A DNA stretch of 40,631 nt. It comes from a virus. Taxonomy: Duplodnaviria; Caudoviricetes. The stretch is taken from positions 1 to 40,631 of IMG/VR virus record IMGVR_UViG_3300022930_000014; one strand, written 5' to 3'. Numbering within the stretch: the first letter of the stretch is position 1; each line of letters opens with the position of its first letter. The position numbers were made by a program, and so were the translations under genes. The notes beneath the pieces are model-generated. The model searched no databases, had not been told where the DNA came from, and worked only from the letters and a program-made list of their open reading frames with translations. This document shows, one piece after another, positions 1 through 40,631 of the stretch.

Positions 1-134
1 AGTAGCACTTCCAACTACAACGTCAGGAACAAACAGACTTGATATTGGGTGCGTATGGAACACCGTCACATCAAAATGGCGAGTTGTCGCAGTAGCATAG
101 CATTAGGCGGTGGTAACGTATCCACGTAAGTCCT
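1..134. repeat. Terminal direct repeat (assembly overlap of a circular or circularly permuted genome), left copy
   Basis: Identical to 40499-40631 except for one extra T at 127. Confidence 0.95.
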
Positions 135-212
135 GAAGCACCTTTCATATGAAAACAAAAGTTACTTCATATGTCCCGAATTACCGACTAATTACAGAAA
201 ATCAGAAAAATT

Positions 213-1148
213 ATGAAAAAAACATTTACGAAAATCGTAGCTTTGGCTATGATACTTGGTTTCGCAATGCCCGCTATCGCCGCTCCATTCGATTGGAGAA
301 TAACTCGTGCAAACGACGACGATACGATAGACTACCTTACAAACGTTACTACCCGAGAGGCTTCTACTTCTCCGGCACTTCTTGGAGTTCACCCAACAGG
401 ACAAAATGGACGATGGTATTACATCAAGAATGACGGATTCATTCGAGTTGATCCAGCTGCACCAGAACAAGGTTCAGACAACTACGAAATCAGTCTTGAT
501 CTTGGTGGATTCAACCCTCTAAACATTGGAAACTTGAATGACCTTCTTAACGGAAAAGTTGGAACTACTTCACTTGCTCTAAGCAACGGTAGAATCACTT
601 CTCTAGAATCATTCAGAAATGATATGAACAGTAACTTCTTCGGAACGTCTACTACTATGACCCTTGCAGGTTCTACAACAGTAAACGTACTAGTACCAAG
701 AGCAGACGCAATCAAGCTAGCAGCACTAAGCACGTCTTCAGTTACTCAAGTTCAATCAGATTGGAATCAAACAAATACAGCTTCTTCAAGCTATATTCAA
801 AACAAGCCAACTGTAGGACGAGCATATGAAGGTACTACACAACGAACAGGATCGTTCCCAGTATTCAAAAATGCAACGGTTGCAAGTGGAGTAGCAGTAT
901 TCCACCTAACAATTGACGGAACATCAGGAGGAACGGCACTATTCCCTAACGGAATAATCGCTGACTCAATAGACGTAGAGGTAAACGACGCAACAGCTTC
1001 TTACCAGATGTCATACGCTCTATCAAACGGAAACAAGACATTGACTGTAACAGCAAACAAGCTGACTACAGCGAACATTCTCACAGGGCTTCTGGGTCAG
1101 GCACAGGCCAACGGCTCAGTTGTACGACTACAAGCTTGGGGATACTAA
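213..1148 (+). CDS. Fibre-like or surface protein with an N-terminal signal peptide
   Basis: 311 aa. MKK-hydrophobic-AIA signal. QSDWNQT...YIQNKP motif typical of phage fibre proteins. Follows the fibre gene. Confidence 0.6.
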   Translation: MKKTFTKIVALAMILGFAMPAIAAPFDWRITRANDDDTIDYLTNVTTREASTSPALLGVHPTGQNGRWYYIKNDGFIRVDPAAPEQGSDNYEISLDLGGFNPLNIGNLNDLLNGKVGTTSLALSNGRITSLESFRNDMNSNFFGTSTTMTLAGSTTVNVLVPRADAIKLAALSTSSVTQVQSDWNQTNTASSSYIQNKPTVGRAYEGTTQRTGSFPVFKNATVASGVAVFHLTIDGTSGGTALFPNGIIADSIDVEVNDATASYQMSYALSNGNKTLTVTANKLTTANILTGLLGQAQANGSVVRLQAWGY

Positions 1149-1174
1149 TTAAAAATTAAAAAACAACACGAAAC

Positions 1175-1396
1175 ATGAAACCAGAAAAACGAGACACCGA
1201 AGGTGATCTAAGAATCATAACTCAAATAGTAAAGTCAATTAAGGAAAACCTTGTAAAGGAGAAAGAGCTTATTCAAAACGATATCTCTTCCCTCCAAGCT
1301 TACTACGAAGAGCACATGAGCCTGTACGAAAGTAGATTGTCTCGTGTTGTTGAACTAGTTGATAAGATACACACCCTAAAGGGAGACACACAATAA
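1175..1396 (+). CDS. Hypothetical coiled-coil protein
   Basis: 73 aa ORF packed tightly between its neighbours. Confidence 0.6.
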   Translation: MKPEKRDTEGDLRIITQIVKSIKENLVKEKELIQNDISSLQAYYEEHMSLYESRLSRVVELVDKIHTLKGDTQ

Positions 1397-1397
1397 C

Positions 1398-2105
1398 ATG
1401 GCACTTAACCCCGTAGCATATTACAAACTTGACGGCAACTCCAATGATTATGTTGGAGGAAACAATGGTACAGACACCAGTGTTACATATTCCAATACAT
1501 ATGGAATCATAAATAACGGTGCAGGATCCACAGTAGGAACTACTAGAATATATCTTGGCAATCCGACCGCATTCCAGATATCAGGAGCGCAGTTCATTAA
1601 TTTTTGGATTGTGGGAACTGCCCAAGGTGCAGTGAACCGAAGCATATTTGCATCTGGTGGAATTAACGGAGTGACTGACGGAGGGATATATATGTTCCAT
1701 TATTCAGGTCAGACAATAGACTTTGGTGTTTCAAATGGATCATCCCTGTCCAATGTTACCTTAAACACAACACAAACCGCAGCTCTTCTTAATGGAACGA
1801 AGCATATGGTTACATGCGTATTCAACCCTTCAACAAAGGTTGAGGTATTTGTTGACAAGGTTTCTGTTGTAAGCACCACGACATCCGTAATATCCTCTAG
1901 ACTTACGACAAAGAATTGGTCGTTGTTTGCCATAGAAACAGACCAGTCAGCAACCCGTCGAGACGCTGTAATCTGCGGAATAGATGAGTTCGGAGTCTAT
2001 CCTGGAATACCAACATCAGGAGACTTGGACATCCTATATAATGCCGGAGCGGGAAAGCAGCCTCCATTCACGGTCACTACGGGAAATTTCTTCAGAATGT
2101 TCTAA
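1398..2105 (+). CDS. LamG/concanavalin-A-like lectin domain protein (virion-associated)
   Basis: VAYYKLDGNSND...H.VTCVF...VFVD...IDEFGVY....L...LYNAG pattern of phage LamG-like domains. Confidence 0.8.
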   Translation: MALNPVAYYKLDGNSNDYVGGNNGTDTSVTYSNTYGIINNGAGSTVGTTRIYLGNPTAFQISGAQFINFWIVGTAQGAVNRSIFASGGINGVTDGGIYMFHYSGQTIDFGVSNGSSLSNVTLNTTQTAALLNGTKHMVTCVFNPSTKVEVFVDKVSVVSTTTSVISSRLTTKNWSLFAIETDQSATRRDAVICGIDEFGVYPGIPTSGDLDILYNAGAGKQPPFTVTTGNFFRMF

Positions 2106-2165
2106 CTTTGTATCTGGCACTTTCGGGTAGTGCCAGCTATCAAGGGAAAAACCTTGAAAAAACAT

Positions 2166-2345
2166 ATGAACAACATAACACAATCAGCTTCAAAAATTGT
2201 CTTTATTCTCCTAACACTCACAGCGTGTGTAGGATTTATTATCAAGCTACTCCCGGTAGACCAGTTCATGATCCTAGCCATTGCGGCATCATCATTCTAC
2301 TTCTCTAACAAGGGAGAAAACAGTCAACCATACGCTGGCAAATAG
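2166..2345 (+). CDS. Putative holin (2 TM)
   Basis: 59 aa from ATG 2166, two hydrophobic segments, FYFS C-terminal motif, upstream of the endolysin. Confidence 0.65.
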   Translation: MNNITQSASKIVFILLTLTACVGFIIKLLPVDQFMILAIAASSFYFSNKGENSQPYAGK

Positions 2346-2347
2346 CT

Positions 2348-2809
2348 ATGCTAGACAAGAATACAATCATGTCAACGCTACTGGATATGGCAAGAGACGT
2401 CTCGAGAGTAGCGACCATAGTTGAGGATATCAAGCACGAGGAGATACCCGAAATGAAGGCTAGTATCAAGTCCATTGACGATACGGTTACTCGAATCGAC
2501 TCCAAGCACAATAAAGATATCATTACGATCACGGCACAGCGTGAGAAAGACATTGCTCGGCTCAAACAGCATGAGGATACCTTTTTGGAGTACAAGGCTG
2601 ACCTGGACAAGCGCATGAACATACTCTGGAAAGAGCGGCAAATGACCGTTGAGGAAAAAGTGGAAAGAAGAAAGCAAATCTTCACCAAGTTCCTAGAGAT
2701 TTCAACAAAGGTCATATATGCGATTCTGGGAGTGGGTCTTTCGCTGCTCACGGGATATTTTCTAGGCAAGGACATATTCCTTATCATTATAAATAGTTTT
2801 CTAAAATAA
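2348..2809 (+). CDS. Coiled-coil protein with C-terminal TM (lysis-associated)
   Basis: Heptad-rich N-terminus and a hydrophobic C-terminal helix; lies in the lysis cassette. Confidence 0.55.
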   Translation: MLDKNTIMSTLLDMARDVSRVATIVEDIKHEEIPEMKASIKSIDDTVTRIDSKHNKDIITITAQREKDIARLKQHEDTFLEYKADLDKRMNILWKERQMTVEEKVERRKQIFTKFLEISTKVIYAILGVGLSLLTGYFLGKDIFLIIINSFLK

Positions 2810-2810
2810 C

Positions 2811-3866
2811 ATGCAACAACCATCACCAACAGGAGTCCTGATAGACAACCGGGACGATTTCGAAAAATCAAAAGATTATAAGCACGAAGAAATCGCCATG
2901 GGGTTCTCGCCATACGTTTGGGAAGAGAGGCCCTACAAGCCCAAGTATTTCTTCAGATACAATCAGGCTTCCTCACTATCCTGCGTTGCGGGAGGAGCCG
3001 TGGCGACTATAGAGTTTTACGACGGGATCGTGGGATCAAGAAAGGACGTATACGGAAGAAGAATCAACTACCCATACGGGGGGATGTTCATGGACGACCT
3101 GTTCAAGATTATGCGAGAGGGTATCGCACGGGAAGAGACTGTAAAGTCACAGGGCCTAGGAGAGGTCGCTATGAATGAAAGATACCCAATAACAGAGCAA
3201 GTAATAGCAGACCGAGCCAAGTATAGAACCGGGTTATCCTTTGATATTCAGGCATACAACAATATTGACACAATCGCGAGCATCGTGAAAGTCTGCCCCG
3301 TGGTCGCGTTCTGGTATTTCGACGAGGGAGGGCGAGAATGGTGGAAGGAATACCCGACAGTGATGTTCAATTTTCCTTCGTATATTGCACCAGGCACTAC
3401 GAGACACCAGGTTGTCATAGTGGACGCAATACTTATAGGCGGAAAGAAATACCTGGTGGGACAGGATACGGCGGGAGTCGGATCGGGACTAGGGGAAAAC
3501 GGCAACCTCAGGCTGATATCAGAGGATATGGTGAAAAAGCGTCTATATTCGGCAGGATACTGCCTGGACGACTCAAATGAGGTCATTGTACCAAATCCAG
3601 TGCAAAAGCCCGTCTACGCCAATTCTGTGACGTTAAAGGTGGGTTCTTCAGGCAAGGCCGTGACCGATCTGCAGTCAGTTCTGATATATGAGGGTCTTTT
3701 GAAGATAAAGGCTCCCACTGGAGTGTTTGCGGGACTCACGCGAAAGGCCGTCATCGCATTGCAGGAAAAGTATCGAGATCAGATATTGAAGCCGGCAGGA
3801 TTGAAGGTGGGAACAGGAATCGTTGCAAGTCTTACAAACAAGTTCTTGAACGAAAAGTATAAATAG
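2811..3866 (+). CDS. Putative endolysin: papain-like cysteine peptidase plus peptidoglycan-binding domain
   Basis: NQ..SLSCVA catalytic Cys region and RHQV His. C-terminal LKVGSSGKAVTDLQ..L...G.F...TRKAV..LQ matches PG_binding_1. Confidence 0.75.
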   Translation: MQQPSPTGVLIDNRDDFEKSKDYKHEEIAMGFSPYVWEERPYKPKYFFRYNQASSLSCVAGGAVATIEFYDGIVGSRKDVYGRRINYPYGGMFMDDLFKIMREGIAREETVKSQGLGEVAMNERYPITEQVIADRAKYRTGLSFDIQAYNNIDTIASIVKVCPVVAFWYFDEGGREWWKEYPTVMFNFPSYIAPGTTRHQVVIVDAILIGGKKYLVGQDTAGVGSGLGENGNLRLISEDMVKKRLYSAGYCLDDSNEVIVPNPVQKPVYANSVTLKVGSSGKAVTDLQSVLIYEGLLKIKAPTGVFAGLTRKAVIALQEKYRDQILKPAGLKVGTGIVASLTNKFLNEKYK

Positions 3867-3969
3867 TGTTACAATGATAAGTGTCGGATTCCTACCGACT
3901 TTCGGTCATAATGAATAGCATGGAGCCAAGGCTCTGTGCTTTTTGTTATCTCCATGTTACAATCGTATC

Positions 3970-4326
3970 ATGATATATGTATCAAAAATAAAAGCGTCAG
4001 AACTTTTGCTTAAATCAGGTTACATTGTACACTACAAAGGATTTGTAAAGCACGATGTAGGAGGTAGGTTTCATGCTTATGTAAAAGGACAGAGAAACAT
4101 ATCTATTCATTATGATTTATATGTAGCGAAAGGTCGTAGACACTTTGCCCCACCTATGCCTATGAAAGTGGGAGAAGAAGTTAAAAGATTACAAAAATTA
4201 GATTTACAATATGTCCAAGAAAGTTTCCAAAAAACAGAAGAAGAACTCGAAAAACTCAAAACGAAAAACCTTGTCAAAGTCTTACAGCGTGAAAAAAATC
4301 GCCTACTTACAGAACCACAAGCATGA
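3970..4326 (+). CDS. Hypothetical protein (leaderless)
   Basis: ATG lies 6 nt after TGTTACAAT; 118 aa. Confidence 0.6.
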   Translation: MIYVSKIKASELLLKSGYIVHYKGFVKHDVGGRFHAYVKGQRNISIHYDLYVAKGRRHFAPPMPMKVGEEVKRLQKLDLQYVQESFQKTEEELEKLKTKNLVKVLQREKNRLLTEPQA

Positions 4327-4414
4327 GATACAAGATCGTGTGTGGAGAGTGATAGACAATTACGTCAATAAGAATAAGATAGTAGGTTTAGATATCAATC
4401 TAACCATTACTTTG

Positions 4415-4485
4415 CGGGACTAACGAGAATCGGACTCGTGCTATGTGCGTGACGGGCACACGTTCTGCCACTGAACTATAATCCC
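4415..4485 (-). tRNA. tRNA-Asp(GTC), atypical
   Basis: Cloverleaf GGGATTA/TAGTCCC, loop CC-GTC-AC (C33), T-loop TCCGATT. Confidence 0.8.
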
Positions 4486-4497
4486 TATATTTTTTTG

Positions 4498-4580
4498 TGG
4501 AAAGAAGAGGATTCGAACCTCTACAGCCTTGCGACTGGATAGTTTTCAAGACTATTGCGATACCGTTACGCCATCAATCC
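4498..4580 (-). tRNA. tRNA-Ser(TGA)
   Basis: Loop CT-TGA-AA, long variable arm, TTCGAAT; two U-U mismatches in the acceptor. Confidence 0.8.
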
Positions 4581-4636
4581 TTGAACAGACGTGTTGTTTG
4601 CAGTGCTTATTCAGAATATATCGCACCATCTGTCTG

Positions 4637-4719
4637 CGGAAAGTATAGGATTTGCACCTATGAACCCTTGCAGGTCTGCTCCTTAGCAAGGAGTTGCATT
4701 GCTACTCTGCCAACCTTCC
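4637..4719 (-). tRNA. tRNA-Ser(GCT)
   Basis: Loop TT-GCT-AA, long variable arm, T-loop TGCAAAT, G73. Confidence 0.85.
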
Positions 4720-4723
4720 ATTG

Positions 4724-4794
4724 TGGACTAATAGGGAATCGAACCCTAGACTACCCCGTGCAAAAGGGTTGTTATGCCACTTAACCAAAAGCCC
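4724..4794 (-). tRNA. tRNA-Ala(TGC)
   Basis: Loop TT-TGC-AC, G3:U70 identity pair, TTCGATT. Confidence 0.85.
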
Positions 4795-4796
4795 AT

Positions 4797-4869
4797 AAGC
4801 CAGAGCTCTTCGGATAGGAACGATGTCTAAAAAGCACCTTCCGAACAGGACTTTCGTCCACTCTGACTT
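4797..4869 (-). ncRNA. Unassigned structured RNA (three-way junction)
   Basis: AAGTCAGAG/CTCTGGCTT closing stem, GGAC-GAAA-GTCC GNRA hairpin, TTCGGA..TCCGAA arm; lies between tRNAs. Confidence 0.45.
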
Positions 4870-4870
4870 G

Positions 4871-4942
4871 CTCCTCAAGCAGGGCTCGAACCTGCGACCT
4901 TTCGGTTAACAACCGACCGCTCTGCCACTGAGCTATCAAGGA
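4871..4942 (-). tRNA. tRNA-Asn(GTT)
   Basis: Canonical cloverleaf, loop TT-GTT-AA, G73. Confidence 0.92.
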
Positions 4943-4953
4943 ATATTTATTTG

Positions 4954-5025
4954 AGCCTTATCACAGACTTGCACTGTATTCGATAGTTTACAAAACTATT
5001 GCTCTACTTCATGAGCTAATGAGGC
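4954..5025 (-). tRNA. tRNA-Thr(TGT)
   Basis: GCCTCAT/ATAAGGC, loop TT-TGT-AA, T-loop TGCAAGT. Confidence 0.82.
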
Positions 5026-5072
5026 ATTGTAGCCCTAAGCCCCGCTAGGCAGAACGAAGGACTACAGATACA

Positions 5073-5396
5073 TTATAGCATAACAGATTCCTTATGCAAA
5101 TGTATTGCTCTGTGATGTAATGGGCATACCCATATTACATCAAGTGGTTTCGAGTAATCTTCATGATGAGCTTGGACATTTTCTTTAGTCTTACACACTT
5201 CGCAAGTTCCTCGTTTTATGTATCCCTTTCTTATATGATAATTGAGCTTTGCTATTGCCTTTAGCTTTTGAGGGTATTTCTTCCTGTATCTCGTATTGGC
5301 ATTCTTTTTTGCAATGGAGGCATAGTATTTAGATTGAGTGATAACACCTTTCTCAGTCTTTTTGTATGTTTTTTGGTACACAGGATTCTTACTCAT
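5073..5396 (-). CDS. HNH-type homing endonuclease
   Basis: CEVC...VQAHHEDYSKPLDVIWVCPLHH; probable start MSKN 7 nt after TAAAAT. Confidence 0.8.
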   Translation of the reverse strand: MSKNPVYQKTYKKTEKGVITQSKYYASIAKKNANTRYRKKYPQKLKAIAKLNYHIRKGYIKRGTCEVCKTKENVQAHHEDYSKPLDVIWVCPLHHRAIHLHKESVML

Positions 5397-5489
5397 GTAT
5401 ACCATTTTATCACCTACTTGTGAAAAGTAAAGAACCCACACTGGTTATATGTGGGTTGGTGGACTTACCACCATAGTAGGCAGGGTAGC

Positions 5490-5603
5490 CTACGTGAGAT
5501 ACACCTCCTTCAAATCAGGGAAGTAGTGATACTCCCCGAAAAAAAGGTCAAAGAGCAGAGTTTGCATGTGGCGTTGGGGTGAGGGGAAGTTTTCCTCGTA
5601 CAT
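5490..5603 (-). CDS. Small hypothetical peptide (37 aa, or 25 aa from an internal ATG)
   Basis: MYEENFPSPQRHMQTLLFDLFFGEYHYFPDLKEVYLT, directly downstream of TGGTATAAT. Confidence 0.35.
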   Translation of the reverse strand: MYEENFPSPQRHMQTLLFDLFFGEYHYFPDLKEVYLT

Positions 5604-5807
5604 ATTATACCACATATTCCAAAACAAAAACACACCCCTTATCATAGGTGTGTCTTGTAATAAAATTATGCTATGTCAAACTCAAATGATGGAAGAAAAG
5701 ATTGTGGGCTCTGGTGACCCACATGGCAATTATATCATGGCAAGAAAAAAAGTCCAAGAGCACGTACTCTAATGGACTTTAGTTCTTATTACATTGTATA
5801 TGTAAAG

Positions 5808-6290
5808 TTATTCCAACTCAAGCTTTGTGTATAACTCCATGGCTTCCCTAACGTACTTGCAGCTGTCATATGGAGTTCCGTTCTTATTGATACCCTTGCT
5901 GCACGGCCTAGTGTTTCCACTATTCCACACCTTGAAGATCTGCTTAGGCGTCATTTCCTGTAGAAGCAGAGACTTGATCTCCATCTCTACTATCGGTCTT
6001 TCAAGCTCCAGTGAAAACCCCTTCACCTTTCCCAAGTGTTTCTTGGTTAGGTTTTTCCATGTACCTGGCATTATTTGAAAACAACCGTATTCCCCGTCCT
6101 TACCTCGCTTGGTACACTTTGTATCATTCTTGGTTTCTTTGTATTTTATTGTCTTAGCTATGTTTTCGACCTGCTTCTCGATGGTCACAGGTTTTTCCTC
6201 TATCGTCGGCAGCGTTGCTGGCATTTGCACAGTAGACGTTGACGACAACAAAAGCATAGGCAAAAGAGCGATTGAGTATATATGTTTCAT
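5808..6290 (-). CDS. Lytic transglycosylase (SLT/lysozyme-like) with N-terminal signal or anchor
   Basis: Catalytic ET, GEYGCFQIMPGTW, WNSG...YV motifs. Confidence 0.8.
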   Translation of the reverse strand: MKHIYSIALLPMLLLSSTSTVQMPATLPTIEEKPVTIEKQVENIAKTIKYKETKNDTKCTKRGKDGEYGCFQIMPGTWKNLTKKHLGKVKGFSLELERPIVEMEIKSLLLQEMTPKQIFKVWNSGNTRPCSKGINKNGTPYDSCKYVREAMELYTKLELE

Positions 6291-6346
6291 ATTATGCTAT
6301 AGGTGTCTGATACACACATACAACAATAGAAATTATACCACATTTG

Positions 6347-6419
6347 AGAACCGTACAGGACTTGCACCTGTGGATAACCGTTTTGCAAACGGGAGTGTTC
6401 GCTGCTTCACCAACGGCTC
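6347..6419 (-). tRNA. tRNA-Cys(GCA)
   Basis: Loop TT-GCA-AA, U73 discriminator, T-loop TGCAAGT. Confidence 0.85.
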
Positions 6420-6426
6420 TTACTTG

Positions 6427-6497
6427 TTGCGGGAAAGGGAGTCGAACCCATACGCAAGGCTTATGAAACCTTTGAACTACCGTTATTCTATCCCACA
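6427..6497 (-). tRNA. tRNA-Met(CAT)
   Basis: TGTGGGA/TCCCGCA, loop TT-CAT-AA; initiator versus elongator unresolved. Confidence 0.8.
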
Positions 6498-6773
6498 GCT
6501 GGTGACTATACAGGGAATTGAACCCTGTTTCGCGGAATGAAAATCCGATGTCCTGCCATTAGACGATATAGCCGTATCTAATTCTATCACAACCTCTCGA
6601 AACTCCGCAAGCGCTACCTCTTGAAAGTTTGGATCTCTGTACTTCTTGTACTTCTTTCTGTATTGGTATCTTGTCAAGGTATTCTTGTCTTCCGTTCTCC
6701 GGATCATCATCTTGCGGTATGAAATCAAAAACTCTCTTGAAAGTGCTTTTTTTAACTCTGGTCTACAGGACAT
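6483..6773 (-). CDS. Basic hypothetical protein whose frame runs through tRNA-Glu
   Basis: ATG 6 nt after TGTTATAAT; no in-frame stop until 6483. Confidence 0.45.
   Translation of the reverse strand: MSCRPELKKALSREFLISYRKMMIRRTEDKNTLTRYQYRKKYKKYRDPNFQEVALAEFREVVIELDTAISSNGRTSDFHSAKQGSIPCIVTSCGIE
6500..6573 (-). tRNA. tRNA-Glu(TTC)
   Basis: Loop TT-TTC-AT, encoded CCA. Confidence 0.88.
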
Positions 6774-6801
6774 GTTACAATTATAACACATCTTTATCTT
6801 G

Positions 6802-6872
6802 TCAGGAAACAAGGAGTCGAACCTTGCTTAAATGAGCCCAAGTCACTTGTGTTTCCGATACACTATATCCTG
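6802..6872 (-). tRNA. tRNA-Pro(TGG)
   Basis: C1:G72, loop CT-TGG-GC (G37), TTCGACT. Confidence 0.85.
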
Positions 6873-6945
6873 GTGCAAAAACTGGGATTCGAACCCAGAC
6901 CCCTTGCTTGGAAGGCAAGTACACTAGCCATTGTGTTATTTATGC
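6871..6945 (-). tRNA. tRNA-Gly(TCC)
   Basis: Loop CT-TCC-AA, TTCGAAT; its CCA overlaps the 5' end of tRNA-Pro. Confidence 0.88.
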
Positions 6946-7280
6946 TTATTTACTTGTATTCTATCATAAGTACGTACTCTATGGCAATTAGCACACACAA
7001 GCTCGCACTTTGCTATCTCTTCATCTATCTTTTTGATGTTTGTGCCTCTAACTGTCATTGAAGATACACTGCGAATCTTTTCTCCTATATGGTCGTAATC
7101 CATTACGCAAGCCGGAAACATACCCCCGCAATCTTTGCACGGTTTTCCTTTTTTTGTATTGTTGACATATTCTTGCAGAAGCTTTTTCTTTGCCTTGTTT
7201 CTAGCATAATACTCTTGCTTATTTTTATGGTAATGAGTAGAACTCCACACTGCTTGTTTCGTCTTGTCTTTAGTAGGCAT
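6936..7280 (-). CDS. HNH endonuclease (Zn-binding)
   Basis: PCKDCG...MDYDH...EEIAKCELVCANCHRVRT. Confidence 0.85.
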   Translation of the reverse strand: MPTKDKTKQAVWSSTHYHKNKQEYYARNKAKKKLLQEYVNNTKKGKPCKDCGGMFPACVMDYDHIGEKIRSVSSMTVRGTNIKKIDEEIAKCELVCANCHRVRTYDRIQVNKHK

Positions 7281-7281
7281 G

Positions 7282-7352
7282 TATTCCTACGTGGTGCCGC
7301 CCCACGGTAAAAGAGTTAAAAGCTCTCTATTCTACTGTTGAATTATAGGAAT
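7282..7352 (-). tRNA. tRNA-Lys(TTT), atypical T-loop
   Basis: Perfect ATTCCTA/TAGGAAT acceptor, loop CT-TTT-AA, T-loop GGCGGCA. Confidence 0.8.
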
Positions 7353-7353
7353 G

Positions 7354-7424
7354 TTCCAGATACAAGAATCGAACTTGTGACTATCGGGTTTCAACCGAGT
7401 GCTTTTCCACTAAGCTAATAAGGA
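7354..7424 (-). tRNA. tRNA-Phe(GAA)
   Basis: Loop TT-GAA-AC, TTCGATT; two acceptor mismatches. Confidence 0.75.
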
Positions 7425-7426
7425 TT

Positions 7427-7503
7427 TGGTAAACTCAGATGGATTCGAACCATCGTCAATCGCTTCGAAGGCGACCATTCTTTATCCGCTGAACTATGAG
7501 TTT
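7427..7503 (-). tRNA. tRNA-Arg(TCG)
   Basis: AAACTCA/TGAGTTT, loop CT-TCG-AA, encoded CCA. Confidence 0.88.
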
Positions 7504-7504
7504 G

Positions 7505-7575
7505 TAAGCATACCTGGATTTGCACCAAGATCAGAGGCTTAGAACGCCTTTATTCTTCTATTAAACTATATGCCT
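7505..7575 (-). tRNA. tRNA-Arg(TCT)
   Basis: AGGC/GCCT anticodon stem, loop GT-TCT-AA, T-loop TGCAAAT. Confidence 0.75.
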
Positions 7576-7576
7576 G

Positions 7577-7648
7577 TAGTCACAGCAGGACTTGAACCTG
7601 CAACCTACGCTGTGTAAAAGCGTCGCTCAACCATTGAGCTATGCGACT
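7577..7648 (-). tRNA. tRNA-Val(TAC)
   Basis: Canonical cloverleaf, loop TT-TAC-AC. Confidence 0.9.
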
Positions 7649-7654
7649 GTATAG

Positions 7655-7725
7655 TAGTCCTATTTGGAATCGAACCAAAGCCACCTGTGTATAAGACAGG
7701 CTCTCTGCCACTGAGATATAAGACC
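7655..7725 (-). tRNA. tRNA-Ile(TAT)
   Basis: CCTGT/ACAGG stem, loop CT-TAT-AC, TTCGATT. Confidence 0.82.
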
Positions 7726-7730
7726 ACATT

Positions 7731-7836
7731 CTGCAAACAGTGGTAACGAACACTTCCACAATCGAGTTTGATACACTTGCGTGCTTTGCATGGTTCACTC
7801 CATATTCGATTTGAATTGCATTTCTGCTGTTTGCAG
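7731..7836 (-). ncRNA. Unassigned ~106-nt structured RNA
   Basis: Perfect 10-bp closing stem CTGCAAACAG/CTGTTTGCAG, internal AATCGA/TCGATT stem and small GNRA hairpins. Confidence 0.55.
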
Positions 7837-7837
7837 G

Positions 7838-7910
7838 TAGTACTCGGAAGACTTGCACTTCCACTCTCACAGGTATCAGCCGTGTGCTTCACTATTTAAG
7901 CTAGGGTACT
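7838..7910 (-). tRNA. tRNA-Ile(GAT)
   Basis: Loop CT-GAT-AC, T-loop TGCAAGT. Confidence 0.82.
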
Positions 7911-7917
7911 GTTTTGT

Positions 7918-7992
7918 TGGTTTCAGAACTTGGATTCGAACCAAAGATTCACGAGGTCAAAGCTCGGTGTACTGCCATTATACGATTCTGAA
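7918..7992 (-). tRNA. tRNA-Gln(TTG)
   Basis: U1:A72, loop CT-TTG-AC, encoded CCA. Confidence 0.88.
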
Positions 7993-7995
7993 TTG

Positions 7996-8072
7996 TGGTA
8001 CTCTATACAAGACTCGAACTTGTAGAACTTCGTTTCTAAGACGAATGCGGTTACCAATTACGCCAATAGAGT
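7996..8072 (-). tRNA. tRNA-Leu(TAG), short variable loop
   Basis: ACTCTAT/ATAGAGT, loop CT-TAG-AA, 5-nt variable region, encoded CCA. Confidence 0.85.
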
Positions 8073-8086
8073 ATTATATGCAAAGG

Positions 8087-8158
8087 TCAGATAAGAGGAA
8101 TTATGAGACCTCAACGACTCCTTCACAGGGAGTGATTTTTCTCTTAAACTATTACCTG
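8087..8158 (-). tRNA. tRNA-His(GTG)-like, aberrant T arm
   Basis: ACTCC/GGAGT stem with CT-GTG-AA loop; enlarged T-loop; no G-1:C73. Confidence 0.6.
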
Positions 8159-8185
8159 GCTTTTGCATATATTGTAAAGAACTAG

Positions 8186-8287
8186 TGGGGAAAGTGATAG
8201 CTAATCACCATGCTTTATAATTGGAATGAAAGCACTACCATAGGTACTTTAACGTCATTTGCGTTGTCCAATCCGCATAATTTCCCC
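8186..8287 (-). ncRNA. Mini tmRNA-like or cloverleaf RNA (unassigned)
   Basis: GGGGAAA/TTTCCCC-A acceptor-like stem, GGATTGGAC, frame GCA AAT GAC... = ANDVKVPMVVLSFQL*. Confidence 0.4.
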
Positions 8288-8326
8288 GTTCCCCCCAATA
8301 ATTCTCTATATTTTTTAATGTGCTTG

Positions 8327-8395
8327 CAAGCATGACAGGAGTCGAACCTGTTATCTTCAGTTTTGGAGACTTGGAGTGTCCTCACACCCACACTT
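8327..8395 (-). tRNA. tRNA-Trp(CCA), degenerate D arm
   Basis: Loop CT-CCA-AA, ACAGG-TTCGACT-CCTGT, G73; truncated D-loop and bulged anticodon stem. Confidence 0.65.
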
Positions 8396-8399
8396 ATTC

Positions 8400-8459
8400 T
8401 AGGCAACAAAATGTTATTTGATTTTAAGTCAAGTTTTTTGTGGTTGCTGTACGTGCCTA
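8400..8459 (-). ncRNA. Y-RNA-like unit 4 (UACAGCAA class) with an anticodon-like hairpin
   Basis: UAGGCA-CG-UACAGCAA...UUGA-CUUAAAA-UCAA...UGCCUA. Confidence 0.6.
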
Positions 8460-8470
8460 TAAGTATTGCT

Positions 8471-8563
8471 AGGTACAATCGTATTATAACTCTACGACTG
8501 AGTTCTGTTCTTTCGAACATAACGCCAAATGTTATTGATTGGTTTTTTTTGCTGTATGTACCT
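8471..8563 (-). ncRNA. Y-RNA-like unit 3 (UACAGCAA class) with two hairpins
   Basis: AGGUACA-UACAGCAA...GUUC-GAAA-GAAC, GUCGUA..UACGAU...UGUACCU. Confidence 0.65.
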
Positions 8564-8579
8564 TGGTTATGTAAAGACT

Positions 8580-8697
8580 AGATTCGGTTGTTTTTCGTGC
8601 TCTACCAACTGAGCTACTCTGCCCGAAGGCAGAGGTTGGACTCGAACCAACGACCGCGACCTTAAAATGGTATTTTTTATTTTTGCTGTACGAATCT
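8580..8697 (-). ncRNA. YrlA-like Y RNA unit 2 (circularly permuted tRNA mimic)
   Basis: AGAUUCG-UACAGCAA, then T arm GUUGG-UUCGAGU-CCAAC, acceptor CUCUGCC-UUCG-GGCAGAG, UA, D arm GCUC-AGUUGGUA-GAGC, closing with CGAAUCU. Confidence 0.8.
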
Positions 8698-8710
8698 TTA
8701 TTGAAATATC

Positions 8711-8808
8711 TATGCTCTTTTAAGTGCCTTTACCTGTTAGGCTATGGGGGCGTACTGTGCCCCCACTTGGACTCGAACCAAGAATATTATTGTTGCTGTA
8801 TGAGCATA
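8711..8808 (-). ncRNA. YrlA-like Y RNA unit 1 (circularly permuted tRNA mimic)
   Basis: UAUGCUCA-UACAGCAA, then T arm CUUGG-UUCGAGU-CCAAG, acceptor UGGGGGC-loop-GCCCCCA, UA, D arm GCCU-AACAGGUAA-AGGC, closing with GAGCAUA. Confidence 0.8.
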
Positions 8809-8827
8809 ATTTCAATGTTCTCTCTAC

Positions 8828-8855
8828 ATTATACCACTAAGCGAGAATCTTGCAA
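8828..8855 (-). promoter_or_regulatory. Sigma70-type promoter for the Y-RNA/tRNA array
   Basis: TTGCAA-16 nt-TATAAT with an extended TG, overlapping the DUF2828 stop codon. Confidence 0.6.
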
Positions 8856-10273
8856 TATCTCTCGCTGTTGATAACGTCAAGCATTGTCTGCTCAGGAGTC
8901 TTGTTTTCGACAACTAGCTTGAATGTACTTTGACTTGATCCTGATACTAGAGATGTTCCTCCTTCCCCTTCTGTAACCGGTACTTGCTTGTTTCGAGCGT
9001 CTACATTCCAAAATACAAGGTGTGGTCGTTTGTATCCAGCATTCTTGTACATTTGGTCTATGAACTCGAAGTTTGTAGACTCATGTCGTGTTGCAGAATC
9101 AAACTCCATGTCTGAAATGATGTATACAGTCGAAGGCATTTCGTCCTCGCTTGTCTTGTTTGAGATGGCAACGTTCAAGATAGTACCGAACACCTTTTCG
9201 ATGTTCGTGCTCATTTGCCAAGAGGCAGTCTCGATGCTGTTCATTTTCTCTCGAATGTTTTTACCTACAACTTTTTGTAGTCTTGGTTCTGAACTGAAGG
9301 TCATGAAGTAATCCTTGAATTGACCCTTGTTCCGTTCAGCAAAGTACAATGCAAGTGATACTGACATACTCATAGGAGTTCCACTCATAGAACCTGACAC
9401 GTCTGCCACCACAAGGGCGTTGTTGCCTCGAGTATAGTCAGGAAGTGCGTTCCATAGTGCGTCTAGAGCCTTCACATCGTCACCTTTCTTCACAGCGTCG
9501 TAGATTTGGTAAGTAGAAAGAGTTCCAGCGTTGATCGTAGCTTCGCCTTTCTCCACTTTCTCCATGAACTTCGCATATCGAACACTATCGTTTTTCTTAA
9601 ACGCCTTTCGATACTTGAATCCAGCCTGAGAAGGAAGTTTTGAGTAGTCAATACCGTCGTAGTTTTTGTTTGTGATTGGAGTTTCTACGATGTTTATTGC
9701 AGCTCTAAGCTTTGTAAGAGTTTGTCGGTAAGACTTTGGGGTTGCACCAAGAGCCTTTCGGATAACTGTTGCAAGTTTTTTTGTAGCTTTTGAAGTCGCG
9801 TTTTCTGAAGGTAGCCATTTAGCAAGAAGAGAAATCGATTCTCCCTTTTGCATAGCTGTGTAGTCGTCAGCAAGTGTGTCTTGAATGATAACCATCACCT
9901 TCTCCTTTACAGAGTCAACATCGGCAAGAGACACAAGATCGTCGTATCGTCCGTATTCTTTAATGAAGTCAAGAACACTTACAAGCTCGTCAGGATATTC
10001 TGAAGCTAGAACCTTCAATCCGTTTCGGAACAAAGTTCTTTCTCCTTGTCCCCCTCGAATATCTCGGAAGTAGAACAGTGTTCGAATAGCACCTACTTTA
10101 TCGTAGGCTAGTGCTTTCTTGAACAAGTCCATTCCAAGCTCAGGATTCTTTCGTGTTGATCCACCTAGAGCGAAAAAGTCTAGCAATGGGTTTTGGCTTG
10201 ATAGGTGAGTTGCAGCTCCGTTTTCTGTTGTTGTTTTGTTTGTAGCGTTAGCTAGGTTTTTTATGAATGTCAT
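8837..10273 (-). CDS. TROVE/Ro60-like protein (DUF2828 family) with C-terminal vWA domain
   Basis: TENGA, LLDFF, RDIRGGQGER, YGRYDDL, SLLAKWLPSE, YRKAF; MIDAS DVSGSM...ISDMEFD...FWNV...VSG; probable start MTFIK. Confidence 0.85.
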   Translation of the reverse strand: MTFIKNLANATNKTTTENGAATHLSSQNPLLDFFALGGSTRKNPELGMDLFKKALAYDKVGAIRTLFYFRDIRGGQGERTLFRNGLKVLASEYPDELVSVLDFIKEYGRYDDLVSLADVDSVKEKVMVIIQDTLADDYTAMQKGESISLLAKWLPSENATSKATKKLATVIRKALGATPKSYRQTLTKLRAAINIVETPITNKNYDGIDYSKLPSQAGFKYRKAFKKNDSVRYAKFMEKVEKGEATINAGTLSTYQIYDAVKKGDDVKALDALWNALPDYTRGNNALVVADVSGSMSGTPMSMSVSLALYFAERNKGQFKDYFMTFSSEPRLQKVVGKNIREKMNSIETASWQMSTNIEKVFGTILNVAISNKTSEDEMPSTVYIISDMEFDSATRHESTNFEFIDQMYKNAGYKRPHLVFWNVDARNKQVPVTEGEGGTSLVSGSSQSTFKLVVENKTPEQTMLDVINSERYCKILA

Positions 10274-10277
10274 AATT

Positions 10278-10454
10278 TTATTGTCTTTCTTTATTGTTTG
10301 ATATATATAGTCGCCATTCTGGTCCTTCAGCACCTGTCACCTCAATATACAAGTTTCCATCTTCGTCCAATGCGTGAGTAAAACTTGAATGATAATTCTC
10401 TGTAGCTGGTACTACAATGACTTGTATTATTTTAGGTGTCTTTTTTTGTGCCAT
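10278..10454 (-). CDS. Small hypothetical protein (58 aa) upstream of the Ro-like gene
   Basis: MAQKKTPKIIQVIVV...; ATG 6 nt after TATACT. Confidence 0.55.
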   Translation of the reverse strand: MAQKKTPKIIQVIVVPATENYHSSFTHALDEDGNLYIEVTGAEGPEWRLYISNNKERQ

Positions 10455-10460
10455 GTATAA

Positions 10461-10506
10461 AGTATATCAGCACTGTTACAAGTGTCAACAACCTGCATGT
10501 GGATAA
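10461..10506 (-). promoter_or_regulatory. Promoter (TTGACA-16-TATACT) with an upstream DnaA-box-like TTATCCACA
   Basis: Direct motif match; similar element at 17042-17096. Confidence 0.6.
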
Positions 10507-10634
10507 CTTATGATGTGTGATCTTCGCCTACGCTGAAAAGGTATTCTCTGAAGTCCTTGCTGAATACGCACAAGAGGACTATTGTCAGTAAAATTGCTGG
10601 TGCCACCACTATTCCGAATATTAGGTATAGAACG

Positions 10635-10814
10635 CTAACGAAATGTTTCGTCATATATTTTCTTGCGTATGTCCTTGAGGTTAATGTTGTACTTCGCCAT
10701 GAATCTTGATATCTGCTGCTTGTGCTTTTTGAAGCCATGAGAACACTCTGTCGGGGATAGTCCTTTCGACAATGCTTTCTTTAGATTTTTAACTGTTAGC
10801 TCTGGTGTTTTCAT
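10635..10814 (-). CDS. Small basic hypothetical protein
   Basis: 59 aa MKTPELTVKNLKK..., overlaps the end of rusA. Confidence 0.45.
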   Translation of the reverse strand: MKTPELTVKNLKKALSKGLSPTECSHGFKKHKQQISRFMAKYNINLKDIRKKIYDETFR

Positions 10815-11175
10815 ATGATTTTATGTGTATTTCAATTCTTGGAGTTTCTTTATCGTACAGCTTCTCGATAGTCATTCTCTTGATCTGGCTGTCGTCTTCC
10901 CAAACTATGCCGGTCAATGCGTCAAAGCTGAGCTTGTTGAAGTTATCTATGTCAGCCTTCCGTCTAGTGCCAAAGTAGATCTTCAGGTCTATATCCAAAT
11001 CATTGTCTAAGGGCATAGAATGCCACTGGGACGAAGCTTGTCTTATATATGAGTCCTTTATCGTCTTGCCGTCCTTACTCATGTACATGCTTGCAAATCT
11101 GCCCCTGCATGTCATTTTGTAAATATGGCTAGTACTCTTCGGTTCACCGAGCAATGTTATCGTGCTGTATTCCAC
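10789..11175 (-). CDS. rusA: RusA-family Holliday junction resolvase
   Basis: DIDNFNK...DALTGIVWEDDSQI...PRIEI motif. Confidence 0.9.
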   Translation of the reverse strand: MEYSTITLLGEPKSTSHIYKMTCRGRFASMYMSKDGKTIKDSYIRQASSQWHSMPLDNDLDIDLKIYFGTRRKADIDNFNKLSFDALTGIVWEDDSQIKRMTIEKLYDKETPRIEIHIKSYENTRANS

Positions 11176-11211
11176 GTATATATTATACCACACTATGAAT
11201 GTTCTTTCTAG

Positions 11212-11295
11212 TCGAAGAAGAAGGATTTGCACCTACGAAGCCCGAAGGCAACTCGTTTACAGCGAGCCATGTTTGTCTACTTCATGTATTCTCCG
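11212..11295 (-). tRNA. tRNA-Tyr(GTA) with C1:G72
   Basis: Loop CT-GTA-AA, variable arm GCC-TTCG-GGC, A73. Confidence 0.85.
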
Positions 11296-11301
11296 ATATT
11301 G

Positions 11302-11374
11302 TTTACCCGCCCAGACTTGCACTGGGAGCTTTCAGTTTTTGAAACTGTTACGTCTACTATTCCGTCACGGATAA
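11302..11374 (-). tRNA. tRNA-Leu(CAA), short variable loop
   Basis: TTATCCG/CGGGTAA, loop TT-CAA-AA, T-loop TGCAAGT. Confidence 0.8.
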
Positions 11375-11383
11375 TCAATGTCA

Positions 11384-11740
11384 TTATACACCACTCTTGA
11401 TGTGATTGTACAGCTGCTTGAACGTTTTCAACGGAATATCCTTTCCACTCTTGTCAGTAACAGATCCTTTCTTCCATGACTTTCCCCAGTCAAGATCGTA
11501 TATGTAATATCCAATGTAATCATACCTATCGTGCATAAGTTCGGTAATGAGTTGGAATATGTGTGTATGTACCCAGCCAAAGTTGAAACCACAAAAGTCT
11601 TTGTCTAGTATCTTGAACGCATTGTCAATACGCTGAACGTCCTTGTCGAACTTCTTCAGCTTATCCATATGCTTCTTGAATGTCTCGAAAGACGGGAATG
11701 GAAAATATCTTTTTGGTATGTGTTGTTTTGCTTTTTTCAT
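11384..11740 (-). CDS. Hypothetical phage protein
   Basis: 118 aa with YYIYDLDWGK...IPLKT..QLY pattern. Confidence 0.65.
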   Translation of the reverse strand: MKKAKQHIPKRYFPFPSFETFKKHMDKLKKFDKDVQRIDNAFKILDKDFCGFNFGWVHTHIFQLITELMHDRYDYIGYYIYDLDWGKSWKKGSVTDKSGKDIPLKTFKQLYNHIKSGV

Positions 11741-11796
11741 AATCTATACTGAGAGCCATGCACATAGTCCTTACAATGCACAGCTCCCAAGAGGGA

Positions 11797-11991
11797 TTAT
11801 TTCAGTATGTCTGAAACAAGTTGGTCTGCTAGAATTTCTTTTGAAGATATTCTTTCAGCTTCTATTTTTGCAATCGTATCGTTGCACTGAACGTCAATAC
11901 CTTTGCAACCTTCTTGAAATTGTTTTTCTTTTTCAGCTATCATTGCGTTTAGCTTCGCCATGATTCGCTTTCTTATAGTGTTTCCAAACAT
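11797..11991 (-). CDS. Hypothetical coiled-coil protein
   Basis: 64 aa from MFGN, coupled to the stop of the mini-pilin. Confidence 0.55.
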   Translation of the reverse strand: MFGNTIRKRIMAKLNAMIAEKEKQFQEGCKGIDVQCNDTIAKIEAERISSKEILADQLVSDILK

Positions 11992-11992
11992 G

Positions 11993-12148
11993 TTAGTTTC
12001 TGTTTTTTGAACTAGTTGCCGTGCACACAGAACCACCACATTCCTTTTTGCTTCGAGCGTCAGCAATTGAGGCAAGAACGATTGAGGATAGTATTCCTAT
12101 GATTGCAATTACAACGAGAAGTTCGATTAGTGTGAATCCTTTTTTCAT
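11993..12148 (-). CDS. Miniature type IV prepilin-like protein (51 aa)
   Basis: MKKG|FTLIELLVVIAIIGILSSIVLAS class III signal/N-methylation motif, short CxxxxC tail; missing from the ORF track. Confidence 0.85.
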   Translation of the reverse strand: MKKGFTLIELLVVIAIIGILSSIVLASIADARSKKECGGSVCTATSSKNRN

Positions 12149-12152
12149 GGTT

Positions 12153-12224
12153 TTATAGGAATATGATTAGTAGAACCAATAAAACTATAGCTAGGATACC
12201 TACGACGTGTTCTGATTTCTTCAT
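12153..12224 (-). CDS. 23-aa single-TM peptide
   Basis: MKKSEHVVGILAIVLLVLLIIFL fills the gap between SPFH and the pilin. Confidence 0.45.
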   Translation of the reverse strand: MKKSEHVVGILAIVLLVLLIIFL

Positions 12225-12227
12225 ATG

Positions 12228-13055
12228 TTATTCCCTAGAGTCTAGGATTTGGGCTGGTAATGGTACATCATTTCCGTAACAGTATGATGTACATTTGCTT
12301 CCGTTCCAATATCTAAGCTCTTGTAGCTTGATATAGTCTGCACCTCCTTGTGAGTTGATGGCTTGAGTCTTGATTCTTACAGCTTCAGCTTCAGCTTTAG
12401 CGGCAACAATCGTTTGTTCTCCCTCGTACTTGATCTGCTCTAGCTTGTTTTTAGCAGCCTCGGCATTTTGTACAGCAGTAACCTTAGCCTCGATAGCTTC
12501 AGAGAATGACTTAGAGAATTGCAGGTCAGTGATGTTGGCATTCTCGATAACGATTCCTTTTGTAGTCAACTGCTCGTTGAGTGCAAAGCTAGCCTTATCT
12601 GAGAACTCAGGTCTCTTGTTCACAAGCTCTTCAGCCGTATACTGAGAGGCAACAGCTTTGATTGTCGCTCTCACTTCGGGTCTGATAACCTTTTCTTCAA
12701 ACTCTTCAACAGTCTTGTAGTTGATGTAAATATTCTCAACTTGAGATGGCTCAATATGATAGTTTACAACAGTCGCAATCTGAACATCTTGCAAGTCCTT
12801 AGACGCAGATGTGAGAGGATTTTCCTTCTCGTATGTTACGGTCTGAGTCTTGATACTGATCTTTGTAACACTTTCGATTATTGGGAGCTTGAAGTAAAGT
12901 CCTGAGTCCAGTGTTCCAACTACGTTACCAAGCCTAGTCTTTACTCCTCTTTCTCCAGCGTCTATAGTTCCCGAAAAGGAAGCTAGTACTATTAGAGAAA
13001 GAAAGCCAAGTGCTATGATTGATACAACGATTTTTAATGGTTTGTTTGATTCCAT
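12228..13055 (-). CDS. SPFH/band 7/prohibitin-family membrane protein
   Basis: N-terminal TM, GERGVKTRLG, SKDLQDV, FSEAIEAKVTA, AEAEA. Confidence 0.92.
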   Translation of the reverse strand: MESNKPLKIVVSIIALGFLSLIVLASFSGTIDAGERGVKTRLGNVVGTLDSGLYFKLPIIESVTKISIKTQTVTYEKENPLTSASKDLQDVQIATVVNYHIEPSQVENIYINYKTVEEFEEKVIRPEVRATIKAVASQYTAEELVNKRPEFSDKASFALNEQLTTKGIVIENANITDLQFSKSFSEAIEAKVTAVQNAEAAKNKLEQIKYEGEQTIVAAKAEAEAVRIKTQAINSQGGADYIKLQELRYWNGSKCTSYCYGNDVPLPAQILDSRE

Positions 13056-13134
13056 AATTGTATGTTTTTTAGTGTTTTGTTAAAATGTGCATAATTTGCA
13101 CAGTCCAACACCGGTAAGGTGCTGAGTGTGAAAA

Positions 13135-13869
13135 CTATTTCTTTTCTGCCTCTTGCTCTGCAATGATAGGGTCTACCACTGTAGCTTTGAAATCGTCTTG
13201 ATTCTTAGTAAGCAAATAGTTGATGAATAGTTCTTTACCTTCGCTTGTAAGGTTATCATTCATGTCCATGATACCAGCCTTAATGAAAGTCTTGTTAGGC
13301 TCTTTCTTCATGATAAGTTTTGCTTTTTCGATTATTGACATATTTTTTGTTGGTTTTGCCTTTAGGGCGTTATCTTTTATAAATATTTTTGAAGCTCCAC
13401 TTTGTATAGAACTTTTTGTTACACACCAAGAATACAAGTATCCAGTCTTACTAGGGTGTATATTCCCTGTACTTCCAGACTTTGTATTGTTATGTATGTA
13501 TATACAAGAACTATCTATTTCTCCCACCATACCTACCATTCCTTCTTTGTGATCTTGTGGGTATGCGTGAACTTCTTGTCCTACTTTTATTTCGTCGTAA
13601 GATAGTACTTCTTTCATACTGTTTGTGTTTTCTTGTGTTACTTGATATTGAGCTTTTGGGAGGTGCTCTAACCCTGTTCTTGGATAACAACGTACATATC
13701 CTGTAGGTGTTAAGTAATAGCTTGGGTTTGGATCAAGTTGTAATTCTCTAACTGCTCTGAGTAGTGTGTCTGTGTCTATAGGTTCAGGTGTTAGCACAGC
13801 AGTTGTATAACTACCATATCCTGATACAATCTCGTCAGTGTATTGCTTTAGTGCAAAAGAATCTTTCAT
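13135..13869 (-). CDS. Hypothetical protein
   Basis: 244 aa ORF, ATG 7 nt after TACAAT. Confidence 0.6.
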   Translation of the reverse strand: MKDSFALKQYTDEIVSGYGSYTTAVLTPEPIDTDTLLRAVRELQLDPNPSYYLTPTGYVRCYPRTGLEHLPKAQYQVTQENTNSMKEVLSYDEIKVGQEVHAYPQDHKEGMVGMVGEIDSSCIYIHNNTKSGSTGNIHPSKTGYLYSWCVTKSSIQSGASKIFIKDNALKAKPTKNMSIIEKAKLIMKKEPNKTFIKAGIMDMNDNLTSEGKELFINYLLTKNQDDFKATVVDPIIAEQEAEKK

Positions 13870-13902
13870 TGATACTATTGTACTATGATGTGTTTACGAC
13901 TG

Positions 13903-14331
13903 TCAACGACTCCGTATGAATCCTGCTTCCTGCGGATCAGGAATCGAAACTCCTGTGAGTGCTGATAGCTTATCCATAACGTCTGACATCTCCATCTTTG
14001 TCAGCTCTGAAGTTCCCTTCCCAGCCATTCCAACGTGCTTGACCATTTTTCCATTTTCTAGAATACGGACAGTTCGTTCTACTTTGGGAGTGAGATACCT
14101 CTTTACATACTCGTGCATGTCAGCTGTTGTGTTTCCTGTCTCTCGCTCTATCACCTCAAGGAACAGCCAGAAGAATGCGTTCTGTGCAAGGCTTCTTTTC
14201 GGTTGGATACGCTCTATCCGATACGTTGCGTTTGGGTGAGCCTTAACATCACACTGAAACCTTTCTCTGTTGATATCAGATCCTAGGCTAAACTTTCCCG
14301 CTATTGATTTTGCTAAGAATACTCCTGTCAT
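13903..14331 (-). CDS. NinB/Orf-like recombination protein
   Basis: KRSLAQNAFFW...HE.VK...TSELTKMEMS motif. Confidence 0.75.
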   Translation of the reverse strand: MTGVFLAKSIAGKFSLGSDINRERFQCDVKAHPNATYRIERIQPKRSLAQNAFFWLFLEVIERETGNTTADMHEYVKRYLTPKVERTVRILENGKMVKHVGMAGKGTSELTKMEMSDVMDKLSALTGVSIPDPQEAGFIRSR

Positions 14332-14335
14332 AGTG

Positions 14336-14797
14336 TTACTTTACAATCTTAACTTTCTTTCCAACAAATGCTTCGATTTCAGCAACTGTCATTTCTTGAA
14401 CCTCTTCTTCAGCTATAGGCTCTGTCTTTACCTCCCAACCTGACTTTTTTATTTCGTCTAGGGTATATGTGCCTGCATGTACAAATATACCAGTGTCGTC
14501 TTTGTAGCCCATAAAATATAGTCTACCGAACACCTCTAGTATTGTTCTTTCTCTACTGTCTTTTACTACAACATCGTCTTTTTCTAGATCGTCTAAAGTT
14601 TTATCTGTCTTAGATAAACATTCTTCGGCAAATGATATATTATCTCCATCTACTACAACCTGATATTTGTAAATAGAATGGTATGAGTTTATACTTTCAA
14701 TTACACCAATCTTGCCGACATACTTTTGTTCACTTGGATAACCATCGTTTATTCGCACTATCTTTACCTTTTCATTAAGTTTGTATATATGTTTCAT
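14336..14797 (-). CDS. Hypothetical protein (SH3/KOW-like)
   Basis: KVKIV...GKIGVI...Y.V..; C-terminal MTVAEIEA..GKKVKIVK. Confidence 0.6.
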   Translation of the reverse strand: MKHIYKLNEKVKIVRINDGYPSEQKYVGKIGVIESINSYHSIYKYQVVVDGDNISFAEECLSKTDKTLDDLEKDDVVVKDSRERTILEVFGRLYFMGYKDDTGIFVHAGTYTLDEIKKSGWEVKTEPIAEEEVQEMTVAEIEAFVGKKVKIVK

Positions 14798-14806
14798 ATG
14801 TTTGTT

Positions 14807-15433
14807 TTAGAATGATAGCTCTTCGACTATCTTATTAACTCTTTCGAGCGTTTGGTTTTGGTAATCCTTGTAAAACTCTATCTCTTCCTCTATATCTTCT
14901 CTGTTTACCGTAATCCAAAATAGTGGTTTTACGGTCACTCGAGGGTCATAAAATAGGAAGTATAGTTTCTGTAGGTCTTCGTTAAGAATAAAATACTGTA
15001 TCTTTTGTGCTGTATACTCGGAAGGAATCTCCTGTGTGATAAGAGCCTCAATATGCCGTGCCGATTTCAGACACTTGACTTCTGCGGCTTCAGGTATAAT
15101 ATCTCCTTCATATATGCTTCCGTCAGGAGAGCAGGCTATGTTTTCGTTCTCTTCAGATATCCACATTCCTCCCTTGGTTACAGTCTTTCCAGTCATTTCA
15201 GAAAACAAAGCAAGTGCCTCGTCTTCCAATCTGTGACCTCTGTCGTGTTCCTTCTCCTCGTCCTCCTCAAGAGTATTTTCAACTGCAAGCCTATCCGCAA
15301 TAAGCTGATAGAATCCTATCTTCGTTCCGTTTCCCTTGAGTGTTACGATATCCTTTAGCTTAGATCCTGTTATCTTTCCTTTTCGAAGTTCCAACCATTC
15401 AGGCGAGTTTTGTTCTACTTGTATGATTTTCAT
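14807..15433 (-). CDS. YqaJ/lambda-exonuclease-family recombination nuclease
   Basis: EQNSPEWLELRKGKITGS...RGHRLE...CSPDG...EVKC. Confidence 0.9.
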   Translation of the reverse strand: MKIIQVEQNSPEWLELRKGKITGSKLKDIVTLKGNGTKIGFYQLIADRLAVENTLEEDEEKEHDRGHRLEDEALALFSEMTGKTVTKGGMWISEENENIACSPDGSIYEGDIIPEAAEVKCLKSARHIEALITQEIPSEYTAQKIQYFILNEDLQKLYFLFYDPRVTVKPLFWITVNREDIEEEIEFYKDYQNQTLERVNKIVEELSF

Positions 15434-15435
15434 GG

Positions 15436-15924
15436 CTATTTGAGTTTGGATTTTAGTTCGTCTTTCTTGTTTATAATTTCCTTGTCTGCCATGAGGCTTC
15501 CAAGCGACATGAAGACATCTCTCAACTCTTCCTTGTTCTTGCACTCCTCAAGCTTCTTTAACGCCTCCTCCTTCTTCTCAGCCTTGAACTCGTAGAACAA
15601 GTCCATCTCCTCTGAGCTTGCAATCTCACCACTAGCCATGTATCCAAGCAATGCAAGTGCACGCCCAGTAGCTACGGTCTCAAGCTTCTCAAACGCTTTG
15701 AGTCCTGTATTCTTTCCCAATGCGTGACCTGTCGCACTACCTGAAGTTTCGTCCGACTTGTCCTTCAATATGTATACCTCGAACATTATCTGTCCGTCAG
15801 GCATGATTGTAGGCTTTGTCTTGATGTCACCTCTTGGATTTTCCTCTCTGAATATTTTGAGCCGGTCAACTACTTTTGCGTAGTCAGCTGTACCAAGTTT
15901 CATTGTTTTTGTATTTGTTTTCAT
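15436..15924 (-). CDS. Single-strand annealing protein (Rad52/Sak-like)
   Basis: YAKVVDRL..F...ATGHA...EKLETVATGRALALLG; adjacent to the exonuclease. Confidence 0.65.
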   Translation of the reverse strand: MKTNTKTMKLGTADYAKVVDRLKIFREENPRGDIKTKPTIMPDGQIMFEVYILKDKSDETSGSATGHALGKNTGLKAFEKLETVATGRALALLGYMASGEIASSEEMDLFYEFKAEKKEEALKKLEECKNKEELRDVFMSLGSLMADKEIINKKDELKSKLK

Positions 15925-15929
15925 AAGGT

Positions 15930-16085
15930 TTACTTTAAGTCTATTATTATGTTCCAGAACAACCAACCTATGTATATCGACTTTGCACCGTTCCAACCAT
16001 ATGCAATAGAAGGAGTTATATCAATGTATATGAGTTCTTGATTGAAGGTTATGTTTTTGTATGTGAATGTTTTCTTTTTTCTCAT
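15930..16085 (-). CDS. Small hypothetical protein (51 aa)
   Basis: MRKKKTFTY... fills the gap in the early operon. Confidence 0.45.
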   Translation of the reverse strand: MRKKKTFTYKNITFNQELIYIDITPSIAYGWNGAKSIYIGWLFWNIIIDLK

Positions 16086-16089
16086 ATCT

Positions 16090-16389
16090 TTACTCGGACT
16101 GTCCGACTTCTATAGGTTCTTCGTAATCCGTTTTTTTGTTTCCGAGACCCATGTGTATATCTATCTCCTTTTGCACAAGTTCCTTTTGGGTATACAGGTT
16201 CTCAAGTTTGATGTTGATTTGCTTTGACTTGATTTCAGCAACTCGCTTCTCAATGGCATTCAATCCCTTTTGAGCGAGTACTTCTTGCCAAGTTCCAGCG
16301 TTCAGTTCGAGTTCTATAAGTTGCTTGCTGATTTCAATATCTTTCTCTACAAGTTTCTCATACTCTCGTTCTCTATTTGCTTTTGCCAT
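16090..16389 (-). CDS. Hypothetical coiled-coil protein
   Basis: 99 aa ORF in the operon. Confidence 0.6.
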   Translation of the reverse strand: MAKANREREYEKLVEKDIEISKQLIELELNAGTWQEVLAQKGLNAIEKRVAEIKSKQINIKLENLYTQKELVQKEIDIHMGLGNKKTDYEEPIEVGQSE

Positions 16390-16834
16390 TTGGTTTTTTT
16401 GGGTGTAGTGGTTTATCTGTTAAGTTTGATATTTTTATACCGTCAACTATTCTGAAGTATTCATGTGGTAATCTGCCGGCACGAGTATTCTTCAATCGTA
16501 GTTTGTTGTATGTCTTTCTGTTTGTTTCTGACTGTCGAGCTTTTCTTTCAGCCTCACTCATCTTAGCTCTTTTCTTTCGTATCAAAATCTTTTTTGTTGG
16601 AGATTCTACAACTGGAGTTCCTTCTGTAGTAGGGTAACCTGGTAGCATGAATGGTTTTGTATTTTTTATTTCAATGTCCCAACCTTTCTTCATCAGTCCC
16701 GCTTTATATCCTTGCTCGTGTGCCTCTCGTTGTACGTTTCCGATTATTCTCTCTGCATCTTTCGTAATGTTTGCGATAGATTCTTTATAGTTTTTTACGA
16801 TTCTATCGTGTGTTGATTTAAGTATAAATAGCAT
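16373..16834 (-). CDS. Hypothetical basic protein
   Basis: 153 aa ORF in the operon. Confidence 0.6.
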   Translation of the reverse strand: MLFILKSTHDRIVKNYKESIANITKDAERIIGNVQREAHEQGYKAGLMKKGWDIEIKNTKPFMLPGYPTTEGTPVVESPTKKILIRKKRAKMSEAERKARQSETNRKTYNKLRLKNTRAGRLPHEYFRIVDGIKISNLTDKPLHPKKPNGKSK

Positions 16835-17041
16835 AAAATTATTTTAGTACGAATATATCAACTAGGACTGCTGATAAAAATATGCAAGCGTATGTTGCTA
16901 TGATAGCTCCCCCGATGAATACTTTCATAGGAGTTCTTTTTCGATTTAGCTCTACGTTGTTTCTTTGTGTTTGTAGCAGTTCTTGTGTTGACTTCATATA
17001 TTTTTTGTATCAGCGGTTATTTGTAAATTGCTGATACATAT

Positions 17042-17096
17042 AGTCTATCAAATATGTTACAACTGTCAACATTGTGGATAATTAAATTGTGGATAA
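17042..17096 (-). promoter_or_regulatory. Promoter (TTGACA-16-TAGACT) with two DnaA-box-like 9-mers
   Basis: TGTGGATAA at 17073 and 17088; TGTTACAAnTGTCAACA shared with 10474. Confidence 0.6.
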
Positions 17097-17339
17097 CTAT
17101 TGTTTAGGTATGAATGACAGTATGTGGGCAATAACGTCAACAGTCCAGCCATCTCCTATACAACCTGCTGCTTTATTTCTTGTCAGTATTTTTGTATATC
17201 CATCTGGAAGAGTTTGCAATCTTTCCAATTCAATTTGTTTAAATCCATTCACTATCTTATCTTCAAAATCCTCAGGTCTACCCCATTCAATGAGTTTCTT
17301 GTGTCCGAAATGCGTGTCTGTTGTTATGTATATCTTCAT
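17097..17339 (-). pseudogene. Deletion chimera: metallophosphoesterase N-terminus fused to C5 DNA methyltransferase C-terminus
   Basis: MKIYITTDTHFGH plus ERLQTLPDGYT...IGDGWTVDVIAHI in one 80-aa frame. Confidence 0.7.
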
Positions 17340-17348
17340 GTAGTTTAG

Positions 17349-17666
17349 TTATTTGGTTTTAACTACTGATAAATCTATAAAACATTCTCCGTGACTAATA
17401 CTTAATGTATACACAATTCTACCATGATTCATTTCTTCAGGTTCTCCAATCTGTTTAATTGAAAAATCTGATATAAGTTCCTGTATAACTACTTCTATGC
17501 TAGACGGTTTCTCATACCAAGCTATAGCAACTAAATCAAAATCTCTTGCAAGACTACCATGTATGGCAAGTGCATATCCATGTTTCTGAAATATCTTGCA
17601 TAAATCAGGATACAGTGCAGCATATACTGGAGCGTAGTTTGGTTTTAAATCTTCCGTTTTTTTCAT
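17349..17666 (-). CDS. Hypothetical phage protein (possible nucleotidyltransferase-like fold)
   Basis: GYALAIHGSLARDFDLVA (GS..DxD). Confidence 0.55.
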   Translation of the reverse strand: MKKTEDLKPNYAPVYAALYPDLCKIFQKHGYALAIHGSLARDFDLVAIAWYEKPSSIEVVIQELISDFSIKQIGEPEEMNHGRIVYTLSISHGECFIDLSVVKTK

Positions 17667-17669
17667 ATA

Positions 17670-18125
17670 TTATTGTTTGCCTAGTAGGCTTTCTATTTGT
17701 AATGCTATCTCATGACCAGCTACCATTTTTGCACTCTTGGATAAATCTTTATCTAGCCCCTCACTTGCTCCTGATAGAAGAACATTTACATATCCATAGG
17801 CAATCTCTGCACACTTCTTCACCAATTCTTCCTGCGACTTCTTGAACTGCACTCCTCTAGCACAAGTACAGGGGTTGTAGTACGGGGTTGGTTGAGCATA
17901 TGGTATTTCATCACCAAAGTCATAGCTACCAGCTACATTATCTAGGTTGGTGTAATAACCTTTTCCATAACAGTTCTTACAACCTCCAAAGGCTTTAATC
18001 AATTCTTCTTCTTGTTCCTTCATACGATCGAGCCAGTAGTCTGTATATACATCTATACTAATAGAACTAAATATATTTTTTCGAGTAAATGCTCTAAAAT
18101 CATCTCGTAGTTGTTGTGTTGTCAT
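17670..18125 (-). CDS. Zn-finger-containing hypothetical protein
   Basis: CKNCYGKG...PCTC. Confidence 0.6.
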   Translation of the reverse strand: MTTQQLRDDFRAFTRKNIFSSISIDVYTDYWLDRMKEQEEELIKAFGGCKNCYGKGYYTNLDNVAGSYDFGDEIPYAQPTPYYNPCTCARGVQFKKSQEELVKKCAEIAYGYVNVLLSGASEGLDKDLSKSAKMVAGHEIALQIESLLGKQ

Positions 18126-18129
18126 AATT

Positions 18130-18402
18130 TTATTTTCTATCTTTAGTTAAATGACCTTTACATCTACCTTCTCTGTCTACATTATTACATCCTGTGTAAT
18201 ATGTATGGCCTCTTTCCTTTGCAGTCATAAGAGAGTGAAATGCCTCAAGTGGTGTGCCATCAAATATGTTTACTCCTCGCTGTAGTTTTTGCAGTGCAAC
18301 ATCTATAGGTACGCATACGTGATATGTTGTTGGTTCTTGTTTCGCAAGTTCCCTAACTACTCTCCTAAAACCGTCTTTTTTTCTTTTTGGTGTAGTTTGC
18401 AT
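18130..18402 (-). CDS. Hypothetical protein
   Basis: 90 aa with C-terminal C..D..G.C.GH. Confidence 0.55.
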   Translation of the reverse strand: MQTTPKRKKDGFRRVVRELAKQEPTTYHVCVPIDVALQKLQRGVNIFDGTPLEAFHSLMTAKERGHTYYTGCNNVDREGRCKGHLTKDRK

Positions 18403-18409
18403 ATAATGT

Positions 18410-18784
18410 TTATATTAAGTTATTTTCCTTTAAATAAATGAGCATTTTTGCTCGGGCATCTGCTTCATTATCTGCATCCAAATCTTGATAATCCCTTACA
18501 TTTTTTACAAACTCTGCAGATAATGAACATTTCCAAGTATTTTGGTATTCACTATTGAATGTCGCACAGCCTTTTGGCAGCATCTCGCCAAGCTCGGCTA
18601 CTGTGTATGCTGGAATACAATCATTTAGGTTTACATCATCAAGTATAAGTTGATTTCTATATACAGGAACTATTCCAGTCACTCCATATCTAGCATAGTA
18701 AAATAATGGCTTATCGATTTTTAATCCAAGCTCTTTCATTCTTTTTGACAGCTCTAGGCTGGTTACTTGTTGTTCGAGTTTCAT
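18410..18784 (-). CDS. Conserved phage hypothetical protein
   Basis: VTSLELSKRMKELG...AYTVAELGEMLP...EADARAKMLIYL. Confidence 0.65.
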   Translation of the reverse strand: MKLEQQVTSLELSKRMKELGLKIDKPLFYYARYGVTGIVPVYRNQLILDDVNLNDCIPAYTVAELGEMLPKGCATFNSEYQNTWKCSLSAEFVKNVRDYQDLDADNEADARAKMLIYLKENNLI

Positions 18785-18786
18785 AT

Positions 18787-19077
18787 CTAGTATGTCTTGT
18801 GTTTCTTAAATGCTTCTCCTCTGTTGTGTATAATGCTTGATATTGCTTGTGTTGTAATACCATACTTTTCTGCTATTTCTCGTTGTTTAACTCCTTCTTT
18901 GTACATAGCTATGATGTGTTTGTTTCTTGTCTTGTTCTGAGCCACTCTATCTCTGTAGAGTAAGCTCTTTACTTTGAGAATTGTCATACTAAAATGATGG
19001 GAAATGTACTCGACTGACTTGCCCTCTGAATACATTTCTAGTATTTTCTTTTTTCTTTTCGATGTACAAACTTGCAT
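18787..19077 (-). CDS. Tandem HTH DNA-binding protein
   Basis: Two HTH-like segments (G.SVEYISHHF; GVKQREIAEKYGITTQAISSI). Confidence 0.75.
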   Translation of the reverse strand: MQVCTSKRKKKILEMYSEGKSVEYISHHFSMTILKVKSLLYRDRVAQNKTRNKHIIAMYKEGVKQREIAEKYGITTQAISSIIHNRGEAFKKHKTY

Positions 19078-19742
19078 TATGCTTTGTTTAGATTATCTTG
19101 ATCTTTCTTACTAAAGAAGTTTATCCCACTAGTGTCGTTCGATGTCATAGTGCCGCTAGCAAAACCTCTTGTATTCGTTGAAAGACTAGAAAACATCACT
19201 TGAATACCCTTGTCACTTGTCTTAAAGTTAGATACATCTTGAAGGTTTGATATTCCAAATCTTTTTGATGTTGCAAAACTATCTTGGTTAGCTCCCAAGA
19301 ATACAAACTTCCAGCCTTTATTCTCTAAAGTTTTTATCTGTAGAGATAAATCTTTCTCATTGTATGTTCGTGATGAGTTTTCTTCTCCGTCTGTAACAAT
19401 AATACACAAGGTTCTATCAGATGACATTTCAGGAGTGACATCTCGTATTGTTTCGACAACTGCATCATACAACGCTGTGCCTCCTCCTGTTCTATATGAA
19501 TCAGAATCTAGTTTATGTTTCTTTGACAGTTTTTCGTTCTTGAATAGTCTTTCAACTGTAGTATCAAACAATGTCATAGAAACTGTATACTCTGCTTTCT
19601 CATCTTTAATCAAATCTCCTAGATATTCGTTCACTCCTGATATAGTTTGTTTCGATATACCTTCCATGCTTCCGCTTTTGTCAAGTATAACTACAAGATT
19701 TACTTTGTTCTTTTTTGTTTGTGTTTTAGTTGTTGTTTTCAT
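19077..19742 (-). CDS. vWA domain protein
   Basis: MIDAS DKSGSM, GGTALYDA, VTDGEENSS, FLGANQD. Confidence 0.9.
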   Translation of the reverse strand: MKTTTKTQTKKNKVNLVVILDKSGSMEGISKQTISGVNEYLGDLIKDEKAEYTVSMTLFDTTVERLFKNEKLSKKHKLDSDSYRTGGGTALYDAVVETIRDVTPEMSSDRTLCIIVTDGEENSSRTYNEKDLSLQIKTLENKGWKFVFLGANQDSFATSKRFGISNLQDVSNFKTSDKGIQVMFSSLSTNTRGFASGTMTSNDTSGINFFSKKDQDNLNKA

Positions 19743-19748
19743 ACGATA

Positions 19749-19834
19749 ATTGTATCACACTATTGTTTACGCAAGTAAACTTTCATGTGTGGATAACTTA
19801 CTATTGTACATTGTAATATTTTTAGTGGTACAAT
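19749..19834. promoter_or_regulatory. Divergent early/replication promoter region with a DnaA-box-like 9-mer
   Basis: TACAAT 6 nt before each divergent ATG; TGTGGATAA at 19788. Confidence 0.6.
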
Positions 19835-19840
19835 GTGAGC

Positions 19841-20368
19841 ATGAAATATAAAAATGCAACAATGAAGGAAGTTGACCAAAAAATTGTCGACTTGATTATA
19901 AAAAATAGTGTCACTGGACTTAGCCCTGAAGATAGAAACTCAGGCTTGTTCCTTAAGGGTTTATTCCTTTTTGGTGACAGCGGAGTGGGCAAGACATACA
20001 TCTTGCACGCGATAGCGAATACGATCAAGAAAACAGGTAGAGACGCTGAAGTAGACGTATGGCAGGAAGTTTTGTTCGATACAAAAAACAGCTTTGCAGA
20101 AAGGCAGTCTCCAATCCAAAAGTTCAGAACGCGTGATTATATTCTTCTCGACGATATCGGTGCTGAAAAAGATTCTGAGTGGTCACAGGAAATGCTATTC
20201 ATGGTCATCAATCGGGCAGAACTCAACGAGTCCGCATTATTCATTACAACAAACTTGTCGATAGAGGCATTCACCAAACAATACGGGGACAGAATCATGT
20301 CGCGTATCGAGGGCATGTGTAATTTCTACGAGCTAAAGGGCGAAGATCGCCGAGCGGCAAATGAGTAA
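19841..20368 (+). CDS. DnaC/IstB-like helicase loader ATPase
   Basis: Walker A GDSGVGKT, Walker B LLDDIGAE, ITTN, RIMSRI, G.DRR. Confidence 0.88.
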   Translation: MKYKNATMKEVDQKIVDLIIKNSVTGLSPEDRNSGLFLKGLFLFGDSGVGKTYILHAIANTIKKTGRDAEVDVWQEVLFDTKNSFAERQSPIQKFRTRDYILLDDIGAEKDSEWSQEMLFMVINRAELNESALFITTNLSIEAFTKQYGDRIMSRIEGMCNFYELKGEDRRAANE

Positions 20369-21122
20369 AGTCAACAAGCGTATGTTCAACGAGCAGATAA
20401 CGAGAAGCGACGCTTTTTTGGATATGCCAGCTGAGTCTCAATGCCTGTATTTTCATCTTGGAACTGCGGCTGACGACGACGGATTTGTGGATAATCCGAA
20501 GACCATAATGCGTATGCTTGGTTCGAGTGAAGATGTGTACAAGATTCTTGTCGCAAAGAAGTTTGTGCTTGTTTTTGACAATGGTATCTGCGTTATCAAG
20601 CATTGGAGAATCAACAACTACATTAGAAAACAGATTTACAAGGAAACCAAGTACGGCAAGGAAAGAGCCATGCTGTACATACGTGAAAACGGAACGTACA
20701 CATTCAACCCTGAAGGTGCAGTGAGGCTTCCCGAGGGTCATTTCACAGTCAAAGGAGACATCAATAATGATTACGTCGACAACGTGTCGACAGTACGTAG
20801 ACCTAGTATAGATAAGAATAGTATAGATAAGATAAGAATAGATATAACACCAACACAAAAGTTCACACCACCAAAAGTTGAGGAGATAGCAGAATATTGC
20901 AAGTCTCGAGGCAACAAGGTTGATCCTGAACGCTTCTGGAACTTCTACGAATCAAAGGGCTGGGTCATTGGGAAATCGAAAATGAAAAACTGGAAGGCTG
21001 CAGTTCATACCTGGGAAAAATCTACAGGAGGAACTGCTCCACAGAAGAACGTGTTGCATAGTGCAACGACAAGTGATAGAATTACACGTATACAAAGCAA
21101 ACTAAAAAGCACATCACAATGA
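20361..21122 (+). CDS. Phage replisome organiser / replication initiator
   Basis: RMF...SDAFLDMP..SQCLYFHL...ADDDGF N-domain; F.PP.VEE..EYC...FWNFYESKGW..MKNWKAA C-domain. Confidence 0.85.
   Translation: MSKVNKRMFNEQITRSDAFLDMPAESQCLYFHLGTAADDDGFVDNPKTIMRMLGSSEDVYKILVAKKFVLVFDNGICVIKHWRINNYIRKQIYKETKYGKERAMLYIRENGTYTFNPEGAVRLPEGHFTVKGDINNDYVDNVSTVRRPSIDKNSIDKIRIDITPTQKFTPPKVEEIAEYCKSRGNKVDPERFWNFYESKGWVIGKSKMKNWKAAVHTWEKSTGGTAPQKNVLHSATTSDRITRIQSKLKSTSQ
20804..20846. repeat. AT-rich short tandem repeats (putative origin iterons)
   Basis: TAGTATAGATAAGAA / GATAAGAATAG repeats in the initiator linker, as in lambdoid origins. Confidence 0.5.
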
Positions 21123-21394
21123 AATCATCAACATCAACACCACATGAACAAGGATCTGTTAGAAATCGAATCGAGGCATTGCAGCACAACCTCAGCCTAA
21201 TTTCTAACGCTGTGGAGGTAATCGAGGACAAGATAAACCCAATACTAAGCTTCCCTGTTCCCGAGAAAGAAATTACTACTGGACTTGAACAGACACCATC
21301 TTGTGAGCTTGAAGAAACTTTGAACAACGCTATCGCACGGACACACATCATACTTGCAAATCTAGAAAAAATTAACAGCCGAATAGAGCTATAA
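21119..21394 (+). CDS. Hypothetical protein
   Basis: ATGA overlap with the initiator gene. Confidence 0.6.
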   Translation: MKSSTSTPHEQGSVRNRIEALQHNLSLISNAVEVIEDKINPILSFPVPEKEITTGLEQTPSCELEETLNNAIARTHIILANLEKINSRIEL

Positions 21395-21398
21395 AATT

Positions 21399-21695
21399 AT
21401 GAAACCATTGGAATCAGATACTCGACCACCGAGCATTGAGGAATTGCAAAACACAAACCGAGCGTATCGGAGAATGTGGGGGAAAAAGCTCGGAGTAAAG
21501 ATACGGGGAACTCAGGACTCTGCAAAGCTCGTGCATACGATTCACAACCCTATCGACTTCAAGGAGGCAATGAAAGCTGGAATGAAGGCACTAGTTGGAA
21601 ACAAGGCAATCGTCAAGGAAATTGGAGATTACAAAATCGTCGTAAGCAAAGATGAAGAAAAACCAAAAAAAACAAGAAAGAAAAAAGCTGAGTAA
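21399..21695 (+). CDS. Hypothetical protein
   Basis: 98 aa ORF in the operon. Confidence 0.6.
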   Translation: MKPLESDTRPPSIEELQNTNRAYRRMWGKKLGVKIRGTQDSAKLVHTIHNPIDFKEAMKAGMKALVGNKAIVKEIGDYKIVVSKDEEKPKKTRKKKAE

Positions 21696-21876
21696 AGTAC
21701 CCATCAAGCGATTTGTCATTAAGAAATACATAATGGCTAAATCTGCTCAGCAGGCTTTGAAGATCGAAAGGAGAACCAAGCCTGACGATGTGTGGGTTGA
21801 CGAGGATTGGAAGAAGGAGAATCCCAACACGTTGCAATCAGCAATAGGATTCGAGGTGTATGATTATGAGGACTAG
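21652..21876 (+). CDS. Hypothetical protein
   Basis: 74 aa ORF; start uncertain. Confidence 0.5.
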   Translation: MKKNQKKQERKKLSKVPIKRFVIKKYIMAKSAQQALKIERRTKPDDVWVDEDWKKENPNTLQSAIGFEVYDYED

Positions 21877-21899
21877 ACAAAATGTGGTATAATGCGACA

Positions 21900-22232
21900 A
21901 TGGACGATACAGAGAAACAGGATAAAAAACAATATGATTGGCTTAGAGGATACCAATTCGTCAAAGGACAGTCAGGAAACCCAGGAGGAAGACCAAAGGG
22001 AAAGTCTCTCAAGACTTTTGCTAAGGAATACCTAGAGTCGCTTCCTGATTCAGAGAAGATTGAATACCTAAAGACCCTTCCTGCTGAAATAGTATGGAAG
22101 ATGGCTGAAGGAAACCCTGATACCAAGTCTGACACGACTACAACCGTGGTAGTGGTAGACAAGGAAGCCAAGGAGAAGGCGGATAAGGTAATACAAGACT
22201 TTCTACATGGAAATACAGGAAATACTCAATAG
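21900..22232 (+). CDS. terS: Terminase small subunit (putative)
   Basis: F.KGQSGNPGGRPKG motif, directly upstream of terL. Confidence 0.7.
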   Translation: MDDTEKQDKKQYDWLRGYQFVKGQSGNPGGRPKGKSLKTFAKEYLESLPDSEKIEYLKTLPAEIVWKMAEGNPDTKSDTTTTVVVVDKEAKEKADKVIQDFLHGNTGNTQ

Positions 22233-23790
22233 CGAAGATATAAAGGCACAGAAGGCTTTGTTCTGCTTTGATGGCAGCAATACTGAAGACCAGGTTGTAT
22301 TCAAGTTCGGCATATGGGGCAGACATCTATTCCCAAAGTATTTCAAAAGCAAGGACGCAAAGTTCCATCATGACATCAACGTATTAAACTACAGGGTGTA
22401 TCGTGGTGTTGAGCTTGAGCAGTTTGTTAACATAGCATTTCGTGGAGCAGGAAAAGACGTGAAGACCAAACTCTTCATTGCTTTTGTCATTCTCAACGAT
22501 ATGGAACACTCGAGAAAGTATTTCAAGGTTCTTGCTGAGGACGGGGACAACTCAAAGCAGTCCGTGACCGACATCTACAACATGCTTGTGAATCCAAACG
22601 TGACTAGAATGTATCCCGAGACATTCGCCAAGACGGTCTACAAGCGCGAGGAGACTATGGGAAGCTTTACTACAGCTACAAACATCAAGGTGGTGGCTGA
22701 TACTGTCGGTACGGAGCAACGTGGAGCTATTCAGGAGGAAACCAGACCCGACTTCATATGGTTCAACGACTTCGAGACTAGAAAGACGCTTCGATCCACT
22801 GTTATCACCAAGGCAATATGGGACAACATGGAAGAGGCCAGGACGGGATTGGAAAAGGGTGGAGGATCTGTATACACATGCAACTACATTTCCGAACTGG
22901 GAAATGTTCACAAACTTGTAACTGAGAAGCTGTCGGCTCGGAAGCATATTCTCATTATCCCTATCTGGATCGGAGGAGTTCCTGTATGGGACAGATACAC
23001 GGTTGCTGACATAGAGCATATGAAGGCGACTGACGACGACTTCGAGGGAGAGCGAGAGTGCAAGCCGAGTGCCTCAAAGGATATTCTGTTTGACAGAGAA
23101 AAGCTTGAGACCATGGTTGCAAAAGTTCCAGTAAAGACCACTGCTGATTTCAGGATATACAAGCTATTCAACCCAGGGCACAGATATGGATCGGGACATG
23201 ACGTTGCCGGCGGTGTGGGGCTTGACTCCTCAGCTTCTGTATTCATTAACTTCAGCGTCATTCCTGCCGAGGTTGTTGCCACGTTTGCAAGCAATACCGT
23301 GAAGCCCGAGGACTTTGGAGACGAGATATTCAGAGAGACTGAGATGTTTGGTGGAAACCTTGCCGCCATCGAGAACAACAAGTTTGACATGACAGTGCTT
23401 AAGGCAAAGCAACATGAGGTTAACCTATTCGCATACAAGAAAGGAAAGGCAACTCAGGTCAGAAGCACCAACACGACTAAGGATTACGGCTGGAATACGA
23501 ACTCGCTCACAAAGCCGAAGATGTTTTTCGGATTGCAGAAGGCTGTCAACGACGGATTGCTTATCTTGAACGACCCAGCACTTATCAAAGAGGCTAAGTC
23601 ATACTCAAGAAATGACCTAATGGACAAGGAAGAGGATCCAAGAGACATAACTAACACGACAAGGCACTTCGACTTGCTCACTGCATGTGCGATTGCATGG
23701 CAAATGAAGGACTTCGCAGAGGAAAGTAGCGAGGAAGAGGAGGAAATTATAGATGAAGACGAGCCTTTGTATCCAGATATTGGCGTTTAG
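22207..23790 (+). CDS. terL: Terminase large subunit
   Basis: AFRGAGK, RG...RPD.I..DFE ATPase motifs; GHDVAGGVGLDSS, IENN, HFDLLTA nuclease motifs. Confidence 0.9.
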   Translation: MEIQEILNSEDIKAQKALFCFDGSNTEDQVVFKFGIWGRHLFPKYFKSKDAKFHHDINVLNYRVYRGVELEQFVNIAFRGAGKDVKTKLFIAFVILNDMEHSRKYFKVLAEDGDNSKQSVTDIYNMLVNPNVTRMYPETFAKTVYKREETMGSFTTATNIKVVADTVGTEQRGAIQEETRPDFIWFNDFETRKTLRSTVITKAIWDNMEEARTGLEKGGGSVYTCNYISELGNVHKLVTEKLSARKHILIIPIWIGGVPVWDRYTVADIEHMKATDDDFEGERECKPSASKDILFDREKLETMVAKVPVKTTADFRIYKLFNPGHRYGSGHDVAGGVGLDSSASVFINFSVIPAEVVATFASNTVKPEDFGDEIFRETEMFGGNLAAIENNKFDMTVLKAKQHEVNLFAYKKGKATQVRSTNTTKDYGWNTNSLTKPKMFFGLQKAVNDGLLILNDPALIKEAKSYSRNDLMDKEEDPRDITNTTRHFDLLTACAIAWQMKDFAEESSEEEEEIIDEDEPLYPDIGV

Positions 23791-23850
23791 ACACAGAACA
23801 TGGTATAATACACGCAACATAATCTTAATTGAACGGGTAACTTCAATTAA

Positions 23851-25821
23851 ATGAACATATCCAAAGACAAACTAGACAAAATCCGAGCTCAAGTAGGCAA
23901 TGAAATCATTTTTTCACGTAACTATAAGCAACCTAAAGTTTATAACACATGGCAGAAGAACGAAGACCTTGCATATCAAAGAAAGATAACGACGCAAGAC
24001 GCTACGAGAACCAACATTGACCTTGGTCGCGGGGAGGAATACATTTCAACGTTGCTTTCAAAGATCGACAACTCAATCACGTTCAAGTTCAAGAAAAGAA
24101 AAGACTCTCAATTGCAGCGAGTGCAGAGACTGAACGCGTTGAAGCTTATCGACCAGCAAAACGACGACTGGGACATCAAGGACTTGGCAGGAAAGGAGCA
24201 AATGATTGTCTACGGGCGAGCAATCTTTTCATACTATGCAGAATCGGTAGACGGAATATACAAACCACACCTAGAAAACATCGACGTGTATGATTTTCTT
24301 ATTGACCCCTCAGCTGGAGGCATTGACCTTGAGAGGGCTTTTTATATGGGAAACTACGGGGTTATAAAGACGAAGGAGGATTTGAGAGCAGGAGTCAAGG
24401 CTAAGATCTACATGAAGGCAGAGACAGAGAGACTTATCGAGGGGAACGGAAACGCTGACGAATTGTCACAGGAAGAATCAAACAAGAGAAACAGACAGTA
24501 CGCACAGGGAACTACATCAGGGCAAAAGCAGATCGTGGACACTGACAAGTACGTGTTTTGGCGATGGTTCACTACGTTCGAGGGGAAGAGATACTACATG
24601 CTTATCCAGGAATCTTCAGGGGCAATCATTGAGATTGACGAGATGGAGAACAGATTCGCCTCAGGGCTGTATCCGTATTGGACATATGCACGACGACCGT
24701 CGCTCACAGAGTTCTGGACACCGTCTCCACTTGACGGAGTTCGTGAGATTTTCTACACGCAGGCCGTATCAATCAACCAGGCAGTGGATAACTCGGAGCA
24801 AATCAACAACCCACAAAGAATCGTGAACGTGGGAGCTATCGGAAACCTTTCAGAGCTTAAGTACAAGAGAAACGGAATCATTCGGGTGAAGGGAGACATT
24901 GACATCAACCGCGCGTTCCAAACTGTAATCACTCCGTCTATTGACAACCCTATCAAGGTGTTTGACAAGCTAGAGGCTATTCAGGAAAAGGCTTCAGGAC
25001 TTTCAGGAGGAAGCAAGGGTGTCGCAGAAGAGGACAAGGTAGGAATCTATGAAGGAAACCAAGCCAACGCTGCTGACCGGTTCGGACTTTACAACAAGTC
25101 ATACTCATTCGGATACAAGAGATTCGGAACGCTGTACCAGTGGGGAGTCCGGGAGCACCTCACGAAGAAGGTTGCGGTCGAGATGATCGGACCAAACGGA
25201 GTATCTCAGGAAGAGGTAGCACGACGTGACATCTTCAGAAAGAATGAGGACTTCACGGTGAGTGCGGAATCTTCGCAGGCTGAGATTGCATTGAGCGAGA
25301 CCGACAAGAAGAACAAATTGCAGTTCCTGACGGCAAACATGGCGAACCCAACCCAGAATCCAAAGAAGGCGTACGAGACATCGGCAACCATCGTAGGATT
25401 CGGTGAGGAGGAAATCAGGGAGCTTATGGACACGTCGGACTTCGGAGACGCGCAGCTCATGAGCGAGGCTGAGAGGGACATAGAGGACATCCTGGACGGC
25501 AAGAGGGTCAAGCCCAACCCGGGCGCGACAACCGCATACAAGCAGCGATTCGTTGACTTCATGCAGCACAACGAGGACGACATGGACGACCTGCAGAAAA
25601 TGCGAATGTTCGCATACGTGGAATCGCTAGACCAAATCATTATCTCGAACATGGCTCGGATGATGAACAACAAGATCATGAAGCAGCAGTTGGAGATGGC
25701 AAGCGTTCCCTCAGAACAGCCACCCAACGGGACAGCAATTCCACCAGGAGGAGAAGGCACGGGTATGCCTTTGCCGCCAACAACAGATCCATTAACAGCT
25801 AACGCCCCAACGGGGATATAA
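23851..25821 (+). CDS. Portal protein (P22/podovirus-like)
   Basis: 656 aa after terL; DFLIDP, INQ.VDN....NNP pattern; Pro-rich C-terminus. Confidence 0.85.
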   Translation: MNISKDKLDKIRAQVGNEIIFSRNYKQPKVYNTWQKNEDLAYQRKITTQDATRTNIDLGRGEEYISTLLSKIDNSITFKFKKRKDSQLQRVQRLNALKLIDQQNDDWDIKDLAGKEQMIVYGRAIFSYYAESVDGIYKPHLENIDVYDFLIDPSAGGIDLERAFYMGNYGVIKTKEDLRAGVKAKIYMKAETERLIEGNGNADELSQEESNKRNRQYAQGTTSGQKQIVDTDKYVFWRWFTTFEGKRYYMLIQESSGAIIEIDEMENRFASGLYPYWTYARRPSLTEFWTPSPLDGVREIFYTQAVSINQAVDNSEQINNPQRIVNVGAIGNLSELKYKRNGIIRVKGDIDINRAFQTVITPSIDNPIKVFDKLEAIQEKASGLSGGSKGVAEEDKVGIYEGNQANAADRFGLYNKSYSFGYKRFGTLYQWGVREHLTKKVAVEMIGPNGVSQEEVARRDIFRKNEDFTVSAESSQAEIALSETDKKNKLQFLTANMANPTQNPKKAYETSATIVGFGEEEIRELMDTSDFGDAQLMSEAERDIEDILDGKRVKPNPGATTAYKQRFVDFMQHNEDDMDDLQKMRMFAYVESLDQIIISNMARMMNNKIMKQQLEMASVPSEQPPNGTAIPPGGEGTGMPLPPTTDPLTANAPTGI

Positions 25822-25823
25822 CA

Positions 25824-26219
25824 ATGACAAACAACTACAAGATACTTAAAAAAAACAAGGAGAACGCTATTGATTCGCTGATTGAGAAAGACGGAATCAC
25901 GGCACAGTTCACGGCACGGCAGGTTATCCAGCATGAGATTCAGCTTAACAAGCAGGTGCTCGAGATGGAGGGAAACATAGAATTGCACGAGGCCAAGACC
26001 TCGAACATCCTATCGAACAACCCATTCCTAGCCACGCTTACCGAGGAGCAAATGCACGCCACTCACATGTACTTCGAGTCAATGGCTTTCATAAAGGGAG
26101 CCAAGGACAAGGTGAAGGAAATCGAGAAGGTCCTGCGACAATACAAGAAGGAAAAGGCGGAGATAGAGAAACAAACCGGAGTAAAGTTCGAAGACGTAAA
26201 ACTAGATGCCACAAAATAA
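25824..26219 (+). CDS. Hypothetical protein
   Basis: 131 aa in the head module. Confidence 0.65.
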   Translation: MTNNYKILKKNKENAIDSLIEKDGITAQFTARQVIQHEIQLNKQVLEMEGNIELHEAKTSNILSNNPFLATLTEEQMHATHMYFESMAFIKGAKDKVKEIEKVLRQYKKEKAEIEKQTGVKFEDVKLDATK

Positions 26220-26511
26220 GCCAAGCAAAAAAGAAATACGGAAAGACCTTGGGGAAATGAATGCGCTGAACGCCGTGAAGAACAGCGAGGGGGGCAAAAT
26301 CATTATCAAGCGTTCGCTAGCCGACATACTGTCGACTCTCGACTCCCTTGCAAGCGGATATCCCATTCTCTCGCACATACAGCTCGTATCGCTGTGCGCG
26401 CGGCTCAAGGAAAGGCTGGACATCTACAGAGCCCTGAACAACTCGGACGCGAACATACAGCTTGCGGAAGAGGCACTCGAGGAGGCACTGAAGGAAGACC
26501 CGGATCTTTAA
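26206..26511 (+). CDS. Hypothetical head-module protein
   Basis: 101 aa with the NSEGGK motif typical of post-portal ORFs. Confidence 0.65.
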   Translation: MPQNKPSKKEIRKDLGEMNALNAVKNSEGGKIIIKRSLADILSTLDSLASGYPILSHIQLVSLCARLKERLDIYRALNNSDANIQLAEEALEEALKEDPDL

Positions 26512-26593
26512 CATCTGACGCACTTGTAGGGTGCGTTCTGCTCTGAATCACTAAAGGATTACCCGTTCCCTTTGGCTCATGGCAGAACATACC

Positions 26594-26622
26594 TTGCAAC
26601 CTAAAAGAATGTACGGTATAAT
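26594..26622 (+). promoter_or_regulatory. Promoter upstream of scaffold/capsid
   Basis: TTGCAA-17 nt-TATAAT. Confidence 0.65.
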
Positions 26623-26726
26623 ATTAACAACAGGTCGTAGGGATACGATAAATCTTTTGCAGCATGATAAGCTGTTCCGAAAGGAGAATGAGATCCGTCT
26701 GGTTAGACGATACCTAATTTTTCAAT

Positions 26727-27524
26727 ATGAACGAAGACGCAGCATTGATAGCAGAGCTATCGAAGTCGACTGACCCAGTAATTACGGGCAACGGAGAACC
26801 TACTGTAGCCGAAGTAGCAACCGAACAAAAACCAGTCCAAGCGGAAACGCCAAAGACTGAGGAGGCACAAAAAACCGTAGCTGAATTGCTCGGAGAACCA
26901 GCAGAGGAAATCATAGAGGACTTGGGCAATGAAACAGTACCACTGTCAGCCCACCTAGAAATGAAAAGAACTGTGAAGGAACTCAAGAAGACAGTTAGGG
27001 AGTTGCAACAAAAAGCAACACAAGGAGGTGTATCTGACGAGGAAATCTCTGAAGACCTTGAGGCTTTCGCAGAAGAATACCCAGACGTTGACCCTACCTT
27101 CATACAGAAGCTAGCTAAGACTCTGAAGAAAGAGCTGAAGAAGGAATCACAAGTTACACAAAAGCCGATATCCGAGGCTGAAAGACAGAACAACATCGAC
27201 AACGCATTCAAGGTTCATTTCGCGAAGGCACTCGACATTGCTCCTGAGTTCAAGGAGGTAGCAGACGCTGAGGTTATCAAAAGCCTCTCTCTCCTTCCGA
27301 AGAACCAGAACAAGACGTTCGTTCAAATCATAGAGGATACATATGGTAAGTTTGTCGTGGGCAAGCGTACTATGGATACAACAACACCACGAGGGGGACA
27401 CGAACCTGAATCAGTTGACATGGAGAAGGCTTCTACGGACGAAAAGTATCTTGACATGGTATTGGCTAGCCCAAAACTAAAGAAGGAATACAACGAGAAA
27501 ATGCAAGACCTATACCAGCTGTAA
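26727..27524 (+). CDS. Capsid scaffolding protein
   Basis: Acidic N-terminus, ETVPLS, coiled coil; immediately upstream of the coat gene. Confidence 0.75.
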   Translation: MNEDAALIAELSKSTDPVITGNGEPTVAEVATEQKPVQAETPKTEEAQKTVAELLGEPAEEIIEDLGNETVPLSAHLEMKRTVKELKKTVRELQQKATQGGVSDEEISEDLEAFAEEYPDVDPTFIQKLAKTLKKELKKESQVTQKPISEAERQNNIDNAFKVHFAKALDIAPEFKEVADAEVIKSLSLLPKNQNKTFVQIIEDTYGKFVVGKRTMDTTTPRGGHEPESVDMEKASTDEKYLDMVLASPKLKKEYNEKMQDLYQL

Positions 27525-27569
27525 TCGTGAGAACGGGGTTAATTTTAATCTAAACATTAAAAACCCAAC

Positions 27570-28763
27570 ATGACACTAGCAATTTACAAACGAGCATTTG
27601 AAAACTCATATCAAGATATCTTCCAAAAGGTTCTTGTGGGTATGAAAGTTGCCTCAACACGACTACAAGCAGACCTTAAATACGGAATGTCTGTAGATCG
27701 AGCAAAAATCGACATCTCAGCAGTTCGAGTTCGAGCTATCACAACTAACGTAGACCGAGTAATCGATCCACTTACAGATACTCGACAAACTATGACTATT
27801 GACCGAAAATACGGAACATCATTCCCTATCTCTCAATACGAAAAAGTACAGGCTGGACCTCTTAACCCAGGTGCATACGCAGGAGCAAAAGTAGCGCACA
27901 AGCTTGCAACATTCGTTGACGCTGACGTTCTATACGAAACTGTGAACGCATACGCTGACTTTGACAACGGAGACCTTACAACAACTGTATCTTCAGGAGT
28001 TGGAATCACTCTTAACTCAACAACAGTTCCGCAGCTTGTTACTCGAGCACCAGCTAAGCTAGGACGAAACAACCAAACACAGACAAACCTATGTTTCGTT
28101 GTTGACAACTACGCAGGTGCTGACATGGCTCAATACCTACTTGGTAAGAACATTGACCTTGCAGGATCTGTTTACAAAAACGGATACACAGGATCAGTTT
28201 CAAACGCTGAAATGTACGTTTCAGAAAACCTAACAGGTGAGGCTACTCTTACTTCAACAGGAACTTTCACAGATGGACAAACAATCGTAATCGGAGGAGT
28301 TACATTCACGACAGTTACAACTATCGGAGTAACACCAGGTAACGTTCTTATCGGAGCAAACGCTGCTGCGACAATCGTTAACCTAGCCGCTCTAATCAAC
28401 GCTCCTCAAACTACAACAGCACAAGGAGTTGCGCTTTCAGCAGCAAACCAAATCATTATCCAAGACGTTCTACGACTTGCAGCAACAGCTACATCAGCTA
28501 CAGTGCTTACAATCGTAGGAAAAGGTTCAGGACGACTTACTCTTTCTGAAACTCAAACAAACGCCTCATGGGATAAGAACATTCTCCACTGTTACTTCGG
28601 TAAGAAAGGAGCTATCGACCTTGTTGTACAAGACAAAGTTGATATGGAAATGCGAGACGAACCAAAACAACGAACAACAAACATCTTTGCAGACATTCTG
28701 TACGGTGTTCAAACATTCGACGATGGAGCTCAACAATTCCTAGACGTACTTATTAACGCCTAA
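27570..28763 (+). CDS. Major capsid protein (HK97 fold) with an inserted domain
   Basis: Position, strong codon bias, LATFVDADVL helix, D.LYGV.TF C-terminus; Ala/Thr-rich insertion. Confidence 0.85.
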   Translation: MTLAIYKRAFENSYQDIFQKVLVGMKVASTRLQADLKYGMSVDRAKIDISAVRVRAITTNVDRVIDPLTDTRQTMTIDRKYGTSFPISQYEKVQAGPLNPGAYAGAKVAHKLATFVDADVLYETVNAYADFDNGDLTTTVSSGVGITLNSTTVPQLVTRAPAKLGRNNQTQTNLCFVVDNYAGADMAQYLLGKNIDLAGSVYKNGYTGSVSNAEMYVSENLTGEATLTSTGTFTDGQTIVIGGVTFTTVTTIGVTPGNVLIGANAAATIVNLAALINAPQTTTAQGVALSAANQIIIQDVLRLAATATSATVLTIVGKGSGRLTLSETQTNASWDKNILHCYFGKKGAIDLVVQDKVDMEMRDEPKQRTTNIFADILYGVQTFDDGAQQFLDVLINA

Positions 28764-28784
28764 CCTAACCTACCTACCAATCAT

Positions 28785-29387
28785 ATGGCTAACCGATCAG
28801 TACCAGGAACATCTCTCGTAGTTATCAGTGAAACAGCAACAGGGCTTATTATCGAAGCTACTATTGACTCAGGGACACCTCCAACTACAACAGGGATTTA
28901 CGCACTAGGTGCACAAATACGAGACCTTTCAACAGGACTTGTATACACAAACCGAGGAACTACAGCACTTCCTGTATTTCCAGCGGGTGCTACGACTACG
29001 ATGGTAAACTTGTCAGCTGCTGACCTTATCGCAATGTACACTACTCCAGTAGCCATTGTTGCCCCAGTGGCAGGTAAGGCTATCATAGTTGACAGCATGG
29101 AAATCGTTGTAACACGAACTTCTACAGCCTTCACAGGAGGTGGAACATTCGGTGTTCAATACGCGGCTACGGCAAACGGTGCAGGAACTCTTACGACAGC
29201 GAACATTGCGGCTACGGTTCTTACTGGAGCAGCAGGTACAACATATACGGCTAGAATCCCAGTGGTTCTTTCCGATGTTGCGTCAGCTTCAATCGCAGGA
29301 ATAGGACTATACATCTCTAACACTACTGCGGCTTTCGCAGCAGGGACAGGGACAGCATACGTTCGGGTTGCTTATCACCTAGTTTAG
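28785..29387 (+). CDS. Minor capsid/decoration protein (putative)
   Basis: Ala/Thr/Gly-rich beta protein after the coat gene. Confidence 0.55.
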   Translation: MANRSVPGTSLVVISETATGLIIEATIDSGTPPTTTGIYALGAQIRDLSTGLVYTNRGTTALPVFPAGATTTMVNLSAADLIAMYTTPVAIVAPVAGKAIIVDSMEIVVTRTSTAFTGGGTFGVQYAATANGAGTLTTANIAATVLTGAAGTTYTARIPVVLSDVASASIAGIGLYISNTTAAFAAGTGTAYVRVAYHLV

Positions 29388-29458
29388 TTTGACTATTCGG
29401 CTCCTAATAGGGGTCGGATTAGCTACGCTAATTTATAAAAAATAACATTCAAACAACA

Positions 29459-29761
29459 ATGCAAAACACAACATTCAAAATTATTGACGCAGGATCTCTC
29501 AACAAGTTTACTTTCGTAATAATGGCAGGCGACGAAGTCATTTCTACAGACGAGAACCTATACAACTCAGTAGAGGAAGCACAAGAAGCCATCAACAAGC
29601 TGATTGAAGAACAAGAAAATTTAGAGGTGGTAGAAAATGAAGCTGTTACAGGAATGGCTACAGGATACATGGTAGATTCAAATGCCCCTGCAAACGAGCC
29701 TATTACGGACTCAAACGTTCCAACAGACGATACATCAAAATCAGAAGAATCTAAAATCTAG
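29459..29761 (+). CDS. Hypothetical acidic protein
   Basis: 100 aa flanked by two similar hairpins. Confidence 0.55.
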   Translation: MQNTTFKIIDAGSLNKFTFVIMAGDEVISTDENLYNSVEEAQEAINKLIEEQENLEVVENEAVTGMATGYMVDSNAPANEPITDSNVPTDDTSKSEESKI

Positions 29762-29809
29762 TTTAACTCCTCAGCTCCTAATGGGGGTTGCGATAGCTAA
29801 AGTAATATC

Positions 29810-30436
29810 ATGGCAACAACACAAGAACTCATATCATATTTCGAAGAATACGTGGACGACACTACTGAGCTTTCGCCCGCTCAGGAGTTGGCTCTTGCTA
29901 ACAAGATATATCGCCGAGTACTGAATGACAGACCTTGGGAGTTCTTGAAGAAGGAATACAACACCACTACAAACGGTGGGGATATCACACTTCCAGCAGA
30001 CTTTGCAAACTTCGCCTCTAATCACTCATTCACGGATCATGCGATCGAGCAAGGTGGAAAATACGTGTTCATTGGAGATACTTTGATTCCATACCAAATC
30101 GTAAACTGGTCAGACAGAAAGCAATACAGAAACATAGGTCAGAAGTGCTGGCTCAATGTGGCTTCAAACACGCTCAGCTTCAGCGTACAGCCCGATAGTG
30201 GACTAGCAGTCACATTTGACTACATCTATCGCCCAGCAGACCTTACACTCGTTACCAGCCCTATATTCCCATCAGACTTCCACGACATTATCTATCACGG
30301 AATGGCAGCAGACGACTATATGATACAGCAATTCGACAAGGCACGAAGCTATGCGCAGGAGAACGAGGCAAACTACAGACGATATCTTGACGACTTGGCT
30401 CTGTACAATAGCAACCTAATATCAATCGTATACTAA
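29810..30436 (+). CDS. Head-tail adaptor (tail tubular A-like)
   Basis: RPWEFLKK...LPADF...FPSDFHDII pattern; position. Confidence 0.7.
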   Translation: MATTQELISYFEEYVDDTTELSPAQELALANKIYRRVLNDRPWEFLKKEYNTTTNGGDITLPADFANFASNHSFTDHAIEQGGKYVFIGDTLIPYQIVNWSDRKQYRNIGQKCWLNVASNTLSFSVQPDSGLAVTFDYIYRPADLTLVTSPIFPSDFHDIIYHGMAADDYMIQQFDKARSYAQENEANYRRYLDDLALYNSNLISIVY

Positions 30437-30437
30437 T

Positions 30438-32345
30438 ATGGCAGACTTCGAGCTACAAAAGTTCACAAAGGGAGTTCACAACCTGTATAATCCAGAAATC
30501 ATTCCCGGAGACGCGGCTCAAGACGCATACAACTGGGTGACTTTGGACGGGGTTATTGAGCTTGCACGAGGAAGAAACTTGGTACACGACGAAGGAACTC
30601 AGGGAAAAATACAAGGGGAAGGATTCGGATACACGACATCAGGCTCAGTGGTTCACTACCGAAAGACCGGGACTAAGGTTCAGTATGACAACGGGACAAC
30701 ATGGGTTGACATCATTACGGGTCTCACAAACGGATATGACATGATGTTTGTGAACTATTCTTCACTTGCAGGTAACTTTACATTCGGATTTTCTCTTGAC
30801 GGAATATACAAAATGAACAACGCCAACCCAGGCAGTTATGTTTCACTGTATAACGCCTCAAAGAACTTCAAGTTCACGGGTGCAATCATTGACAAGGGAC
30901 GATGTATCGCATGGGGAAATGCAAAGGACAAGACCGGATTGTATTTGTCATACATTGATACGCAAAAGGTAGGTACTGTATATACTCAGGTTACAAACGA
31001 AACCATTGGCTCAGGTAATGGGGTGCTTGTTACTTTCACAGGAACGCTTGCATTTAAGGGAGGAGGTGCTACGCGAAACGCCTTTGCACTCACAATTACT
31101 GACTCGGTGGAGACATTTACCGATAACTACAACGGAACTCTAACAGGTTCTCTTGGAGGAACAGGAACAATAAACTACACGTCAGGTGCATTCTCTGTGA
31201 CTTTCAACACAGCCCCTGCAAACACGCCAAACAACATCAAGGCAACATACCTTTGGGAGGATTCAAATGCCTCAGGACTCACAGACTTCAGCAAGTCAGA
31301 CCCGAGAACGACAGGTCAGGGAGCTATCATTCGGCAAGACGAGGGAGGGGACGCGATCATGCGTGTGAATGTCGGGCTTGACGGGTCATACTACTCAATG
31401 AAGCAACGCTCAGTGTATCAATTGACTCTAGACAACGCGGACGTATCTCCTACGAACGTGGTATTTCGACGTGAAATCGGTATCATGTCGCTTCGAGGAT
31501 CTATTTCCACACAAAACGGAATAGTTTTCATGAACACAGCCAACTTGGAGAAGCCAGAGCTTACAATCTTGCAACGAAACCCAGTCGGAGGGGAGATTGA
31601 GCCTGTTATTTTGTTCCCTCAGTTCAAGTTTGCGAACTACAGATATGACGACGCGACTCTTGAGACATACGGACAGTTCATTGTGCTTTCATGCAAGACA
31701 CCAACTGCGGTAAACAACGATACCGTGCTACTTTTGGACGTTCCAAACAAGAAAGTAGACATTACGGGATACAACGGAAGAACATTTGTGACTGACGGGA
31801 CTGATTTGTTCATGGGAAGCTCTATCACTCAGACTGTATACAAGATATACAGCGGATTCGACGATGATGGGGCTGTTATTCCAAACTATTGGACAGGAAA
31901 AGACGAAATGTTCAAGAGTGAGAACCTGAAAAAGGTAAAATACCTGAGACTGAAGGGAAATATACAAAAGTCTCAATCATATGAGGTATATATCGACTAT
32001 GACAAGGCTGGATTCCAGCTTGTTGGAACTATTATCGGTACGGGAACGTATGTTGACGTTACGTCACCACAAACTATCGGAAGTAACATGATCGGAGTCT
32101 CAATGATTGGAGGTGATTCTGTAAGTATCGTGTATCCATATTTCACACAGCTCAAGATAAAGACTCCTAAGTTCAGAAAGCGAACTATAAAGCTTGTAGC
32201 ACTCGGATACGGATACGTAAGCGTTGAGACAATGATGGATCGGGACATACTCGGATTCGAAAACAAGCTTCCGAAGCGATTCAGACAGAAGAATTATGTC
32301 AGCTTGGACGGGGAAACAACGGGTAATCCAGAGCCTGAGTTTTAG
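30438..32345 (+). CDS. Tail nozzle / packaged-DNA stabilisation protein (tubular B, P22 gp10-like)
   Basis: 635 aa beta-rich protein after the adaptor. Confidence 0.65.
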   Translation: MADFELQKFTKGVHNLYNPEIIPGDAAQDAYNWVTLDGVIELARGRNLVHDEGTQGKIQGEGFGYTTSGSVVHYRKTGTKVQYDNGTTWVDIITGLTNGYDMMFVNYSSLAGNFTFGFSLDGIYKMNNANPGSYVSLYNASKNFKFTGAIIDKGRCIAWGNAKDKTGLYLSYIDTQKVGTVYTQVTNETIGSGNGVLVTFTGTLAFKGGGATRNAFALTITDSVETFTDNYNGTLTGSLGGTGTINYTSGAFSVTFNTAPANTPNNIKATYLWEDSNASGLTDFSKSDPRTTGQGAIIRQDEGGDAIMRVNVGLDGSYYSMKQRSVYQLTLDNADVSPTNVVFRREIGIMSLRGSISTQNGIVFMNTANLEKPELTILQRNPVGGEIEPVILFPQFKFANYRYDDATLETYGQFIVLSCKTPTAVNNDTVLLLDVPNKKVDITGYNGRTFVTDGTDLFMGSSITQTVYKIYSGFDDDGAVIPNYWTGKDEMFKSENLKKVKYLRLKGNIQKSQSYEVYIDYDKAGFQLVGTIIGTGTYVDVTSPQTIGSNMIGVSMIGGDSVSIVYPYFTQLKIKTPKFRKRTIKLVALGYGYVSVETMMDRDILGFENKLPKRFRQKNYVSLDGETTGNPEPEF

Positions 32346-32400
32346 GATTTGGAAATTATTGAAAAATATAGTATAATACACCCTAACGGGTCATAAAAAA

Positions 32401-33906
32401 ATGACACAAATACTCGGAAAAATAGTAGCGGACTTCGAAACATCTCTCGCTGTGAAAATGGCTATCGGTGCGACAACAGGAACATTGCAATCTGCAACAG
32501 ATAGCGATGGTGTTGCGTTGCCCACAGGAAGATACTTCTTCACTCTTGACAGAAACAATGCCTCAAAGGAATACATTTCTTGTACTCTTACAGGAACTGC
32601 ACTGACAAACATCAAAACTGTTACCCGACAGGGAGTGGAAACTTCAGGTACAATAAGAGAGCACAGAGTCGGTGCAAACGTTATCATTTCTGATTTTGCA
32701 CACATTAAAAAACTAAATGACCTTCTCGATGGAACATCACAATTCGACGCAGGGACACCCCTTGGATACGACGGTACTCCAACAATTTCTGGAGATAATC
32801 AGTTCGCAACAAAAAAATCAAGCGGAGACTACGCAGATACTAAAGTCAGCCTTACAGGAAACGAAACAGTCGCAGGAATCAAGACTTTCAGCTCTTCTCC
32901 AATCGTTCCAACTCCAACAACAGATTTCCAAGCAGCAACAAAAAAGTACGCTGACGATCTCGCTATCGCTGGTTCACCTAACGCCTCTACAACAGTTAAA
33001 GGTATTGTCGAAGAAGCGACATTTGCGGAAGTTCTTGCTGGAACGGATACAGGAGGAACTGGAGCGAGAAACTTCGTAGTACCTTCCCTTATCACTATTC
33101 CTCAGGAGTTTGTAGCTACTGCCGGAGAAAACATAACGGCTGGAAACTCGGTATTCGTTGCCAACGGCGAAGAGTCAAAAGTAATGAACGCATTCTCTAC
33201 AACTACTGGGGTTGGTTCAACTACGACTACGACTACTTGGCTGTATCAGTCTTTCACTACAGGTTCGACGACTACAAAGATTAAAAGAGTCACTCTAAAC
33301 ACTACAAGTAACGGTGCTGGAGGTGCTTTTACTGTCCGAATAAGAAGCTCTCCAAACGGATCAAACCTTGCTTCGGTAGGTACTGGAAACCCAGGCACTG
33401 GAACATCTGGATACGATTTTGATCTAGCTGTATCTCCTTCAACTGTATATTACATTGTTATAAGCTGGGATAACGACCTTAACCCAGTTACATGGAACGG
33501 AGGAACTACATCTTCATACTCAGGAGGTGCTTCAGGACGATCTACAAACTCAGGTTCTTCATGGACTACGCCAGACCCTACGGTTACTGGAGACTTTGTG
33601 TTCTCAGTATTTGAGACATTCACCACACAAGGTCAAATATACAGAACTTCTGCCGATAGTAGTACATATCTAGGAGGAAACTACACGGCTGGATTCATAG
33701 GATTTGCCAAAGCTACGGCTACGACTGGAAACTCTGTCACAACACAGATACAAGGCTCTTACAGAGCACTATCAAGCCTAACTGTTGCTGTTCCTTACTA
33801 CCTTTCAAACACGCTTGGAGGCGTATCTTCAACAGCTGGAACTGTTTCAAAGAAAATAGGGTTCTCTTTGTCTTCAACAGAGATTTTAATTAAACACGAC
33901 AACTAA
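32401..33906 (+). CDS. Tail fibre/spike protein
   Basis: ETVAGIKTFSSSP, AATKKYAD and ASTTVKGIVE fibre motifs. Confidence 0.7.
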   Translation: MTQILGKIVADFETSLAVKMAIGATTGTLQSATDSDGVALPTGRYFFTLDRNNASKEYISCTLTGTALTNIKTVTRQGVETSGTIREHRVGANVIISDFAHIKKLNDLLDGTSQFDAGTPLGYDGTPTISGDNQFATKKSSGDYADTKVSLTGNETVAGIKTFSSSPIVPTPTTDFQAATKKYADDLAIAGSPNASTTVKGIVEEATFAEVLAGTDTGGTGARNFVVPSLITIPQEFVATAGENITAGNSVFVANGEESKVMNAFSTTTGVGSTTTTTTWLYQSFTTGSTTTKIKRVTLNTTSNGAGGAFTVRIRSSPNGSNLASVGTGNPGTGTSGYDFDLAVSPSTVYYIVISWDNDLNPVTWNGGTTSSYSGGASGRSTNSGSSWTTPDPTVTGDFVFSVFETFTTQGQIYRTSADSSTYLGGNYTAGFIGFAKATATTGNSVTTQIQGSYRALSSLTVAVPYYLSNTLGGVSSTAGTVSKKIGFSLSSTEILIKHDN

Positions 33907-33907
33907 C

Positions 33908-35467
33908 ATGGCATTCAACGCAACAACAGGAAAATACGAACCCGACGAAACAGTATCGTCTATTTATTCTGCAACAAACCCTACTCAAGGAATAGGAGGT
34001 TCTTCCGCATATGTAGCTCCTAATGCAAAGGACGTTGTACAAGATTGGGCTAAAGACCCTACTCTTTACAAGGATTCAAAGCCAGACTGGGCAACAGGTC
34101 TTAGTGGAAACACAACAGCAACGCCTAACGAGGCATACGGTCTAAGTTCTATCGAACAGCAAAGAATGAAGGAGCTTAGTGGTGGGCTTAACGAAGCACC
34201 TCTTACAGAAGAGCAACTATATCAAAATAAACTAAAACAGTTTCAAGGAGAAATTGACGCTGTTAATAAGATATATACTCAAAAGCTCGCAGATACAGCA
34301 CGGGAAAACGCAAACCGAACAGGTTCAGCATACGCAATGCAGGCACGAGGGGGACTTCTCGGATCTGATTATGGTTCAGCCCAAGACGCAAAGACAACAG
34401 CATATAACAATGAGGTAACAGGAGGAGTTCAAGCAGAACAAAACCTAGCAATTCAAAGCATTATGGGAAATGCACGAAAAGGTGCAGCTGAGGAGCTTGC
34501 AGCGAAAAAGGCAGCTCGAGCAAACGACTACAACGAATACATCGCCCTTCTATCTTCTTCAGCAGAGAAGAAAAAAGCTCGTGTAAACACAGCCGCAGCC
34601 GCACTTGCAGCTCAGGGAATAACGCTAGAACAGCTTAGTGCACTAGACTTTACTCAGCCTGAATATGCAGGACTTGACAAGAAGGAGCTTATTGCAGCAT
34701 TCAACGCGGCTAAGACTGCAAACGACAAAGAAATACTTTCACAAAAGAAAACTCAAAGCGATATCGACGTTAACACAGCAAACATTGCAAAAGGAAATCA
34801 ATTCGACCTATCAGAAGGGCAAGCCCGATACGCAATCGATCCTCAAACAGGAAAGGTTACACAAATCGCTTCAAAAGCCAAGACATACGCTCCTAAATCT
34901 ACAGGGGGAGGTGGATCTTCAGGTATATATGACCAGCTTGATTACAGAACTGCAAACGCTGTTCTTGCTCAAGGTGACAAGTTTGGAACGTCTGAAATCA
35001 CAAAGAAATACAACAATATTATCTCAGCTTCTAACTTGATTGCCGCAGTAGACCCTAATACAAACAACCCAGCTGAGCACCAAGCACTTGTATACAACTT
35101 TGCCAAAGCTCTTGATCCTGATTCAGTAGTTAGAGAGGGAGAATATGCAACAGTTAAGAAGTATTCTCAAGGATTGGCTGACAAGTACAAGGGAGAAATC
35201 AAGCAAGCTATAAACGGTACGGGATTCTTGTCTCCGGGAGCCATTCAAGCTATTCAGGCTGCTACTGACAATAGAATCAAGGCATACGAACCTCAATACA
35301 ATAACCTGAAGCAACAAACAGCTCAGAGAATCAACAACATAGCAGGAAAAAACATAGCTGACATAATCCTACTAGACTACGAAGAAGGGTACTCAGGGGC
35401 AAGACAAGCACCTAAAGGACAAGTAGTAACAGCACCAGACGGTACACAGATTGAAATAACAGAATAA
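33908..35467 (+). CDS. Internal virion / DNA ejection protein (putative)
   Basis: Ala/Gln-rich helical protein with ARGGLLGS and KALDPDSVVREGE motifs. Confidence 0.6.
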   Translation: MAFNATTGKYEPDETVSSIYSATNPTQGIGGSSAYVAPNAKDVVQDWAKDPTLYKDSKPDWATGLSGNTTATPNEAYGLSSIEQQRMKELSGGLNEAPLTEEQLYQNKLKQFQGEIDAVNKIYTQKLADTARENANRTGSAYAMQARGGLLGSDYGSAQDAKTTAYNNEVTGGVQAEQNLAIQSIMGNARKGAAEELAAKKAARANDYNEYIALLSSSAEKKKARVNTAAAALAAQGITLEQLSALDFTQPEYAGLDKKELIAAFNAAKTANDKEILSQKKTQSDIDVNTANIAKGNQFDLSEGQARYAIDPQTGKVTQIASKAKTYAPKSTGGGGSSGIYDQLDYRTANAVLAQGDKFGTSEITKKYNNIISASNLIAAVDPNTNNPAEHQALVYNFAKALDPDSVVREGEYATVKKYSQGLADKYKGEIKQAINGTGFLSPGAIQAIQAATDNRIKAYEPQYNNLKQQTAQRINNIAGKNIADIILLDYEEGYSGARQAPKGQVVTAPDGTQIEITE

Positions 35468-35472
35468 ACATC

Positions 35473-37899
35473 ATGGCAATACAAATGACACGAGCAGAAT
35501 ACGAGGCAAAATACGGAAAAGCTCCCGTAGCTTCTTCGCCTGCACCTGTCAAAATGACTAAGGAGCAATATCTAGCAAAATACGGAACTCCTCAGCAAAA
35601 AATAACCGCCAAAGACGACACTCTTACTAAGAGTCTTATCAATGCAGGAGAAGGAGTCGGACTATCTATCGGAAACACGATTGCCGGAGTTATAGGGGGA
35701 ACAGCGAAGCTTGGAGCTAAGGCTGGTATTCCAGGTGCTCAAAAGGTTGCCGACGCTACAGAAGAATATAGACAACAGGCATTCGTAAAACCAACAGAAA
35801 AATCACAACAAACAAAATCAGGTAAGGCAGGAAAAATAGTTGCCGATGTTGCACAATACATGACACCAGGGGGATTTACTGCGAACGTAGTAAAAGATAC
35901 GGCTATCGCATTTGGACAATCGCAAGGAGACTTGAAATCAGCAGCAGCTTCAGGAATCATTTCGGCTGCAACTGGAGGACTTTCAAAGATACCACTCGTG
36001 AACAAGACAGCAAGTTCGTTTGTCGGAAAGATTGCACAAGGTGGGGCTAGAGAATCACAAAAGCTTGCACCTGGATACATTGCCGACGTTATCGCCGGGC
36101 TATCAGGTCAACGAGGAGAAGACAGAACAGGTTCAAAGGCTTTCATTCCAGGCACAGGAACTGTTGTAGGAAGAAGCATACGAGCGATTCCAGAAACAGT
36201 AGCACTTGCACAAAAGGCGAAACCAAATCCACAAGGAATCATGCAACGTGTTGCACGAGTTACTAAGGGAGACCAGGTAAAGTTCAAGAACATGACAGGT
36301 CAGGATATTGGGGAATATCTTGTTAAAAAGGGAGACTACGGAAACCCTGAGAAGATTATTGAAAAAAACTACAATCGTTTCACGGAATCAAAGGCTCTTG
36401 CAGACGCTGAGCTTGCAAAGCTTCCAGGCAAATACAAGGATAAGGCAGTTAAGACTGCACTAGACGACTTGTTCAAAAGAGAGAAAGTTGTGTCTACTCC
36501 AGGTGCGATGTCAGAAGACTTTGCACGAGTGAATGACCTTAGACTGAAACATGCCACAGACGGATTGACAATGAGTGAAATCAACGAGGCAAAGAGAATC
36601 TACGAAAGAAACATCAAGGTTGAGTACGGGCGAGAAAACAAGAGAATGGAAGTAGCACGAGCAACAAACGTTGACAACGCAATCAGAAAATTCCAATTCG
36701 GTCAAGCTAAAAAGCTTGGACTAACAAACCTAGACGAAATCAACAAGGAGACTCAGGCTGCGAGATTTATCGCTGACAAACTTTCAAAACAATACGCAGG
36801 TCAGGCAGGAAACAACGCATTCACGCTGACAGACTGGGTTGCTATTTCAGGAGGAGATCCTACATCAGCCATTCCACTTTATTTGACTAAGAAGTTTTTC
36901 GGAAGCAAGACTGTACAGTCTAAGATAGCTAAGGCATTCGCCCCAGCACCTGAAGCTCCAATATCTGCAAAATATGGAGGAGTTACAGGACTTCCTGCCC
37001 GAGTAGAGGGAGTTGACTATAGTAGAAAGCCAGTAAATAACGTAACGATCGATCCTAAGACAGGAAAAGCAGTAGGTGGTTTCAACTTGCCACAAAACGT
37101 ATCTAAGACAGACCTAGGAATCGACGAGGTTGCAGGAGCAAACATAAACCGACAGCAATATCCACAACAAAGACTAGCATTGCCTGCTGGAGGAGAATCT
37201 AAATATTATAATGCTTCAACACAAAAACTACCTACAAGTGCTAGAGAATCTAGCCTAGGTCTTGACGCAGTAAGAAATGCCACAATTAACAGACAGCCAA
37301 GCTCGAAAGTGCTAGAGCTTCCAAGTGGAGAAGGTAAAAACTATAGTAATCAAAAAACTATACAGCTTCCAAGAAGTATAAGAGAAGATAATTTGGGATT
37401 GAATGAAGTGAGAAATGCTACTATTCGTACCACGCCATCACTGCCACGATCACCACTAAAAGTAGAATCGGAATCAGTTGCATTGCCTAATAATACACCA
37501 TCGAAGCTAGATATTGCAAACAAGAGTGGAAAAATACCTGAAAACTCTAAAGCAACTGTGAACAGACACGTTGGAAACGCATTCAACATATTGAATGACC
37601 CTGACATGCACGAGTTTATTGCTGCTGATCCAAAAGGATTCATAAAGTCAACATTCGACGATATCGTAATGGGTCTAAAAGGAGAGGGACATATCAAGGA
37701 AGCCGAGATATTATCAAAACTAGACATAGAAGATGTTACATCTCTACCTACTTTGAACGCTAAGATTGAAGAAGCTCTGAATAAGTCTACTTCGAAGGCA
37801 AGAAGTGTACCTAAGCGTGCTCCAATAGACGATAGGCTAGATTCTCTTAGTGCAATGATTGATGACTTTTCAACACCAAAAATACCTAAGAAAAAATAA
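35473..37899 (+). CDS. Large internal virion / ejection protein (putative)
   Basis: 808 aa, Gly/Ala-rich helices, internal ~46-aa repeats. Confidence 0.6.
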   Translation: MAIQMTRAEYEAKYGKAPVASSPAPVKMTKEQYLAKYGTPQQKITAKDDTLTKSLINAGEGVGLSIGNTIAGVIGGTAKLGAKAGIPGAQKVADATEEYRQQAFVKPTEKSQQTKSGKAGKIVADVAQYMTPGGFTANVVKDTAIAFGQSQGDLKSAAASGIISAATGGLSKIPLVNKTASSFVGKIAQGGARESQKLAPGYIADVIAGLSGQRGEDRTGSKAFIPGTGTVVGRSIRAIPETVALAQKAKPNPQGIMQRVARVTKGDQVKFKNMTGQDIGEYLVKKGDYGNPEKIIEKNYNRFTESKALADAELAKLPGKYKDKAVKTALDDLFKREKVVSTPGAMSEDFARVNDLRLKHATDGLTMSEINEAKRIYERNIKVEYGRENKRMEVARATNVDNAIRKFQFGQAKKLGLTNLDEINKETQAARFIADKLSKQYAGQAGNNAFTLTDWVAISGGDPTSAIPLYLTKKFFGSKTVQSKIAKAFAPAPEAPISAKYGGVTGLPARVEGVDYSRKPVNNVTIDPKTGKAVGGFNLPQNVSKTDLGIDEVAGANINRQQYPQQRLALPAGGESKYYNASTQKLPTSARESSLGLDAVRNATINRQPSSKVLELPSGEGKNYSNQKTIQLPRSIREDNLGLNEVRNATIRTTPSLPRSPLKVESESVALPNNTPSKLDIANKSGKIPENSKATVNRHVGNAFNILNDPDMHEFIAADPKGFIKSTFDDIVMGLKGEGHIKEAEILSKLDIEDVTSLPTLNAKIEEALNKSTSKARSVPKRAPIDDRLDSLSAMIDDFSTPKIPKKK

Positions 37900-40598
37900 T
37901 GAATCCACAACAAATACCACAACAAGAAAATAACGTAGAGCCAATTCTAGAGGCTACTTTGCAAAATCAGCACGAGGGAAACCAAGAGATTGTAAAGAAC
38001 CTAGAGACTCTTATCGTACAAGGTCAGGAAAACAACACTGAGCCTATTTTGGAGCACCAGCTTGTTGCACTAGATGGTATTAAAAATGGTATTGATTCAA
38101 TGAACAAGAGCAACACCGAAAAGAAAAAAAGAATAGAGGAAGAGGAGGAAGAGGACGTGAGTGGTGCTCAGCTTATTATCAAGGGACTTCGTGGTAAAAC
38201 TGGACCTCAAGGTGAACAAGGTGAGAAGGGCGACAAGGGTGAGAAGGGCGACAAGGGTGAAGACGGCTCTGACGGTATTGATGGGGTTGATGGTCTAAAC
38301 GGAATTGATGGTATTGATGGAAAAGATGGAAAGGACGGGCGAGATGGTATTGATGGAAAAGATGGAAAGGACGGTAAAGATGGGGCTTCTGCAAGCATAG
38401 AGGAGCTAGAAAAGATAGTTGCAAAAAATCTTCCTAAGCAAAAAAAAGTAAGATTCGAGGATCTTGAAGACAAGCCTGATATCGAGGAAATGAAGCAAGA
38501 CATGGCAAAAATATTTGCGCGTGCTTCTAAAACCGTATCTCTAGTAGAGCTAGATGACGTAGATTACTCTGGACTTTCAAAGGTCAATGGTAAATATGTT
38601 CTAGGAAGCGGTGGTTCAGGAAGCGTTGCTTCTGTAACAGGTACAACAAACAGAATCACTATCGGAGGAACTGCAGCAAACCCGACTGTTGACATTGCGG
38701 CTACATACATAGGACAGACATCAATCACAACACTAGGAACTGTAACATCAGGTACATGGAATGGAAGCACAATCGGAGTGCAATATGGAGGAACTGGAGC
38801 AACAACACTCACAGGTCTTGTAAAAGGAAACGGAACTTCTCCATTTACTGCTGCTGTTGCCGGTACTGACTATCAAGCCCCTATAACTCTGACAACAACA
38901 GGAACATCAGGTGCTGCAACATTTGTAGGAAACGTATTGAACATTCCAAACTATGCCTCAGGAGGAGGTACAGGAGACGTTGTAGGTCCAGCTTCTGCGA
39001 CAGACAACGCACTTGTGCGATTCGATAACACAACAGGAAAGCTGATACAGAACAGTAACGCAACATTGAGTGACGCGGGCGACCTGTCACTTACAGGTAA
39101 ATTGCTTGTAGGTGCAAACAAATATGCCTTTGCATATGACGCTTCTCCTCTTGCCGGATTGTTCTTCAATACTACATCTTCAGCATTCCAATTTCTCGAT
39201 ACAGCAGGAGCTACTATTCTAAACATCGGAGTTGCAGGTGCTGCCTCATTCACATACGGAGTAAACGTTCCGTCTCTAAACGTATCAGGGGCTACAGCTT
39301 CTACGATAGCGATATTTGACGGATCTAAAAACCTAATAAGTGCTGCTACAGCGACATATCCATCACTTACAGAGCTTACATACTTGAAGGGCGTAACATC
39401 AGCTATCCAAACGCAAATCAATGCCAAAGGAGCTGGTACAGTTACTTCGGTTACTTCTGCAAACTCAGACGCAACAATCACAAACACTACTACAACTCCT
39501 GTAATCACAATCGTGTCAGCACCAAAATGGACTACAGCGAGAAACCTTGCGGGGAACTCTGTAGACGGATCAGCTAACGTTGCATTTGCCAACAAGTTCA
39601 TTGTTCAAGGAACAAGTGACGCTGGTCTTTCAGCCGCACAATTCCTTGGAGCTCTTGGAACAGGAATTGTAAAAAACACTACGACAACTGGTGTACTTTC
39701 AATTGCTGTAGCCGCAGACTTTCCAACACTAAACCAAAACACAACAGGTTCAGCTGCAACACTTACAACTCCTCGAGCAATCTACGGAAACAACTTTGAT
39801 GGGTCTGCTGCACTTACACAGATAATTGCCTCAACATACGGAGGAACAGGTAACGGATTCACTAAGTTTTCTGGTCCAACTACAACAGAAAAGACAAAGA
39901 CGCTTCGAGACGCTAACGATACGATTCTAGAGCTTGGAGGTTCATACACACCGACAGGAACTTGGACTTCGCTAACAATGGTTACGCCTGTTCTAGGAAC
40001 ACCAACATCAGGAACGCTTACAAACTGTACAAACCTTCCAATATCTACTGGAGTTTCAGGTCTTGGAACAGGAGTCGCAACATTCCTAGCTACGCCATCT
40101 TCTGCAAACTTGCTAGCGGCACTTACTACTAAAACTGGTACAGGAAACGCCGTATTTGGAACATCTCCTACGATTGCAACGCCTACAATTACTTCGATCG
40201 TAAACTCAGGAAACACAATCACGATTCCGTCAGCAGTGAGTGACACGCTTGTAGCTAGAACTTCTACAGATACCCTTACAAACAAGAGAGTCACGGCAAG
40301 AACAGGAACTACAACATCAACAGCAACGCCTGCAATCAACACCGATAACGTGGATTTCTACTCTATCACAGCACTTGCTGTTGATATTACCGGATTCACA
40401 ATGTCAGGAACTCCAACTGAAGCACAGAAGCTATGGATTGCCATCACAGGAACTGCGACAAGAGCCATCACGCTAGGTTCTTCATTCGAAGCTTCTACAG
40501 TAGCACTTCCAACTACAACGTCAGGAACAAACAGACTTGATATTGGGTGCGTATGGAACACCGTCACATCAAAATGGCGAGTTGTCGCAGTAGCATAG
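37899..40598 (+). CDS. Collagen-repeat tail fibre protein
   Basis: (GXY)n tract at about 38184-38385, then Thr/Gly-rich fibre modules (GDVVGPASATDNA, TDTLTNK). Confidence 0.8.
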   Translation: MNPQQIPQQENNVEPILEATLQNQHEGNQEIVKNLETLIVQGQENNTEPILEHQLVALDGIKNGIDSMNKSNTEKKKRIEEEEEEDVSGAQLIIKGLRGKTGPQGEQGEKGDKGEKGDKGEDGSDGIDGVDGLNGIDGIDGKDGKDGRDGIDGKDGKDGKDGASASIEELEKIVAKNLPKQKKVRFEDLEDKPDIEEMKQDMAKIFARASKTVSLVELDDVDYSGLSKVNGKYVLGSGGSGSVASVTGTTNRITIGGTAANPTVDIAATYIGQTSITTLGTVTSGTWNGSTIGVQYGGTGATTLTGLVKGNGTSPFTAAVAGTDYQAPITLTTTGTSGAATFVGNVLNIPNYASGGGTGDVVGPASATDNALVRFDNTTGKLIQNSNATLSDAGDLSLTGKLLVGANKYAFAYDASPLAGLFFNTTSSAFQFLDTAGATILNIGVAGAASFTYGVNVPSLNVSGATASTIAIFDGSKNLISAATATYPSLTELTYLKGVTSAIQTQINAKGAGTVTSVTSANSDATITNTTTTPVITIVSAPKWTTARNLAGNSVDGSANVAFANKFIVQGTSDAGLSAAQFLGALGTGIVKNTTTTGVLSIAVAADFPTLNQNTTGSAATLTTPRAIYGNNFDGSAALTQIIASTYGGTGNGFTKFSGPTTTEKTKTLRDANDTILELGGSYTPTGTWTSLTMVTPVLGTPTSGTLTNCTNLPISTGVSGLGTGVATFLATPSSANLLAALTTKTGTGNAVFGTSPTIATPTITSIVNSGNTITIPSAVSDTLVARTSTDTLTNKRVTARTGTTTSTATPAINTDNVDFYSITALAVDITGFTMSGTPTEAQKLWIAITGTATRAITLGSSFEASTVALPTTTSGTNRLDIGCVWNTVTSKWRVVAVA

Positions 40599-40631
40599 CA
40601 TTAGGCGGTGGTAACGTATCCACGAAGTCCT
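40499..40631. repeat. Terminal direct repeat, right copy
   Basis: Matches 1-134 and includes the 3' end of the fibre ORF. Confidence 0.95.

What the first reader, a model, noticed from the sequence alone, without database searches (positions are those of the whole stretch)
4415..11374. A ~40-kb phage carrying a near-complete minimal tRNA set (24 tRNAs, all 20 amino acids)
Seen: every four-codon box has exactly one U34 tRNA (Ala UGC, Gly UCC, Pro UGG, Thr UGU, Val UAC, Ser UGA, Leu UAG, Arg UCG), and the split boxes are covered by one tRNA per amino acid (two for Ile). This resembles organelle/mollicute superwobble sets. Only Leu UUA lacks an obvious reader. Known: large tRNA arrays are typical of much bigger phage genomes. 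Inference: the phage can replace the host tRNA pool, for example after host-defence or phage-driven tRNA destruction in a reduced-genome host.
Basis: partly seen in the sequence, partly recalled or inferred. Interest (0 to 1): 0.75.

Follow-up and report, generated by a model that had tools for sequence, protein, structure and literature searches.

The report
Tiny phage's near-complete tRNA set
A complete 40.5-kb phage, likely of an ultra-small Patescibacteria bacterium, carries 24 predicted tRNA genes for all 20 amino acids, at little more than half the smallest genome size (72 kb) in a published survey of such clusters, and it likely uses them as a backup pool for making its virion proteins, whose genes almost never use the one codon the set cannot read.

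Summary
Confirmed. The window is a whole circular phage of 40,498 bp. It has 24 minus-strand tRNA genes (4414-11374) for all 20 amino acids: 20 at ARAGORN default, 22 at Rfam gathering score, Trp and His only at relaxed settings. A published survey found clusters of 15 or more tRNAs only in 72-617 kb genomes. It is rare, not unique: 1 of 25 capsid relatives (44.8 kb, complete) has a similar array. The host is likely Patescibacteria (18 of 30 capsid-bearing genome contigs). Ile-UAU, Arg-UCG and Gly A73 match the decoding of two such genomes. Late genes avoid UUA, the one unread codon (8 of 494 Leu codons, against 40 of 339 elsewhere). Against full replacement: one initiator-like Met, heavy AAG/GAG use without C34 tRNAs, several odd identity elements, no RNA data, no tRNA nuclease found. 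Best reading: a backup tRNA pool against host tRNA loss (0.5). New variant of a known kind.

The parts
4414..4485 (-). tRNA-Asp(GUC)
   Evidence: 60.1 bits; G73
4497..4580 (-). tRNA-Ser(UGA); A73 instead of G73; two U.U acceptor mismatches, also seen in G023
4636..4719 (-). tRNA-Ser(GCU)
4723..4794 (-). tRNA-Ala(UGC), G3.U70 present
4870..4942 (-). tRNA-Asn(GUU), U1:A72
4953..5025 (-). tRNA-Thr(UGU)
5073..5441 (-). HNH-type endonuclease gene inside the array
   Evidence: PHROG 2340, E 5e-22
6346..6419 (-). tRNA-Cys(GCA), U73
6426..6497 (-). the only tRNA-Met(CAU); initiator-like (U1:A72, G2:C71, A11:U24, A73) with 2 of the 3 anticodon-stem G:C pairs
6500..6573 (-). tRNA-Glu(UUC), CCA encoded
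6801..6872 (-). tRNA-Pro(UGG)
6871..6945 (-). tRNA-Gly(UCC) with A73, as in the two Patescibacteria genomes read
6936..7280 (-). HNH endonuclease gene; homologues in arrays G023 and G003 (42-44%)
   Evidence: PHROG 3106, E 4e-26
7281..7352 (-). tRNA-Lys(UUU) with a non-standard T loop
   Evidence: (45.2 bits)
7353..7424 (-). tRNA-Phe(GAA), 3 stem mismatches
7427..7503 (-). tRNA-Arg(UCG)
7504..7575 (-). tRNA-Arg(UCU) with G32, shared with arrays G023 and G051
7576..7648 (-). tRNA-Val(UAC)
7654..7725 (-). tRNA-Ile(UAU), lysidine-independent type
7836..7910 (-). tRNA-Ile(GAU)
7918..7992 (-). tRNA-Gln(UUG), U1:A72
7996..8072 (-). tRNA-Leu(UAG), short variable arm
8085..8158 (-). tRNA-His(GUG); no G-1, A73, enlarged T loop; weakest call
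   Evidence: ARAGORN -mt only; the same acceptor type recurs in G003 and 8 other phage arrays
8326..8395 (-). tRNA-Trp(CCA), G73; below Rfam cut-off
   Evidence: 25.2 bits
8400..8459 (-). Y-like RNA 4: closing stem plus UACAGCAA motif, short loop
8471..8563 (-). Y-like RNA 3: closing stem plus UACAGCAA motif
8580..8697 (-). Y-like RNA 2: closing stem, motif, permuted T-arm / closed acceptor / D-arm domain
   Evidence: Rfam YrlA 48.3 bits, E 1.2e-8, below gathering 69; fold
8711..8808 (-). Y-like RNA 1: closing stem, motif, permuted tRNA-like domain
   Evidence: fold
8837..10270 (-). DUF2828/DUF7788 protein, 477 aa, predicted Ro60 fold
   Evidence: Pfam; PHROG 850; model pLDDT 87; the 11 listed Foldseek hits at E <= 1e-3 are all Ro60/TROVE
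11211..11295 (-). tRNA-Tyr(GUA) with C1:G72 (archaeal/eukaryotic type)
   Evidence: (36.4 bits)
11301..11374 (-). tRNA-Leu(CAA), short variable arm
   Evidence: (47.4 bits)
11383..11412 (-). sigma-70-like promoter site heading the array; similar TG-TATAAT sites near 11192, 8836, 6788, 6342, 5737, 5614, 5080, and a TTGACA/TATACT site at 10488
   Evidence: consensus matches only
11993..12148 (-). 51-aa prepilin-like ORF; N-terminus 70-79% identical to pilins of Patescibacteria genomes; host marker
21882..40598 (+). virion module; nearly free of UUA, the codon the array cannot read

Best explanation
This is an intact 24-gene tRNA cluster in a complete 40.5-kb phage that likely infects a Patescibacteria bacterium, and it likely serves as a backup tRNA pool that keeps virion-protein synthesis going when host tRNAs are cut or run short. 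Shown: the genes, one U34 tRNA per four-codon box, Ile-UAU and Arg-UCG in place of the lysidine and inosine tRNAs, and near-absence of UUA from late genes. [quoted passage not shown] The trigger, a host anticodon nuclease, is assumed by analogy and was not identified. The pool is likely near-sufficient rather than sole: Met, and G-ending Lys/Glu/Gln codons, probably still draw on host tRNAs.
For: Completeness and size. Host: 18 of 30 genome contigs with a capsid homologue are titled Patescibacteria, several 120-570 kb long; pilin match. Fit to host decoding: neither G058 nor G059 yielded Arg-ACG or a lysidine-type Ile tRNA; both have Arg-UCG plus GCG and Gly A73, and G059 has Ile-UAU. In the class of G059, TilS is over cut-off in 4 of 81 genomes, MnmG in 0 of 41, and an Ile-UAU pattern rings in 36 of 41 (reversed control 16 of 41). 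Codons: UUA is 8 of 494 Leu codons in late genes against 40 of 339 in the rest, p 7e-10; 8 of 9 array-less relatives use it at 14-68% in the same module. G051 (no Leu-UAA) uses 1-3%; G003 and G023 (with Leu-UAA) use 14-35%. CGA is 68% of CGN codons against 3-27% in 8 of 9 array-less relatives. Selection on the genes: odd features recur in other arrays (G32 in Arg-UCU, short-arm Leu, A73 His); C follows the discriminator in 24 of 24; promoter-like sites run through the array. Precedent: phage tRNAs rescuing infection from tRNA-cutting defences (PMC11464382, PMC11555353, abstract openings in a search listing; PMC10264068, results section).
Against: No expression or charging data. Late genes favour G-ending AAG (64%) and GAG (50%), and shift towards G at Lys, Glu and Gln, although only U34 tRNAs are encoded. 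UUA avoidance is not specific: host G059 uses it at 5%; 8 of 80 capsid loci are at 3% or less, and array-less L012, L013 and L023 are at 4-5%. Across 27 other arrays, lacking Leu-UAA did not lower UUA use (medians 0.33 and 0.31, p 0.9; many are fragments). G023 has an array but no tuning towards G34 codons. Anticodon loops differ from the two hosts in 13 of 24, against 13 of 33 between the hosts themselves, so there is no excess. A RloC-like ATPase family was found in only 2 of 61 class genomes. The window has the most stem mismatches of the 29 phage arrays and 2 host sets compared (0.96 per tRNA). Tyr C1:G72, Ser-UGA A73 and His without G-1 break bacterial identity rules (PMC9976931, passages). 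24 of 25 relatives have 0-2 tRNAs, so the family does not need the array. One capsid homologue sits in a 684-kb Acidobacteriota contig.
Confidence: 0.5

Rival explanations
1. Capacity supplement: no tRNA attack is involved. The array boosts a small, slow host's tRNA supply and evens out decoding differences among host lineages.
For: Hosts have 0.7-0.8 Mb genomes with mostly single-copy tRNAs. AAG and GAG preference suggests host C34 tRNAs stay in use. No excess of anticodon-loop change. RloC-like genes are scarce in the class sample.
Against: A supplement need not cover all 20 amino acids once each with no duplicates. It does not explain the late-specific loss of UUA, since both hosts read have Leu-UAA, nor the linked Ro60-like module.
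Confidence: 0.27
2. Passenger cassette: an old phage tRNA array spread by its HNH endonucleases, now partly decaying, with only some genes working.
For: Two HNH genes lie in the array. G023 and L385 share gene order, so arrays move between genomes. The window has the highest mismatch load and odd Tyr, Ser, His, Lys and Trp genes. The array is patchy in the family.
Against: No amino acid is lost and no anticodon is duplicated. All 24 keep 7-nt anticodon loops with A or G at 37. Gly A73 and Ile-UAU fit the host lineage. Late codon use tracks the set.
Confidence: 0.13
3. Full takeover: the phage itself destroys host tRNAs and runs late translation only on its own 24, like an organelle, with one Met serving both initiation and elongation.
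For: 99.6% of codons are readable if four-way wobble is allowed. Virion genes nearly lack UUA (4 of 307). The Met has a paired U1:A72 with initiator marks. Likely hosts lack MnmG.
Against: No RNase or host-shutoff gene was recognised, though many small ORFs have no family. 19% of codons would need four-way wobble, and AAG/GAG are favoured. Terminase and portal each keep one UUA.
Confidence: 0.1

Closest known systems
Phage tRNA gene clusters (Morgado and Vicente 2019, PMC6409571; passages read)
   Same: At least 15 tRNAs at 2 or more per kb (here 24 in 6.96 kb); mostly one tRNA per codon box; HNH genes inside.
   Different: The 228 published clusters lie in 72-617 kb genomes and only 8 cover all 20 amino acids; this genome is 40.5 kb. 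It has Arg-UCG without Arg-ACG and Ile-UAU without a lysidine-type tRNA, as in the likely hosts.
Phage tRNAs as counter-defence (T5 against PARIS, PMC11464382, and against retrons, PMC11555353: abstract openings in a listing; PMC10264068: results section read)
   Same: Phage-encoded tRNAs that could replace cleaved host tRNAs; one recurrent loop change (G32 in Arg-UCU).
   Different: No defence system is identified here, and overall loop divergence from hosts is not above the host-to-host level. No RNA ligase is encoded.
Mollicute and organelle minimal tRNA sets (Mycoplasma mobile Ile-UAU, PMC3575796; TadA-less Mollicutes, PMC3711424; abstract openings in a listing)
   Same: One U34 tRNA per family box, Ile-UAU, Arg-UCG; a single Met as in animal mitochondria (recalled).
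   Different: No reader for UUA; the set is an add-on in a cell with about 40 tRNAs of its own, not the only pool; four-way wobble is untested.
Ro60/Rsr with YrlA Y RNAs (Chen 2014, PMC4201824; Thermus phage phiLo Ro60, PMC12135203; passages read)
   Same: Predicted Ro60 ring fold with a vWA domain; adjacent small RNAs closed by a terminal stem; two have the permuted T-arm, acceptor, D-arm domain.
   Different: The protein is DUF2828/DUF7788, 11-16% identical to solved Ro60s. The RNAs carry YACAGCAA, not the GNCGAA motif, and score below the YrlA cut-off. GenBank already names homologues 'Ro-like RNA binding protein' in mycobacteriophages; the 60 evenly spread records of 709 are all 70 kb or larger.
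Dictyostelid Class I RNAs (Kjellin 2021, PMC7919456; passages read)
   Same: Short stem joining the ends, a conserved unpaired motif beside the 5' strand, variable loop.
   Different: Eukaryotic. The motif letters were not in the passages seen, so a sequence match is recalled only; Rfam gave no such hit.

Membership tests
Phage tRNA gene cluster (PMC6409571) | 15 or more tRNA genes | tested here: met
   20 by ARAGORN default, 24 in all
Phage tRNA gene cluster (PMC6409571) | density of 2 or more tRNAs per kb | tested here: met
   24 genes in 4414-11374 = 3.4 per kb
Phage tRNA gene cluster (PMC6409571) | lies in a virus genome, not a host fragment | tested here: met
   circular 40,498 bp with portal, capsid, adaptor and tail fibre genes
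Phage tRNA gene cluster (PMC6409571) | genes expressed and charged | not testable with these tools
   no RNA holder listed
Organelle/mollicute minimal decoding set | one U34 tRNA in each four-codon box | tested here: met
   8 of 8 boxes
Organelle/mollicute minimal decoding set | every sense codon has a reader | tested here: not met
   UUA has none; 48 of 11,584 codons
Organelle/mollicute minimal decoding set | Met supplied for both initiation and elongation | tested here: inconclusive
   one Met with mixed, mostly initiator marks
Organelle/mollicute minimal decoding set | unmodified U34 allowing four-way wobble | tested here: inconclusive
   MnmG found in 0 of 41 likely-host-class genomes; modification state itself not testable
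Organelle/mollicute minimal decoding set | sole tRNA pool of its compartment | tested here: not met
   likely hosts encode 36-41 or more tRNAs
Ro60 + YrlA | Ro60 fold (helical ring plus vWA) | tested here: met
   predicted model; top Foldseek hits Ro60, TM 0.35-0.58
Ro60 + YrlA | TROVE sequence family membership | tested here: not met
   Pfam gives DUF2828 and DUF7788, no TROVE; no PDB sequence match
Ro60 + YrlA | GNCGAA Ro-binding motif in the 5' strand | tested here: not met
   UACAGCAA instead in 4 of 4 elements
Ro60 + YrlA | permuted tRNA-like domain in at least one RNA | tested here: met
   8580-8697 and 8711-8808; Rfam score below gathering
Ro60 + YrlA | protein binds the RNAs | not testable with these tools
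   linkage only: motif 166 times on the gene's strand against 7 opposite within 800 nt of 160 loci
Patescibacteria phage | relatives integrated in Patescibacteria chromosomes | tested here: met
   18 of 30 contigs; whole virion module in 568-kb and 378-kb contigs
Patescibacteria phage | direct link (CRISPR spacer, own provirus, infection) | not tested
   no spacer search run; no integrase recognised

The most novel reading that the evidence does not exclude
Small phages of Patescibacteria carry a self-sufficient, mitochondrion-like decoding kit: 24 barely modified tRNAs with four-way wobble and one dual-use Met, guarded by a second kind of Ro/Y-RNA particle. Late genes are recoded to fit it, so virion synthesis runs without the host's tRNAs. 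This would point to an undescribed tRNA-destroying defence in bacteria that mostly lack CRISPR.
Probability: 0.18. Interest if true: 0.85.

Novelty: new variant of a known kind. Interest (0 to 1): 0.6.

Why it matters
It moves the lower size limit for all-20-amino-acid phage tRNA clusters from 72 kb (PMC6409571) to about 40 kb, with a second complete case at 44.8 kb. About 17% of a small genome is spent on translation support, which implies strong selection. Why phages carry tRNAs is a long-open question, and this family offers a natural comparison: near-identical virion modules with and without arrays, and arrays with and without Leu-UAA. If the counter-defence reading holds, it predicts tRNA-cutting immunity in Patescibacteria. 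Anticodon choice and Gly N73 may also help assign hosts to uncultured phages.

Tried and rejected
Fragment of a larger phage: rejected (terminal repeat). Assembly error: not seen (that run may be the source, so it is not independent). Such arrays are common at 40 kb: not supported. Of 28 Arg-UCG contigs of 61 kb or less, picked from 120 loci, 27 are estimated 5-31% complete and one (G143) 74%. CheckV underestimates this family (complete G023 is listed at 50%), so G003 and G051 (40%, 46%) stay undecided. Arg-UCG as a Patescibacteria marker: rejected, 28 of 52 large arrays with it also have Arg-ACG. Leu-UAA against UUA use over 27 arrays: no association. Excess anticodon-loop change: not seen. 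TadA in hosts: inconclusive, the Pfam family also takes other deaminases (18 of 41). Origin of the tRNAs: unresolved, about 55-58% identity to phage and host sets alike. tmRNA: none at default settings; relaxed calls look spurious. Expression: no RNA holder listed. The capsid tree was the quick tree only; the window has no well-supported named neighbour. Cultured phages gave only single-tRNA matches to the G051 array; the window's own array was not used as that query. Paper searches for a prior description (on arrays and Patescibacteria; 17, 53, 54, 61, 71 on DUF2828/Ro60) showed none in the listings; the library is open-access only and no supplements were read. Table S3 of PMC6409571 may bear on the size limit.

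Full report
OBSERVATION. ARAGORN finds 20 tRNA genes on the minus strand. Rfam adds Leu-CAA and Lys-UUU above its cut-off. Trp (25.2 bits) and His need relaxed settings. The window is the whole virus record, with a 126-nt terminal repeat and a 40,498-bp unit. It encodes an SU10-like portal and adaptor, a major capsid protein, tail fibres, DnaC/DnaD-like replication genes, RusA, NinB and a YqaJ exonuclease; no integrase was recognised. Contigs of one DNA run, possibly the source, match 4300-11500 without a difference.

HOW UNUSUAL. Morgado and Vicente (PMC6409571, passages) found clusters of 15 or more tRNAs in 228 virus genomes, all 72-617 kb, 8 of them with all 20 amino acids. Among capsid relatives, 304 were found and 80 kept; I scanned the 25 records of 25 kb or more. 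One, G023 (44,773 bp, terminal repeats), has 23 Rfam matches and the other 24 have 0-2. With relaxed ARAGORN, G023 reaches about 28 tRNAs and all 20 amino acids. It has no DUF2828 gene. Two linear records of similar style, G051 (40 kb, 22 tRNAs) and G003 (36 kb, 23), may or may not be small genomes. A pattern scan for Arg-UCG gave 120 loci; 52 of the 80 with full flanks hold 15 or more tRNAs, but 27 of 28 checked contigs of 61 kb or less look like pieces of larger phages. So large arrays are common in large phages and rare, not unique, at 40-45 kb.

HOST. Capsid homologues occur in 30 genome contigs; 18 are titled Patescibacteria (Saccharibacteria, Parcubacteria, Paceibacteria, Uhrbacteria, Gracilibacteria), 4 are unnamed and 8 are other phyla, one of these a 684-kb Acidobacteriota contig. 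The virion module is syntenic in the 568-kb contig of G059 (portal 60%). The 51-aa prepilin ORF matches pilins of the four small genomes at up to 70-79% and the Acidobacteriota genome at 42-54%. The host is therefore likely, not proven.

FIT TO THE HOST. G058 and G059 yielded 36 and 41 tRNAs. Both have Arg-GCG and UCG and no ACG, and two CAU tRNAs each (initiator and elongator); G059 has Ile-UAU. In the class of G059, TilS passes its cut-off in 4 of 81 genomes, MnmG in 0 of 41, and an Ile-UAU pattern rings in 36 of 41 (control 16 of 41); all are incomplete genomes. The phage set needs neither lysidine nor inosine. Its Gly has A73, like 5 of 5 Gly tRNAs in G058/G059 and 6 of 6 arrays that I grouped with it by capsid or DUF2828 similarity, while 22 of 31 Gly tRNAs in other arrays have U73, the usual bacterial determinant (PMC9976931). 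Within the class, 7 genomes show A73 and 15 show U73, which hints at a sub-lineage.

ARE THE GENES ALIVE? For: all 24 have 7-nt anticodon loops and C after the discriminator; Ala keeps G3.U70, Cys U73, Asn and Gln U1:A72. Several oddities recur elsewhere: G32 in Arg-UCU in G023 and G051 but in none of 19 host and other-array copies; short-arm Leu in many arrays; His with C1:G72 and A73 in G003 and 8 others. Promoter-like sites are spaced through the array. Against: the window has the highest mismatch load (0.96 per tRNA; others 0.08-0.91), Tyr has C1:G72, Ser-UGA has A73, and Lys and His have abnormal T loops. The single Met carries initiator marks (G2:C71, A11:U24, A73) on a paired U1:A72; no typical elongator Met is present.

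CODONS. Of 11,584 codons, 54.8% pair exactly with a phage anticodon, 25.7% by ordinary wobble, 19.1% would need four-way wobble and 0.4% (UUA) have no reader. UUA is 8 of 494 Leu codons in late genes and 40 of 339 in the rest (p 7e-10), while third-position use in four-codon boxes is alike in both. In the same module 8 of 9 array-less relatives use UUA at 14-68%; the ninth is 55% GC. G051, without Leu-UAA, uses 1-3%; G003 and G023, with it, 14-35%. CGA dominates CGN (68%). Against: host G059 also uses little UUA (5%), some array-less loci are at 4-5%, G143 uses 16% with no Leu-UAA seen, and 27 other arrays show no link. Late genes prefer AAG and GAG without C34 tRNAs, which fits continued use of host tRNAs.

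THE MISSED MODULE. A 477-aa DUF2828/DUF7788 gene sits inside the array. Its model (pLDDT 87) matches Ro60 structures best, and GenBank names homologues Ro-like in mycobacteriophages. Downstream lie four small RNAs, each a stem of about 7 bp followed by UACAGCAA; two contain a permuted tRNA-like domain and one hits YrlA below cut-off. Near 160 DUF2828 loci (not deduplicated) the motif occurs 166 times on the gene's strand and 7 times opposite. In 102 of 127 distinct elements anchored by an independent 3' motif, a variable stem position pairs in 91% against 47% in shuffles, as A:U 47, G:C 20, U:A 19 and C:G 5 (relatedness not corrected). Ro60 of Thermus phage phiLo binds its Y-like RNAs and slows host PNPase in vitro (PMC12135203, passages). 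Two earlier notes of this scan describe the same family on other DNA, so it is not new to the scan; I found no paper on it.

MECHANISM. Most likely the array is a backup pool, made and charged by host enzymes, that sustains late translation when host tRNAs are cut or scarce, with the Ro-like particle limiting RNA damage or decay (0.5). Jumbo phages pair tRNA arrays with RNA-repair genes, Ro/TROVE among them (PMC7824862, passages). The trigger is unidentified: RloC-like genes occur in 2 of 61 class genomes and loop divergence from hosts is not in excess. Rivals: plain supplement (0.27), HNH-spread passenger in decay (0.13), full phage-driven takeover (0.10).

VERDICT. It is not a member of the organelle-type minimal sets (UUA unread, not the sole pool). 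New variant of a known kind; interest 0.6.

Noticed in passing
window 8400-10270; L085-L164 and L385-L464: Widespread small-RNA family (terminal stem plus YACAGCAA) beside DUF2828 Ro60-like genes; covarying stem; no Rfam family at gathering score; layout like dictyostelid Class I RNAs.
   Followed up: partly
L173-L182, L185, L189 (genome contigs): A tight clade of phage virion modules (capsid 85-96% identical, syntenic) sits in 12 Patescibacteria-type genomes, those measured ranging from 40 to 55% GC; a very successful prophage or a domesticated, gene-transfer-agent-like element.
   Followed up: partly
window 11993-12148 (-): Truncated 51-aa Patescibacteria-type prepilin; could interfere with pili or block superinfection. 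Not seen in 9 array-less relatives or G023.
   Followed up: partly
window 12228-13055 (-) and 19077-19742 (-): Band-7/SPFH gene and a second vWA gene. The Band-7 gene also occurs in array phage G003. A link of Band-7 to RNA-repair operons is recalled, not checked.
   Followed up: no
window 5808-6290 (-): 160-aa ORF inside the array with a signal-like N-terminus and a motif recalling lytic transglycosylases (recalled); no family hit.
   Followed up: no
window 4584-4633, 4797-4869, 5028-5066, 7728-7836 (-): Four spacers between tRNAs fold into closed hairpins (up to -28.7 kcal/mol); two share CTGCAAACA. No Rfam hit; possible further small RNAs.
   Followed up: partly
G058, G059 and class sample: These Patescibacteria lack recognisable TilS and MnmG, use Ile-UAU and Arg-GCG/UCG, and a sub-lineage has Gly A73; host initiator tRNAs have A29:U41 and A1 opposite A72 or U72.
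   Followed up: partly
G023 (L197) and L385: Two arrays share gene order (Ala Trp Gly Pro Gln Arg Asn Asp His Lys ... Thr Cys), one with and one without a DUF2828 gene, so arrays travel as cassettes.
   Followed up: partly
G143 (L265): 36.6-kb contig, 74% complete by CheckV, with 28 tRNAs for 20 amino acids and no protein match to the window: a possible third, unrelated small-phage case.
   Followed up: partly
L166 4191-4540: The provirus-like region in G059 carries two phage-type tRNAs (Asp, Gly) just before its terminase.
   Followed up: no
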